A DNA stretch of 39,112 bases from a virus, in the IMG/VR virus record IMGVR_UViG_3300028549_000989, positions 1 to 39,112 of that record. One strand, written 5' to 3'. This document shows, piece by piece, positions 1 to 39,112 of the stretch; positions within the stretch are counted from its first letter, which is position 1; every line of letters begins with the position of its first letter. A program made the translations under genes and the position numbers. The notes beneath the pieces were generated by a model. It saw only the letters and a list, made by a program, of their open reading frames with translations, was not told where the DNA came from and did not search any database.

Positions 1-197
1 TAATATCTTTTTAAATAATTTTCTTCTTTCTTATTTCCAAAAATAAGATTAAGTTTGAAAGTTATAGTATAATATCAACAATTAAAAGATACAATAAAGT
101 AATCTTTTAATAGCCCATTAGATGCAGAAAGAAAAGAAGCATCCAACGAACAACCTCCGCAACTTTAAAAGGGAGCATTTGGTGGGCTATTAAAAGA
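1..197. repeat. Left copy of 197-bp direct terminal repeat (identical to 38916-39112)
   Basis: Base-by-base comparison shows 1-197 equals 38916-39112. The size fits T7-like DTRs, but a circular-assembly overlap cannot be excluded. Confidence 0.75.
30..73 (+). promoter_or_regulatory. Early host-type promoter module: palindrome CTTATTTCCAAAAATAAG (30-47), 20-nt spacer, TATAAT (68-73)
   Basis: Perfect -10 hexamer followed by conserved ATCAACAATTAAAAG. The same module is repeated at 38854-38897, 38945-38988 and (variant) 36998-37041. No recognisable -35. Confidence 0.5.
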
Positions 198-200
198 TTA
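100..200 (+). promoter_or_regulatory. 18-bp perfect inverted repeat (100-117 / 183-200) in the early leader, spanning the DTR boundary
   Basis: TAATCTTTTAATAGCCCA ... TGGGCTATTAAAAGATTA. The 65-nt loop holds smaller stems (GATGC..GCATC, CTCC..GGAG). Confidence 0.7.
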
Positions 201-288
201 TGAAAATAATCTTGGCATGAGCATTTTAGGAGACCTTTAAAAGGTTATGAAATAAACAACAAAAAAAATAATATGGAGGAAAAATATT

Positions 289-696
289 ATGAAAAAATTA
301 AAGTTAGGAATAACAGGGTATAAGGCATTAGATAGAGAAATAGGTAATGATGGTAGTATAATACCAACAAATATAATAGGTTCTTTTTTAAATCTTGAAT
401 ATAAAAAAGTAAAAGATATTAAAAAGGGAAAAGGAACAAAAAGTAATTGGATTGAAACAACTTGTTATGGTATTAAATCTTATATTGAATATAATAATAA
501 TTTCAAAGATGTTTATTCAAAATTTAAAACATTAGAAGAAGAAGATGCAGAACAAAAAATTATATTATTAACTATTAAAAATGTTGGTATATTTGTTTTA
601 GATTATGCATGTAATTTAGTAGTGGCAAAATATATAGGCACGCACTACAAACATAGAAACGCTTTTGAAACTATTAGAAGTAATTTAATAGATTAA
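289..696 (+). CDS. Hypothetical early protein
   Basis: ORF preceded by ATGGAGGAAAAATATT RBS context. The 31-nt initiation region 261-291 is duplicated at 705-735. Confidence 0.6.
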   Translation: MKKLKLGITGYKALDREIGNDGSIIPTNIIGSFLNLEYKKVKDIKKGKGTKSNWIETTCYGIKSYIEYNNNFKDVYSKFKTLEEEDAEQKIILLTIKNVGIFVLDYACNLVVAKYIGTHYKHRNAFETIRSNLID

Positions 697-732
697 ATAA
701 AATAAAAAAAAATAATATGGAGGAAAAATATT

Positions 733-1110
733 ATGTTAGAATTCGCAGGTATTAGAGATATGGAGACACCAAGAGGTGGAATCGCAAAAAACCAAAAGGT
801 TTATGTATTTAGAGATGAGGCTTCAAATGAAAGAATTGAATTCTTTGAAAGTTATGGTAAGATTATTGGGTATATTGTTATGAGTATAAATGGAATAACT
901 GAACCTTTTTATGCAATGAATGAGCACTTTTTGAACTCTACAAAAACAACTGGGAAGTATAGAAATATATTCTTTGATATGGATAAGAGAACATTGTTAA
1001 ACTATATTAAATATGATTATATGAAATTATTATCTTATGAAGAAGTTTATGGAGTATTTAATGAAGTTTGTGAGAGAGCATCAACGCCTCAGTTTAGAAA
1101 GTATTATTAA
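733..1110 (+). CDS. Hypothetical early protein
   Basis: ORF with the same GGAGG initiation region as the preceding gene. Confidence 0.6.
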   Translation: MLEFAGIRDMETPRGGIAKNQKVYVFRDEASNERIEFFESYGKIIGYIVMSINGITEPFYAMNEHFLNSTKTTGKYRNIFFDMDKRTLLNYIKYDYMKLLSYEEVYGVFNEVCERASTPQFRKYY

Positions 1111-1125
1111 AGGAGGCTTAAAGAT

Positions 1126-1410
1126 ATGTTAAAAGACTATATAAGATTAGCGAGGCATCTTGAAAAGACCTTGAAAGAGTTTAGTATTATCATAGGAGCA
1201 TCTTGTTATTCATTCAACGGTGCATTCAGAGTATATACTTGGGAGACGTATAGGGATGAGACAAAAGAGAACTTGTGTTATTCATTGGCGTGGCTTGGGA
1301 TGTTGCTTGAAGAGCATCCGAATGGGATTGTAGTTGATAGAAACAATAAAGGGACTATTATTAGAGAGTTATTAGAAGAATTATTAAAAGAAACATTGGA
1401 GGAAAAATAA
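1126..1410 (+). CDS. Hypothetical early protein
   Basis: ORF with AAGGAGG upstream; tightly packed with neighbours. Confidence 0.6.
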   Translation: MLKDYIRLARHLEKTLKEFSIIIGASCYSFNGAFRVYTWETYRDETKENLCYSLAWLGMLLEEHPNGIVVDRNNKGTIIRELLEELLKETLEEK

Positions 1411-1411
1411 A

Positions 1412-1603
1412 ATGAAAGGTTATATTAGTAGCAAGGCGTATGAAACGCCAGTTGAAATTGTTGAGAGACTTAATAGAGAACTTCAAGGAGTTTTATATAG
1501 TATAGAACATGAGTTGTATGATAATGTAGCAATTGAAGACCGTTTAATAACATTGGAAGACACTATTAAGGCGTGTTATCAGATGATAGATGTTAATTGT
1601 TAA
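1412..1603 (+). CDS. Hypothetical early protein
   Basis: ORF with GGAGGAAAAATAAA upstream; starts 2 nt after the previous stop. Confidence 0.55.
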   Translation: MKGYISSKAYETPVEIVERLNRELQGVLYSIEHELYDNVAIEDRLITLEDTIKACYQMIDVNC

Positions 1604-1612
1604 TGGAGGCTT

Positions 1613-1867
1613 ATGATGTATTATGAAATGAGTAAGCAAGGAACACTTAAAAGAGTAAGACCTTTTAAGGTAGAGTATAGTGAGGCATTTGATAGGATTA
1701 CTTATATGAAATTAGAAGGCTTTAAGGCAGGTTTTGTTATTGAAGAGAACTTAAAAGGAACTTATACTGTGATATATGATGGGCAATATGTAGGATATTT
1801 TAAATCTTCTTTAACAGAAATAAACAAAGAAGAATTATTAAAAGCAATAATAAACAAGATACAATAA
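1613..1867 (+). CDS. Hypothetical early protein (start may be the second ATG at 1616)
   Basis: GGAGG at 1605-1609. Its spacing favours ATG 1616 over 1613. Confidence 0.55.
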   Translation: MMYYEMSKQGTLKRVRPFKVEYSEAFDRITYMKLEGFKAGFVIEENLKGTYTVIYDGQYVGYFKSSLTEINKEELLKAIINKIQ

Positions 1868-1880
1868 GGAGGGAATTATT

Positions 1881-2285
1881 ATGACAAAGATGGAACAAAC
1901 AAGGAATGAATTTAGAAGAGAGTTAATGAAAAAGGATACTATAACTTTTTATATTGAAAGAATGTATGACGGACAAATGAGAGCGATCTATGCTGGAAGA
2001 AAACTTTTTAAGACATCTGGTGGAGGTTATGATTTAGAGAGTGCTTTATTAAGTTATGTAATAAATAATACTTTTCATTATATGCCTTATAAGAGTTATA
2101 TAGGTGGGACATTAAACGAACAAGGAAAAGGGTTATTAAGTCCTGGTATTGGTATGACGGCTATTGAAAATGCGTTAAGAAGTATTAGATGTGAAATGAA
2201 ATGGGAAAGACTTAGTAATAAGACAACTATAATAACATTAGATATATCAAATGTGCTTATGAGAGATTTAAAGGAGGTATTATGA
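1881..2285 (+). CDS. Hypothetical early protein with SGGGYD motif; distant paralogue of ORF 37222-37584
   Basis: AAGGAGG RBS. Shares the pattern GGGY(D/N)-x-E-x-x-AL and a later I-x-C segment with the 37222 product. Confidence 0.6.
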   Translation: MTKMEQTRNEFRRELMKKDTITFYIERMYDGQMRAIYAGRKLFKTSGGGYDLESALLSYVINNTFHYMPYKSYIGGTLNEQGKGLLSPGIGMTAIENALRSIRCEMKWERLSNKTTIITLDISNVLMRDLKEVL

Positions 2286-2461
2286 AAACTTATACAGAAC
2301 TTTTAAAGGCTATTAAGGAGATAAGAGAGGGCATTGAAAGCACTGCTTATCATACATTAAGTAGTTATAGACAATGTGAGATAAGTGTTGAGTTGGCGTT
2401 ATTAAATGAGACTATTAAAGAAGTATTAAAGGAACTGGATACGGATATTTATGATAGTTAA
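2282..2461 (+). CDS. Small hypothetical protein (59 aa)
   Basis: ATG overlaps the previous stop (ATGA); AAGGAGG at 2270-2276. Below the ORF-track size cutoff. Confidence 0.45.
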   Translation: MKTYTELLKAIKEIREGIESTAYHTLSSYRQCEISVELALLNETIKEVLKELDTDIYDS

Positions 2462-2510
2462 TCACTGGAATCAAGAAATAAATAAGAAAAAATTAAGGAG
2501 GAAAACAAAA

Positions 2511-3101
2511 ATGGAAGCATTCAAAAAAATTATGGTAGGGTCTCATGAGATGTTTAATGAGATAGTATTAGAAAGGAAAACATTTGTGATAACTTATGAA
2601 GAACCACTATATAATAGTTCTTTTAAGGAACTACCAGATATTATTCCAGAGCGTATTAAGGAGAGGCTTGTATTGAAACTTGCTGAGAACATTTATAGTG
2701 AATTAAAAGAGAGTATAGATTATGCACCTGCTACGATGGCTTTTAGATATTCTTTGGTGTTGCCTGTATATCTTAGTAAAGATAATGAGGAGGTCTATAA
2801 GAGTACTATTAAAAACTTACAGAGAGGTATAGAAGAAACAGAAATAGCATGCAAGTCTTTTTCAAAAGACTATTATGAATTAAAGAAAGATAATGAAGCA
2901 CTTGAAAATTCTCTTGAATACTTTGAAGAAAACTATTATAAAACACTAAAAGTGTTTAAGAATTTTAAAGAAGAACTTCAAGAAGAAAAAGAGGAGGCTG
3001 GTTTAGTACTTGATAGGATGTCTTTTAAAGATAGATTAGTGCTGGTGTTTAGATTATTATTTAATCTTAAAAAATTTAAGGAAACTGTGGAGGATATGTA
3101 A
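2511..3101 (+). CDS. Hypothetical early protein, charged and likely helical (track start 2451 probably too far upstream)
   Basis: AAGGAGGAAAACAAAA immediately precedes ATG 2511, which is in frame with 2451. The C-terminal half is E/K-rich. Confidence 0.55.
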   Translation: MEAFKKIMVGSHEMFNEIVLERKTFVITYEEPLYNSSFKELPDIIPERIKERLVLKLAENIYSELKESIDYAPATMAFRYSLVLPVYLSKDNEEVYKSTIKNLQRGIEETEIACKSFSKDYYELKKDNEALENSLEYFEENYYKTLKVFKNFKEELQEEKEEAGLVLDRMSFKDRLVLVFRLLFNLKKFKETVEDM

Positions 3102-3232
3102 TGGTTTTTTTAAGTGAAGATGACTTTTATGGGACAGAGGCGGAGCAAATATGGGACACGTATGAGGACTATATGAACTCTTATATAGGATATTATGAAA
3201 GTATTATGGAGGAGATTAGATATGATGGGTAA
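3101..3232 (+). CDS. Small acidic hypothetical protein (43 aa)
   Basis: GGAGG 7 nt upstream of the ATG, which overlaps the previous stop (TAATG). D/E/Y-rich. Confidence 0.35.
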   Translation: MVFLSEDDFYGTEAEQIWDTYEDYMNSYIGYYESIMEEIRYDG

Positions 3233-3431
3233 TAGTTTAATTGAAAGAAACAATTATGAGATGGCTAAGGATGGTGCGTGGTCTTGGATAGAGTATGAAG
3301 AGAATGCTTATGGTGCTTTTGATGATGCACCAGAGGATGAATACAACCAAGAAGATGAGGCTTTGGAGATTATGTTAGAGTATTATAGAAGTATTAAGGA
3401 GGATTTAATAGATGAAAACTTATGGGACTAA
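3222..3431 (+). CDS. Small highly acidic protein (69 aa from ATG 3222)
   Basis: GGAGGAG 7 nt upstream of ATG 3222, in frame with track start 3195. Strongly D/E-rich. Confidence 0.5.
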   Translation: MMGNSLIERNNYEMAKDGAWSWIEYEENAYGAFDDAPEDEYNQEDEALEIMLEYYRSIKEDLIDENLWD

Positions 3432-3537
3432 TGAAAATAAATATAAAGAAACATTTAAGATACAAATAATAACAACAATTGTTATTTTAGGTGTATGTTT
3501 TATGTTTATCTATGGTGCTTACAGTGTGTATAATTGA
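3412..3537 (+). CDS. Small membrane peptide (41 aa, one hydrophobic helix)
   Basis: AAGGAGG at 3396-3402, 9 nt before the ATG. Product contains IITTIVILGVCFMFIYGAY. Confidence 0.4.
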   Translation: MKTYGTNENKYKETFKIQIITTIVILGVCFMFIYGAYSVYN

Positions 3538-3681
3538 AACATTTAAAGAACATTCAAAAGGTTATATGATACATTTAGTAGCACTATTATTGATAGCATT
3601 TGATGTATGTCTTATATGTTGTATGTGAATAACTATGTGAATAACTTTTAATGTTTTGAAACCTTAAATAAATTAAGAGAA

Positions 3682-3710
3682 GTTTATGCTATAAGTCGCA
3701 ACCTAAGATA
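3682..3710 (+). promoter_or_regulatory. Putative phage-RNAP promoter, copy a (GTTTATGCTATAAGTCGCAACCTAAGATA)
   Basis: One mismatch to the copies at 13464-13492 and 34940-34968. All three are + oriented. Contains CTATA as in T7/SP6/K11 promoters. Confidence 0.5.
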
Positions 3711-3846
3711 GGGTGCCGTTAAAGTACTCATGTAATGCATCTATAATAGAGTTTTAAAAGGTACTTTATATGGTCTATTAAAGATTTATCTATAATAGTA
3801 ATCTTTTAAAGACTTTGCTTTATATAATATCTATATAAGAGTACTT

Positions 3847-3913
3847 GTAAAGACTCATGTAAAGACTCATGTAAAGACTCATGTAAAGACTCATGTAAAG
3901 ACTCATGTAAGGA
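3847..3913. repeat. 12-bp tandem repeat GTAAAGACTCAT x5 plus a partial sixth unit
   Basis: Perfect units at 3847, 3859, 3871, 3883 and 3895. A degenerate copy AAAGTACTCATGTAA lies near 3720. Confidence 0.9.
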
Positions 3914-3959
3914 GGACTTTGTTTTTAATACAAATAAAAAGTAAAACATCTAAGGATAA

Positions 3960-3979
3960 CTTGTAAAGATATCTTTATA
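3960..3979. repeat. 20-mer CTTGTAAAGATATCTTTATA containing the 14-bp perfect palindrome TAAAGATATCTTTA; identical copy at 35210-35229
   Basis: Exact 20-nt identity between two non-coding blocks about 31 kb apart. Confidence 0.85.
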
Positions 3980-4085
3980 AGAATTATTTGTTTTGTATTA
4001 TTTAATAAGTTGTATTCATTTAAAGGGCGTTTAAAACGTTTTTAAATGAAAGGAATAGAAAGATATAGGTAAAGGTGCGTTTGAT

Positions 4086-4120
4086 GCTTGTAGGTATCTT
4101 AAAACGCTTTATATGATGTA
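4086..4120 (+). promoter_or_regulatory. CTTGTAG..TATAT box, + orientation, 26 nt upstream of ATG 4147
   Basis: GCTTGTAGGTATCTTAAAACGCTTTATATGATGTA. Near-identical inverted copy at 32943-32978. Related copies at 33026, 33115, 33196, 36541 and 24923. Confidence 0.45.
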
Positions 4121-4146
4121 TTATAAAACAAAGGAGGAAAACATTT

Positions 4147-4467
4147 ATGGATTTATTAGAAAGAGTATTTAAAGATGCTATTAAAAGTATCATTAAAGGA
4201 TATCAATTAAGTGATGAGGTAAGAGAGATACAATATATAGATAGTATGTTAAGCAGTAGTGTAGCAGATGCGTTTATTGAGTGTTCTTTTAAAGGTGTTT
4301 ATAAGACGCTTAATAAGAATGATAGAGATAGACTTGTAAAGAAACTTGGAATGACTTTTTATGATGCTATAATATACATAGACAGTGTAAGCAAAACAAC
4401 GGACATTTATGGAACTAATAAGGAAACATTGATGATAACATTTGAAACAAAGGAGGACAATGTATGA
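4147..4467 (+). CDS. Hypothetical protein immediately upstream of the RNAP gene
   Basis: AAGGAGGAAAACATTT RBS. The stop overlaps the RNAP start (ATGA). Confidence 0.6.
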   Translation: MDLLERVFKDAIKSIIKGYQLSDEVREIQYIDSMLSSSVADAFIECSFKGVYKTLNKNDRDRLVKKLGMTFYDAIIYIDSVSKTTDIYGTNKETLMITFETKEDNV

Positions 4468-6932
4468 AAGGAACAGTAGAAAAGCAACTTGAAATAGAAG
4501 AGCAGATAAAGGAGGAAGCAATTCAAAAATACTTATTAGATTTAAGTAATGCTATAAGCCAAAATAGATTCTCTCAGACCAATGAGGGTTTTTATTTATT
4601 GAAAGCAACGTTAAATAAATATGAAGAAGCATTAAATACTTTTTTAGATACATCGTATAGAGGACAACTTGAAAAGGATAAGAAGTTATTGTTTTTAATG
4701 TTTAATAAGACAGATGTATTAGCACTATCTGTATTGAATGAAGTGATAAACAGTATAGGTTCTGGTTCAAGCATAGCAGTAACATCATTAGCATTAAAGA
4801 TTGTGAGAGAGTTAAAGAAAGTAGCGATGCATAAGAATATAACGCACGATAATCCAAAGTTCATAAGTTATCTTGGGACGGAGTTTAAAAGAGCATCTAA
4901 GAGTAGAAAGGATGTATTAATAGCGAAGCATTTAAAGGACTTAAAAGACTTTGATGTATATAATAAAGATACAAAGATAGCAACACGTATAGGTGCTATG
5001 TTATTGGATGTATTAGAGAAGAGTGGAGCGAATATTATAGAGAAATTTACTATAATAGATGGTGTTAGAACTATATATCATTATAGATTAACACAAGAAG
5101 CTAAGGAGGGCTTATTAAAATTAGGTAGGAATGCGTTAGGAAATATTATGACGAATGCTAATAGGCTTCCTATGATTGTTCCTCCTGTTCCTTTTGATAA
5201 TGATACATTGAAAGGAGGCTATTATAAGTATCCTATACCATTAGTAAAGGCTATTCATAAGGAGCATAGAGCATTCATTAAAGGAAAGGATTACAGTAAG
5301 GTTATACCAGTTGTTAATAAACTACAAGCGGTGCCTTGGAAGTTTAATAGTAGAGTTATAGATGTTATGACAGATATCTTTGAAAATAATATGTTAGACC
5401 CACGAAATAGAAGCAAACTCCCTAAGTTATTTGGAGGGCTTCCAACAGCGTCAGTGTATAAGGTAGATGAATTAGTAAAGAAAGAAGAGTTTGGACGTTT
5501 AAAGAATGGCTGGGAACTTGGAAAGGAAGCATTTCATAGTTATACAAAGGCTAAGAATGAGATGTATATATTATTAGACAAAGAGATGGGAAATAGATTA
5601 GCATTGATGTTTGCACTTAGTGTATATACAAAGATGTGTGATTATGATGCTATATATTTTCCTCAACAGTTAGATTATAGAGGACGTGTATATCCACATC
5701 CTACATTTGTAAGCATCCAACAGCCATCTTATATAAAGGCTATGTTAGAGTTTGCTGATGGAGAAGTATTAGATGCAGTAGGTATGGATGGTTTAAAGAT
5801 ACATCTAAGTAATTGTTTTGGAAATGATAAGGCACCATTTGATGAACGTATAAAGTTTATTGAAGATAACTTAGAAGACATTTTAAAGACAGCACAAGAC
5901 CCAATAGAGCATATCTTTTATTGGACACAGGCAGATAGTCCTTTTGAATTCTTAGCAGGATGTTTTGCGTTAGATGATGCTTTAAAAGGGCTTCCTGTAA
6001 CGCTTCCTATACAGTTAGACTCTACGTGTAGTGGTATCCAGATGTATTCTGGATTATTATTAGATGAAGAGGGAGCGTTAGCAGTGAATGTTATAGGAGA
6101 TACAAGACAAGACATCTATGGAAAGGTAGCAGATAAAGTTAATTCTTATTTAGAACTTGGAGAGTATCCTCAAATGATTGAATTTAAAGACTCAGAAGGA
6201 GCAGAAAGAATTGTATCTACAATAATAGAAGCAGAGAGTATTAAAGGAAAGATTAAAAGGGCACACGTAAAGAAAAACGTTATGACACTGCCTTACAATG
6301 CTTCTTTTAGAGGCATGCAAGACCAAGTAAGGGCAGACTTTGAAGACATAAAGTTTAATGGAGATGCTTTTTGGAAAGGAGAGTTTTGGGTTGTTGTTAG
6401 ATTGTTAGCAACATTGAATAGTAAAGGTATCTATGAAATCGTTAAAGGTGCTGTAAAAGGTCAAGAGTATTTCAAAGACTGTGCTAAGGCTCTTAAAAGA
6501 CCTGCTACTTGGCTAACACCTATATATAATCTTCCTATTATGCAACCAGCATATAAGACAGATACACATATAGTGCAGACCTTAATAGGACGTCTAAGTG
6601 TTCAATACTCTACGGATGAATTAGATAGAAGAAGCCAAGTAAATGCAATAGCACCTAATATAATACATTCAATAGACTCTACGGTGCTTTATGGTACAGT
6701 AGATAAGTTTAAAGAAACACATATAGGAACTATACACGACTGCTTTTTATGTCATCCTAATTATTGGAGAGACATGCAGGAAGCATTTAAAGATGCTTAT
6801 ATAGAAATTATGGAAAGCAATCCAATGGAGTTCATAGGAAGACAATTAGACCCAGAAGGTCTTATAGAAATACCTATGATAAACACCTTAAATTTAAAAG
6901 ATGTGAAAAACTCTAAGTATATTATATCTTAA
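4464..6932 (+). CDS. Single-subunit DNA-dependent RNA polymerase (T7 gp1-like)
   Basis: 822 aa. LDYRGRVY, LDSTCSGIQMYS, KKNVMTLPYNAS, PNIIHSIDS and GTIHDCF align with T7 RNAP DWRGRVY, FDGSCSGIQHFS, RSVMTLAYGS, PNFVHSQDG and LIHDSF. Confidence 0.95.
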   Translation: MKGTVEKQLEIEEQIKEEAIQKYLLDLSNAISQNRFSQTNEGFYLLKATLNKYEEALNTFLDTSYRGQLEKDKKLLFLMFNKTDVLALSVLNEVINSIGSGSSIAVTSLALKIVRELKKVAMHKNITHDNPKFISYLGTEFKRASKSRKDVLIAKHLKDLKDFDVYNKDTKIATRIGAMLLDVLEKSGANIIEKFTIIDGVRTIYHYRLTQEAKEGLLKLGRNALGNIMTNANRLPMIVPPVPFDNDTLKGGYYKYPIPLVKAIHKEHRAFIKGKDYSKVIPVVNKLQAVPWKFNSRVIDVMTDIFENNMLDPRNRSKLPKLFGGLPTASVYKVDELVKKEEFGRLKNGWELGKEAFHSYTKAKNEMYILLDKEMGNRLALMFALSVYTKMCDYDAIYFPQQLDYRGRVYPHPTFVSIQQPSYIKAMLEFADGEVLDAVGMDGLKIHLSNCFGNDKAPFDERIKFIEDNLEDILKTAQDPIEHIFYWTQADSPFEFLAGCFALDDALKGLPVTLPIQLDSTCSGIQMYSGLLLDEEGALAVNVIGDTRQDIYGKVADKVNSYLELGEYPQMIEFKDSEGAERIVSTIIEAESIKGKIKRAHVKKNVMTLPYNASFRGMQDQVRADFEDIKFNGDAFWKGEFWVVVRLLATLNSKGIYEIVKGAVKGQEYFKDCAKALKRPATWLTPIYNLPIMQPAYKTDTHIVQTLIGRLSVQYSTDELDRRSQVNAIAPNIIHSIDSTVLYGTVDKFKETHIGTIHDCFLCHPNYWRDMQEAFKDAYIEIMESNPMEFIGRQLDPEGLIEIPMINTLNLKDVKNSKYIIS

Positions 6933-6943
6933 TATATTTAAGT

Positions 6944-6994
6944 TATAATATCTTATTTTATTTAAGGTAATATTAAGCATTCTTATGCTATAAT
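6944..6994 (+). promoter_or_regulatory. Two promoter-like elements after the RNAP gene (TATAAT 6944-6949; TGCTATAAT 6986-6994)
   Basis: The second is an extended -10 (TGnTATAAT) and shares TTATGCTATAA with the 3-copy motif. It cannot be assigned to host or phage RNAP from sequence alone. Confidence 0.4.
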
Positions 6995-7028
6995 ACATTT
7001 ATAAAAACAAAACAAGGAGGAAAACAAA

Positions 7029-7166
7029 ATGGCAAAAAGAACACCAAAAGGTTTATTGAATTTAATTAAACAAGTAACAAAGGCGGAGCAATTAAAACTC
7101 TCAAAAGAATTAAAGAAAGATTATTATAACTGGTTATCTTATAAGATAGGTTTAAAACAATGTTAA
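7029..7166 (+). CDS. Small basic hypothetical protein (45 aa)
   Basis: AAGGAGGAAAACAAA RBS. The stop overlaps the next start (ATGTTAA). Confidence 0.4.
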   Translation: MAKRTPKGLLNLIKQVTKAEQLKLSKELKKDYYNWLSYKIGLKQC

Positions 7167-7345
7167 ACAATATTGAAACATCTATCATAGAAGTAACAAG
7201 AGATAATAACGGTAAATTAAATTTAAGGATTGAATGTTATCCGTTAGAGTTAATAAATTCAATTGAAGGAATGATAACTAAGTTTTCAGAAATATCAGGA
7301 ATACCTTATAATGAAGTATTAGATGATATGAAAAAAGTTATTTAA
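7160..7345 (+). CDS. Hypothetical protein (61 aa)
   Basis: ORF translationally coupled to the upstream small ORF. Confidence 0.5.
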   Translation: MLNNIETSIIEVTRDNNGKLNLRIECYPLELINSIEGMITKFSEISGIPYNEVLDDMKKVI

Positions 7346-7378
7346 TGGAATCTATAAAAAAACAACAAAAAAAAATTC
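7345..7378 (+). other. Orphan copy of the 5' end of ORF 37222 in the intergenic spacer before the SSB gene
   Basis: ATGGAATCTATAAAAAA (17 nt) is identical at 7345-7361 and 37222-37238. Similarity continues with one indel through an A-rich stretch. Confidence 0.7.
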
Positions 7379-7394
7379 TTGGAGGAATAATAAA

Positions 7395-7988
7395 ATGTCA
7401 AAACAATATACAAGTAATTCAGTAATTCAATCTACGGAGACTATCTTCGCTAACAGTAAAAAAGGTAAAAGTATGTGGTGTAAATATTTAGAACCAGATA
7501 CTTATGGTAACTATGGAGTTGATGTTTATTTCAATGATGCTGATACACAAGAACTAATAACTATATTAGAAGCACAAAGAGATGAAGCATTAGAAGAAGT
7601 AAAAGGAGCAGGTAAAGTAATAAAAGGAGTAGCAGATGTATTCAAAGAAAAAGATGGTAAGAAGTATTTCACGTTTAAAGTTTCAAGTGATAAGCAAAAT
7701 GGTCCTATACCTATATATAACGTATATGGTAAAGAAGACAAAACTTTCAAAGAACTTATAGGGAATGGTAGTATAATCAAAGTAAGATATATGGCAAAGC
7801 CTTATTATATGGCTTCTACAAAGTTTGTAGGTGTTTCATTAAGACTTTTAATGATACAAGTAATAGACCTTAAAGAGATGACAGTAGGTGGTGGAGCATT
7901 TGATGATGAAACAGATAGCATCCCTCAAAGTTCTAATCAAGGTTCATTTAATAGTTTCTCTGATGTATCAGAAGATGAGGATTTCTAA
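7395..7988 (+). CDS. ssDNA-binding protein (T7 gp2.5-like)
   Basis: GSIIKVRYMAKPYY...VGVSLRLLMIQVIDL...GGGAFDDE parallels T7 gp2.5 GSKLKVKYSLVPYK...LQLESVMLVEL..GGGEDDW. Acidic C-terminus ends EDEDF (T7: EDGDF). Confidence 0.8.
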   Translation: MSKQYTSNSVIQSTETIFANSKKGKSMWCKYLEPDTYGNYGVDVYFNDADTQELITILEAQRDEALEEVKGAGKVIKGVADVFKEKDGKKYFTFKVSSDKQNGPIPIYNVYGKEDKTFKELIGNGSIIKVRYMAKPYYMASTKFVGVSLRLLMIQVIDLKEMTVGGGAFDDETDSIPQSSNQGSFNSFSDVSEDEDF

Positions 7989-8395
7989 TGATTAAGGAAT
8001 ACACTGTAAGTGTTCCTATGATGATTGAATTAGGGACAAAGAAAAAGACAAAGTATTATCTTAATATGAACATATTTAGAAACACACCAGGCGTTGTAAA
8101 TAATCAATTAAAGAGAGCATTTAAGGAAGCGGTAAAAGATTTATTTCCAGAGGATGTATTCTATAAAAGATTCACGTTAGAGTATAAAGTGTTCTTTCCA
8201 AACAAAATGAAAAGAGACATAAACAACGTTTGTGCTATCGTGGATAAGTTCTTTGCGGATGCCTTAGTAGAAACAGGACACGCTCCTGATGACAATTATG
8301 AGCATCTTCCAATGGTTACATATATCTTTGGAGGAATAGCAAAGGATGAAGGACACGTAGAGGTAACTGTTAAAGAATTATTAGAGGAGGCATAA
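7988..8395 (+). CDS. RusA-family Holliday-junction resolvase
   Basis: KRDINNVCAIVDKFFADALVETGHAPDDNYE matches the RusA core [27 protein letters not shown]. It has RusA-like size and C-terminal end. Confidence 0.7.
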   Translation: MIKEYTVSVPMMIELGTKKKTKYYLNMNIFRNTPGVVNNQLKRAFKEAVKDLFPEDVFYKRFTLEYKVFFPNKMKRDINNVCAIVDKFFADALVETGHAPDDNYEHLPMVTYIFGGIAKDEGHVEVTVKELLEEA

Positions 8396-8396
8396 G

Positions 8397-10061
8397 ATGT
8401 CAGAAGGTGGAGGAAGTTTTGTAAGGCACATAGAGTGCCATGCTTGTGGAAGTTCAGATGCAAATGCATTATATGATACAGGAGATACTTATTGTTTCTC
8501 TTGTCATAAATTAGTAAAAGGAGGAAAGATAGTGAGTAACGGAGGAGATATATTTGAAGATACAACAATTAAAAAGGTGTTTAATCCAGTAGAAGTTATG
8601 CATATGGAGAAGAATGTAAGAGGAATATCCTTAGATACATTTAAAAGATATGGTTATGGACGTGGAGAGAATGATTGTCATATAATAAATCACTATAACA
8701 AAAAGAATGAATTAATAGCTCAGAAGATGCGGTATAAAGCAAAAGAGTTTTCTTGGAAAGGGAATGCTAAAAGTGCTGTTCCATTTGGTTTAAATTTGTT
8801 TAGAAGTGGTGGTAAAAGAATAACAATAACAGAGGGTGAAATAGATTGTCTAAGTGTTGCGGAAGCATTGAAATGTCAATGGCCAGTAATAAGTATCAAT
8901 AACGGAGCACAAAGTGCTGTTAAAGATTTAAAAGAACATATAGATGTATTAAATACATATGATGAGATTGTATTATGGTTTGATAATGATGAACCAGGAC
9001 ATAAGGCTGCTAAGGAAGTTGCTGGATTGTTTCCATTGGGAAAGGTAAGTATTATAAATTGTGCTCCATATAAAGATGCTAATGAAGTTTTAAAAGATAA
9101 AGGTAAAGCAGGCATTATGCAATATTATTATGAAGCAAAGAAATACAGACCAGATGGTATCGTTAGTGGTGCTTCTTTGGATTTTGATGAAATTATTAAC
9201 TTAGACTCTACAAGAGGTTATTCAATGCCTTATCCACAACTTAATAGAAAGTTAAGAGGTCTTAGAAAAGGAGAACTTATAACATTCACCGCAGGAACAG
9301 GAATGGGTAAAACGACAGCCGTTAGAGAGATTGCTTTTGATTTGTTAAAGAATCAAGGATTGAAAATTGGATGGGTAGCATTAGAAGAAAACAATAAAAG
9401 GTCAGCGTTAGGTTTCATGAGTTTGTATCTTGACAAGCCTATTTATATGACAGAAGAAAGAGAACAAATGCCAACAGAACTTTTAAAAGAAGCATTTGAT
9501 GCTATAATAAATACAGATAATTTATATTTCTTTGACCATTTTGGGAGCCTTGATAGTAATAATTTAATAACTAAACTTAGATACTTAGCAGTAGCAGCAC
9601 AAGTTGATTTCATTTTCTTAGACCATATAAGCATAGTTGTAAGTGGTGGCGTTGAAGATAACAATGAAAGAATTGTTATAGATAATCTTATGACAGCATT
9701 AAGAAGTTTAGCAGAAGAAACTGGTGTAGGTATTGGAATTATATCACATCTTAAAAGACCAAGTAGTGATAAAGGCTTTGAAAATGGAGCAGAAGTAACA
9801 CTAAGTCATTTAAGAGGTTCAGGTGGTATAGCACAATTAAGTGATGCTGTTGTAGCATTAGAAAGAAATCAACAAGACAAAGAAGATAATACAGTAGGAC
9901 GTATAAGAATACTTAAAAATAGATATACAGGAGAGACAGGGTTGGCTGGTAATGTAAAATATTATACAGAAACAGGAAGATTATTAAATTATGATTTAGA
10001 AGACCAAGACGCTAATAATAATCCATTTAATAATTCAGCAGAACACGATGACGATTTTTAG
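8397..10061 (+). CDS. Bifunctional DNA primase-helicase (T7 gp4-like)
   Basis: Cys4 zinc motif CHACG..CFSCH; TOPRIM ITEGEIDCLS and WFDNDEPG; Walker A GTGMGKTT; Walker B FIFLDHIS; RGSGGIAQ. Acidic C-terminus ends HDDDF. Confidence 0.95.
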   Translation: MSEGGGSFVRHIECHACGSSDANALYDTGDTYCFSCHKLVKGGKIVSNGGDIFEDTTIKKVFNPVEVMHMEKNVRGISLDTFKRYGYGRGENDCHIINHYNKKNELIAQKMRYKAKEFSWKGNAKSAVPFGLNLFRSGGKRITITEGEIDCLSVAEALKCQWPVISINNGAQSAVKDLKEHIDVLNTYDEIVLWFDNDEPGHKAAKEVAGLFPLGKVSIINCAPYKDANEVLKDKGKAGIMQYYYEAKKYRPDGIVSGASLDFDEIINLDSTRGYSMPYPQLNRKLRGLRKGELITFTAGTGMGKTTAVREIAFDLLKNQGLKIGWVALEENNKRSALGFMSLYLDKPIYMTEEREQMPTELLKEAFDAIINTDNLYFFDHFGSLDSNNLITKLRYLAVAAQVDFIFLDHISIVVSGGVEDNNERIVIDNLMTALRSLAEETGVGIGIISHLKRPSSDKGFENGAEVTLSHLRGSGGIAQLSDAVVALERNQQDKEDNTVGRIRILKNRYTGETGLAGNVKYYTETGRLLNYDLEDQDANNNPFNNSAEHDDDF

Positions 10062-10072
10062 GAGGATATAAA

Positions 10073-11824
10073 ATGGAAATACCAAAACACACAAAACAAA
10101 TAATATTTGACATAGAAACAAATGGATTGTTACTAAATGTAACTAAGATGTGGGTAGGTGTTACATATTGTATTGAAGAGAAACTTAAAAGAGTATTCTA
10201 TGACCCAAAAGAACTTACAAAGTATCTTATAGAAGACACAGAAGCACTCCTTATAGGACACAATATCCGTGGCTATGATATACCTGCCTTAGAGAAACTA
10301 ACAGGGATACCTATAAAGAATCAAGTAATAGATACATTAACATTAGCAAAACTTGTATTCTATGATAAGAGCAAAGACTGGTCACATTCATTAGATGCTT
10401 ATGGACAACGTTTAAAGTTTCCAAAAGGACACCATAGTGATTGGACAAAGTATAGTACAGAGATGGAAACTTATTGTGTTCAAGACGTAAGAGTTACAAA
10501 GCGTCTTTATGAACTTCTATTAAAGGAATCTGAATGGCTTCCTTGGGAAGCATTAAATGTAGAGCAAGAAGTACAAAGAATCATTACAAAGCAATATATG
10601 AATGGTTGGACATTTGATATAAAGAATGCTAAGAAACTTCATATAGAACTTGTAAAGGAAAAAGAAGAAGCAGAGAAAGAATTATTTAAAGTATTCAAGC
10701 CAATGCTTATCCCAAAAGGAAAAATTAAAGTTCCTTCAAAGCCTTTTACAAGACTTAAAGTGACTACTGTTGGAGCACATCAACCAATAGAACTTACAGA
10801 GTTTAATCCAGGAAGCGGTAATCATATAGTGCTTTGGATTGATAGACTCTTTGGAGAACAAGATTGGAGACCAACTGAAAAGGGTGCTCCAAAGACAGAT
10901 GCAGAAACACTAATAGATATGTTTAGTGATTATGAATGGGCATCTCCATTGCTTCATTATATGGAAGTAAATAAACTATTAGGGCAACTAGCAGAGGGCG
11001 ATAAGGCTTGGCTTAAATTGGTCAATTATGACACATCTAAGATACATCATTCAGTGGATATCTTAGGAACCAATACAGGAAGAGCCACACATACTAATCC
11101 TAACTTAGCACAGGTGCCTGCTGCTAATAAAGCATATATGGGAGCAGAATGTAGAGCCTTATTTACTGTTCCAAAAGATAAAGTTCTGGTAGGATGTGAC
11201 CTTTCAGGAGTTGAATTAAGATGTTTAGCACATTATATGGGTAAGTATGATAATGGTGAATATGCTAAGATAATTCTTGAAGGTGATATCCATACTGCTA
11301 ATCAACAAGCAGCAGGATTAGACACCAGAAGTCAGGCAAAAACAATGGTATATTGTTATCTTTATGGTGGAGGAGATGCTAAATTAGGTGCTGTTGTAAA
11401 TGGTGCTAAAAAAGAAGGTAAAAAAATTAGAGATAAACTTGAAAGTAACTTACCAGCATTAGGTATTTTAATTAAAAAAGTTAAACAATCTTCTAAAAAA
11501 GGATATCTTGTAGGTATAACAGGAAGACGTTTAAAAATACGTAGCGAACACAGTGCTTTAAATGTATTATTACAATCATTAGGTGCTTATATAAGTAAAT
11601 ATTGGATGATAAAAGCACATCAACTATTTGAAGAAGAAAATATAAACTTAAAACAGTTATTATGGTGTCACGATGAATTGCAAGTAGAATGTGATAAAAA
11701 AGATGAAGAAAGAGTTAAGGTGATACTACAAGTATCAGCAACAATAGCATCAGAAGAAATAGGTATAAGAATGCGTATAGATGCTGAAAGTAAATCAGGG
11801 AAAACTTGGTATGATTGTCATTAA
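10073..11824 (+). CDS. Family-A DNA polymerase with 3'-5' exonuclease (T7 gp5-like, short form, 583 aa)
   Basis: Exo I FDIETNGL, Exo II GHNIRGYDIPAL, Exo III YCVQDV. Pol motif A DLSGVELRCLAH, motif B RSQAKTMVYCYLYGGG, motif C WCHDELQVE. Confidence 0.95.
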   Translation: MEIPKHTKQIIFDIETNGLLLNVTKMWVGVTYCIEEKLKRVFYDPKELTKYLIEDTEALLIGHNIRGYDIPALEKLTGIPIKNQVIDTLTLAKLVFYDKSKDWSHSLDAYGQRLKFPKGHHSDWTKYSTEMETYCVQDVRVTKRLYELLLKESEWLPWEALNVEQEVQRIITKQYMNGWTFDIKNAKKLHIELVKEKEEAEKELFKVFKPMLIPKGKIKVPSKPFTRLKVTTVGAHQPIELTEFNPGSGNHIVLWIDRLFGEQDWRPTEKGAPKTDAETLIDMFSDYEWASPLLHYMEVNKLLGQLAEGDKAWLKLVNYDTSKIHHSVDILGTNTGRATHTNPNLAQVPAANKAYMGAECRALFTVPKDKVLVGCDLSGVELRCLAHYMGKYDNGEYAKIILEGDIHTANQQAAGLDTRSQAKTMVYCYLYGGGDAKLGAVVNGAKKEGKKIRDKLESNLPALGILIKKVKQSSKKGYLVGITGRRLKIRSEHSALNVLLQSLGAYISKYWMIKAHQLFEEENINLKQLLWCHDELQVECDKKDEERVKVILQVSATIASEEIGIRMRIDAESKSGKTWYDCH

Positions 11825-11836
11825 AGGAGGAAAGCA

Positions 11837-12007
11837 ATGCATAAATATAAAACATTTTGGATAGAACAATATGAAGGAACCATAAAAGAATATTATTATG
11901 AGTATGAATGTGATAAGGAGTATCTATTTTTTATCTATTTAAAGCATCTTAAAAATAATAATCCTTATATGATATTAAATAAATATACAAAGGAGAAACT
12001 TAAATGA
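11837..12007 (+). CDS. Small hypothetical protein (56 aa)
   Basis: AAAGGAGGAAAGCA RBS. The stop overlaps the next start (ATGA). Confidence 0.4.
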   Translation: MHKYKTFWIEQYEGTIKEYYYEYECDKEYLFFIYLKHLKNNNPYMILNKYTKEKLK

Positions 12008-12330
12008 ATATAAAAGATAAAAAGACTTCTTGTATGAAGACATATCAGAAGGAATGGAGAGAAGCAAATAAGGATGTTGTTATAGGGCACCGTGTAAGGC
12101 ACCGTTATGGAATAACAATAGATGAATATAAGGATGCTATGAGTAGTAGCCATTGTTGTGAAATATGTGGAGCAGAAGAAAATCTTTGTTATGACCACGA
12201 CCACACAACAGGAGCATTTAGAGGTGTCTTATGTAGAACTTGTAATACAGCAATAGGAACATTAGGTGATACAATACAAGGGCTTAATATGGCTATATTG
12301 TATCTTAAAAGACATTATAACAAAACATAA
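12004..12330 (+). CDS. HNH endonuclease, endonuclease VII family
   Basis: CEICGAEENLCYDHDHTTGAFRGVLCRTCNTAIG matches the CxxC..DHDHxTGxxRGxLCxxCNxxxG signature. Confidence 0.85.
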   Translation: MNIKDKKTSCMKTYQKEWREANKDVVIGHRVRHRYGITIDEYKDAMSSSHCCEICGAEENLCYDHDHTTGAFRGVLCRTCNTAIGTLGDTIQGLNMAILYLKRHYNKT

Positions 12331-12344
12331 GGAGGAAAAACAAA

Positions 12345-12761
12345 ATGACAACGTTAATAGAAACAATAAAGGATAATAGTAAATGGGTGTATGCTTCTAA
12401 TAGTGAAGTATATGAAGCATTAGTAGGAGCATCTGATGAATATATGCTTGCTTTTTTAAGCACAATACACGATAAGTATGGTAATCTTACAGAGGAACAA
12501 GCAAGAGAGTTAGAACAAGAAATATATACATATACATTAACAGAAAGCTTTCAAAGAGCATTTAAAGTAAATCAAATAAAAGGCTTATTAAGTTCTGTTG
12601 AAGTATCAGTTAAAGGTATCTTGTATCTTTTAGAGGGCAGTGAAAGACATACTGAGGATGCACTTAATATGATGCTTTCAACGATTGAATTAGATTATGA
12701 TAAAGATACATTTAAGGATTTGCTTAATAGAGTATTAGTGGATTTAGAGAAAAAACTATAA
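12345..12761 (+). CDS. Hypothetical protein
   Basis: AAGGAGGAAAAACAAA RBS; acidic helical protein. Confidence 0.6.
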   Translation: MTTLIETIKDNSKWVYASNSEVYEALVGASDEYMLAFLSTIHDKYGNLTEEQARELEQEIYTYTLTESFQRAFKVNQIKGLLSSVEVSVKGILYLLEGSERHTEDALNMMLSTIELDYDKDTFKDLLNRVLVDLEKKL

Positions 12762-12783
12762 AAAAATTTGGAGGAAACATAAA

Positions 12784-13464
12784 ATGAGTAAAAGAATAGA
12801 GAAGTTGTTAATATCAACTTATAGAGACAAAGGAACAACATTTAGTGCTTCACAATTGACAAAGAATGATTATCAATTATGGGTTGAATATAATGCTCCA
12901 AAAGAAGAAAGAGAGACCTTAACGAGCTTTAAAAGCTACTTAGGAAGTGCTTTACATTTATCATTTGAACAACAAGAGTTTCCAGGTGTAGTTCAAGAAT
13001 TCACTTGGACAAAGAACTTTAATGGAGTATCTATTGGAGGAACGTGTGATAGATTAGATTATATTGAAGATAGAAACATTTGGCAGTTAGGTGATTATAA
13101 ATTAAAAGGTGATTACTCTTATAGAAAATTTGTTGAAGGAGATACAGAAAAAGAAGTACTTCAATTATCAATTTATAGATGGCTTTTTAAAGGTTTATTT
13201 AATATTGCTGATGATGCTATTATATTCTTATTTATGTCTGGACATACAAAAAGAAGTAAATATCCAGAGTATCAAGAATTTGATATAACACTACTTGAAG
13301 ATGATGTAATTGAAAGATACATAAAAGATAAGATAGATATTGTTACTTCACCAGAAATTCCAACAATGGATTGTGATACTAACTGGCAATGTGATTATTG
13401 TAATGTATGTAATTCTTGTCCTTATTTAAAAGAAAAAAGAGGCGGGTTTAGTGATGAAAGTTAG
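12784..13464 (+). CDS. PD-(D/E)XK nuclease of RecB/Cas4 type with C-terminal Cys cluster (occupies the T7 gene 6 position)
   Basis: CDRLDY ... GDYKLKG (D..DxK), QLSIY (QxxxY motif), C-terminal CDTNWQCDYCNVCNSC. Confidence 0.7.
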   Translation: MSKRIEKLLISTYRDKGTTFSASQLTKNDYQLWVEYNAPKEERETLTSFKSYLGSALHLSFEQQEFPGVVQEFTWTKNFNGVSIGGTCDRLDYIEDRNIWQLGDYKLKGDYSYRKFVEGDTEKEVLQLSIYRWLFKGLFNIADDAIIFLFMSGHTKRSKYPEYQEFDITLLEDDVIERYIKDKIDIVTSPEIPTMDCDTNWQCDYCNVCNSCPYLKEKRGGFSDES

Positions 13465-13498
13465 TTTATGCTATAAGTCACAACCTAAGATAATAAAT
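13464..13498 (+). promoter_or_regulatory. Putative phage-RNAP promoter, copy b, filling the 38-nt spacer after the nuclease gene
   Basis: 35 nt identical to 34940-34974. Starts on the last base of the upstream stop codon. Position is analogous to T7 phi6.5. Confidence 0.55.
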
Positions 13499-13517
13499 CA
13501 AAATGAGGTCGCTTATA

Positions 13518-13694
13518 ATGAATAAATATGAAATAGATAAGATACCAAGCACAACATTAGATTTAATAAGATATCTGGAAGAATTATATCCAGATACATA
13601 TAATACAAATCCTACTTATGTAGGAACACCAGAATTCTGGAAAGAAGCTGGTAAAATTGAGCTTATAAGAATGCTTAAAGAAAAAATACAATAA
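13518..13694 (+). CDS. Hypothetical protein (track start 13503; ATG 13518 preferred)
   Basis: GAGG at 13505-13508 sits 9 nt before ATG 13518. Confidence 0.45.
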   Translation: MNKYEIDKIPSTTLDLIRYLEELYPDTYNTNPTYVGTPEFWKEAGKIELIRMLKEKIQ

Positions 13695-13706
13695 GGAGGT
13701 ATAACA

Positions 13707-14045
13707 ATGACATCTGGATATATTGCTGGATACAATCCATTCACTGGTGCTGTAAATTATACAGACGATATAAGTCAAGCTTTGAAAGTATCTCCTGATA
13801 CTATGTCTCAAATGAATACACTACAAAGCCAAGCACAAAGTGAAGCTTTAAAGAAACTTCAATTGGACAAATTAAAGAAAGAAAAAGAGAAGGCTTTAAA
13901 AGCTATTTCTACAAATGGTGCTATTGGTACTTTTGATATAGAAGCACAAGATAAAATCTTACAAAGTATCCCTAAAAGATTTCTTGGAACAGGACAATAT
14001 GATGTGCCTTTAATGAATGCTAAGATAGCAGGAGGACAAATATAA
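13707..14045 (+). CDS. Hypothetical protein upstream of portal (possible minor virion protein)
   Basis: AAGGAGG RBS. The stop overlaps the portal start. Role inferred from position only. Confidence 0.5.
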   Translation: MTSGYIAGYNPFTGAVNYTDDISQALKVSPDTMSQMNTLQSQAQSEALKKLQLDKLKKEKEKALKAISTNGAIGTFDIEAQDKILQSIPKRFLGTGQYDVPLMNAKIAGGQI

Positions 14046-15565
14046 TGATACCTAATAAAGAAGACTTAAAAAGTAAATATGGAAATGCTTCCGATATATG
14101 GACTAAATTAGATAACGAAAAAGGAGCTGGTAAAACTGAAATGTGGCGTAGATGTGCTTCTTTAACGCTTCCTTATTTGTGTCCTCCAAGTGGGCATAAT
14201 GAGAATACAGAATTGTACTATCCATACAACAGTATAGGAACATATGCTACAAATACTTTATCAAGTAAGCTTTCAAGTGCTCTTATACCGACAACTGGAA
14301 AGTTTTTTAGATTGCTTCCATTTGATGAAAAGATTGAAGGATTAGCAAAAGAAGACTTACAAGAGCTTGAAAAGGAACTATCACAGATAGAGAACAATGT
14401 AATATCTTTAATAGGCATACAAGGATTAACAGCATCTTTAACAGAAGCTGTAAAGTTACTAATAGTAACAGGTAATGCTTTAATACATAAGATTAAAGGA
14501 AAATCTTTTAAAGTATATAATCCGTTAGATTATTGTGTTGAAAGAGACTATGCTGGAAATATTATGACAATAATTATAAAAGAAGTTATTGATGCAAGAA
14601 TATTAGGTGAAGAATTTATAGATAAAAATAGAAAAGAACAAGCAGAAGAAGATGAAATAGATATTTATACTTGTATATATAGGTTAGATAAGAATAACTA
14701 TATCTTATATCAAGAAGTAGATGATAAAATTATTGAAAAAACAATTAAAGCATACAAAACAGATTTAATGCCTTTCATAGCACTTAGATGGAATGCTTTA
14801 CATAATGAAGATTATGGACGTGGCTTAGTTGAACAACACTTAGGTGATTTAGTAAGCTTAGAAAATCTTCAAAGAATTATCATTGAAGGAGCAGCATCAT
14901 CTGCTAAAATTGTATATGGTCTTAAAAAAGGTGCTACATTAAAAGCAAAAGATTTAGAGAATGCAAGAAATGGAGATGTTGTATTAGGAGACTTTGGAGG
15001 AGCAAATCCAGATGTTACTGTATTACAATCTAATAAAAGTAACGATTTAATTGTACCATTACAACTTATACAAGACCTTAAACAGAATATTGGTAAAGCA
15101 TTTCTAATGTTTTCAAGTTCTGTTAGAGACAGTGAAAGAACAACAATGGCTGAGATAAGAGAAACAACTGCTGAATTAGATGCTGCATTTGGAGGAACAT
15201 TTAGTGTATTAGCTAATGAACTTCAAATACCATTAGTAAGATTGCTTTTAAATGAAATCAATCCAGAAGTATTAGAATTAACAACACCAAGTATTATAAC
15301 AACTGCTAACTCTGTATCAAGAGAAAAAGATATACAAAATCTTCAATTCTTCTTACAAAGCATAGCACAGTTTGGTCCTGACTTTATACAAGCAAATCTT
15401 AAAATAGATTCTTATTTGAAAGAATTAGCAACAGCAATAGGTATAGATGCTACAAAAATTGTAAAAACAGCACAAGAGAAACAAGTAGAGCAACAAGCTC
15501 TTATGGAACAACAAGCACAGTTACAGGCACAGGAAACAATGCCTACTGAGCAACAACCACAATAA
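14045..15565 (+). CDS. Portal (head-tail connector, T7 gp8-like)
   Basis: 506 aa with a Q-rich C-terminus. Size and position (before scaffold and capsid) match T7 gp8. No motif-level confirmation was possible by eye. Confidence 0.75.
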   Translation: MIPNKEDLKSKYGNASDIWTKLDNEKGAGKTEMWRRCASLTLPYLCPPSGHNENTELYYPYNSIGTYATNTLSSKLSSALIPTTGKFFRLLPFDEKIEGLAKEDLQELEKELSQIENNVISLIGIQGLTASLTEAVKLLIVTGNALIHKIKGKSFKVYNPLDYCVERDYAGNIMTIIIKEVIDARILGEEFIDKNRKEQAEEDEIDIYTCIYRLDKNNYILYQEVDDKIIEKTIKAYKTDLMPFIALRWNALHNEDYGRGLVEQHLGDLVSLENLQRIIIEGAASSAKIVYGLKKGATLKAKDLENARNGDVVLGDFGGANPDVTVLQSNKSNDLIVPLQLIQDLKQNIGKAFLMFSSSVRDSERTTMAEIRETTAELDAAFGGTFSVLANELQIPLVRLLLNEINPEVLELTTPSIITTANSVSREKDIQNLQFFLQSIAQFGPDFIQANLKIDSYLKELATAIGIDATKIVKTAQEKQVEQQALMEQQAQLQAQETMPTEQQPQ

Positions 15566-15586
15566 ACATTAAGGAGGAAAACAAAA

Positions 15587-15799
15587 ATGTTAATAGAAAC
15601 AGGTATAGAAAATCACGAGAGAGTAATTAAGGAAACACAAGAAGCAACAATAGCAACATTAGAAGTAGAAGCAGTAGCAGAAGCTAATGAAGAAGTTATT
15701 GAAGAAGCAGGTGTAGAAACAATTGAAGAAGCTATTGAAGAAATCATAGAAGAAGCTATTGAAGAAACAGTTAAAGTAACTAAAAAGAAAGCTAAATAA
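15587..15799 (+). CDS. Highly acidic repeat protein (EEAIEE repeats, basic KKKAK tail)
   Basis: AAGGAGGAAAACAAAA RBS; in-frame GAAGAAGCTATTGAAGAA repeats. T7 has no gene at this position. Confidence 0.5.
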   Translation: MLIETGIENHERVIKETQEATIATLEVEAVAEANEEVIEEAGVETIEEAIEEIIEEAIEETVKVTKKKAK

Positions 15800-15810
15800 G
15801 AGGTCTTATT

Positions 15811-16494
15811 ATGGATGAAACATTAACAACACAAGTACAAGAAGAAAACTTAGAAAATGTTGTATTAGAATCTGAAAAGGAAACGTTTAATGTTTCCCAA
15901 GATGACCTTTTAAATGCTTATAAAGAGTTACAAGCATTAAAAGCAACTAATACAGACACAAATAAAGAAACTTTAAGTGAAGATACAATAACAAAAATAA
16001 CAGATATAGTGAAAGCTAATAACGGTGTATTAAATGAAACTGATTATGCTTCTTTTAAAGAGCAAGGATATTCAAAAGATTTTATAGATACATACATAGA
16101 AGGAATAAAATCAAAAGAAACAGAAGCATTTAAGACTCTTTTAAGCCCTTATGGTTCATTAGAAGATTATGCTGATGCTGTTGTATATGTTCAAAATAAT
16201 TGGACAGAAGCACAAATAAATGCTTATAATAAGGCTATAAATAGTGGTGATGAAGACATAAGAAGCTTTGCTATACAAAGCATTATGGGAACTGTTAAAG
16301 GTTCTAAAAAAGAAACAAAAGAAGAGAACACAATGATAACAGATACAAGACCTTCAAGAGGTTCTTTTAAAGGTTATGAAACGCAATCTGATATGATTAA
16401 GGACATGAGAAGTCCTAAATATGGTAAAGATGTAGCATATACAAGAAAAGTAGAGGAGCGTATGGCTCTTACAGATTTATCAGCATTCAATTAA
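15811..16494 (+). CDS. Scaffolding protein (T7 gp9-like, by position and composition)
   Basis: 227 aa, acidic and likely helical, immediately upstream of the major capsid gene. Confidence 0.6.
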   Translation: MDETLTTQVQEENLENVVLESEKETFNVSQDDLLNAYKELQALKATNTDTNKETLSEDTITKITDIVKANNGVLNETDYASFKEQGYSKDFIDTYIEGIKSKETEAFKTLLSPYGSLEDYADAVVYVQNNWTEAQINAYNKAINSGDEDIRSFAIQSIMGTVKGSKKETKEENTMITDTRPSRGSFKGYETQSDMIKDMRSPKYGKDVAYTRKVEERMALTDLSAFN

Positions 16495-16501
16495 GGATGC
16501 T

Positions 16502-16555
16502 TATGGGCAGTCAAGTCTTACCTTGTCTGGTGTCTGCCCATAGTTCCAGACAGGG
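16502..16555 (+). promoter_or_regulatory. GC-rich interleaved double stem (pseudoknot-type topology) in the capsid 5' UTR
   Basis: TATGGGCAG (16502-10) pairs with CTGCCCATA (16534-42). CCTTGTCTGG (16521-30) pairs with CCAGACAGGG (16546-55, one G-U). Confidence 0.5.
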
Positions 16556-16613
16556 TATTACTTAAAACAGTCCAAGAGACTATAAATAATACAAATATAA
16601 GAGGTATATAAAA

Positions 16614-17549
16614 ATGGCATTCAATGTAACATTTCCAGGACAAAACGCAAACACTGGTGATACAAGAGCAAAATTCTTAACAATTTTCACAGGTGAAGTT
16701 ATGGCAGCATTCGCTTCAAGCAACATCGGTATGAATACTGTTAAAGTTAATACAATTTCAGGTGGTAAAACTGCACAATTCATCGTAACAGGTAAATTCA
16801 GTGATTCTGATGTATTATCACACACACCAGGTGCAGACGTAGTAACAACTGCTTTAAATACAAATGAAAAACAAATTACAATCACAGATAAATTCTACTT
16901 TGCTTCTTTCTTAGATAAATTAGAAGAAAAATTATCTCAATTCTCTATCAGAGGTTCTATTGCAAAAGAACACGGTGAAGTTCTTGCTAAGAAAATTGAT
17001 AAAGCAATCTTCAAAGGAATCTATGATTCAAGATTAGTAGCACCAGTTGGTGGTCAAACAGCATCTGTTGTTGTAACAAATACTGTTATCGCTTCTGCTA
17101 CTACAAATGAAGCAAAAGGTGACGCTATCGTTGAATCTATCTTTGCTGCACAAGCTTCTTTGGATGCTAATGATGTTCCTGCTATGGACAGAGTATTTGT
17201 TACTAATCCTACAAGAAAATATCAAATTGTTCAATCTCAAAAAGCAATCAATAGAGATTTCAATGGTGGAGATAATGGTTCTATATCTTCTGGTAACGTT
17301 ATGAATATCGCTGGTGTATCTATATTAGCATCTAATAACTTACCAACATTAGAATCTGATGGAACAACTGCTACTAACTTAGTAGGATTGTTATATACAC
17401 CAGAAGTTTATGGAGTTGCAAAAGCAATGGATATCACTTCTGAGTCTAACTATATACCAGAGAAATTAGGAGACTTATTAGTTTCTTACTATGCTCTTGG
17501 TATGGGAACACTTAATCCTGCTTGTTTAGCGGTTATCAAATCAGCTTAA
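16614..17549 (+). CDS. Major capsid protein (T7 gp10-like)
   Basis: N-terminal KFLTIFTGEVMAAF matches T7 gp10 LFLKVFGGEVLTAF. 311 aa; followed by a strong terminator. Confidence 0.9.
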   Translation: MAFNVTFPGQNANTGDTRAKFLTIFTGEVMAAFASSNIGMNTVKVNTISGGKTAQFIVTGKFSDSDVLSHTPGADVVTTALNTNEKQITITDKFYFASFLDKLEEKLSQFSIRGSIAKEHGEVLAKKIDKAIFKGIYDSRLVAPVGGQTASVVVTNTVIASATTNEAKGDAIVESIFAAQASLDANDVPAMDRVFVTNPTRKYQIVQSQKAINRDFNGGDNGSISSGNVMNIAGVSILASNNLPTLESDGTTATNLVGLLYTPEVYGVAKAMDITSESNYIPEKLGDLLVSYYALGMGTLNPACLAVIKSA

Positions 17550-17559
17550 TAAGCACAAT

Positions 17560-17592
17560 AAAGGCACTCTTTTTAGAGTGTCTTTTTATTTC
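17560..17592 (+). terminator. Intrinsic terminator after the capsid gene (Tphi-like position)
   Basis: AAAGGCACTCT-TTTT-AGAGTGTCTTT forms an 11-bp stem with one G-U, followed by a T-rich tract. Confidence 0.75.
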
Positions 17593-17611
17593 AAAATAAA
17601 GAGGTTAATAA

Positions 17612-18214
17612 ATGTCAAGTATTTATACTGATTCAACATTATATGCAAACAACAAGTTAGGTATGATAAACCAATGTTTAAGTACAATTGGACAAAGACC
17701 CTTAGTAGAAGGAACTCAAATAGAGTCTCTTCCAGTAGGCTCCGAAGCGAGAGTAGCTGGTGATATTGTTACTAATGTTATGAAAGAAATACAAGCCAAA
17801 GGTTGGTATTTCAATACTGATATTAATTTCAAATTCTTACCAGATAGTTATGGCTTTATAGCTGTTCCTCCAAGTCTATTAAGAATAGATGTAGGAAATA
17901 CAAAATATAGAAAGAATATTGTTTTAAGAGGTAATAGATTTTATAATAGAGAAAGCTTTTCTTATATTTTTACAACAGAAATATATGCTGATGCTGTATG
18001 GTTAATAGATTATGAATTATTGCCATTTACAGCTTATCAATATATAGCTTTAAGAAGTGCTCGTTTATTTCAACAAAAGTTTATAGGAAGTGAAGATTTA
18101 ACTGTTATAACTTTAAAAGAAGAAGAAGAAGCATTAGAAACATTAGAAAGAGAACAATTACAATATGAAGATATAAACTTAGTAGATGTATCTTTTAATA
18201 GAACAAAATTTTAG
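17612..18214 (+). CDS. Tail tubular protein A (T7 gp11-like)
   Basis: 200 aa. LSTIGQRPL and KGWYFN match T7 gp11 LASIGEPPV and RGWTFN. Confidence 0.85.
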   Translation: MSSIYTDSTLYANNKLGMINQCLSTIGQRPLVEGTQIESLPVGSEARVAGDIVTNVMKEIQAKGWYFNTDINFKFLPDSYGFIAVPPSLLRIDVGNTKYRKNIVLRGNRFYNRESFSYIFTTEIYADAVWLIDYELLPFTAYQYIALRSARLFQQKFIGSEDLTVITLKEEEEALETLEREQLQYEDINLVDVSFNRTKF

Positions 18215-18225
18215 GAGGTTTAAAA

Positions 18226-20526
18226 ATGGCAAAGATAGTTACACATACAATTGCTAATTTATCTGGCGGTGTTACACAAGCATTTGATGAGCAAGCAAGT
18301 GAAATTCAAGTAAGAGAGATGATTAACTGTTTGCCTACAATCTCAAAAGGAGTTTTTAGAAGAAATCCTATAAATGGAGAACAACTAATAACAACATTTA
18401 ACACTAATGATTATTATGTTTATTCTTATGATAGAGGAACAGATGATGATAAATACACAATTATGATAGGTAAAGGTCAATGGTTAGTATTTAATGCTAT
18501 CACTAATGATTTAGTTGCTTCTGGAACATCTTCATATCTTAACATTCCACTTGGAGTGACACCAGAAGAAGCATTTAGTGTTGTTACTGTAAGAGACTTT
18601 ACTTTTATTTGTAATAAATATGTAAAGGTTGCTACAAATGGTGTCGTTGAGGGAACATTAGATAGTCATAAAAAGACAGGTATTTATTGGATAAAGCAAA
18701 CTTCACAGAACACTGTTGAAGCTTCAAATGAACCACGTATCATTGATAATCGTATATATGACCAAGCAAAGAATGGTCTTTTAATAGAAGGATATTCATA
18801 TGTATTAAATGGACAATTAGTGCAAGCTAAGAAAGATACTCGTTGGGATGGTACTATTGATATCCTTAGAGGAGACCAAATAGCAACAGAATTGAAGACC
18901 TTATTAGGTATCGCTTATACTGCTTCAAATGCTTTCGTATATAAAACAAATATGGGAGTAAATGATGCTTGGGAATGGGGAGACTCAAATGGAAACAATG
19001 CAAGCTTTGGTTTTAAAGGTATCGTTGAAAGACCTGATATGCTTCCTGATAAACTTCCAGCAGCATTAAATGGTCTTTTAGTGAATATCTCACAAAGTAC
19101 AGAAAGTACATTAGACGATTACTGGTTAAAGTACAGTGGAGCTACTTGGCTTGAAGATAAGAAACCAGGAATGGTAAATACACTATTAGAAACTACTATG
19201 CCTCATGTCTTAGTAAGAGGCTCTAATGGTGCTTTTAGTTTTACAACATTTACAGAAAGTTCTTTAAATGCTCTTGGAATAACTAATTCAGCAGTGCCTT
19301 ATGGTTGGAAACAAAGAACAGTAGGAGATGAAAAGACGTGTCCTTTACCAAGCTTTGTAGATAACTATATAACACAAGTGTTCTTTCATAAGAACAGATT
19401 AGGTTTCATTTCAAGAGACAATATTATACTTTCAGAGAATAATGATTTAGGAAACTTCTTTGGAACATCTGTAAGGTATCTTCCAGAGACAGACCCTATT
19501 GATATAACAGTAGCTACACAAGAAGTTTCTTATTTGAACTCTGTAATATCTACTAATAATGCTCTTATTATGTTCTCTAATAAAGCACAATACATATTAC
19601 ATTCTGGTAATGGTGCCTTAACACCTTCAAGTGCTACTATTGATGTAGCTTCAAAGTACTCTAACAATCCTAAATGTATGCCAAAAGCGTTAGGTAATAA
19701 GATATATTTCATAGATGAAACAGCAGGATACTCCCAAATGTATCTTTATAATGTTACAGAAGGAGTTGCTAATACAGAAGCTATGAATGTCTCTGAACAT
19801 ATCCCTACATATCTTCCTAAGAATATAAGTATTATAGAAGGTAATAGTAATCTTGGATATGTCTTTTTATGGTCTGTTGATACTCCTTCAACGATTTATG
19901 TGTTTTCACAAAACATATCTAATAATAAAATCAATCAAGCATCTTGGCATAAATGGATAATGCCAGCTAATGGTGTTATAACAGGAATGAATATAATAGA
20001 TAATTCTTTAAAAGTAATCCTTAGAAGTGCTACTGAGTATCTTTATTATGCTTGTGATATCTCCTTAGAGATACCAAGTGATTATAATACTATAATATAT
20101 GAAGATACAATAGATGATTTTACAGCACCTTATGAGAGCACAATAGAGTTCTCTAAATGGTTAATAAAAGACAACAATGGACAAGGTTCAAAAGATGGAA
20201 GACTTCAAATAAGAACTATAAGTTATTCTTTATATGGTTCAAGTTATTATAAAACTTCTATTGTTACTGATAGTGGTACATTATCAGAAGCTATGGAGAA
20301 TACTTGGAATGATACTATGGTATGGTCTGATACAGATACATTTAATGATGGTAATAGTATATATGCTATAACATTAGCAAACCAAGAAAGAGTTCTTGTA
20401 ATGGGTAATTCAAAGGATACTTTAATAGTATTTCAAAATGATACAGATAATAATCCTACAAAAGGATTTAATCTTTCAACAATAACATATGAAGGTACAT
20501 ATCATATTAGAGGACAAAGATACTAA
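18226..20526 (+). CDS. Tail tubular protein B (T7 gp12-like)
   Basis: 766 aa. N-terminal IANLSGGVTQ matches T7 gp12 IKNLKGGISQ. Syntenic position. Confidence 0.85.
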   Translation: MAKIVTHTIANLSGGVTQAFDEQASEIQVREMINCLPTISKGVFRRNPINGEQLITTFNTNDYYVYSYDRGTDDDKYTIMIGKGQWLVFNAITNDLVASGTSSYLNIPLGVTPEEAFSVVTVRDFTFICNKYVKVATNGVVEGTLDSHKKTGIYWIKQTSQNTVEASNEPRIIDNRIYDQAKNGLLIEGYSYVLNGQLVQAKKDTRWDGTIDILRGDQIATELKTLLGIAYTASNAFVYKTNMGVNDAWEWGDSNGNNASFGFKGIVERPDMLPDKLPAALNGLLVNISQSTESTLDDYWLKYSGATWLEDKKPGMVNTLLETTMPHVLVRGSNGAFSFTTFTESSLNALGITNSAVPYGWKQRTVGDEKTCPLPSFVDNYITQVFFHKNRLGFISRDNIILSENNDLGNFFGTSVRYLPETDPIDITVATQEVSYLNSVISTNNALIMFSNKAQYILHSGNGALTPSSATIDVASKYSNNPKCMPKALGNKIYFIDETAGYSQMYLYNVTEGVANTEAMNVSEHIPTYLPKNISIIEGNSNLGYVFLWSVDTPSTIYVFSQNISNNKINQASWHKWIMPANGVITGMNIIDNSLKVILRSATEYLYYACDISLEIPSDYNTIIYEDTIDDFTAPYESTIEFSKWLIKDNNGQGSKDGRLQIRTISYSLYGSSYYKTSIVTDSGTLSEAMENTWNDTMVWSDTDTFNDGNSIYAITLANQERVLVMGNSKDTLIVFQNDTDNNPTKGFNLSTITYEGTYHIRGQRY

Positions 20527-20553
20527 AAAAAAATAAAATAGAGAGGATATATA

Positions 20554-22416
20554 ATGATTTCTACAAAAACATACACAGGGACATCTGTAAATGGTGTCAA
20601 TAAAAGATTTTTATTTGAGTTTATAAGCCCTGCGGATAACTTTGTTAGGGTCTTTATACATACATTAGGAGCTCCTTCCTTAGCAGATTTGGTATCTCCA
20701 AATGCTTATGATTTAATAGATAACTCTATTGCTTTCTATAATGCTCCTTATGAGGGCTCTACAATAACAATAGAAGTAGCTACAACACCAGAAGAGTTTG
20801 GTAATAGTATATCTTTACCAGCTGCTGATAGAGCAGATGCTGCTGCTAACTTAGCAGAGCAATATGCTATCGCTGCAAGAGGTTATAGAGACCAATCACA
20901 AGCTTATAGTATAGACTCTGCGGACTCTGCTGAGGAAGCTTCTTATTATGCTCAGTTGGCTCTTAATAGATACAATGAAACATTGAATGCTTCTACACAA
21001 GCTACTAATAGTGCTTCAAGTGCTGCTATAAATGCTACATCTGCACATAGCTCTTATTTGGCTTGTAAAGAAATACAAGATGAGATAGATGATACTGTAA
21101 CAGGTGCCTTAGCAGTATCTAATGATGCTTTAAATACAGCAGAAACTGCTTTAACAAACTCTATAAATGCTAATAATAGTGCTTCAATAGCATCTTCATT
21201 AGCTTCCTTAGCTTACCAACAATCAAATAGTAACACATTAGCTATAAACGGAATACACTCTGATATAGATGGTATAAACTTTGCTTTAAATGACCTTTAT
21301 GGTGTCGTTGATGGTGCTGTTTTAACTGCTGATGGTGCTCAACTTATTGCTGAAACTGCTATAACAGATGCTTTTAATGCTCAAACAACTGCTGATAGTG
21401 CTTTAACATTGGCTACAACAGCTGATGCTAACTCTTCTACTGCTCTTACAACAGCTATCGCTGCACAAGATACTGCTGATGCAGCTTATACTCTTGCTTC
21501 TCTTGCTGGTGGAAGTAGAGTATATTATACTGGAACAAGTAGTACTTCTCCTACTGGTGCAAAAAATGGAGACATCCATATCTATTATACTCCTGATGCA
21601 ATTATTACTACTACTTATCTTTATATTGTTAGGCAATTTAATGGTTCTTCTTGGAATAATGTAATGAGTGCTAATAATTCTAATCTATCTGGTACTTATT
21701 ATACAGCAAGAAGTAGTGACCCTACACCAGCAGTTGGTAAAATGTGGTATAATACTACAAGCTATTTATGGAAAATATCATATAGAAACTCAGGAGGTAC
21801 TATAATAGTAGGAAATATTATAAAAACAGGCTCACTTAATAATACTACAAATTTTACTTCTCTTATTATTGGTACAACTGCAAAAGGTTCTATTGTAGAA
21901 AGCGGTGGTTATCTACTAATACAAACAACTGCTTTCAATACTACAAGAGATGGTGTATCAATAGGTAATGCTATGTTTAGTCCAAATGAAGATAATAATC
22001 AATCACTTGGGTGGTCAAGTAAAAGATGGAGTACTTTATATGTAACATCTGGTGTTATATATACATCTGATGAAAGAGCAAAAACAGATATAAGAGAATT
22101 AAATGAACAAGAATTAGCAGTAGCTATTAAACTAAAAAAAGCTATAAAAGCTTTTAAATTTAAAGATGCCATTGAAGTAAAAGGTATTGATAAAGCAAGA
22201 ATACATATAGGTGTTATAGCACAGGAAGTTAAAATAATTTTTGAAAGTGAAGGATTAGATGCTTTTAATTATGGAATACTTTGTTATGACACTTGGGAAG
22301 AAACACAAGAAGTATTAGCAGAAGATGGTACAATAGCTACTAATTATATTCCTTCTGGTGATAGATATGGAGTGCGTTATGAAGAATTATATGCTTTCAT
22401 AATAGCTGCTATGTAG
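20554..22416 (+). CDS. Tail fibre/spike with T7 gp17-like N-terminal adaptor and C-terminal S74 intramolecular chaperone domain
   Basis: The N-terminus resembles the gp17 tail-attachment region. The centre is A/S/T-rich and helical. C-terminal YTSDERAKTDI...IHIGVIAQEV is typical of peptidase S74 auto-cleaving chaperones. Confidence 0.85.
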   Translation: MISTKTYTGTSVNGVNKRFLFEFISPADNFVRVFIHTLGAPSLADLVSPNAYDLIDNSIAFYNAPYEGSTITIEVATTPEEFGNSISLPAADRADAAANLAEQYAIAARGYRDQSQAYSIDSADSAEEASYYAQLALNRYNETLNASTQATNSASSAAINATSAHSSYLACKEIQDEIDDTVTGALAVSNDALNTAETALTNSINANNSASIASSLASLAYQQSNSNTLAINGIHSDIDGINFALNDLYGVVDGAVLTADGAQLIAETAITDAFNAQTTADSALTLATTADANSSTALTTAIAAQDTADAAYTLASLAGGSRVYYTGTSSTSPTGAKNGDIHIYYTPDAIITTTYLYIVRQFNGSSWNNVMSANNSNLSGTYYTARSSDPTPAVGKMWYNTTSYLWKISYRNSGGTIIVGNIIKTGSLNNTTNFTSLIIGTTAKGSIVESGGYLLIQTTAFNTTRDGVSIGNAMFSPNEDNNQSLGWSSKRWSTLYVTSGVIYTSDERAKTDIRELNEQELAVAIKLKKAIKAFKFKDAIEVKGIDKARIHIGVIAQEVKIIFESEGLDAFNYGILCYDTWEETQEVLAEDGTIATNYIPSGDRYGVRYEELYAFIIAAM

Positions 22417-22425
22417 GAGACTATA

Positions 22426-22758
22426 ATGGAAGCTTTTAAAAGATTTATAAATATAATAAACCCATTTAATATGGGAGAAGTAGTATCTACGGTGCTACAA
22501 GAGAGTAATTCTATACAAGAGCAATTAAAGGCTCTTGAATTATCAGTTGAAGCTATGAAAAGAGTATTTGATGAGTATGATGAGAAGATAGAAAAAGCAG
22601 AGACAAGAGTAAAACATATAACAACAGAAACTATACATATATTAGAAACTATAAAGATATCATTAGAGAGTTCTTGTGATGTATGTAAGCAACAACACGT
22701 AAAGACCATAATAAGCTATTGTGATGAGATAATTAAGGAGGTAAAGAGAGATGACTGA
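22426..22758 (+). CDS. Hypothetical protein (charged, likely helical)
   Basis: GGAG RBS; tightly coupled to downstream genes. Confidence 0.5.
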   Translation: MEAFKRFINIINPFNMGEVVSTVLQESNSIQEQLKALELSVEAMKRVFDEYDEKIEKAETRVKHITTETIHILETIKISLESSCDVCKQQHVKTIISYCDEIIKEVKRDD

Positions 22759-22972
22759 TAACAAGACACCTGAATGGCACACAGACAAAGCTCTTGTAAC
22801 GCATCTTCTTGATGAATATGGAAAGCAGTTAAAGGAGATGGCTAAGAGTATGTCAGAGCTTGATAAGAAGCTTGAAGTGCTTAATACTAAGGTTATGTTT
22901 GGTGCTGCTTTAATATCTATTGTAATCTCTATAATATCAAAGTTTATAACTTTTGATGGAGGTGTAAAATGA
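22751..22972 (+). CDS. Small membrane protein with a single C-terminal TM (holin/antiholin candidate)
   Basis: VMFGAALISIVISIISKFITF near the C-terminus. First gene of the lysis cluster. Confidence 0.4.
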   Translation: MTDNKTPEWHTDKALVTHLLDEYGKQLKEMAKSMSELDKKLEVLNTKVMFGAALISIVISIISKFITFDGGVK

Positions 22973-23241
22973 CACCTAAGAAGCCACATTTAAAGCAACT
23001 TATATGTGATCCTGATGGTTCATATAGTCATACCAAGTTATGGGCTAATATAGCAAATGCAACAGCAACAGGAGCAATATTAAATGTATCTTATAATGGT
23101 ACATTAAGTGCTGAACTTTTAGGTACATTTTTAGTTGGAGTAGGAGCACAAAGAGTAGCTTCTAAGTTCCTTGATAAGAAAACACAAGAAGTAGCACAAG
23201 AGGTACAAGAAAATGAAAACATTGAAGATGCTAACAAGTGA
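22969..23241 (+). CDS. Holin candidate
   Basis: Two moderately hydrophobic segments (LWANIANATATGAILNV, LLGTFLVGVGAQRVA) and a highly charged C-terminus. Sits just upstream of the spanins. Confidence 0.4.
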   Translation: MTPKKPHLKQLICDPDGSYSHTKLWANIANATATGAILNVSYNGTLSAELLGTFLVGVGAQRVASKFLDKKTQEVAQEVQENENIEDANK

Positions 23242-23557
23242 GGTTCTATGGTACATTATAGGAGCATTAGGTGTGCTTTTAATATTTGCATATATAACAA
23301 TACTTAATAAAAACATAACAATTTCTAATAAAGAAACAAAGATAAAAGAACTTGAAGGACTTTATATGACACAAACAGAGCTTATAAAAGCTAATAAAGT
23401 AGATTATGAAAAGAAATTAAAAGAAGCTTCAAAGAAACAAATAGAGATACAAAATAAATATATCCCTATATATACTTCAATAGATACTTGGGAGGGCGAT
23501 AAAAATGCAACTGATAATGAAAACACTATTAAGTTCCTTAATGATACTATCTATTAG
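23213..23557 (+). CDS. i-spanin (Rz-like)
   Basis: N-terminal TM VLWYIIGALGVLLIFAYITIL followed by a charged, likely helical periplasmic domain. The 3' end overlaps the o-spanin gene. Confidence 0.65.
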   Translation: MKTLKMLTSEVLWYIIGALGVLLIFAYITILNKNITISNKETKIKELEGLYMTQTELIKANKVDYEKKLKEASKKQIEIQNKYIPIYTSIDTWEGDKNATDNENTIKFLNDTIY

Positions 23558-23741
23558 CGGATGTGCTGGTAAGATTGTGTATCTTCCTCAGAAGTGTTAT
23601 ATAAGTTCTATTGAAGAACCTATTATAGATAACTCTGATAGTAATACATCATTAGATGCTTCTAAGAAGTGTGTAAAGAATTATATGAAACAGAAAGAAT
23701 ACGCTGAAAAGCTTAAAGAACAAATAAAAATATGTCAATAG
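23505..23741 (+). CDS. o-spanin (Rz1-like outer-membrane lipoprotein)
   Basis: Signal peptide with lipobox LSISGC. Small product. The start lies inside the i-spanin gene in another frame. Confidence 0.7.
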   Translation: MQLIMKTLLSSLMILSISGCAGKIVYLPQKCYISSIEEPIIDNSDSNTSLDASKKCVKNYMKQKEYAEKLKEQIKICQ

Positions 23742-23753
23742 GAGGATACTTAA

Positions 23754-24173
23754 ATGGCTACATTAGGAACAAAAAGTAAAGAGAAACTTGCGAGTGTTCA
23801 TCCAGACTTAAAAAGAGTTTGTGAAGAAGCTATAAAGCACTATGATTTCACAGTTATTTATGGACACAGAACAACAGAAGAACAATTTGAATTATTTAAA
23901 AAAGGACGTGTATTACAAGGTGGTATATGGACTAAAATAGGTTCAACTGTAACTAACTTAGATGGTTATAAAAAGAAATCTAATCATAATCATTATCCAA
24001 GTTTAGCAGTAGATTTGGCTCCATATCCAATTGATTGGAATGATTTAAAAAGATTTAAAGAGTTAGCTACTGTTATGAAGAAAGCAGCAACAAAATTAGG
24101 AATAAAAATAACTTGTGGTGGTGATTGGAAATCTTTCAAAGACTATCCACATTTTGAATTAAAAGAGGTATAA
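23754..24173 (+). CDS. Endolysin, peptidase M15 (VanY / L-alanyl-D-glutamate peptidase type)
   Basis: HNHYPSLAVDL (HxxxxxxD zinc ligands) and GGDWKSFKDYPHFEL signature. Confidence 0.85.
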   Translation: MATLGTKSKEKLASVHPDLKRVCEEAIKHYDFTVIYGHRTTEEQFELFKKGRVLQGGIWTKIGSTVTNLDGYKKKSNHNHYPSLAVDLAPYPIDWNDLKRFKELATVMKKAATKLGIKITCGGDWKSFKDYPHFELKEV

Positions 24174-24176
24174 AAA

Positions 24177-24872
24177 ATGGCACAACAAACAATAAATAAC
24201 AATGAATTATTTGGTAGTATTAGAACAAAGTTGAATACAATGTTTGGAGAGATTTATACATCTATTAGTTCTTTTGGAACAAGTGTAAATACTCTTTTAA
24301 CTAATTATAATTTAATACAAAATACAGTAAGTTCTTTATCAGTAACAGTTGATAATCAAATAAATGTTAATACTACATTTACAAGTAGATTAAATGGTAT
24401 TGATTTAGATATTATAGCAATAGAAGATGATTTAACAGTTTTAAATAACACAGGAATAGCTTCTATTGGATACTTAGGAACTCCTTTTACTTTTACAGCA
24501 GATACAACAGCAACAAAGGTTTTAGCTTTTGATACGCTATCTTTAAATGTTGGTAGTAAAGTATCTTTAAATACAACAACAGATGTTATCACTATAAATG
24601 CTTCTGGTATATATGAGATAAAAGGAAATGTTATAATTGAAGCTCCTTCAAATGAAACTATATCATTTCAGCTTTATAGAAACGGTTCAGCGATAACTCC
24701 TGAGTTTTCACACCAAGGTATTGGAGCAGGGAAGCCTATTATAGTAACATATATAGGAGCATTTCAATTAAATGCTAATGATACATTAGAACTTTATAGT
24801 AAATCATTAGGAACAGCTTTCACAGCTACATTTAATAAATCTAATGTAGTTATAGAAAAGCTTCCTTATTAA
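24177..24872 (+). CDS. Second receptor-binding-like protein (fibre-type N-terminus, beta-rich C-terminal domain)
   Basis: N-terminal FGSIRTKLNTMFGEIY resembles conserved tail-fibre N-termini. The C-terminal half has the alternating beta pattern with GIYEI..NG..L.LNANDTLEL, reminiscent of C1q/TNF-like jelly rolls. Confidence 0.45.
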   Translation: MAQQTINNNELFGSIRTKLNTMFGEIYTSISSFGTSVNTLLTNYNLIQNTVSSLSVTVDNQINVNTTFTSRLNGIDLDIIAIEDDLTVLNNTGIASIGYLGTPFTFTADTTATKVLAFDTLSLNVGSKVSLNTTTDVITINASGIYEIKGNVIIEAPSNETISFQLYRNGSAITPEFSHQGIGAGKPIIVTYIGAFQLNANDTLELYSKSLGTAFTATFNKSNVVIEKLPY

Positions 24873-24891
24873 GTCTCTTTTAAAGAGGCTT
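24871..24891 (+). terminator. Weak hairpin after ORF 24177-24872
   Basis: AAGTCTC-TTTTAAA-GAGGCTT forms a 7-bp stem with one G-U. There is no clean T tract. Confidence 0.3.
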
Positions 24892-24922
24892 ATTATAATC
24901 TTTAATAATATCTTATATAGAT

Positions 24923-24948
24923 AAGGTATTACAAAATATTATATGTGT
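24923..24948 (+). promoter_or_regulatory. Diverged CTTGTAG..TATAT-type box upstream of the internal-virion-protein operon
   Basis: AAGGTATTACAAAATATTATATGTGT aligns with AGGTATCTTAAAATGCTTTATATGATGT. Confidence 0.3.
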
Positions 24949-24991
24949 CCTTAAAAGGACTTTAAATAAAATCAAAGAGAGGATACACAAA

Positions 24992-25537
24992 ATGGAATAT
25001 AATAACGCAAACACATTGAAAACTTTTATGGAACTTACAGAGAAGAATAAGATTGTAGCACAAAACAAGGCTTTAACAGATAATCTTAATAATATAAATT
25101 CTGTTTTAGATTTCACAAAAGAAAGCAATAATAGACTTATGAATGATTATGTAAATGAACTTGAAAGAGTATCTAAGATGGACATTATGGAGAAAGGTTT
25201 AGAATTATCAGAAGAAGTAAGTAAAGTTGCTGTATCTGATGGTATCACTGCTGGTGCTTCAAAGATGCGTGTAATACAAACAATAGCAAGTAAAACAAGT
25301 AAAGCATTAGGTGGTATTAAAGCAGGAACTGAAAGTGCTATATCTAAGGCTCGTCAAAGATTAGATGCTGATAATATAAACTTAGAAGCACAAAGATTGA
25401 ATGCTTATAATGATGTAAGAAATAAAATCATAAGTGGTCCTTTGGCTGCTTTACAAATACAAATAGCAGGACAACAAGGTTATCAACAAGGACTACAAAA
25501 AGATGTAGCTATTGAAGAAACTAAAAAATATCAATAA
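24992..25537 (+). CDS. Internal virion protein A (T7 gp14-like by size and order)
   Basis: 181 aa (T7 gp14 is 196 aa). First of three consecutive genes of increasing size. Confidence 0.5.
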   Translation: MEYNNANTLKTFMELTEKNKIVAQNKALTDNLNNINSVLDFTKESNNRLMNDYVNELERVSKMDIMEKGLELSEEVSKVAVSDGITAGASKMRVIQTIASKTSKALGGIKAGTESAISKARQRLDADNINLEAQRLNAYNDVRNKIISGPLAALQIQIAGQQGYQQGLQKDVAIEETKKYQ

Positions 25538-25551
25538 GGAGGATATATAGT

Positions 25552-28158
25552 ATGGAAACAACTTTTGAATATGCAGGGAGCTCTAATGCTGTTACATCTA
25601 ATGTAGCAGATACAAGTAAAACTTATGATGCTCTTCAAAAAGCAGCATTAGGACAAGCTACAATAGATACTTCTAAACAACAAATAGTAACAAGTGAATT
25701 AAAAAATAAAGCATTAGCAGAACAAGAATTGCTTAAAAAACAAGCTCAAATAGAGAAAGATAAAGCAGAGATACAGAAAGCACAAGATGCTATTATAGCT
25801 CAGGAAGATGCTTCAAGATTTAGAGCAGAAGCAAGTAACTTATCTGGTATCCAAAAAAGAGATTACTATGATACTAAAAGAAAGGAAATAATAGATGCTT
25901 TTGGTAAAGGAACAAAATCAGAAAAATATACAACTGTATTTCAAGACCAAACACAAAGTGATTATAATAGTGCTATAAATGAAGCACAAAAAGAAACAGA
26001 TGATAAAGCAGTTAATTTTTTAAGTTTAGCTTTACAAGATAAAACAGCTAATAAAGATGCTTTAATAGTATCCTTAACAAATTCTGGTGTATCAAAAGAA
26101 GCTATTGATAATGGTGTATTAAAAGCATCTATAATAGTTGCTGATAAACAAAAAGAAACTATTATATCTTCTTTACAAGGAGCAGATTATACTGCTTTAA
26201 AAACTACTATGATACCAGAAGCTACTAATGCTATACAAGAACAAATAAAATCTGTATATAATACAGCAATAGCACAAGGTAAGAATCCTGATATAGACCC
26301 TGAAATACAAAAACTTGTAAAAGACTTACAAGGAACACAAAAAGAATTCTCTGAAATGATTTCATTAAGTGCTTCAAATGTTATTTCAAAAGAAAAACTA
26401 AATGGACATACAAATGAAATAGCTTGGGATGTATTTAAAGATGCTTATAAAACAGAAGGAGAAGCCTTAACAGCTATGACTGATTATATGAAAACATCAT
26501 CTGTTAAAGCTCTTTCAAGAGAAATGCTTGCTAATCCAGATGCTTATTCTCCTTCTTTAAAGGAAATGCAAAAGAAAGAAGACACTGATTATGCCAAAGC
26601 AGAAGCAACAGGCTCTTATATGAAACTTGATTATGCTATCAAAAAAGGAGACATGCAAGGAGCTACTTTAATCTTAGCAAGAAATGCTTTAACAGCACAA
26701 ACATATGGTAAAGACTTATTAGACCAAATGATAGTATTACAAGATACTCTTACAGAAGACCCTAAACAAGTAGCTATTGTAGGTGCTAAATATAATTCTT
26801 TAATAGATACTTTTACAGCTATTAGAAATACAACAAATGGTGATGTAGCTTTAAAGAATATGCTTGGTGATAAATATACTGATATAGAAAACATAATAGT
26901 AATAAAACAAAATATAACAAATGGTGATGGCTTTAAAGCTAAGGAAAAATTAGAGCAATATAATAAAGCTCCTGTAAAGAAACCATTAAGTGGTGAAGTT
27001 AATCAACATATAACAGCAACATTAGCAAAAGATGATTATGCAAGTTTAAGAGCATATAAAGATGAGCATTATAAAGCTCTTAGTATGCTTAATACAATGC
27101 TTCCTGATGATATCACAAAAGAAGGTGTAACAGCTTACTTTGATAGATTAAAAGAAAAAGATATTGTAAATTTAGATGGTGTTAGTATTCATTTTGGTGG
27201 TGGTAGAGTTTTTGATAGAGAAGTAGATAGTTATATTGTTGCTGAGATTAAAAAAGCACAACCAGATGTTAAATATGTGCAATATGATAAAGATGTTACA
27301 ACTATAATTAAAAAAGATGGTTCAAGAGTATTATATAATTCTCAAACATTATTTAATAAAGAAATTTCAAGAGGATTAGCTGCTGAGAAAGCAGATTATA
27401 CTATTACTGAAAGAGCAAGTGATACTGGTGCGTTAGCAGTTCAAAAAGTATATACTACAACAGCAAACGTTGTAGGTACAGTTGCTACTGCTGGTGCATC
27501 TCCTTGGATAGCTGCTGTTGAAAGAGGTATGGCTAAGGATGCTGAAACTATTGAAAAACTTAAAGTATACTTAAAAGATAAAACACCAGAAGAGATAGGT
27601 ATTCTTGCTAAGGAACTTAGAAAAGAATCTACTATATATAATTTACCAGAAGCAGCTGTAAAAGGAATGCCTTTAAATATTTATGAAATATATAAGCATG
27701 TAAATGATATAAAAAAACAGGATACTATAAATTTGGCTAAAAAAATTGAAGAAACAGTTGGTGTTAATAAAGAACGTGATAAGTTATATAGACAGAATCC
27801 TATGAACATAAAAGCAGAAGGCACTGAATTAAAAGGTTTCTTAGGTGTTGATAAAGATTTTGCTGTATTTGATTCTCCAAAGAGTAGTATCCTTGCTGGT
27901 ATTGCTTTGGTAGATAAAAAGATTAAACAAAATACAACTTTAACAGATGTATTAAAAGAAAACTTAGGAAGAGAGCCTATGGAACTTGAACTAAGAACAT
28001 TTGAAGCAACAGTTAAAATGAAAAGAGATACAAAACTTACAAGAAACAATCTATATCACATAGCAAGGTCTTTATTGATATATCATTCAGATGATGAAGA
28101 TTATACAGAAACATATAATGAAGTATTTAAAGATTATGTAAATGCAACAAAAAAATAA
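25552..28158 (+). CDS. Internal virion protein B (T7 gp15-like by size and order)
   Basis: 868 aa, probably largely alpha-helical. Syntenic position. Confidence 0.6.
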   Translation: METTFEYAGSSNAVTSNVADTSKTYDALQKAALGQATIDTSKQQIVTSELKNKALAEQELLKKQAQIEKDKAEIQKAQDAIIAQEDASRFRAEASNLSGIQKRDYYDTKRKEIIDAFGKGTKSEKYTTVFQDQTQSDYNSAINEAQKETDDKAVNFLSLALQDKTANKDALIVSLTNSGVSKEAIDNGVLKASIIVADKQKETIISSLQGADYTALKTTMIPEATNAIQEQIKSVYNTAIAQGKNPDIDPEIQKLVKDLQGTQKEFSEMISLSASNVISKEKLNGHTNEIAWDVFKDAYKTEGEALTAMTDYMKTSSVKALSREMLANPDAYSPSLKEMQKKEDTDYAKAEATGSYMKLDYAIKKGDMQGATLILARNALTAQTYGKDLLDQMIVLQDTLTEDPKQVAIVGAKYNSLIDTFTAIRNTTNGDVALKNMLGDKYTDIENIIVIKQNITNGDGFKAKEKLEQYNKAPVKKPLSGEVNQHITATLAKDDYASLRAYKDEHYKALSMLNTMLPDDITKEGVTAYFDRLKEKDIVNLDGVSIHFGGGRVFDREVDSYIVAEIKKAQPDVKYVQYDKDVTTIIKKDGSRVLYNSQTLFNKEISRGLAAEKADYTITERASDTGALAVQKVYTTTANVVGTVATAGASPWIAAVERGMAKDAETIEKLKVYLKDKTPEEIGILAKELRKESTIYNLPEAAVKGMPLNIYEIYKHVNDIKKQDTINLAKKIEETVGVNKERDKLYRQNPMNIKAEGTELKGFLGVDKDFAVFDSPKSSILAGIALVDKKIKQNTTLTDVLKENLGREPMELELRTFEATVKMKRDTKLTRNNLYHIARSLLIYHSDDEDYTETYNEVFKDYVNATKK

Positions 28159-28178
28159 ACATATAAGGAGGATTTAAT

Positions 28179-31100
28179 ATGTATGAAAAAATGAAAGAAG
28201 AAGGTGGTTTAATAACATCTTCCGAAGACCTTTTAAAGAGACGTCAAGAGGAAGTTGATAAAACATTAGCAGAACAAAAGAAACTTGGTGATGCTACTTT
28301 GAAAGATTATTTTATGGCATATAATCCTTCTTCAATAGCTATCTTTAATCCAGAGACACAAGACTCTTTAAAAGATATGTTTGAAAGAACACCTATTGAT
28401 AGAAATGGAGATACATTTAAAGAAGCTAAGAAAGTATTAGGTGATGCTCTTGTAGAATCTATATACGCTTCATCTAATAATAATTCTCAATTTGAACATA
28501 GAGTACTTGCTATGAAAGCACAACAAGACCCTATGAAACGTGTAGAAGCTGATAATGGCTTTGAAAATATTCTTTATGGACTACCTGCTATGCTTACTAC
28601 ACCAGGTTCTCTTGTAACGCTTCCTTTTGCTGGTGTTAAAGCAAGTATAGGTCTTGTATCTACAATAGGTAAAAGTGCTGTAATAGGAGCTGGTTTAGGA
28701 GCTGTAAGTGAAGGCTTAGATGCTTCTGTTGAAGCAGGCTTAGGAATGCAAACAGATGTATCTGATAGAGCACTTATAGGTGCTGCATTTGGTGGTGTAT
28801 TAGGTGCTGCTATAAGTCCTTGGGCTACAAGAAATGCACGTAGAGAATTAGCATTAAAAGAAGCATATGATGCTGAGAAAAATAATGCTGATATGTTTGA
28901 AATAGTTGATGATGCTTCTGGTATTCCTCATATTAAATTTACAAAAGAAACTGAAAAAGTAAAACGTGAAATATTCTTTGCTAAGGATAGTGATGAATAT
29001 AAAAAAGAATACAACAAATATAACTCTGTTTATGAATCTAATTTAGAATTATATACAAAAGCAGTAGATGATTATAAAGCAATTGATGTAAAAACAGATA
29101 AAACTGTTATTGAAATACAAAGCCAATTAGATAAAGTAAAGGAATCTTTAAAAGCAATGCCTGATAATAAAACTTATCTTGAATCAAAAATAAAAGATAA
29201 ATTCTCTTATATGCCTCCATTGGAAGTAAGAACTACAAAAGAAGTTAAAAAAACTACTTTAAAAGATATAATTAAAAAGGAAACTGTTAGCTACTCTTAT
29301 GAAGAACGTTTAGCATTAGCTAAAAAGAACATACCAGAAAATATAAAAGAAAAGACATTAGGCTTTGACTCTTATTTGTCAAAATCAAAAGCATCTATTG
29401 ATAGATTAAAGAAATCAATTGCTGAAATAAAAGATGTTAAATACAAAGGTAAAAAAAGATATACAAAAGAAGATACTGAAAAGTTATTTGAACTTGAAAA
29501 TACTTTAACAAAAACAGAAGCTGATTATGGTATTAAAAAAGCTGAAAGAGATAAAATAGAAAGAACTTTATTAGAAAAAGAACTAAAAAAAGTACCTACT
29601 ACTTATGTAAAAGAAACAAAAACAGGTGAAAAAGAAACAATAGAAGAGATTCTAAATGTTGAAAAAACTAAAAAACAACTTGAAAACGAAGCAAAAGCTG
29701 ATGTAAATAGACAATTAGCAAACTTTAATAAAAATATAAATAAAAAGAAAGAAGAACTTTTAAAAGAACAAAAAATTAAAAAAGATTTGCTATTAAAAAC
29801 ACAAAAAGAATATAAAGAAAAACTTGAAAAAGAAAAAAAAGATGTTCTTACTTATAAAGAAGAGCAAAAAAGTGTAGTAGATGCTCTAAAACCAAAAGAA
29901 AAAGCAGAATACTTTAAAGAATTTAAAGCTCCAAGTAGATTTATAGAAGAAGAAGTAGAAACTGGTAAAACACTTATTGAAGGTATTAGAGATATACAAA
30001 AACTTAAAAAAATATTTGGTGATAATAAAGTAGCTGGTGTATTAGGTGAAATATTAAATAAATTTACTGATTTCTTTGGAAGTGAAGTAATGAAATTATT
30101 AGAAAGTGATAATTATATTATAAGAAATATTGGACTTACAATATCTAATCCTGTTAAAACATTAAAGGATAGCAAAGGAAGAACAATTATAAATAAAGAA
30201 ACTATTGAAGATAAAAAGAATATGCTTAAAAGACACTTTGGAGAACTTACAAATGAAGTTATGCCAGAGTATAAAAAAGCACTTCAAAATGGTCTTGTAA
30301 AGGATGAAGAAGACTTTTATACACAAATATATTATCAGTATTCTGAAATCAATTTAGCTCAAAGAAAAGAAGCTATGAAGATAGCTAATGATATTGCTAT
30401 TAAAGAGGATATAGATATTATGAAAGCTTATACAAAAGCTTTTAATGATTTACAAACTACGTTTCCTAAGAATAGTCCTTATTTGAAATCTCTTGAAGCT
30501 TTTCATAGATACAATAATAATATCTTAGATGAAGCAAAACAGGCAGGTATAAAAGAATTAGAACACGTAACAAATAATAAAGTGTATCTTCAAACACAGT
30601 TTGATAAGAAAGCTTTAAATAATATGGAAAGTTCAAGGCTTCAAGAGATACTTTTTAAGAGTATGAGAGAAGCTCCTGAATATTCTACATTAACAAATGA
30701 AATGTTAAAAGAAGGAGCTGTTGAAGCTGCTGAAATATTGAAAAATATGGCATTCAATGATATGCTTTTAATGAAATCTTTTGTATTAACAAAAGCACCT
30801 ATGTCAAGTAATCTATTACATAAGACATTATTCTTAGACCCTAAATACGCTTCTGAGATATTAAAAGATAATATGATAGATTTAACACATTCTTATGATT
30901 ATAAAATGACAGGACGTATTGCTGTACAATCAAAGTTTAATACTTATGAAATAAATGATATATTAGATACTGTAAGAAAATCTATTATGGAACAACACAA
31001 TGGAGCTGTTCCAAAGAAATATGAAAGTGAAATACAAGCAATTCAATTATTGATAGATGAAATGCTTGGTTATAGACAGATAGCAAAGGATGGTGATAGA

Positions 31101-32321
31101 ATGTCTTGGAGAGTTGCTAACTCTTTATCTGCTTTTCAAGCATCCAGATTGCTTGGTATGACAGCATTAGTTCAAACTACTGAGCTTGCTTCAACAGTTG
31201 CTGGTATAGGCTTTAAAAAGTACTTTACAATGACAGGTAGTAGAAACAGTTTAAGACCTTCATTGGAAGCTATTAAAACTACTTTATATGAAGGGGATGG
31301 TACTATAAACAACTCTTTTGCTAAATCTTTACACCAAATGGGATATCTAAGTAATATGTTGTCTCCAACAGAGAGCATAAAATATGGTGACTTTGGACAA
31401 AACGTTATGGCGAATTCAGTTGAAAAAGGAATCTCTAAGGTAGCTACAAATGTTCTTAAATATGGTGGTATGCTTCCAGCACTTCACGTACAAGAAGTTG
31501 TAGTAGCACAAGGAGCTATGAGATTGATAGAAGAATCTTTAAAAGATACAATATCAGAAGTAACAACTAATAGATTAGCACGTATGGGCTTATCTGTTCA
31601 AGATGCAAGAAAACTTTCTTTGGAGCTTCAAAAAGCAACAGATGACAAGTTAGAGACATTTGATTTATCTAAACTTTCAAAAGAAAGCTTGGAAAAATAT
31701 CAAGTGGCTGTTAATAGACTTATGAATGAAGTTATGATTAAAAATGATAGTGTTCATTTACCTGCTTTTATGAAGGACTTAAATCCTCTTACAAAGGTTA
31801 TGACACAATTCTTTAAGGCTCCTTTAATAGGAACAAATATATTATTAAGAAGAGGATTATCAGAAGAACACGCTGCTTTCTTTACTTCTATTGCTACTTC
31901 TGTTACTGCTTATATGTTCTTACAATGGACATATGAAGAATCTAAGGTAGCTCTTGGATTGATTTCTGAAAGTGAGCGTAAATTTGATATCTTTAATAAT
32001 CCTGATGATTCTTTAAATCTTTTTATGAAAGGTTTTGGATATACAGCATCATTGGGTGCTTTCACATTAGGATATGATATAGTAGCTTCATTAACACCTC
32101 TTCAAAGATTAGGTGCTACATCTGAATACAGAGGAGATGGCTTAGTAGAAATTGCTGGACCAACTGCTGGTATGATAGATGATTTATTGAAAGTTATATA
32201 TAAACAAACTAATGGTGAGCCATTAGATGACAGAGATTATAAGGTATTAGCAAATACTTTACCTGGTATCTCTTTACCATACATTAGAGATGTTATGTAT
32301 GGTTTATTAGATTTAGATTAG
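28179..32321 (+). CDS. Internal virion protein C (T7 gp16-like by size and order)
   Basis: 1380 aa (T7 gp16 is 1318 aa). G/A-rich hydrophobic stretch near residue 150-210. No transglycosylase motif recognised by eye. Confidence 0.65.
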   Translation: MYEKMKEEGGLITSSEDLLKRRQEEVDKTLAEQKKLGDATLKDYFMAYNPSSIAIFNPETQDSLKDMFERTPIDRNGDTFKEAKKVLGDALVESIYASSNNNSQFEHRVLAMKAQQDPMKRVEADNGFENILYGLPAMLTTPGSLVTLPFAGVKASIGLVSTIGKSAVIGAGLGAVSEGLDASVEAGLGMQTDVSDRALIGAAFGGVLGAAISPWATRNARRELALKEAYDAEKNNADMFEIVDDASGIPHIKFTKETEKVKREIFFAKDSDEYKKEYNKYNSVYESNLELYTKAVDDYKAIDVKTDKTVIEIQSQLDKVKESLKAMPDNKTYLESKIKDKFSYMPPLEVRTTKEVKKTTLKDIIKKETVSYSYEERLALAKKNIPENIKEKTLGFDSYLSKSKASIDRLKKSIAEIKDVKYKGKKRYTKEDTEKLFELENTLTKTEADYGIKKAERDKIERTLLEKELKKVPTTYVKETKTGEKETIEEILNVEKTKKQLENEAKADVNRQLANFNKNINKKKEELLKEQKIKKDLLLKTQKEYKEKLEKEKKDVLTYKEEQKSVVDALKPKEKAEYFKEFKAPSRFIEEEVETGKTLIEGIRDIQKLKKIFGDNKVAGVLGEILNKFTDFFGSEVMKLLESDNYIIRNIGLTISNPVKTLKDSKGRTIINKETIEDKKNMLKRHFGELTNEVMPEYKKALQNGLVKDEEDFYTQIYYQYSEINLAQRKEAMKIANDIAIKEDIDIMKAYTKAFNDLQTTFPKNSPYLKSLEAFHRYNNNILDEAKQAGIKELEHVTNNKVYLQTQFDKKALNNMESSRLQEILFKSMREAPEYSTLTNEMLKEGAVEAAEILKNMAFNDMLLMKSFVLTKAPMSSNLLHKTLFLDPKYASEILKDNMIDLTHSYDYKMTGRIAVQSKFNTYEINDILDTVRKSIMEQHNGAVPKKYESEIQAIQLLIDEMLGYRQIAKDGDRMSWRVANSLSAFQASRLLGMTALVQTTELASTVAGIGFKKYFTMTGSRNSLRPSLEAIKTTLYEGDGTINNSFAKSLHQMGYLSNMLSPTESIKYGDFGQNVMANSVEKGISKVATNVLKYGGMLPALHVQEVVVAQGAMRLIEESLKDTISEVTTNRLARMGLSVQDARKLSLELQKATDDKLETFDLSKLSKESLEKYQVAVNRLMNEVMIKNDSVHLPAFMKDLNPLTKVMTQFFKAPLIGTNILLRRGLSEEHAAFFTSIATSVTAYMFLQWTYEESKVALGLISESERKFDIFNNPDDSLNLFMKGFGYTASLGAFTLGYDIVASLTPLQRLGATSEYRGDGLVEIAGPTAGMIDDLLKVIYKQTNGEPLDDRDYKVLANTLPGISLPYIRDVMYGLLDLD

Positions 32322-32334
32322 GAGGAAAAATAAT

Positions 32335-32649
32335 ATGGCAAAAGATAAAAATAAGGATGTTATAATAGCAACACCAGAGGAAGTAGTAAATGCTCTTCCT
32401 GCTGTTACTTCAAAAGCATCTATAAATAAACTTAATAAGTTGCATGATATGCTTGCTAATTACTTTTTAGATGTATTAGAAACTGGTGAAGATACTATAT
32501 CAAGTGGTACAATAACAGCTATGAATACTTTCTTAAAAAATAATAATGTAGGTCTTGATATAATACCACAAGATCCATCATCTAAACAAGAAAGCATTAC
32601 ATATAGAATAGATAATATACTTAGACAAGAAATAGAATATAAAAAATAA
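32335..32649 (+). CDS. Terminase small subunit candidate (T7 gp18 position)
   Basis: 104 aa; assigned by synteny only. Confidence 0.4.
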   Translation: MAKDKNKDVIIATPEEVVNALPAVTSKASINKLNKLHDMLANYFLDVLETGEDTISSGTITAMNTFLKNNNVGLDIIPQDPSSKQESITYRIDNILRQEIEYKK

Positions 32650-32666
32650 AACAAAGAGGTAATAAA

Positions 32667-32942
32667 ATGAAAACATTTGACATAACACATATGGTACAAT
32701 TAGATGCTGCTGTATCTTTAACACATACATTTACAGAAGAAGAAAAAGAAAAGTATGCTTATTTTACAATAAATACATATGATAGAGGCACTGTAACTGA
32801 TGGTGTTAATTATTTAGACGTATCTTTAAATGGTTTGGATGCAGCAGTTCCATTGATGGATAACTTATTATCAGTTACATTAAGTAATGAGATGAGTGAA
32901 AATCCTTATACACCTAAAATTGTATTTATGTATAAAGACTAA
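32667..32942 (+). CDS. Hypothetical protein
   Basis: AGAGG RBS; 91 aa. Confidence 0.5.
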   Translation: MKTFDITHMVQLDAAVSLTHTFTEEEKEKYAYFTINTYDRGTVTDGVNYLDVSLNGLDAAVPLMDNLLSVTLSNEMSENPYTPKIVFMYKD

Positions 32943-32978
32943 TACATCATATAAAGCATTTTAAGATACCTACAAGGC
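32943..32978 (-). promoter_or_regulatory. CTTGTAG..TATAT box, inverted orientation, abutting the stop codon of ORF 32667-32942
   Basis: The reverse complement GCCTTGTAGGTATCTTAAAATGCTTTATATGATGTA is nearly identical to 4086-4120. Confidence 0.45.
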
Positions 32979-33025
32979 ATTATCTTTATTTAGACAACAA
33001 TTTATATGTCTTTAAAAGAAAACGT

Positions 33026-33057
33026 CTTGTAGAGCCTTTAAAAGCTCTTATATAGAT
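33026..33057 (+). promoter_or_regulatory. CTTGTAG..TATAT box, + orientation
   Basis: CTTGTAGAGCCTTTAAAAGCTCTTATATAGAT shares CTTGTAG, TTAAAA and TTATAT at the same spacing. Confidence 0.4.
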
Positions 33058-33069
33058 AACATATAAAAG

Positions 33070-33092
33070 TATTCAATAAATGAAATTGAATA
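33070..33092. other. Hairpin TATTCAAT-AAATGAA-ATTGAATA between the convergent boxes
   Basis: 8-bp perfect stem seen directly. Confidence 0.5.
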
Positions 33093-33114
33093 TAAAAACA
33101 TTCAAAAACATAAA

Positions 33115-33149
33115 ACATCGTATAAATCATTTTAAGATACATACAAGGC
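33115..33149 (-). promoter_or_regulatory. CTTGTAG..TATAT box, inverted orientation
   Basis: Reverse complement reads GCCTTGTATGTATCTTAAAATGATTTATACGATGT. Confidence 0.4.
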
Positions 33150-33195
33150 TTTAAAAGTTTTAAATGATATCTTTTATCAGATTTCTTTTAAAACG

Positions 33196-33236
33196 CCTTT
33201 AAGGTGCTTTAAAATGATTTATACAGCATATTATAG
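33196..33236 (+). promoter_or_regulatory. Diverged CTTGTAG..TATAT-type box directly upstream of the terL RBS
   Basis: CCTTTAAGGTGCTTTAAAATGATTTATACAGCATATTATAGG aligns with 4086-4130, at a similar distance from the box to the GGAGG RBS. Confidence 0.35.
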
Positions 33237-33249
33237 GAGGAAACATAAA

Positions 33250-34938
33250 ATGCCAATGACAGATGAAGAATTAAAGGAAATATTAACAGAATTTGGAGTG
33301 TATCTTAATTATGTGTATTCATTTATAAATACACCAAATGCTACACCTTTACAGATGCGTTTAGCAGATATCATACAAGAGGCTCCTTCAAGGCTTATCT
33401 TAGAAGCAGCACGTGGTGTTGGTAAATCTTGGATAACAGCTGTATATGCTTCTTGGAGATTATTAAGAGATAAAAATGAAAAAGTTCTTATAGTATCTGC
33501 TAATACAGAAAAAGCAAAAGAGATAGCAAGCTTTCTTAGAAGATTATTTAGTGTTGTCCCTATATTGAAACACTTAGAACCTTCAAAAGAAATAGGTGCA
33601 GGAACAGATAGAAGAGCTTTAAAATACAGAGATAGTGCTACCGCATTTGACGTTAAAGGATGTGACATAGCAATTGCTCCTTCTGTTGCTGTTGTTGGTA
33701 TCTCTGGACAACTTACAGGGAAACGTGCTACGTTAATAATAGCAGATGACGTTGAAGTTCCTAAAAACTCCTTTACAAGCGGTATGAGAGAGAAACTTAT
33801 AAATCAAGTTAAAGAATTTGAAGCTCTCCTAATACCAGATAAACCATCTACTGTATTATTCTTAGGAACACCACAGAGTATGGAAAGTATCTATAATAAA
33901 CTCCCTTATGAAACTATTGTGCTTCCTGCTATGGTTCCTGATAAACCAGAACTTTATAATGGTAAATTAGATCCTTGGATACTACTTCAAGGACCAGCAG
34001 GAACTCCAACAGATAAAATAAGGTTTCCTACACATATCCTTGAAGAAAGAAAAGCTGGTTATGGTCTTGCAGGATTTAGATTACAATATATGCTTGATAC
34101 AACACTATCAGATGCTAATAAGTTTCCTTTAAAGTTCAAAGATATGATTACTTATCCATTGGACAGAGAAGAAGCACCAGCAACGCTTACATATGTAGGT
34201 ACAAGAGACTATATCATTGAAGATATAAGTCATTCAGGATTCACTCATGATTTCTGTGTGAAGCCTTTAAGAGTATCTTCTGAATACTTTAAATATGATA
34301 AAAAGATTATTGCTATTGACCCTTCTGGTAGAGGCTCTGATGAAACTACATATGCTATCTTAGGTGTTCTAAATGGTAATGTATTCTTATTAGATGTTGG
34401 AGGAACACGTGACGGTTATTCAAGTGAAGCTTTATTATTCTTAGCACAAAAAGCTAAGGACTATAAAGTTCATGAATTGGTCATTGAAAAGAACTTTGGT
34501 GATGGTATGTTCTTAGAACTATTAAGACCAGTATTAAATGTAGTGTATCCTGTTAAAGCTTATGAAGTATCTTCAAAAGGTCAAAAAGAAGTACGTATTA
34601 TAGATATAATAGAACCATTGACATCTAATCATAAATTGATTATCAATCAAGACATCTTTATTAGAGAATATAATGAAGCACAACAAGACATTGGAAATAT
34701 GCCTTATACATTCACTTATCAATTCTCTCATATAACCAAAGAAAGAAAATGCTTAGAACACGATGATAGACTTGATGCGGTAGCTATTGGATGTGCTTAT
34801 TTACAAAACTTAGTAAGCATCTCAGCAGAAGAAGCATTAGAACAATACAAAGATGAAATGCTTCAAAAGTTCCTTGATGAAAAGATTTATGGTGCTTCTA
34901 ATAATACATCTAATAATAACTTTTTAAAGAAGTTTTGA
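33250..34938 (+). CDS. Terminase large subunit (T7 gp19-like)
   Basis: Walker A-like RGVGKS. Size (562 aa from ATG 33250) and end-of-late-region position fit T7 gp19. AGGAGGAAACATAAA RBS favours 33250 over track start 33214. Confidence 0.85.
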   Translation: MPMTDEELKEILTEFGVYLNYVYSFINTPNATPLQMRLADIIQEAPSRLILEAARGVGKSWITAVYASWRLLRDKNEKVLIVSANTEKAKEIASFLRRLFSVVPILKHLEPSKEIGAGTDRRALKYRDSATAFDVKGCDIAIAPSVAVVGISGQLTGKRATLIIADDVEVPKNSFTSGMREKLINQVKEFEALLIPDKPSTVLFLGTPQSMESIYNKLPYETIVLPAMVPDKPELYNGKLDPWILLQGPAGTPTDKIRFPTHILEERKAGYGLAGFRLQYMLDTTLSDANKFPLKFKDMITYPLDREEAPATLTYVGTRDYIIEDISHSGFTHDFCVKPLRVSSEYFKYDKKIIAIDPSGRGSDETTYAILGVLNGNVFLLDVGGTRDGYSSEALLFLAQKAKDYKVHELVIEKNFGDGMFLELLRPVLNVVYPVKAYEVSSKGQKEVRIIDIIEPLTSNHKLIINQDIFIREYNEAQQDIGNMPYTFTYQFSHITKERKCLEHDDRLDAVAIGCAYLQNLVSISAEEALEQYKDEMLQKFLDEKIYGASNNTSNNNFLKKF

Positions 34939-34939
34939 T

Positions 34940-34974
34940 GTTTATGCTATAAGTCACAACCTAAGATAATAAAT
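34940..34974 (+). promoter_or_regulatory. Putative phage-RNAP promoter, copy c, immediately after terL (T7 phiOR-like position)
   Basis: 35 nt identical to 13464-13498. Starts 2 nt after the terL stop. Confidence 0.55.
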
Positions 34975-35209
34975 AATATTGAGGGGGCATCCTAAGAGCT
35001 GACGGGGATAATACAAAGAAACATTGTATTGTCTTTTAAAGGCACTTAGAGCTCCTCAAATGTTACTTATTATGTTCCTTAAATGGAGCATAATTTGAAG
35101 CATTTGAGGAGGGGACACCCTAAGAAGCTTCAAAAGATAATTCTCATATGATTCTTTTAAAGAGCTTTATAAAGCTACCGCTTTACATAAATACAATAAT
35201 AATGTATAT

Positions 35210-35229
35210 CTTGTAAAGATATCTTTATA
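35210..35229. repeat. Second copy of the 20-mer CTTGTAAAGATATCTTTATA (palindrome TAAAGATATCTTTA)
   Basis: Identical to 3960-3979. Related AAAGATATCTTT at 35888-35899; half-sites at 35485 and 35592. Confidence 0.85.
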
Positions 35230-35240
35230 TGCTCATCTTT

Positions 35241-35299
35241 TATAGATACTATAATAGCTCATACTAAGTCCCGTCAGAGTACCTATTATAGTATCTATA
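35241..35299. repeat. 17-bp perfect inverted repeat TATAGATACTATAATAG / CTATTATAGTATCTATA with 25-nt loop
   Basis: Arms at 35241-35257 and 35283-35299, verified by reverse complement. Confidence 0.9.
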
Positions 35300-35961
35300 A
35301 AGGATACTTATAAAACTTCATTTAAAGAGTCTTTAAAGATGCTTCCTATATTCCTCCTGTTAGGAAGTATCTTTAAATGCTCACATTAAAGGATTAACCT
35401 TGTAATGATTTACTTTACATTATATTTCATATAAAGTAACAATCATATAAAGTACTTTACAAGTACTCATAAAACTCTTTAATAGATATCTTTTTGTGTA
35501 TCTCTTTAAGCTTATCTTTAAATGATGCATCATATAGATTTATATGTATCCTTATAAAGACGGCGTTTAAGGTTCCTTTAAGGTTCCTTGAAAGGATATC
35601 TTTATGTGTATTCTTATAAGGAACTTGAAAAAATCATCAGAAAAATTCTCGTGAGGAGACCCTATTCAGTTCTTGGGATAAATCCCCTAAGGGGCTTAAT
35701 AAAGTATTATATACAGATGTTAATATAGTATTTTATAGATATCTATCTAAGGTATCTTTATAAGTTAATCCTTAGTGGATTTTAAGGACGCTGGGAGAAA
35801 ATCTTTTAAGGATACATCTAATAGATTGTTATGTTAAGTTGTATATCATTTAAAGAATCTTATAAGAATGCATTGGAAGAATCTATTAAAGATATCTTTT
35901 AATAATCTATTGATGTATCTCATCTGATAGGGCAAACCTTAAAGGAACCTTAAACTGATAA

Positions 35962-36039
35962 AGCATTTAAAGCAACCTTAAAGGAACCTTAAAAAGAATA
36001 AGCATTTAAAGCAACCTTAAAGGAACCTTAAAAAGAATA
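35962..36039. repeat. Perfect 39-bp tandem duplication
   Basis: AGCATTTAAAGCAACCTTAAAGGAACCTTAAAAAGAATA at 35962-36000 and again at 36001-36039. Confidence 0.9.
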
Positions 36040-36222
36040 AGCCTTATATGTTATATTTTGTTATTACTTATTAGATTCTTTTAAAGATAACTTTTTCAAG
36101 AACCTTAAAGGAACCTTAAAAAGAATAAGCCTTATATGTTATATTTTGTTGTTCCTTATTAGATTCTTTTTATGTTATCTTATGTTATTTTTTATTAGAT
36201 TCTTTTTATGTTATATTTTGTT
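36013..36222. repeat. Nested direct repeats: a 50-nt unit at 36013-36062 and 36101-36150; TTATTAGATTCTTTTTATGTTAT at 36156 and 36192
   Basis: Exact identities read directly from the sequence. Confidence 0.85.
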
Positions 36223-36540
36223 AGATTCTATTAAAGATTATTAAGGGACTTTTTTAAAGTTCAACCCTTTCAAGAAACCTTAAAGGAAACTTAAACGTAT
36301 AACCTTAAAGGAACCTTTCAAGAAACCTTAAACGGATAATCTTTCAAGGAAACTTAAAGGAACCTTAAACGTATAACCTTAAAGGAATCTTAAAGGGATA
36401 ACCTTTCAATGTTTTATACAATAATAAGTATAATCTTTAAAAGATGTTTAAAAAGATTTATTAAAAGATAACATAAAATGACGCCTTAAAAGGCTTTTAA
36501 TTGTTTTATATAATAATTATAAGGTGTCTTTATTTGCGTG

Positions 36541-36566
36541 CGTTGTAGGTATCTTAAAATGCTTTT
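36541..36566 (+). promoter_or_regulatory. CTTGTAG..-type box, + orientation, at the start of the right-end cassette
   Basis: CGTTGTAGGTATCTTAAAATGCTTTT matches the core of 4086-4120. The upstream AAGGTG..GCGT flank is also similar. Confidence 0.4.
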
Positions 36567-36605
36567 AATAAGGTATCTTTTGAATGTATGGTATTGTTGT
36601 TTTGA

Positions 36606-36683
36606 TGCTATAAAAATATTTATCAAATAAGTTGATTAAATAATCCGCCTAAAATAACATTAAGTTTATTTTTGTGCTATAAT
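36606..36683 (+). promoter_or_regulatory. Two extended -10 promoter-like elements (TGCTATAAA 36606-36614; TGCTATAAT 36675-36683)
   Basis: TGnTATAAT pattern, rightward orientation, no ORF immediately downstream. Confidence 0.4.
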
Positions 36684-36997
36684 TACTACATTAAAAGACC
36701 ATCGTGTTTTTTAATCTTGGCTTTTGCCTTGCCTTTGGGGGTTTCTTATGTTTTCTTTATCTTCTCTTTTTGGTGCTTCTTCTGAGGCAGTTGTTGTTGT
36801 TAATGTTATAGACGGTTTTTTATGTGTTTTTTCAGGTGTTGTTTCTTCTTTTGAAGATGGTGTTTTTTCTTTTGTTGATGGGTCTTCTCTTGATTTAGAG
36901 GAGGCTATTGTTTCTTTTAATATATCTATTTCTCTTTATAAAAATAGAGAGAGTTATTCAATTGGCTTTGCTTCTTCTATTGTTAATTTATAATTTT

Positions 36998-37041
36998 CTT
37001 ATTTCCATAAAATAAGATTATTTCTTTTTTTATGCTATAAT
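36998..37041 (+). promoter_or_regulatory. Early-promoter-type module: palindrome CTTATTTCCATAAAATAAG (36998-37016), 19-nt spacer, TGCTATAAT (37033-37041)
   Basis: Same upstream palindrome and AATTTTCTT flank as the tandem early promoters at the genome ends. Confidence 0.5.
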
Positions 37042-37082
37042 ATGTTTAGTTTTTGATCCTTTAATTAAAAAGGATATTTTTT

Positions 37083-37126
37083 AAAAAATAGGGTGCTCTC
37101 CAAGCTGGGAGTATTCTATTTTTTTT
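37083..37126 (+). terminator. Terminator-like hairpin about 45-90 nt downstream of the 37036 -10 element
   Basis: AAAAAATAG (37083-91) pairs with CTATTTTTT (37116-24). Inner stem CTCC/GGAG. A T-run follows. A second GGGGGTATTCTATCTTTTTTTT motif lies at 37151-37172. Confidence 0.4.
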
Positions 37127-37221
37127 AAAAAATTGGCTGGGCTGCGTCCTGGGGGTATTCTATCTTTTTTTTAGCTGCCCTTTTATTATTATTATTATTC
37201 AACATTGCGGAGGTTAAAACA

Positions 37222-37584
37222 ATGGAATCTATAAAAAACACAAAAAAACAAAATGCGGTGCTTTTAGCGAACATTTTAGGAACATTAGAAAAAGGTGAGG
37301 CTTTAACTGCTTTTATTAAATATTCGGATGCGGGTGCCCGAGTGATGCTTTCAAAATCAGAGGCTACTTCTTTTACTGCTTTTGGTGGCGGTTATAACCG
37401 TGAGGGTTTTGCTTTGGCAGAATTGTTTAATGTTGCTTTAAAAGTTAAGGGTTTAAATGTTAAACTTGATGGTTTAGTATCTACTTATTCTTTAATGAAT
37501 CAATTTGAGGCTATAAGTGGTATCTCTTGCTCAATAAGCGATGTTAATAAATCTTTAAGTGCTATATCTTTTGAGGTGCTTTAA
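37222..37584 (+). CDS. Hypothetical protein with FGGGYN motif; paralogue of ORF 1881-2285
   Basis: GGAGG RBS. Motif similarity to the ORF 1881 product. Codon usage looks more T/G-rich than the core genes. Confidence 0.6.
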   Translation: MESIKNTKKQNAVLLANILGTLEKGEALTAFIKYSDAGARVMLSKSEATSFTAFGGGYNREGFALAELFNVALKVKGLNVKLDGLVSTYSLMNQFEAISGISCSISDVNKSLSAISFEVL

Positions 37585-37585
37585 T

Positions 37586-37825
37586 ATGTTTGCTTTCATG
37601 ATTGCTTTTGATGAGTTTAAGGCTTTAAAATATCTTTTAGGTATATTTTTAATTTGTTTAATAGTATCCTTTTGGTATCCTTTTGGGACGCCAATAGGAG
37701 AGTTTGTTGGTGCGATTGGTTTGCTTTCTGGGTTGCCTTTTGTGCTTTTTCTTATACCGATGGCAGTTGTGGAAGTTGCTTTATATGTATATACAAAAAT
37801 TAAAAATAAAATAATAGGAGAATAA
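37586..37825 (+). CDS. Small integral membrane protein (2-3 TM segments)
   Basis: GAGGTG 7 nt upstream of ATG 37586, in frame with track start 37559. Hydrophobic throughout. Confidence 0.55.
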   Translation: MFAFMIAFDEFKALKYLLGIFLICLIVSFWYPFGTPIGEFVGAIGLLSGLPFVLFLIPMAVVEVALYVYTKIKNKIIGE

Positions 37826-37826
37826 T

Positions 37827-38030
37827 ATGTTAAAATTAAATAGAAAAGAGGAAGAAATGATTGCTGCATTCTATGCGGCGAATGAGGTTAAACATTACGG
37901 TGCACGTGCTGGAATCACTGGGGCAAATAGATGGAACTTTAATAATAACAATGACGATGAGGTTTTATTAGATGCACCAATGGGTGCAGATTTTGATGAT
38001 TATAATGATGCACTTGACGAGGACCTTTAA
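37827..38030 (+). CDS. Small protein with acidic C-terminal half
   Basis: AGGAG RBS. C-terminus DDEVLLDAPMGADFDDYNDALDEDL. Confidence 0.55.
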   Translation: MLKLNRKEEEMIAAFYAANEVKHYGARAGITGANRWNFNNNNDDEVLLDAPMGADFDDYNDALDEDL

Positions 38031-38114
38031 ATGTTATTAGAAATAGTATATGGGCTTTTAATAGGTTGTTTTGGAGTTGGCGTTTTATACGCCTGGTATA
38101 GAGGCTTTTTATAA
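38031..38114 (+). CDS. Very small hydrophobic peptide (27 aa)
   Basis: The ATG directly follows the previous stop; GAGGA 7 nt upstream. Product contains LLIGCFGVGVLYAW. Confidence 0.3.
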   Translation: MLLEIVYGLLIGCFGVGVLYAWYRGFL

Positions 38115-38226
38115 GCCTCAGTTGGCTTTCTTTTAATGTATATTTAAGGCACTTGAATAGTGCTTTAAATGTGTTTTAATGGATTCTATTAAGATACAAT
38201 AAAAATTATTATCGGGGGATAAAACA

Positions 38227-38604
38227 ATGATTATCAAAGGGTTTATTATAGGGTGTTTATTTAGTTTTTCTATAAGTGCGGTTTGTGCTGCTTTAATAGA
38301 TGAGGCGGGTGCATTGGAAGAATGTGCGGTAAATGTTATAGCAACTAAGCAAGCAACAAATGGAATATTGAATAATCATTTAAGTGCATTGGATGATTTA
38401 GAATTAAAACATTTAGCAACAACAAAAGATGCGGAAGAATATAAGCAAGACGCTTTAAAAGATGTGCGTGAAATGTCAGGCACTATTGAAAAAGAAGTTA
38501 TTGAAAAAGAATATACAGAAGAAGAAATAAATATATATATTAGTAATATAGAAAAAGATGCAGAAAAAGAAAAAGAAAATTATGTAAATAAATATAATTT
38601 TTAA
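38227..38604 (+). CDS. Membrane-anchored or secreted protein with an acidic, likely helical ectodomain
   Basis: GGGGGA RBS-like. N-terminal hydrophobic segment GFIIGCLFSFSISAVCAAL. Confidence 0.6.
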   Translation: MIIKGFIIGCLFSFSISAVCAALIDEAGALEECAVNVIATKQATNGILNNHLSALDDLELKHLATTKDAEEYKQDALKDVREMSGTIEKEVIEKEYTEEEINIYISNIEKDAEKEKENYVNKYNF

Positions 38605-38618
38605 TTTTGTAAATATAT

Positions 38619-38650
38619 AAAGACCACTTTTTAAATTAGTGGTTTTTATT
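38619..38650 (+). terminator. Intrinsic terminator closing the right-end cassette
   Basis: AAAGACCACT-TTTTAAATT-AGTGGTTTTT forms a 10-bp stem with one G-U and runs into a T tract. Confidence 0.7.
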
Positions 38651-38702
38651 ATGTTTATTTAAAAAATTTTTTTTAATATAAGCAGAATGTTATTATTTTA
38701 TT

Positions 38703-38827
38703 ATAGTAATATAATATCAACAATTAAAAGTTATTAAACTTTTTAATTAATTTCTTTTGAAATTAACAAGAAAGAAATAACATTTAATTAAGATTTATGG
38801 TATAATATCAACAATTAAAAAGGTTAA
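38703..38827 (+). promoter_or_regulatory. Two further copies of the early promoter core (TATAAT 38710-38715; TGGTATAAT 38798-38806), each followed by ATCAACAATTAAAAG
   Basis: The conserved 21-nt core TATAATATCAACAATTAAAAG is repeated. Confidence 0.5.
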
Positions 38828-39006
38828 TATCTTTTTAAATAATTTTCTTCTTTCTTATTTCCAAAAATAAGATTAAGTTTGAAAGTTATGGTATAATATC
38901 AACAATTAAAAAGGTTAATATCTTTTTAAATAATTTTCTTCTTTCTTATTTCCAAAAATAAGATTAAGTTTGAAAGTTATAGTATAATATCAACAATTAA
39001 AAGATA
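38825..39006 (+). repeat. 91-bp tandem repeat (2 units) carrying palindrome plus -10 promoter modules; unit 2 starts exactly at the DTR boundary 38916
   Basis: Units begin at 38825 and 38916. They differ at one base in the TGG/TAG preceding TATAAT, then diverge after AATTAAAAG. Confidence 0.85.
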
Positions 39007-39112
39007 CAATAAAGTAATCTTTTAATAGCCCATTAGATGCAGAAAGAAAAGAAGCATCCAACGAACAACCTCCGCAACTTTAAAAGGGAGCATTTGGTGG
39101 GCTATTAAAAGA
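38916..39112. repeat. Right copy of the 197-bp direct terminal repeat
   Basis: Identical to 1-197. Confidence 0.75.

Follow-up and report, generated by a model that had tools for sequence, protein, structure and literature searches.

Because its ends are identical (positions 1-197 equal positions 38916-39112), the DNA analysed here, a stretch of 39,112 nucleotides that we call the window, is the complete genome of a T7-like podovirus of ~38.9 kb. Its G+C content is 30%. All credible genes lie on the + strand, and the minus strand is without a gene, as had already been noted in a preliminary description of this DNA. Comparison with PHROGs identified a T7-type RNA polymerase (4464-6932, E 3e-158), a primase/helicase, a DNA polymerase, the portal and the major capsid protein, as well as the two terminase genes listed below. 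The same phage is found in two independent assemblies (JGI 3300033562 and Logan SRR21758068) with an identical region upstream of the large terminase gene terL, and the three assemblies compared are identical. Its nearest relatives by terL share only 60% identity. The nearest cultured polymerase match is Roseobacter phage CRP-143 (39% identity), followed by the hydrothermal Lau218 phages. The source names of the relatives (Campylobacterales, and also a mis-binned 'Ignisphaera') together with a match in a Sulfuricurvum MAG suggest that the hosts are Campylobacterota of sulfidic and hydrothermal habitats. A literature search on T7-like phages of Campylobacterota found nothing relevant, and no regulatory signals have been known so far for this uncultured T7-like clade from sulfidic and hydrothermal habitats. 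The interval between the terminase genes holds four copies of a box of ~33 nt, and two further copies lie elsewhere in the window:

4086-4120, + strand: single forward box at the end of the non-coding region 3432-4146
32335-32649, + strand: small terminase (terS) candidate, from PHROGs
32943-32978, - strand: reverse box A (R-A), adjoining the stop codon of ORF 32667-32942
32979-33024, no strand: spacer A, 46 nt, self-complementary, top of hairpin 1
33025-33058, + strand: forward box A (F-A), at 26 bits the most diverged of the copies
33069-33093, + strand: small AT-rich hairpin of 9 bp
33114-33149, - strand: reverse box B (R-B), found by core match, PWM and nhmmer
33150-33195, no strand: spacer B, 46 nt, self-complementary with 16-nt arms (88%)
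33196-33229, + strand: forward box B (F-B), 6 nt 5' of the terL RBS AGGAGG (33236-33241); terL starts at 33250
33250-34938, + strand: large terminase terL, from PHROGs
36541-36574, + strand: single forward box directly after the terminal repeat arrays

The box family in the window

Six copies of the box are significant (4086+, 32977-, 33025+, 33148-, 33196+ and 36541+). A 33-nt position weight matrix (PWM) scores them at 26-46 bits, compared with a maximum of 15 bits in shuffled sequence, and places them at 4087-4119+, 32944-32976-, 33026-33058+, 33115-33147-, 33197-33229+ and 36542-36574+. The same six were recovered by nhmmer at E<=1e-6, the next best match having E~0.05, and a 27-nt core with at most three mismatches has four matches in the window where shuffles predict 0.00. 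Being that far above shuffle chance, the box is a real, non-random cis-element, as the preliminary description had supposed. The coordinates and orientations it gave for the four boxes (32943-, 33026+, 33115-, 33196+) were confirmed by PWM and nhmmer, and the gaps between them (46, ~55 and 46 nt) and the small hairpin at 33069-33093 are likewise as described. Of the three further forward copies it named, those at 4086 and 36541 held, whereas the one at 24923 is not significant (nhmmer E 0.6) and agrees with the tail of the 33025 copy over no more than ~12 nt. No box copy lies between 4120 and 32943.

The reverse copies are complete and rank among the best matches to the family: R-A (the 32977 copy) and the 4086 copy, 29 kb apart, are identical at 36 of 37 positions, the TATGAT hexamer included. 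The 4086 box precedes ORF 4147-4467 and then the RNA polymerase gene (4464-6932), while the 36541 box sits ahead of promoter-like sites of the TGnTATAAT type. Box and RBS are 46 nt apart at the 4086 copy and 39 nt apart at the 33196 copy, spacings that are similar, as first noted, without being equal.

Origin of the four-box layout

The four boxes belong to two tandem units of 171 bp, each of which reads reverse box, spacer, forward box, RBS and terL start:

32940-33110, + strand: unit A
33111-33281, + strand: unit B

A distance of 171 bp separates the two reverse boxes and likewise the two forward boxes. When positions 32935-33110 were aligned with 33106-33281, the reverse boxes showed 90% identity, the forward boxes 70%, the tails 52% (p~0.0002) and the spacers 35%, which is the chance level. 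The tail of unit B is made up of the terL RBS and first codons. Since the two units align including the terL RBS and start, the ancestor had one unit only, in the order reverse box, 46 nt, forward box, RBS and terL, and unit A is a decayed copy of it. Both the small hairpin at 33069-33093 and the 'convergent' middle of the array fall in this decayed duplicate of the terL RBS and start. The preliminary description had seen a divergent, convergent, divergent design in the four boxes. In our comparison with related genomes no relative has the alternating four-box layout; relatives carry one inverted pair, and the apparent design is a by-product of tandem duplication. The alternating orientations hence reflect the duplication of one hairpin unit and not a designed array.

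Conservation of the box in T7-like relatives

The box core GTG-sCTTsTAGGTrCyTTAAAAyGmTT recurs in T7-like contigs, namely in L019, L020 and L022, whose terL protein is 60% identical to that of the window, and in L028 and L029 (42%). Diverged versions are found in the more distant relatives L057-L059 and L001. Over 37-38 nt, the box shares 81-84% identity with L020 and L028, compared with 66-69% for terL DNA across relatives; in this uncultured T7-like group the signal outlasts the divergence of the genes. An exact search of IMG/VR for the window type of box gave no match, so that a degenerate pattern was required, and locus searches with terL in IMG/VR and metagenomes returned mostly distant relatives that do not have the box.

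In L019, L020, L022 and L028 a full reverse copy stands directly after the last gene before terL. At a distance of 6-50 nt, and still ahead of the RBS, comes a forward copy that is either full or partial, and the partial ones retain at least GCCTTsTAGG. A forward copy before terL is present in L020 and L029 as well. Spacers of 45-50 bp occur in the window (twice), L020 (three times), L028 and L061, and their sequences are unrelated. The module of a reverse box, ~46-50 nt and a forward box also precedes other genes (L020 at 1089 and 11857, L061 at 1899). A single forward copy lies ahead of a small gene and the RNA polymerase operon in the window (4086), L022 (9285) and L061 (2232), and another follows terL by 1.6-1.9 kb in the window (36541) and L029 (2178). 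The earlier statement that forward copies head gene blocks is thus borne out for the RNA polymerase operon (window, L022, L061), for terL and for the place behind the terminal repeat arrays. In several forward copies, 26-40 nt separate the end of the box from a start codon. Placement at the heads of gene blocks fits a role as a promoter or in the 5'-UTR.

Among the unpaired copies of T7-like contigs gene orientation predominates, with seven forward (4086, 36541, L022-9285, L061-2232, L029-2178 and one each in the RNA polymerase ORFs of L062 and L063) versus two reverse (L028-9766, L062-2279). The fact that single copies are conserved and mostly gene-oriented at the heads of gene blocks indicates that the box has a sequence-specific role of its own.

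Hairpins and their strand bias

Each 171-bp unit folds into a long, imperfect hairpin of ~110 nt:

32946-33057, + strand: hairpin 1 (R-A, spacer and F-A), -29.1 kcal/mol, z -6.0
33120-33224, + strand: hairpin 2 (R-B, spacer and F-B), -34.2 kcal/mol, z -8.7, with a perfect basal stem of 17 bp

The four-box region as a whole folds with z -7.0. A hairpin was found in every relative examined (z -1.6 to -8.7), though loops and spacers differ in sequence; the spacers are unrelated among units, yet each is self-complementary. Two stem positions carry compensatory G-C/C-G swaps in an alignment of six units. When the gene-to-gene interval was folded for 13 units from 9 genomes, which are not all independent of each other, the mean z was -4.3 for sense RNA versus -2.8 for antisense RNA (Wilcoxon p=0.003), with the sense fold being the better one in 10 of the 13. 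For hairpins 1 and 2 of the window itself, the two strands fold about equally well. Taken together, the sense bias, the compensatory swaps and the self-complementary spacers favour selection on the hairpin in the rightward transcript.

Like T7-type RNase III sites, hairpins 1 and 2 are stable intergenic sense hairpins of ~20 bp or more. The stems of some relatives have only 10-14 bp, which is short for RNase III. Hairpin formation is not common to all family members: the single copies at 4086 and 36541 are unpaired, with no significant complementary partner within 700 nt, so that a role in RNA structure cannot explain them. Hairpin formation alone also fails to account for the often stronger conservation of the reverse copy, relative to the forward one, in the pairs of relatives. 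Searches of the whole window against Rfam gave no match at gathering score, and the matches in the region were sub-threshold ones of the miRNA hairpin type.

Possible promoter function and direction

The preliminary description had given the box a promoter-like layout (TTG..N16..TATAT). Its likeness to a sigma-70 promoter turned out to be weak, as TTGTAG matches TTGACA at only 3 of 6 positions. A scan with the sigma-70 consensus does not call the boxes and found 11 promoter-like sites in the region versus 8.3+/-3.2 expected by chance. A TAtaAT-like hexamer occupies box positions 26-31 in copies of the window, L020, L061 and L022 and is missing from the reverse-type and the other forward-type copies of relatives. 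Neither a TTGACA-like and a TATAAT-like hexamer 16-18 nt apart nor use of the motif by host genes, both of which a sigma-70 promoter should show, was found. Intrinsic-terminator-like sites (a G+C-rich stem with a T-run) were sought in 32300-33400 and none was detected.

A promoter of the T7 group is suggested by the presence of a single-subunit polymerase together with a near-identical motif of ~23 nt in six copies. Such promoters should all be gene-oriented and stand before the middle and late blocks; here two of the six copies are reversed. Only four forward copies exist in the complete genome, none of them before the replication or structural gene blocks, and this counts against a general promoter of the phage polymerase. 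Another conserved motif, TATGCTATAAGTCACAACCTAAGATA, is found at 3685, 13467 and 34943 and competes with the box on equal terms as the candidate phage promoter. Promoters of the T7/SP6 type have an AT-rich stretch at -17/-13, followed by C-T-A-n-A and a purine start. When read in reverse, the box resembles such a promoter about as well as it does when read forward, so that by sequence forward and reverse action would both fit.

Other candidates were rejected. A sigma-54 promoter (GG-N10-GC) did not stand up to inspection, the spacing being 11 nt and the -12 GC often being GA. No CRISPR arrays turned up in a scan of bacterial and archaeal genomes, which disposed of a CRISPR-repeat mimic. Small ORFs of 22-34 aa are present in the region; their conserved ATG is ACG in several copies and is therefore not a start codon. 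A host-genome motif was dismissed with a match count at chance level.

A promoter functions wherever it is placed, and it might be possible that every complete box is an active promoter, with the reverse copies firing leftward. As the preliminary description had proposed, antisense RNA against ORF 32667-32942, terS and the internal virion protein genes would result; alternatively, incoming late transcription would be stopped, either by collision or by polymerase bound at the promoter. In the window the family is matched best by the reverse copies (with the 36/37 agreement between the 32977 and 4086 copies), and where relatives have a full-length copy beside the upstream gene, it is usually in reverse orientation and has its own conserved tail ATTCTAGTG. 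We nevertheless consider leftward firing unlikely. In L022 two reverse copies flank 11 rightward tRNA genes and would produce antisense tRNA. Sister phages carry either a full reverse with a partial forward copy or a partial reverse with a full forward copy at the same conserved site, which would mean opposite outputs if each full copy fires. The bias of folding towards the sense strand and the lack of any minus-strand gene in the window point in the same direction.

The box outside T7-like phages

The box is not confined to T7-like genomes. In L030 (45% G+C) copies lie in a divergent control region, two of them forward and 172 bp apart with a degenerate reverse copy between. It is also carried by L031, L034 and L035 (~52-54% G+C), which encode RecT, YqaJ and terminase_3, and by L033, a 107-kb contig with PhuZ. 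In L024 it adjoins a GIY-YIG endonuclease gene. The copy in L044, a contig of a Sulfuricurvum MAG, is found ~250 nt downstream of tRNA-Met and beside groESL; it is probably the end of an integrated element. No T7-like polymerase was found in the parts of L030, L033 and L034 that were examined, yet the box is present there. A degenerate 22-nt pattern had 11 matches in 185,579 bacterial and archaeal genomes, which is about the chance number, and most of these fell in coding sequence, the one real match being that beside the tRNA in the Sulfuricurvum MAG contig; blastn of the box against cultured phages (INPHARED) gave chance matches only. Given the chance-level result in the 185,579 genomes, the box is phage-borne and not a host promoter or operator.

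A possible DNA-binding site or mobile cassette

Copies on both strands, in roughly equal numbers across genomes, could also mean that the box is a protein-binding site that works in either orientation: a terS or pac site, a transcription-primed origin, a site-specific nickase site as in phiKMV-like phages, or the site of a regulator. The spacing of 45-50 bp is kept despite unrelated spacer sequences, which suggests a fixed DNA geometry. There is a likeness between the 5' half of the box and the 11-nt CCTTTAAGGTT units in the terminal arrays, and nick sites of the phiKMV type (CGACxxxxxCCTA/CTCCGG) have the CCTAC core in common with the box (PMC3517423). Known phage nick sites are, however, all on one strand. 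The box is not palindromic and no candidate binding protein was identified; Pfam and PHROGs gave no family match for the small ORFs adjoining the boxes. A sense-over-antisense folding bias would be unexpected for a pure DNA site, and overall we regard such a site as distinctly unlikely.

Its weakest version is the pac site, which the preliminary description had put forward. A pac site should be restricted to the packaging start or genome end; the same box stands upstream of the RNA polymerase operon and in the early regions of relatives, positions that do not fit packaging, and furthermore inside the RNA polymerase ORF of L062 and L063 and in contigs of phages that are not T7-like. In T7 the CCTAAAG arrays cluster at the two ends of the genome; by this analogy the terminal-type CCTTAAAGG repeat arrays at 35.5-36.4 kb of the window, clustered at 35.9-36.4 kb, place the physical ends there. 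The physical genome ends are thus likely at the CCTTAAAGG arrays and not at the boxes, from which they would be 2-3 kb away. Most likely, the box pairs upstream of terL shape the terminase mRNA rather than mark a packaging site.

It is conceivable, too, that the boxes form a selfish or recombinogenic palindromic cassette of the MITE or PeSL kind that would spread between unrelated phages and be tolerated in intergenic hot spots, with regulation as a side product. The module of ~115 bp (inverted repeat, ~47 bp, inverted repeat) occurs three times in L020 and twice in the window, and the box is found in the unrelated contigs L030, L034 and L033 and in the Sulfuricurvum MAG contig. Direct repeats of 36 nt, namely the two reverse boxes, bracket the L022 array of 11 tRNA genes; the interval between terS and terL holds 0-4 extra genes in relatives; and in the RNA polymerase ORF of L062 and L063 a forward box replaces ~13 codons in a variable stretch. 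The 36/37 identity of distant copies suggests gene conversion, and PeSLs (PMC4122927) and Correia elements (PMC2649163) offer parallels. We regard a selfish cassette as quite improbable. Unlike free insertions, the boxes have kept their positions across a divergence so deep that terL is only 42% identical. Moreover, degenerate units retain the loop-side 10 nt in preference to the outer termini, the reverse of what transposon ends do; a target-site duplication was not seen, and no transposase or partner element is known.

Proposed role of the box

From the evidence above, we tentatively arrive at an account that falls somewhat short of probable: the forward box would be a rightward start or 5'-UTR signal, the inverted copies would give hairpins that process or insulate read-through late RNA, and the whole unit was duplicated here. 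It is favoured because the box has its own role and the inverted pairs are kept as sense hairpins.

According to this account, the box would be a sequence-specific cis-signal of the phage lineage that acts in the direction of the genes. It would most likely be a transcription start, used by the single-subunit RNA polymerase of the phage or by the host polymerase with a phage factor; an operator in the 5'-UTR would be less likely. Upstream of terL an inverted copy lies ~46 nt to the left of the forward box, and a late transcript reading through from the structural genes would fold into the imperfect hairpin of ~110 nt before the terL RBS. This hairpin might serve as a double-strand-RNA processing or insulating element, with host RNase III as the enzyme most likely to act on it. 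Through this hairpin the upstream message would be set apart and stabilised, and the terL mRNA would gain its own 5' end. Transcripts starting at the forward box would not have the left arm and would hence remain uncut. Tandem duplication of the whole unit, including the terL start, led to the four alternating boxes. We infer that the forward box initiates transcription, that a given polymerase uses it and that RNase III cuts the hairpin; the box copies and their conservation in sequence and position, the duplication, the hairpins and the sense-strand bias are observed. A Campylobacter RNase III has reportedly been characterised biochemically, with T7 R1.1 said to be named there as a substrate.

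A more speculative reading, which we hold to be doubtful, is that the ~115-bp module, made up of two inverted boxes of 24-33 nt and the ~46-bp spacer between them, is a mobile regulatory cassette exchanged among T7-like, temperate and PhuZ-encoding phages of sulfur-oxidising Campylobacterota. As such it would be a portable start signal, read by a shared factor or polymerase, and a point of recombination. If this were true, the module would move accessory genes and tRNA arrays and could overwrite coding sequence.

An element of 24-33 nt that persists through protein divergence, is positionally conserved and is common to unrelated phages gives concrete access to the way in which they transcribe and process mRNA. 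If the box is a start signal, it would be the candidate promoter of a new single-subunit RNA polymerase, and promoter and polymerase together might serve for orthogonal expression. Candidate RNase III sites and a possible regulatory cassette passed from phage to phage are further outputs that can be tested.

Comparison with known systems

The hairpins of T7 are the closest likeness with regard to RNA structure. According to its record, T7 carries promoter C (3113) immediately before gene 1 and promoter E (36836) immediately behind gene 18, both of them minor E. coli promoters; phiOL is located towards the left end and phiOR follows gene 19. In our folding of T7, stable hairpins form at both places, before gene 1 and behind gene 18, and the start region of the phi3.8 promoter pairs with a downstream inverted partial copy to form another; we take these to be the RNase III sites R1, R18.5 and R3.8, for which Dunn and Studier (1983) is reportedly the source. 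Like R1 and R18.5, the boxes are a repeated, conserved intergenic family in a T7-like genome, with promoter-like sequences; the T7 hairpins occupy the same two places, immediately ahead of the RNA polymerase gene and behind the small terminase gene, where host promoters are annotated in T7. The arrangement in L019, a promoter-like copy paired with an inverted partial copy, is similar to that of phi3.8, and the position of the 36541 box resembles that of phiOL. Compared with the T7 sites, hairpins are much longer in the window, L020 and L028, where they measure ~110 nt and include a 46-nt spacer; the box family also occurs unpaired and in both orientations, there is no sequence homology, and cleavage is here only predicted.

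With the promoters of T7, T3, SP6 and K11 the box shares a contiguous block of ~23-33 nt in near-identical copies, a T7-type polymerase encoded in the same genome, an A/T-rich stretch followed by an invariant G, and a lack of occurrences beyond chance in bacterial genomes. It differs from them in having few copies, on both strands and none before middle or late blocks, in its presence in phage contigs with no known T7-type polymerase, and in having no match to described promoters.

The Correia elements of Neisseria are known to create promoters and RNase III hairpins, and when co-transcribed these hairpins can be bound or cut by RNase III (PMC2649163). Inverted repeats of ~26-33 bp around a short core, promoter-like ends and RNA hairpins are common to both. 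Correia elements belong to the chromosomal MITEs, insert at free sites and duplicate a TA target, whereas the box sites are positionally conserved in phages; inverted repeats are present and no target duplication was seen, the assemblies compared for this being three of the same phage.

The PeSLs of T4-like phages are small composite cassettes of stem-loop and promoter in intergenic regions (PMC2839356, PMC4122927). Like them, the box combines a repeated stem-loop with a promoter-like motif, and it may flank variable genes and mark recombination points, to judge from the tRNA array flanked in L022 (once), the variable interval between terS and terL and the tandem duplication. A PeSL consists of a sigma-70 early promoter and a terminator, while the box matches sigma-70 poorly, has no T-tract and belongs to another phage family. 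In conclusion, the box cassette is a variation on known phage intergenic cassettes of stem-loop and promoter-like type, and its conservation and its spread across phage families are unusual.

Box copies in relatives and in a Sulfuricurvum contig

In L022, a contig of a T7-like relative, an array of 11 tRNA genes (646-1543) is inserted between terS and terL, and this array is flanked by two reverse boxes that form 36-nt direct repeats (556-584 and 1597-1624). In two further relatives the RNA polymerase ORF itself contains a forward-type box whose tail is of the ATGATTCTAGTG type (L062, 8340-8368; L063, 5720-5748). There the box replaces about 13 codons, and the ORF differs at this place from that of all other relatives; the box may serve as a signal within the ORF, or it may be a patch that arose by gene conversion. 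In L062 we also noted that an Endonuclease_7 gene seems to divide the DNA polymerase into two ORFs (12356-14738).

A contig of a Sulfuricurvum MAG, L044, carries the box as well (region 2977-3329), about 250 nt 3' of a tRNA-Met that adjoins groES/groEL. This site probably marks the border of an integrated element, and it is the only host clue that we found in the genomes. The L044 box is followed by ATTGATAGTTATTATCAAT, which is similar to several GATAATGATTATC-type sequences with the look of a Fur box in the non-coding region after terL of the relative L020 (9840-10070).

A second conserved motif

Besides the box we found a second conserved motif, TATGCTATAAGTC(A/G)CAACCTAAGATA, with three copies in the window, all on the + strand:

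3685-3710, +, upstream of the box at 4086
13467-13492, +, where the structural block begins
34943-34968, +, immediately 3' of terL

A related sequence, T(A/T)TGCTATAA(G/T), is located 3' of terL in L020 (9286) and L022 (3479). The motif could be a promoter for the phage polymerase, in a phiOR-like position; alternatively, it could be an extended -10 host promoter in which the last base is defective.

Non-coding regions and ends of the window

The RNA polymerase operon is preceded by a 715-bp non-coding region (3432-4146) that shares CTTGTAAAGATATCTTTATA with position 35210 and may be an origin or control region. It contains:

3846-3910, perfect tandem repeat, 12 bp x 5.4, TGTAAAGACTCA
4015-4050, 16-bp hairpin

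Another hairpin, rich in G+C (ATGGGCAG...CTGCCCAT), was seen ahead of the major capsid gene, within a gap of 119 nt (16495-16613); it bears no relation to the box family.

Both ends of the window share 197 identical bases (1-197 and 38916-39112). Since this overlap falls within a 91-bp tandem repeat of about four copies (38707-39006 and 65-91), it looks like assembly circularisation rather than a physical terminal repeat. Every copy of the 91-bp repeat includes TATGGTATAATATCAACAATTAAAAG, an extended -10 promoter-like site, and the early genes (289 onward) lie downstream; in this the sites resemble T7 A1-A3.

Negative AT skew is confined to 36001-38000 (-0.18 and -0.13). The ORFs of this segment are T-rich, one has a TTG start, and a tandem repeat (44 bp x 2.1) is present at 37077-37171; gene calls here are uncertain.

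After terL the window has a 1.8-kb non-coding region (34940-36720) that is rich in 11-nt CCTTAAAGG/CCTTTAAGG units, which resemble the 5' half of the box, and that also holds higher-order repeats of 39, 88, 36 and 37 bp. The units are arranged as follows:

about 35566-35600, forward-oriented copies
35937-36400, reverse-oriented arrays

This region probably represents the genome termini or a concatemer junction, and its arrays have an analogue in the CCTAAAG arrays found at both ends of T7.

Follow-up and report, generated by a model that had tools for sequence, protein, structure and literature searches.

What kind of element occupies the 2,283 nt that follow the large terminase gene in this phage genome? 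The genome analysed here (the window, 39,112 nt; IMG/VR record IMGVR_UViG_3300028549_000989) carries terL at 33214-34938, and the stretch directly after its stop codon (34939-37221) has the appearance of a gene desert. The first 1785 nt (34939-36723) contain no + strand ORF of at least 55 aa and are packed with repeats and long hairpins, and 36994-37221 likewise has no + strand ORF of this length. The first-pass annotation described all 2,283 nt as free of any ORF with a credible RBS; the lack of ORFs is borne out for these two parts and is doubtful for a gene-like ORF at 36748-36993. Among the roles that it listed, a concatemer-junction or packaging region is well supported, and the others are rated below as low-confidence rivals. 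The reading of the desert as a T7-like phage's genome-end (concatemer-junction) region is given a probability of about 0.8 here; most likely it carries known parts in T7/T3 order and is not a new kind of element. Faulty assembly does not account for the desert sequence: between the window and an independent JGI contig (L018) there are two differences in the desert and nine over 21.7 kb, and a Logan contig (L019) is identical to the window throughout its reach, ending 31 nt beyond the terL stop.

Position of the desert in a circularly permuted genome

The genome is T7-like, with PF00940 (RNA_pol), PF22530 (Terminase-T7) and PF11123 (33.8 bits against a cut-off of 27.5) present and all genes on the + strand, its one coding strand. 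The terL search returned 2695 Autographiviridae-type terL matches, and the window's terL shares about 40% identity with the T7 group; the terminase small subunit is encoded at 32335-32649. After terL come the desert, small ORFan genes, a bank of four tandem extended -10 promoters, more small genes and the gene for the 822-aa RNA polymerase at 4464, and this gene order is the T7 map joined end to end. A 67-aa gene has a weak match to the first early gene of an uncultured relative, L022.

The two ends of the window share a 197-nt overlap and an independent contig spans the joined ends, so the point at which the window starts is arbitrary. The desert therefore sits between terL and the early genes, the site of the physical ends in T7-like phages, and because the window is circularly permuted the two genome ends resemble one large internal desert. 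The first-pass annotation missed the permutation revealed by the overlap and read the desert as an internal block. Assemblers circularise T7-like genomes and place the repeat mid-contig (PMC3350473; PMC10438801), and genomes of the Syn5 and P-SSP7 type have been closed into circles with the repeat inside the contig in this way (PMC3350473). The desert would look like a single internal block as a result of assembly, in which the direct terminal repeat was collapsed and the circle was opened elsewhere. The contig ends of relatives were uninformative as marks of physical ends, since their breaks coincide with repeats.

A post-terL desert of 1.5-2.3 kb is to be expected, because metagenome-assembled T7-like genomes fuse both non-coding ends and start at an arbitrary point. 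From the terL stop to the first early gene, a T7 concatemer measures 807 + 924 - 160 = 1571 nt and T3 1526 nt, with the 150-nt gene 19.5 as the only gene in this stretch, and the relatives span 738-1913 nt. The earlier remark that T7 has only a few hundred nucleotides beyond gene 19 omits 924 non-coding nucleotides at the T7 left end, whose equivalent is contiguous with the right end here because the window is permuted. Similarly, the view that nothing comparable is established in T7-like phages does not survive comparison with T7 and T3 (about 1.57 and 1.53 kb) and close relatives (0.7-1.9 kb), the latter being the non-coding post-terL gaps of the uncultured phages L020, L022, L029, L031, L116 and L117 (55-60% terL identity) and of Roseobacter phage CRP-143. 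Nor are genes elsewhere in the window always 40 nt or less apart, as had been stated; other gaps measure 715 (3432-4146), 271, 227 and 196 nt, and a further gap of about 600 nt spans the window junction. When the 81-aa ORF at 36748-36993 is counted as a gene, the desert divides into sub-segments of 720, about 265 and 826 nt, similar to the 647, 160 and 764 nt of T7. With 2283 nt in total against about 1570 nt, however, it is 45% longer than the T7 stretch and the longest among about 45 loci examined, so an extra element may be present.

Predicted terminal repeat and its landmarks

The T7/T3 junction is made up of phiOR, SRR, the terminal repeat, the CJ pause site, SRL, phiOL and the host promoters A1-A3. 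Rightward from the terL stop, the first part of the desert is a predicted promoter for the phage single-subunit RNA polymerase (34941-34968, + strand), which would be the equivalent of T7 phiOR. It begins 3 nt past the stop and is the third identical copy of the 28-nt TTTATGCTATAAGTCRCAACCTAAGATA, found exactly at 3683, 13465 and 34941 with zero copies expected; the phage promoter that the first-pass annotation placed at the start of the block is thus real as a repeat. Its position matches that of phiOR in T7 and T3, which lies about 80-100 nt after gene 19, and the relatives L020 (+6) and L022 (+68) have their own repeated TGCTATAA-type promoter just past terL.

The second part would be a non-coding right-end zone, about 720 nt long, in which large inverted repeats and palindromes occur. 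A strongly structured stretch on the + strand (34975-35130; MFE -56.7 kcal/mol, z = -7.35) contains an inverted repeat with 27-nt arms and, at about 34992-35049 and 35052-35111, two long hairpins that have the direct G-rich boxes TTGAGGGGGCATCCTAAGAGCT and TTGAGGAGGGGACACCCTAAGAAGCT on their flanks, a box-hairpin-box layout that, judged by eye, recurs in L020 and L022. The long hairpins reported earlier are also borne out by two large inverted repeats: one at 35235-35305 (23-nt arms, 96% complementary, -30.8 kcal/mol, z = -7.2), which lies to the right-end side of the predicted terminal repeat and might adopt a cruciform or hairpin shape, and one at 35327-35382 (22-nt arms, 17 bp perfect, -27.2 kcal/mol, z = -7.4). 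In addition, a perfect 14-bp palindrome, TAAAGATATCTTTA, is found at 35214-35227, and its only other perfect copy is at 3964 in the other large non-coding gap. Degenerate copies occur at 35481, 35591, 35734, 35747 and 35887, and with up to three mismatches the window has 46 matches against 14.4 +/- 4 expected.

The third part would be the place where the DNA is cut and the terminal repeat starts, predicted within about 35647-35659. Its landmark is the C-box CCCCTAAGGGGC (35684-35695, + strand), a G+C palindrome that appears to be family-wide. Seven characterised phages belonging to different subfamilies of the Autographiviridae and with experimentally known left ends (T7, T3, gh-1, P-SSP7, SP6, phiKMV and Syn5) all have a C-run 25-29 nt from that end, at 25-27 nt in Syn5 and P-SSP7. 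The run is followed by (A/G)TAG and G/C in six of the seven, and by GCTA and a C-run in Syn5. The rule that a C-box lies 25-29 nt inside the left end was derived here from these seven phages and is not a published definition. The pattern CCCCDWAGSSS has a single match in the 39-kb window, at 35684-35695, where 0.03 would be expected by chance. The window box, CCCC-TAAG-GGGC, departs from the (A/G)TAG form, and the TAAG variant is also seen in L022.

Conservation in relatives extends to both the box and its surroundings. A single + strand C-box follows terL in L020, L022, L026, L028, L029, L030, L031 and L116, whose terL proteins are 55-60% identical to that of the window. An upstream junction box in the window, AAAAATTCTCGTGAGG (35641-35656, + strand), has a TCTC that begins 37 nt ahead of the C-run; in relatives, AAATATCTC(A)GTGG precedes their C-run by 37-39 nt, and in T7 and T3 AAAAATCTGA(G/A)TG does so by 37 nt, just outside the right-hand repeat copy. 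The shared form with T7 and T3 is AAAAAT(T)CT..GTG ahead of a C-run palindrome. Of the relatives with measured gaps, all except L117 and CRP-143 have the single C-box together with the upstream box. A left-end module profile (nhmmer) drawn from nine other phages gave its only near-full-length match in the window at 35636-35701, ranked second to a chance match, yet E = 1.1 is not significant alone, and the case for the left end therefore depends on the unique C-box plus its context. An exact-pattern scan of IMG/VR for the C-box region gave no match, and an open-access literature search on the C-box motif and short-repeat arrays returned nothing specific.

The fourth part, a direct terminal repeat predicted at 35647-35921 (+ strand) from the C-box, the upstream box and comparison with characterised phages, would be about 265 bp long, with a tentative right boundary at 35921. 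The assembly would contain one copy of it and virion DNA two. This length falls within the range of known repeats (T7 160, T3 231, gh-1 216, Syn5 237 and phiKMV 414 bp). The marine T7-like phages Syn5 (237 bp) and P-SSP7 (206 bp) likewise have published assemblies that are circularly permuted, and their ends were mapped experimentally, whereas those of the window are predicted. The 197-nt overlap of the window ends is unlikely to be the true terminal repeat, as it has no C-box, lies inside a 91-nt tandem promoter bank and is positioned downstream of early-type genes; lacking a C-box and falling within that bank, it is taken as an assembly overlap.

Immediately after the predicted repeat is the heptamer ATCTGAT (35922-35928, + strand), a possible polymerase pause site and the fifth part of the arrangement. 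A single base separates it from ATCTGTT, the class II pause/termination signal of T7 ('CJ' site), which sits at the T7 junction and is reported to be abolished for T7 polymerase by any base change (bioRxiv 10.1101/2021.01.11.426313). ATCTGT(T/A) is found at the repeat end or up to 4 nt past it in T7 (161), T3 (232), SP6 (174), Syn5 (238, as ATCTGTT) and gh-1 (220), and P-SSP7 and phiKMV are without the signal. The relaxed pattern ATCTG[ATC][AT] has 21 matches on the + strand of the window, about one per 1.9 kb, and ATCTGAT is weak evidence by itself.

By analogy with T7, replication would produce concatemers joined head to tail, each junction holding one copy of the repeat. Starting from the promoter at 34941, the phage polymerase would cross the junction and pause at the right edge of the repeat, and the paused complex would aid terminase (small subunit and terL) in cutting and packaging. 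The repeat would then be duplicated, giving one copy at each virion end. In T7, pausing of the polymerase takes place at the junction, and the enzyme has interactions with gp18/gp19 (PMC3276506). For the window, the position of the desert, the order of its parts, the uniqueness of its motifs and their conservation in relatives are observations, and the physical ends, the pausing and any binding by terminase or other proteins are predictions.

Short-repeat arrays, early-side elements and competing readings

The sixth part begins directly after ATCTGAT, paralleling T7 and T3. Arrays of 17 direct AACCTTAAAGG-type 11-mers fill 35935-36410 (+ strand) in higher-order units of 39, 88, 37 and 25 nt, and two tandem inverted 11-mers lie upstream of the predicted terminal repeat (35564-35585, - strand), forming a 21-nt pair that is 100% complementary to 35935-35955. 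The nested direct repeats described in the first-pass annotation are clearly real, with 54 window matches to AACCTTAAAGG at up to two mismatches against 17 +/- 4 expected; at up to one mismatch, 15 are in the desert and three elsewhere. Between the two 11-mer arrays lies a very A+T-rich block of 36-nt repeats (36040-36240, + strand; 2.5-2.8 copies), with a period-36 tandem repeat at 36135-36233, and the G+C content of 36001-36500 is 0.24.

From sequence and position, these arrays appear comparable to the T7/T3 short-repeat array (SRL), which is located after the terminal repeat. T7 has eight CCTAAAG copies at 175-332, and T3 has CCTTAAAG/CCTAAAG immediately past its ATCTGTT, so that an ATCTG-type heptamer followed by short direct repeats with a CCT(T)AAAG core is common to all three phages. 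Among the phages compared, CCT(T)AAAG is enriched only in the window, L022, T7 and T3. It was rejected as a family-wide array motif, and because most relatives lack the enrichment the resemblance may be coincidence and is not treated as homology. Each relative with a measured gap has its own short-repeat arrays there, with motifs that differ from those of the window. To our knowledge, the function of the T7/T3 short-repeat array has never been settled.

One alternative view of the long arrays, which seems rather unlikely, is that they form a platform to which a phage protein binds in order to organise the formation of ends or replication. The candidate binders would be the terminase small subunit or an early DNA-binding protein, and the sites would be the 17 direct and two inverted AACCTTAAAGG copies that bracket the predicted repeat, together with the TAAAGATATCTTTA palindromes that the desert has in common with the gap upstream of the polymerase gene. 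If this were true, the shared CCT(T)AAAG core would make the phage a clean natural variant for testing the T7/T3 repeats.

The same repeats could also be read as iterons for an initiator, with the A+T-rich block at 36040-36240 as the unwinding element and transcription from the 34941 promoter priming or activating initiation, which would make the desert mainly a replication origin. In iteron origins, known from plasmids and certain phages, direct repeats that each span about one helical turn cluster beside an A+T-rich block, as they do here; the 17 direct and two inverted 11-mers surround a stretch of 24% GC, and a phage promoter lies upstream. The names of T7 phiOR and phiOL reflect an association with secondary origins, and an origin role is therefore compatible with a genome-end region. 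As the main function, however, it is unlikely. No initiator (Rep-type) gene is adjacent, the neighbours being terL and ORFan early genes without a family match, and the arrays sit directly after the predicted repeat, at the position of the end-associated short repeats of T7 and T3. Furthermore, T7-type origins consist of a promoter plus A+T-rich DNA and are not iteron-based, iteron origins are not known from T7-like phages, and the intervals 3432-4146 and 6933-7159 beside the polymerase gene are better candidates for a primary origin.

In the genome-end arrangement, the seventh part would be host-type promoters leading into the early genes. A 22-mer, TGTAGGTATCTTAAAATGCTTT (36544-36565, + strand), resembles a -35 element (TTGTAG) with 17-18 nt spacing to a weak -10 and occurs in four copies, all non-coding (4089+, 36544+, 32953- and 33124-), with none expected. 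It is followed by P1 (36654-36683, + strand; extended -10 TTTTTGTGCTATAAT, 10/12 matches with TG) and P2 (37012-37041, + strand; extended -10 TTTTTATGCTATAAT), which is 82% identical to P1; P1 is also paralogous to units of the 91-nt promoter bank. The extended -10 elements at 36675 and 37033 and four more in 38700-39000 are consensus matches only. As in T7 and T3, the tandem host-type promoters are followed by small early genes. Downstream of P2 lies a putative intrinsic terminator or attenuator (37083-37125, + strand), composed of an A-run, an 18-bp stem and a T-run (-19.4 kcal/mol, z = -4.6). It opens a tandem pair of 44-nt units (period 44, 2.1 copies), and the second of these (37118-37161) does not fold (z = +0.45).

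In another reading, the desert would encode long non-coding or small RNAs that function as such, made from the phage promoter at 34941 and the host-type promoters at 36675 and 37033. The first 450 nt past the phage promoter fold far better than shuffled sequences (z about -7), and the strong terminator about 45 nt after P2 would give a predicted RNA of about 78 nt. Yet hairpins at the DNA level or sites of RNA processing would account equally well for the long perfect inverted repeats, and the repeats in 35400-36400 are unstructured as RNA. No Rfam family was found at gathering thresholds, the lone sub-threshold match being a plant microRNA (E = 0.47), and neither the phage collection nor the relatives' loci offered an alignable homologue for covariation support. 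An RNA-coding function for the desert is very unlikely. A tRNA scan found none, and the gap of L022 contains a tRNA.

At 36748-36993 (+ strand; weak GGGGG 7 nt 5' of the ATG) lies an 81-aa ORFan that is probably a genuine small early gene. In frame it scores +0.51 bits per codon, and in the other frames less, compared with 0.26-0.55 for bona fide genes; T occupies codon position 3 in 61/81 (75%) and G position 1 in 31/81 (38%), and the JGI annotation includes it as a gene. A search against 5.8 billion proteins, Pfam and PHROGs returned only the ORF itself and no family. The earlier dismissal of ORF 36724-36993 as a composition artefact is doubtful, given the gene-like score from the ATG at 36748. 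That the desert as a whole hides missed genes (with unusual starts or small products) or decayed gene remnants is extremely improbable: this ORF, a 74-codon open frame antisense to it that has no start codon, and the presence of T7 gene 19.5 (49 aa) in the equivalent stretch favour it, but best-frame codon scores are negative in every frame over 34900-36700, the longest stop-to-stop frame in 34939-37221 (92 codons) is within chance expectation (composition-matched shuffles: mean 69, 95th percentile 94), protein and family searches gave no matches, tblastx with about 1 Mb of relatives' loci matched nothing beyond the same phage, and likely coding sequence amounts to at most about 250 of the 2283 nt.

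Relation to known systems and implications

The likeness to T7 and T3 lies in position between terL and the early genes, in a phage promoter directly past terL, in similar sub-segment lengths and in the short motifs described above. Beyond these motifs there is no sequence homology, and blastn of the desert against 50,697 phage records gave zero matches. As for whether relatives keep the block, about 1 Mb of their loci, compared by blastn and tblastx, gave matches only to the same phage. Compared with T7 and T3, the window has longer arrays organised in higher-order units, inverted repeats that are far larger and a set of related 14-bp palindromes, and its heptamer is ATCTGAT instead of ATCTGTT. 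It also has neither a phiOL-like phage promoter after the array nor a gene 19.5 homologue. Fur-box-like palindromes are present in the gaps of L020, L022 and CRP-143, and the window has none.

The finding guards against over-reading the gene deserts that follow terL. The C-run palindrome and the TCTC..GTG box appear to make sequence alone sufficient for predicting the physical ends in uncultured T7-like phages, and such prediction would help to re-orient and compare their genomes. Ultimately, the long and regular arrays found here could serve as a model for the unexplained short repeats associated with the ends of T7 and T3.

The terL-to-early-gene interval on a closed map

The phage (39,112 nt, ~30% G+C) is T7-like and carries every gene on the + strand, including those for a single-subunit RNA polymerase of 822 aa (4464-6932, +; PF00940), a T7-type small terminase (32335-32649, +; PF11123) and a T7-type terL (33214-34938, +; PF22530). 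Among deposited phages, Roseobacter phage CRP-143 provides the best terL match at no more than 54% identity, and identity to the classical T7 group is ~40%. Relatives at 55-60% terL identity are metagenome contigs only, some of them binned with Campylobacterales or hydrothermal archaeal genomes. One of these, L022 (60%), carries 11 tRNA genes in an array immediately upstream of terL (646-1543), and a tRNA-Asn (3951-4026) lies in its post-terL non-coding region.

Since positions 1-197 are identical to 38916-39112, and an independent JGI contig (L018; 9 differences in 21.7 kb) spans the window-end junction uninterrupted, the window start is arbitrary. Short-read assemblers are known to collapse the terminal repeats of T7-like genomes and to open the circle anywhere (PMC3350473; PMC10438801). 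The 197-nt overlap falls within a bank of four tandem 91-nt promoter units (38700-39002), each with an extended -10 (TGGTATAAT or TAGTATAAT), which looks like the equivalent of the T7 A1-A3 early promoters. Closed in this way, the map runs from terL through the desert (34939-37221), four small ORFan genes (37222-38604), the promoter bank and small genes to the RNA polymerase gene, which is how the T7 map reads once its two ends are fused.

The lack of genes reported for the desert in the first-pass annotation is real: 34939-36723 and 36994-37221 hold no + strand ORF of at least 55 aa, ORF lengths match those of shuffled sequence, and codon scores across 34900-36700 are below zero in all frames. 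No protein or DNA likeness to the desert was found in relatives or the phage collection. The repeats, palindromes and hairpins described there were likewise borne out, far exceeding chance, as was the opening promoter, a 28-nt sequence at 34941 that is one of three exact copies. However, the tight gene spacing claimed for the remaining genome does not hold, as other non-coding gaps measure 715, 271, 227, 196 and ~600 nt, and the comparison with T7 took in the right end of that genome alone. From the end of T7 gene 19 to the right end there are 807 nt, and gene 0.3 starts at 925; in a concatemer with one 160-bp repeat per junction, gene 19 to gene 0.3 spans 1571 nt, in which gene 19.5 (150 nt) is the only gene. 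The T3 counterpart is 1526 nt, and 738-1913 nt separate terL from the next credible gene in relatives. The 2283 nt seen here is the longest of these, yet of the same scale. With an 81-aa ORF (36748-36993) counted as a gene, the sub-segments are 720, ~265 and 826 nt, as compared with 647, 160 and 764 nt in T7, and the order of parts agrees. We know of nothing in T7 that corresponds to the added length of the desert or to its 14-bp palindromes. With a probability of roughly 0.8, the desert is an ordinary, somewhat enlarged genome-end region of a T7-like phage, with predicted ends.

Repeats, promoters and small frames

A short-repeat array of 17 direct AACCTTAAAGG-type units (35935-36396, +) begins immediately after an ATCTGAT, just as ATCTGTT is followed by CCTAAAG/CCTTAAAG arrays in T7 and T3. 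These T7/T3 arrays were reportedly named SRL and SRR by Dunn and Studier in 1983. The CCT(T)AAAG likeness is not common to most relatives, whose array motifs differ. Upstream of the polymerase gene is another large non-coding gap (3432-4146; 715 nt), which may serve as an origin or in regulation. The first phage promoter lies there (3683), as do the 12-mer TGTAAAGACTCA in 5.4 perfect copies (3846-3910) and a perfect 14-bp palindrome, TAAAGATATCTTTA (3964), that recurs in the desert (35214). An iteron replication origin in the desert would agree with its repeats and A+T-rich block, but an initiator gene is absent and we know of no T7-like origin that works in this mode, which leaves this explanation improbable; a secondary-origin role could coexist with that of a genome end.

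The 22-mer TGTAGGTATCTTAAAAYGCTTT occurs at 4089-4110 (+), 36544-36565 (+), 32953-32974 (-) and 33124-33145 (-), with 0 copies expected. All four are non-coding, the two upstream of terL face left, and the sequence reads like a -35 TTGTAG / -10 TATGAT promoter. Two host-type extended -10 promoters (36675 and 37033, +) are paralogous to the 91-nt bank units. The second is followed ~45 nt downstream by a strong hairpin-plus-T-run terminator extending to 37125 (-19.4 kcal/mol, z = -4.6), an arrangement that predicts an RNA of ~78 nt or an attenuator before the gene at 37222; a 44-nt duplicate adjoining the terminator does not fold. A functional non-coding RNA as the purpose of the whole desert finds no Rfam support and is quite unlikely.

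The 81-aa ORF, earlier set aside as a composition artefact, resembles the real genes of the phage in codon usage and three-base periodicity, and no homologue of it was found. Hidden genes are the least probable explanation of the desert; this ORF is the most that it could hide. Antisense to it, 36714-36935 (-) is a 74-codon open frame lacking an ATG, GTG or TTG start; it would encode a low-complexity peptide rich in K/E/T/S and is probably a by-product of sense-strand codon periodicity. Across the early cassette (36650-38100) the coding strand is T-rich (AT skew -0.37 to -0.12) whereas the remaining genome is A-rich, and all its proteins are ORFans, unmatched in Pfam and PHROG. One of them, of 67 aa (37827-38030), has a strongly acidic C-terminus (DFDDYNDALDEDL) and a weak likeness to the first early gene after the L022 junction (tblastn E = 5e-4).

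Predicted genome ends

Read as a genome-end region, the desert opens with a phage promoter directly 3' of terL that resembles phiOR of T7 and T3; in the relatives L020 and L022, a repeated promoter particular to each sits at +6 and +68, respectively, after terL. Two large hairpins directly follow the 34941 promoter, along with two more inverted repeats with 22-23-nt arms. For T7, Chung, Nardone and Hinkle are said to have proposed in 1990 that concatemer processing passes through a hairpin intermediate, formed where an inverted repeat lies to the left of the right-hand repeat.

The predicted left end is marked by a C-run palindrome, the C-box CCCCTAAGGGGC at 35684, which is the sole CCCCDWAGSSS match in the window (0.03 expected). 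All seven characterized phages checked (T7, T3, gh-1, P-SSP7, SP6, phiKMV and Syn5) have a C-run 25-29 nt away from a left end determined by experiment, and this run is followed by (A/G)TAG plus G/C in six and by GCTA plus a second C-run in Syn5, giving the general form CCCC(C)-(A/G)TAG-GGG/CCC. Eight relatives of the clade carry the strict C-box as a single copy in + orientation after terL, and L114, another relative, has a TATG variant. An upstream box, AAAAATTCTCGTGAGG, places TCTC 37 nt upstream of the C-run; its equivalents are AAATATCTC(A)GTGG, 37-39 nt before the C-run, in relatives and AAAAATCTGA(G/A)TG, at 37 nt and just beyond the right-hand repeat copy, in T7 and T3. From the positions of the two boxes, the left end of the physical genome would fall at about 35647-35659. 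A profile of this module built from nine other phages found the window site at just E = 1.1.

Fur-box-like palindromes (TGATAATCATTATCA or GAATGATTATCATT) occur in three copies each in the junction regions of L020 (9850-10080), L022 (4500-4760) and CRP-143 (2250-2400), adjoining the C-box on its downstream side in L020 and CRP-143; such palindromes are absent from the window.

ATCTGT(T/A), which serves T7 polymerase as its class II pause signal (bioRxiv 10.1101/2021.01.11.426313), lies at the repeat end or within 4 nt beyond it in five of the seven phages (T7, T3, SP6, Syn5 and gh-1). The ATCTGAT at 35922, with one mismatch to this signal, is the sole ATCTG[ATC][AT] in the 900 nt downstream of the left-end module, although the relaxed pattern is common; its position tentatively predicts a terminal repeat of ~265 bp. 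By analogy with T7, concatemers would carry one repeat per junction, and the phage polymerase would transcribe through the junction and pause at the right-hand edge of that repeat. Paused there, the complex would aid a gp18/gp19-type terminase in cutting and the start of packaging, as T7 polymerase pauses at the junction and interacts with gp18/gp19 (PMC3276506), and the repeat would be duplicated after cutting.

No description of a C-run-box/end rule was found in the searchable open-access literature. Together, the C-run box and ATCTGT(T/A) might amount to a general rule by which T7-like genome ends are predicted, one that may merit a separate check for uncultured T7-like phages.

Follow-up and report, generated by a model that had tools for sequence, protein, structure and literature searches.

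The cluster of short 11-bp units in the 39,112-nt stretch of viral DNA analyzed here (IMG/VR record IMGVR_UViG_3300028549_000989, positions 1 to 39,112; hereafter the window) probably represents, at roughly two chances in three, the terminal-flank repeats at the concatemer junction of a T7-like phage, that is, the counterpart of the CCTAAAG arrays of T7. A previous inspection of the letters alone (the sequence-only reading) had described the cluster as iteron-like and had offered three functional options, namely plasmid or phage iterons, centromere-like sites and arrays recognized by a small terminase subunit. Terminase-related recognition fits the context best, whereas the other two options most likely do not stand. 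T7-type terminal-flank repeats is most likely the right class for the array, and iteron or centromere the wrong label, because the array lies in a gap with the junction landmarks of T7, T3, K1F and SP6, and these phages as well as six relatives of the window phage carry arrays at that place. The view that the array consists of non-coding short sites of a protein-recognized kind agrees with our findings. The array adds an instance, from a phage not yet cultured, to an architecture that was already known, so its direct impact is modest.

Genome type and the gap that holds the array

Judging by its gene content, the window is the complete genome of a T7-like podophage. PHROGs and Pfam searches identified a single-subunit RNA polymerase (RNAP; 4464-6932), a gp4-type primase-helicase, a DNA polymerase, portal and capsid proteins, and terminase subunits of the gp18 and gp19 types, all encoded on the plus strand; the primase-helicase and the DNA polymerase, along with a gp2.5-like single-stranded DNA-binding protein, form a T7-type replisome. 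Many ORFs of this phage are without known function. The genome has 30% GC, and across the isolate and viral-contig collections searched, its large terminase subunit (TerL) has only 36-54% identity to that of any phage. The TerL relatives in IMG/VR are 36-42% identical, and these high-GC loci were uninformative for the end signature discussed below. A DNA similarity search with positions 35300-37300 against isolate phages gave no match. As a putative binder of the array, the small terminase subunit, whose PF11123 match scores 33.8 bits (cut-off 27.5), comes to mind first.

The array is located within the only large non-coding gap of the window (34939-36723, 1.8 kb, no ORF longer than 46 aa), where tRNA and Rfam scans gave nothing beyond a 21-bit chance hairpin match. 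TerL is the last large gene ahead of this gap, which extends from TerL and the promoter-like element downstream of it to the early promoter-like sites. The sequence-only reading had missed this stretch between TerL and the early genes as a junction context. The 27-nt promoter-like element has three exact or near-exact copies in the window (3683, 13465 and 34941) against none expected; the copy at 34941 corresponds in position to T7 phiOR (39229, after gene 19), and its TGCTATAA core likewise follows TerL in the relatives L024, L022 and L063. Transcription from this copy would enter the junction and the array. The copy at 13465 begins directly after the stop codon of the ORF at 12784-13464. On the far side of the array, the host-type promoter-like sites, which are consensus matches, comprise TTAAAA-17-TATAAT and a TG-extended TATAAT (36654-36683), and precede the first small early ORF (36748-36993), a renewed search with which gave no additional contig variants.

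Composition and layout of the repeats

The array of an 11-bp unit is genuine, as had been claimed. The unit GGAACCTTAAA, with at most one mismatch, has 18 matches in the whole window against 0.92 expected, a number reached in none of 100 shuffles, and 15 of the 18 fall within 35566-36394. Of the exact copies of the 9-mer AACCTTAAA, 14 lie in 35566-36383 and only one lies elsewhere in the window (3660). For AACCTTA, 13 copies were counted in 35935-36410, where the rest of the genome would predict 0.02. Another sample yielded an independent contig (L017) that matches the window at 99.97% identity over a 15.9-kb overlap and carries the same array sequence, so that an assembly artefact is not the source of the repeats. 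The 9-mer is exact in 14 of the 18 array copies, while the intervening spacers differ, which argues for constraint on the unit itself; the exact copies occur in either orientation and are spread over three different repeat contexts.

The layout given by the sequence-only reading also held, in places to within one base. There is an inverted doublet at 35566-35587, followed by perfect direct doublets starting at 35935, 35974, 36013 and 36101, doublets with one mismatch starting at 36276, 36350 (previously placed at 36351) and 36375, and single units at 36301 and 36324 (previously 36325). The segment 35935-36394 contains 16 plus-strand units, whose basic spacings are 11 and 14 bp. In array 1 (Table 1), the doublets sit in higher-order repeats of 39 bp (2.8 copies) and 88 bp (1.9 copies), and array 2 consists of the three one-mismatch doublets and the two singles, punctuated by CTTTCAAG. 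At least four copies of this last motif had been counted in the second half of the array; three are exact (36267, 36315 and 36341) and one is a CTTTCAAT variant, and an inverted copy is present at 35587. The spacer between the two arrays, about 140 bp in length, is AT-rich and has, by TRF, a period of 36 with 2.5-2.8 copies and 81-86% matches. Across the higher-order repeats of 39, 88, 37 and 36 bp, identity ranges from 80 to 94%.

A 32-bp composite unit links the two sides of the junction. Its pattern has three matches in the window against none expected, two of them direct and within array 2 (36266-36297 and 36340-36371). The third, which lies 52 bp upstream of the left end predicted at 35647, is on the minus strand and has no mismatches; the inverted repeat that contains this minus-strand copy is 94% complementary over 32 nt. 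Ahead of it lies a zone of degenerate short repeats that, on the predicted genome map, would form the right-end flank. In 34985-35934, AGATATCT occurs four times (0.09 expected) and TATCTTTA five times (0.36 expected).

Helical-turn periodicity, which had been proposed for the array, holds inside each doublet (11 bp) but is not significant across the array. The start-to-start spacings are 11, 28, 11, 28, 11, 77, 11, 164, 11, 14, 23, 26, 11, 14 and 11 bp, and phase coherence is R = 0.30 (p = 0.24) at 10.5 bp and R = 0.41 (p = 0.07) at 11 bp; the best period, about 12.5 bp, was picked post hoc. Global helical phasing was therefore rejected. The notion that successive sites lie on one face of the helix fails as well, given that doublets 39 bp apart are separated by 3.5-3.7 turns.

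An isolated unit (GAAACCTTAAA, 3658-3668) does lie 14 nt upstream of the promoter-like element at 3683, as previously noted. We did not retain it as a promoter-associated site, since about one stray 9-mer is expected by chance according to our own base-composition estimate; moreover, no unit was seen in the letters that directly precede the promoter-like copy at 34941.

Table 1. Coordinates of the array, of the predicted junction landmarks and of the neighboring features in the window
Feature	Position	Strand	Basis
Small terminase subunit, T7 gp18 family	32335..32649	+	Pfam PF11123 DNA_Packaging_2; PHROG 891
Large terminase subunit (TerL), T7 gp19 type	33214..34938	+	PHROG 38, E=1.4e-99; PF22530 Terminase-T7_RNaseH-like
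27-nt promoter-like element, directly after the TerL stop, position of T7 phiOR	34941..34967	+	Repeat copies
Degenerate short-repeat zone (AGATATCT, TATCTTTA, CTTTAAAG types)	35135..35563	.	k-mer enrichment and sequence reading
32-bp composite unit, inverted copy: CCTTTCAAG + doublet + CG	35564..35595	-	Pattern search
T7-like left-end signature TCTCGTGAGG…CCCCTAAGGGGC	35647..35695	+	Regex and profile
Predicted direct terminal repeat, 275 bp, single copy in the assembly	35647..35921	+	Analogy
ATCTGAT heptamer, preceded by C	35922..35928	+	Likeness to class II pause site ATCTGTT
Array 1: four perfect doublets AACCTTAAAGGAACCTTAAA	35935..36120	+	Unit search and repeat finding
T-rich spacer, 36-bp repeats TATGTTATATTTTGTTATT…AGATTCTTTT	36121..36259	+	TRF
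Array 2: 37-bp higher-order repeat	36260..36408	+	Repeat finding and unit search
First host-type promoter-like sites after the array	36486..36683	+	Consensus matches only
197-bp duplicate of window positions 1-197	38916..39112	+	Exact repeat

Junction landmarks in model phages and relatives

The genomes of T7, T3, K1F and SP6 all begin with a TCTC…CCCC-type signature, and a signature of this kind is found in the window, within the gap and ahead of the arrays. The regular expression used, which was written after sight of the window, has a single match in the whole window on both strands; in T7, on the plus strand, it matches only at the two starts of the terminal repeat. A profile built from 10 other phages, with the window excluded, has its top window match at 35675-35709 on the plus strand (E = 0.75). 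In T7, T3 and K1F, the offset of the heptamer ATCTGT(T/A) from base 1 (160, 231 and 179, respectively) equals the length of the terminal repeat exactly (repeat lengths from PMC4925675). The heptamer preceding array 1, ATCTGAT, resembles the class II CJ signal of the T7 concatemer junction (bioRxiv 10.64898/2026.02.12.705533), although it departs from the strict ATCTGTT motif. Six nucleotides separate it from the first unit (13 bp start to start). There are ten plus-strand ATCTGWT sites in the 39 kb, and the chance that one of them lies within 25 nt of the array start is about 0.6%. The strict ATCTGTT motif occurs 3 times on the plus strand and 17 times on the minus strand of the window; avoidance of pause sites was considered and set aside, because A/T skew explains a good part of this bias by our own rough estimate.

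By analogy with these phages, a position near 35647 is probably the first base of the mature genome and of a terminal repeat of about 275 bp, which the assembly would have collapsed to one copy. When T7-like phages are assembled from short reads, the terminal repeat is collapsed and the genome is linearized at an arbitrary point (PMC10438801). On the predicted map, the two arrays (35935-36408) would probably follow the repeat as the first unique DNA at the left end, ahead of the early promoters, and the inverted composite unit probably the last repeat before the right-end terminal repeat. The window itself ends with a duplicate of its first 197 bp, which we judged unlikely to be the true terminal repeat. 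Contig L017 reads through this region with one copy, the duplicate starts inside a 91-bp tandem promoter repeat and ends inside a hairpin arm, and it contains neither the TCTC nor the ATCTGTT landmark; it is probably an assembly overlap. Were it the physical repeat of the genome ends, the array would instead occupy an internal position, with 2.5 kb between it and the right end.

Among the phages compared, T7 provides the closest description of the layout. In T7, 16 of the 22 plus-strand copies of CCTAAAG are in the terminal 1.2 kb, and the array copies, all in one orientation and with 13-bp spacing, start 14 bp after the 160-bp repeat; these flank repeats were reportedly named SRL and SRR by Dunn and Studier in 1983. 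The window is similar in that a non-coding array lies between gene 19/phiOR and the early promoters, consists of direct units of 7-11 bp in one orientation with a mean spacing of 12.5-13 bp, has its start 13-14 bp downstream of the ATCTG-T heptamer of the (here predicted) repeat boundary, and is built of a unit strongly confined to the genome ends. The unit sequences are alike as well (CCTAAAG in T7 and CCTTAAAG in the window). The window differs from T7 in its 11-bp doublets within higher-order repeats of 37-88 bp, in the split of the array into two blocks by the T-rich, AT-rich spacer, which brings it to about 470 bp versus about 170 bp in T7, and in the opposite flank, where a single inverted composite unit takes the place of the direct right-end repeats of T7. 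Furthermore, the terminal repeat of the window phage, unlike that of T7, is predicted by analogy.

The same layout is found in T3 (CCTAAAG/CTTAAAG), K1F (CCATAAGTC/CCTACAGTC) and SP6 (CCTTAGT), with the landmarks in the same order as in the window: a TCTC…CCCCATAGG start, ATCTGT(T/A) at the end of the repeat and then a phage-specific array. In contrast to the window phage, these phages have other unit sequences, enterobacterial hosts and about 50% GC. The full order of TCTC…CCCC-palindrome, repeat body, ATCTG(T/A/C)T and array thus occurs in T7, T3, K1F, SP6 and the window, and also in the relatives L064, L022 and L019 (the latter with ATCTACT); in L020, L062 and the Roseobacter phage CRP-143, the TCTC…CCCC signature is present and the heptamer is absent. 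The relatives sampled have a TerL identity of 60% or less. Every one of them with a contig spanning the region has a gap of 1.1-1.9 kb after TerL, several assemblies break inside it, and short-unit arrays were seen at the same position in L024, L062, L022, L019, L064, L020 and CRP-143. Units of the CCTT-N-AAG type in the gap are common to the nearer relatives, with a density in the L024 gap of 13.6 per kb versus 2.8 per kb elsewhere and a AACCTTAAATGAATCTTAAAGG doublet in the L062 gap, whereas the more distant relatives use CCCTTTC or CCCTTTG. A search of the viral, metagenome and genome contig collections with the doublet 20-mer returned no other contig with the array; the window's own contig was not among the matches either and is hence absent from these collections. 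The matches were one in viral contigs, in a single copy, and 19 metagenome and 12 genome stretches, all single except in L033, a GC-rich contig of bacterial origin where five copies lie in tandem; L033, and likewise L032, where the doublet is inside a coding region, were taken as unrelated.

Possible function and competing explanations

We know of no work since the 1983 T7 genome that establishes the function of the T7 flank arrays, and the likeness to T7 therefore fixes the context of the window array, not its mechanism. By analogy, the flank repeats would probably be docking sites for the machinery of end maturation and packaging. In concatemers, transcription from the promoter-like element after TerL would enter the junction, and the phage RNAP would pause where the repeat ends, at ATCTGAT, in the way that T7 RNAP pauses at the junction pause site. 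The short sites on both flanks of the repeat could retain a DNA-binding oligomer that belongs to the maturation machinery (the small terminase of gp18 type is the first candidate), and the large terminase would then cut at the two repeat boundaries so that one genome is packaged. To our knowledge, no DNA-binding specificity has been described for gp18-type small terminases. The working model has a parallel in the R sites of lambda cosB and the pacL/pacR boxes of SPP1, where multiple short repeats beside the terminase cut site are read by an oligomeric small terminase. However, the terminase families of lambda and SPP1 are unrelated to those of the window, and T7-type maturation, unlike theirs, also needs the phage RNAP and duplicates the terminal repeat.

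A bolder and rather doubtful extension is that the flank units are the true recognition code of T7-type maturation, with an oligomeric protein reading a loose CCTT-N-AAG-like core and the two flanks setting both cuts. The reader may then be the gp18-type small terminase or some other end-binding factor, the core may persist from CCTAAAG of T7 to CCTTAAAGG and CCTTCAAGG of the vent-type phage clade, and the code in the window may consist of the mirrored 32-bp composite upstream and the direct doublets downstream. If so, the T7 flank repeats would gain a function, and the ends of uncultured T7-like genomes a sequence rule.

Alternatively, the array could act at the start of infection, as an operator or roadblock to which a host nucleoid protein, a virion protein or an early phage protein binds, controlling the early promoters, protecting the entering end or halting entry until the host RNA polymerase engages. 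The arrays lie about 290-760 bp from the predicted left end and just upstream of the promoter-like sites at 36486-36683, those of T7 and T3 are likewise between the terminal repeat and promoters A1-A3, and the left end of T7, according to Molineux, is said to enter first, with only about 850 bp entering without transcription. Nevertheless, we consider this role unlikely: the early ORFs have no recognizable DNA-binding domain, the inverted composite beyond the predicted repeat would be without an obvious role, and the units differ among related phages that probably infect the same types of host, for which a phage-encoded partner is the better fit. An entirely different possibility is that the repeats have no sequence-specific function and are a by-product of slippage or unequal recombination in a recombination-prone non-coding junction. 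The 80-94% identity of the higher-order repeats indicates recent duplication, and both the variation of the unit between relatives and the frequent assembly breaks in the gap would be compatible with such an origin. It is made decidedly unlikely by the recurrence of the architecture and position in very distant T7-like phages, and by the 9-mer that stays exact in 14 copies across three repeat contexts and both orientations while the spacers differ.

Replication-origin iterons, with an initiator binding the two direct-repeat clusters and melting the spacer between them, would accord with the T-rich, AT-rich composition of that 140-bp spacer, with the many ORFs lacking a known function and with the secondary origins of T7, phiOL and phiOR, near both ends. 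The resemblance to P1- or pSC101-type iterons and to the lambda ori is one of direct repeats beside an AT-rich stretch. The sequence-only reading had recognized no Rep- or ParB-like gene, and Pfam found none in 20 small ORFs, nor a DnaA-like or other initiator domain; the unit, at 11 bp, is shorter than the usual 17-22 bp, the sites across the array keep no helical register, and the replisome is of the T7 type. T7 replication initiates from RNAP transcripts without iteron-bound initiators, and its primary origin is elsewhere, downstream of gene 1, whereas similar arrays in T7, T3, K1F and SP6 adjoin the terminal repeat. An origin is thus very unlikely here. A plasmid-type centromere of the parC/parS kind, where an adaptor binds the 11-bp repeats and segregates a plasmid-prophage form, is suggested by the likeness to plasmid R1, whose parC site comprises two groups of five 11-bp repeats, ten in all. 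The window units also form two clusters, but never more than two are contiguous, and no ParA/ParM, ParB/ParR, integrase or repressor was found among the proteins scanned with Pfam and PHROGs. The gene set is what a strictly lytic T7-like phage would carry, and a partition site is extremely improbable.

For terminal-flank repeats, the recurrence of arrays at one place while the unit sequence changes is the pattern expected of a site that co-evolves with a phage protein, and the window phage, with its unusually clean 11-bp doublets and mirrored composite unit, offers a clear test sequence. The order of landmarks, from the TCTC…CCCC-palindrome through the repeat and ATCTG-T to the short-unit array, predicts the ends of metagenome-assembled T7-like genomes, which are otherwise circularly permuted by assemblers. 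In the present case, the predicted genome start shifts from position 1 of the window to about 35647.

Gene context and anatomy of the repeat array

The window represents a complete T7-like podophage of 30% GC with every gene on the plus strand. The phage is new, and its large terminase (TerL) is 54% identical to that of the best isolate phage, Roseobacter phage CRP-143, and 60% identical to those of the best metagenomic relatives. The array sits in the 1.8-kb gap following TerL (34939-36723), in which no open reading frame longer than 46 amino acids, no tRNA and no Rfam family was found; downstream of the array, host-type promoter-like sites are followed by small ORFs.

The sequence-only reading had described an iteron-like array of an 11-bp unit, GGAACCTTAAA, and this array is real: with at most one mismatch allowed, the window contains 18 matches, compared to 0.92 expected and a count reached in 0 of 100 shuffles, and 15 of the 18 fall in 35566-36394. 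The core 9-mer AACCTTAAA is found in 14 exact copies in 35566-36383 and elsewhere in the window only once, at 3660. The described positions of doublets (two units head to tail) and single units were reproduced to within one base. Helical phasing, also proposed, holds inside a doublet, at 11 bp, but not across the array, where the 16 plus-strand units give phase-coherence values of R=0.30 for a 10.5-bp period and R=0.41 for 11 bp (p >= 0.07); the best period of these units, about 12.5 bp, was picked post hoc. Tandem Repeats Finder detected higher-order repeats around the units (39 bp x2.8, 94%; 88 bp x1.9, 94%; 37 bp x3.4, 80%) and a T-rich 36-bp repeat between the two array blocks. A 32-bp composite unit, consisting of CTTTCAAG, a doublet and CG, is present three times in the window. 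The unit is under constraint: copies in three repeat contexts, and in either orientation, remain exact, whereas the spacers differ. Specific to this phage are the sequence of the unit, its arrangement in doublets, the division into two blocks and the mirrored composite unit. L017, a 37909-bp contig from another sample, overlaps this part of the window, array included, and is 99.97% identical to it there, which rules out an assembly artefact.

Genes, repeat units and putative terminal landmarks in the window
Feature	Position	Strand
RNA polymerase	4464-6932	+
Primase-helicase	8397-10061	+
DNA polymerase	10073-11824	+
Portal	14045-15565	+
Capsid	16614-17549	+
Small terminase, gp18-type	32335-32649	+
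Large terminase (TerL), gp19-type	33214-34938	+
27-nt promoter-like element (n=3)	3683-3709, 13465-13491, 34941-34967	
~37-nt element	4087-4123, 36539-36576	+
~37-nt element	32940-32979	-
~37-nt element, two related arms	33120-33152 / 33192-33224	
Inverted composite unit, 32 bp	35564-35595	-
Inverted doublet	35566-35587	-
TCTC-type start TCTCGTGAGG	35647	+
CCCCTAAGGGGC	35684	+
C-ATCTGAT	35921-35928	+
First array unit	35935	+
Perfect direct doublets (n=4)	starts 35935, 35974, 36013, 36101	+
One-mismatch doublets (n=3)	starts 36276, 36350, 36375	+
Single units	36301, 36324	+
Direct composite units, 32 bp	36266-36297, 36340-36371	+

Landmarks of genome ends in model phages, and their probable counterparts in the window and its relatives

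The features of model phages were taken directly from their sequence records. On the plus strand of T7, 16 of the 22 copies of CCTAAAG lie in the terminal 1.2 kb; following the 160-bp terminal repeat, they form an array in one orientation (at 175, 188, 213, 226, 239 … 332; 13-bp spacing), and weaker copies precede the right-hand repeat. Elements of this class could be seen in the T7 sequence as early as 1983. All four genomes analyzed (T7, T3, K1F and SP6) start with TCTC, followed about 25 nt on by a CCCC(C)ATAGG palindrome, and in all four ATCTGT(T/A) marks the repeat boundary. Downstream of this heptamer, and within about 60 bp of it, comes an array whose unit is specific to the phage (CCTAAAG/CTTAAAG in T3, CCATAAGTC/CCTACAGTC in K1F, CCTTAGT in SP6); the distance is 5 bp in K1F, about 13 bp in both T7 and T3, and about 45 bp in SP6. 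Lyakhov et al. in 1997, and Zhang and Studier, reportedly found that pausing at the class II junction site is required for concatemer processing. The SP6 heptamer is at 174-180, and the SP6 terminal repeat is 174 bp long. The heptamer offsets of 160 in T7, 231 in T3 and 179 in K1F equal the published repeat lengths (PMC4925675), and the class II 'concatemer junction' pause/terminator of T7 RNA polymerase has this heptamer as its conserved core (bioRxiv 10.64898/2026.02.12.705533).

The same landmarks are found in the window. An end-signature regular expression matched it once, both strands being searched; on the plus strand of T7, it matches solely at the two repeat starts, and in the low-GC relatives (contigs L019, L020, L022, L062 and L064), all plus-strand matches lie 129-719 bp after TerL, with minus-strand matches elsewhere in some of these loci. 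Because this expression was written after the window had been inspected, a profile was built from ten other phages, with the window excluded, and searched against 78 kb (both window strands); its top match, at 35675-35709 on the plus strand, is weak (E=0.75) and lies inside the expected 1.8-kb gap. L064, L022 and L019 contain ATCTGTT, ATCTGCT or ATCTACT, then an array (CCCTTTC or CCCTTTG) within about 30 bp, and their heptamers are offset from the TCTC start by 182-432 bp, typical terminal-repeat lengths. CRP-143 has the end signature and CCCTTTG units; the heptamer was not found there. The units of nearer relatives resemble that of the window: the L024 gap contains CCTT-N-AA at a density of 13.6 per kb, versus 2.8 per kb elsewhere, and L062 carries a AACCTTAAATGAATCTTAAAGG doublet in its gap. 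Analogy with the model phages would place the first base of the mature genome near 35647 and the end of a 275-bp terminal repeat at 35921; this predicted map puts the inverted composite unit 52 bp upstream of the repeat and the start of the direct arrays 13 bp downstream of it.

Window positions 1-197 are identical to 38916-39112. This duplication was considered as the true terminal repeat and judged unlikely to be so: it begins midway in a 91-bp tandem of TGGTATAAT promoters, stops within the arm of a long hairpin and contains none of the T7-type end landmarks, and L017 continues through the sequence with one copy. It is therefore probably not the physical repeat, and the window ends are probably not genome ends. 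In short-read assemblies of T7-like phages, the terminal repeat is collapsed and the genome is linearised at arbitrary points (PMC10438801). The 91-bp repeat (4-5 copies at 38707-39006 and 65-91, each with a TGGTATAAT or TAGTATAAT extended -10 box) is preceded by an intrinsic-terminator-like hairpin (~38620-38650) and followed by a hairpin with 26-nt arms (100-125, 175-200) and an ORF at 289; the promoter repeats and hairpin resemble the T7 tandem promoters A1-A3 followed by the R0.3 RNase III site.

Possible roles of the array

The array is non-coding, its context is that of a T7-type junction, and the same architecture recurs across distant relatives. We consider it likely, with a probability of roughly 0.65, that it is a T7-type terminal-flank array. 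A specific docking mechanism proposed for the flank repeats is more tentative, about half as probable. In concatemers, transcription from 34941 would run into the junction and the polymerase might pause at ATCTGAT; an oligomeric maturation component, for which the gp18-type small terminase is the simplest candidate, would be held by the flank repeats, and the large terminase would then cleave at both repeat boundaries.

On the predicted map, the arrays would lie within the first 300-760 bp entering the cell, just ahead of the early promoters, as befits an operator for genome entry or early transcription, but there is no recognisable binder, and we regard this role as unlikely. Neutral slippage, with recent duplications evident, is less probable still, given that both the position and the unit are conserved. 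Replication-origin iterons would be compatible with the AT-rich spacer and with the secondary origins that T7 is known to have close to its ends; however, no initiator gene was found in the 20 small ORFs scanned, the replisome is T7-type, and the units measure 11 bp and lack a common register along the array, so that we find this quite improbable. A centromere is very unlikely, no partition genes having been found among the proteins scanned. A terminal-flank array is, in itself, unsurprising to a specialist; the cross-clade landmark rule is useful for predicting phage genome ends, and the clean repeat design for testing what such arrays do.

Other elements of the junction and non-coding gaps

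The 27-nt promoter-like element TTTATGCTATAAGTCNCAACCTAAGAT, one copy of which directly follows the TerL stop, could be a phage-RNAP promoter and may also be read as an extended -10 host promoter; its TGCTATAA core is also found after TerL in relatives (L024 ~3478, L022 ~9290, L063 ~10805). A possible processing or termination site lies in the leader downstream of the 34941 copy, at 35050-35111, and comprises a hairpin (CTCCTCAAATG … CATTTGAGGAG) with a pair of GGGG-N-CCTAAGA-GCT motifs in direct orientation; the sole Rfam match over this stretch was a chance miRNA-hairpin. The ~37-nt element TTGTAGGTATCTTAAAAYGCTTT…, a candidate promoter, terminator or processing site, occurs in both orientations, its 4087 and 32940 copies being 97% complementary and its two related arms folding into a long hairpin immediately upstream of TerL. 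Ahead of the RNAP operon, the other large non-coding gap (3102-4146) may serve as a regulatory region or replication origin; it contains one 27-nt copy (3683), a perfect 12-bp tandem of TGTAAAGACTCA (x5.4, 3846-3910) and 12-bp TATGTGAATAAC (x2.1, 3622-3646).

Across the whole window, ATCTGTT is found 17 times on the minus strand against 3 times on the plus strand, the transcribed-sense one; by our rough estimate, A/T skew predicts about 2.4:1, so that the excess is suggestive of avoidance of the class II pause signal but not significant. A bacterial metagenome contig found by searching for the doublet (L033, Ga0256832_1004454; GC-rich) carries five intergenic head-to-tail copies of the unit (GAACCTTAAAG/A) at 9007-9060, probably a coincidence since there is no phage context there.

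A palindromic operator-like element, (T)GATAATSATTATCA, is present in 2-3 copies in the junction of relatives (L022 9850-10062; L024 4499-4757; L062 ~12602 and ~12668; CRP-143 ~565-700); the window gap has no repeated copies and a single loose minus-strand match, at ~35711. L024, the nearest long relative, is binned into an 'Ignisphaera' MAG and has an 11-tRNA cluster before TerL (646-1543), with a tRNA-Asn gene in the junction gap itself (3951-4026); the window phage has no tRNA genes. Assemblies in this clade often end 30-1350 bp after TerL (L063 11045-11175; contig ends of L062, L064, L020 and L018), in one case within a (TATACT)n microsatellite and in another within a CCCTTTGA array, which makes the junction region a systematic breakpoint for assembly.
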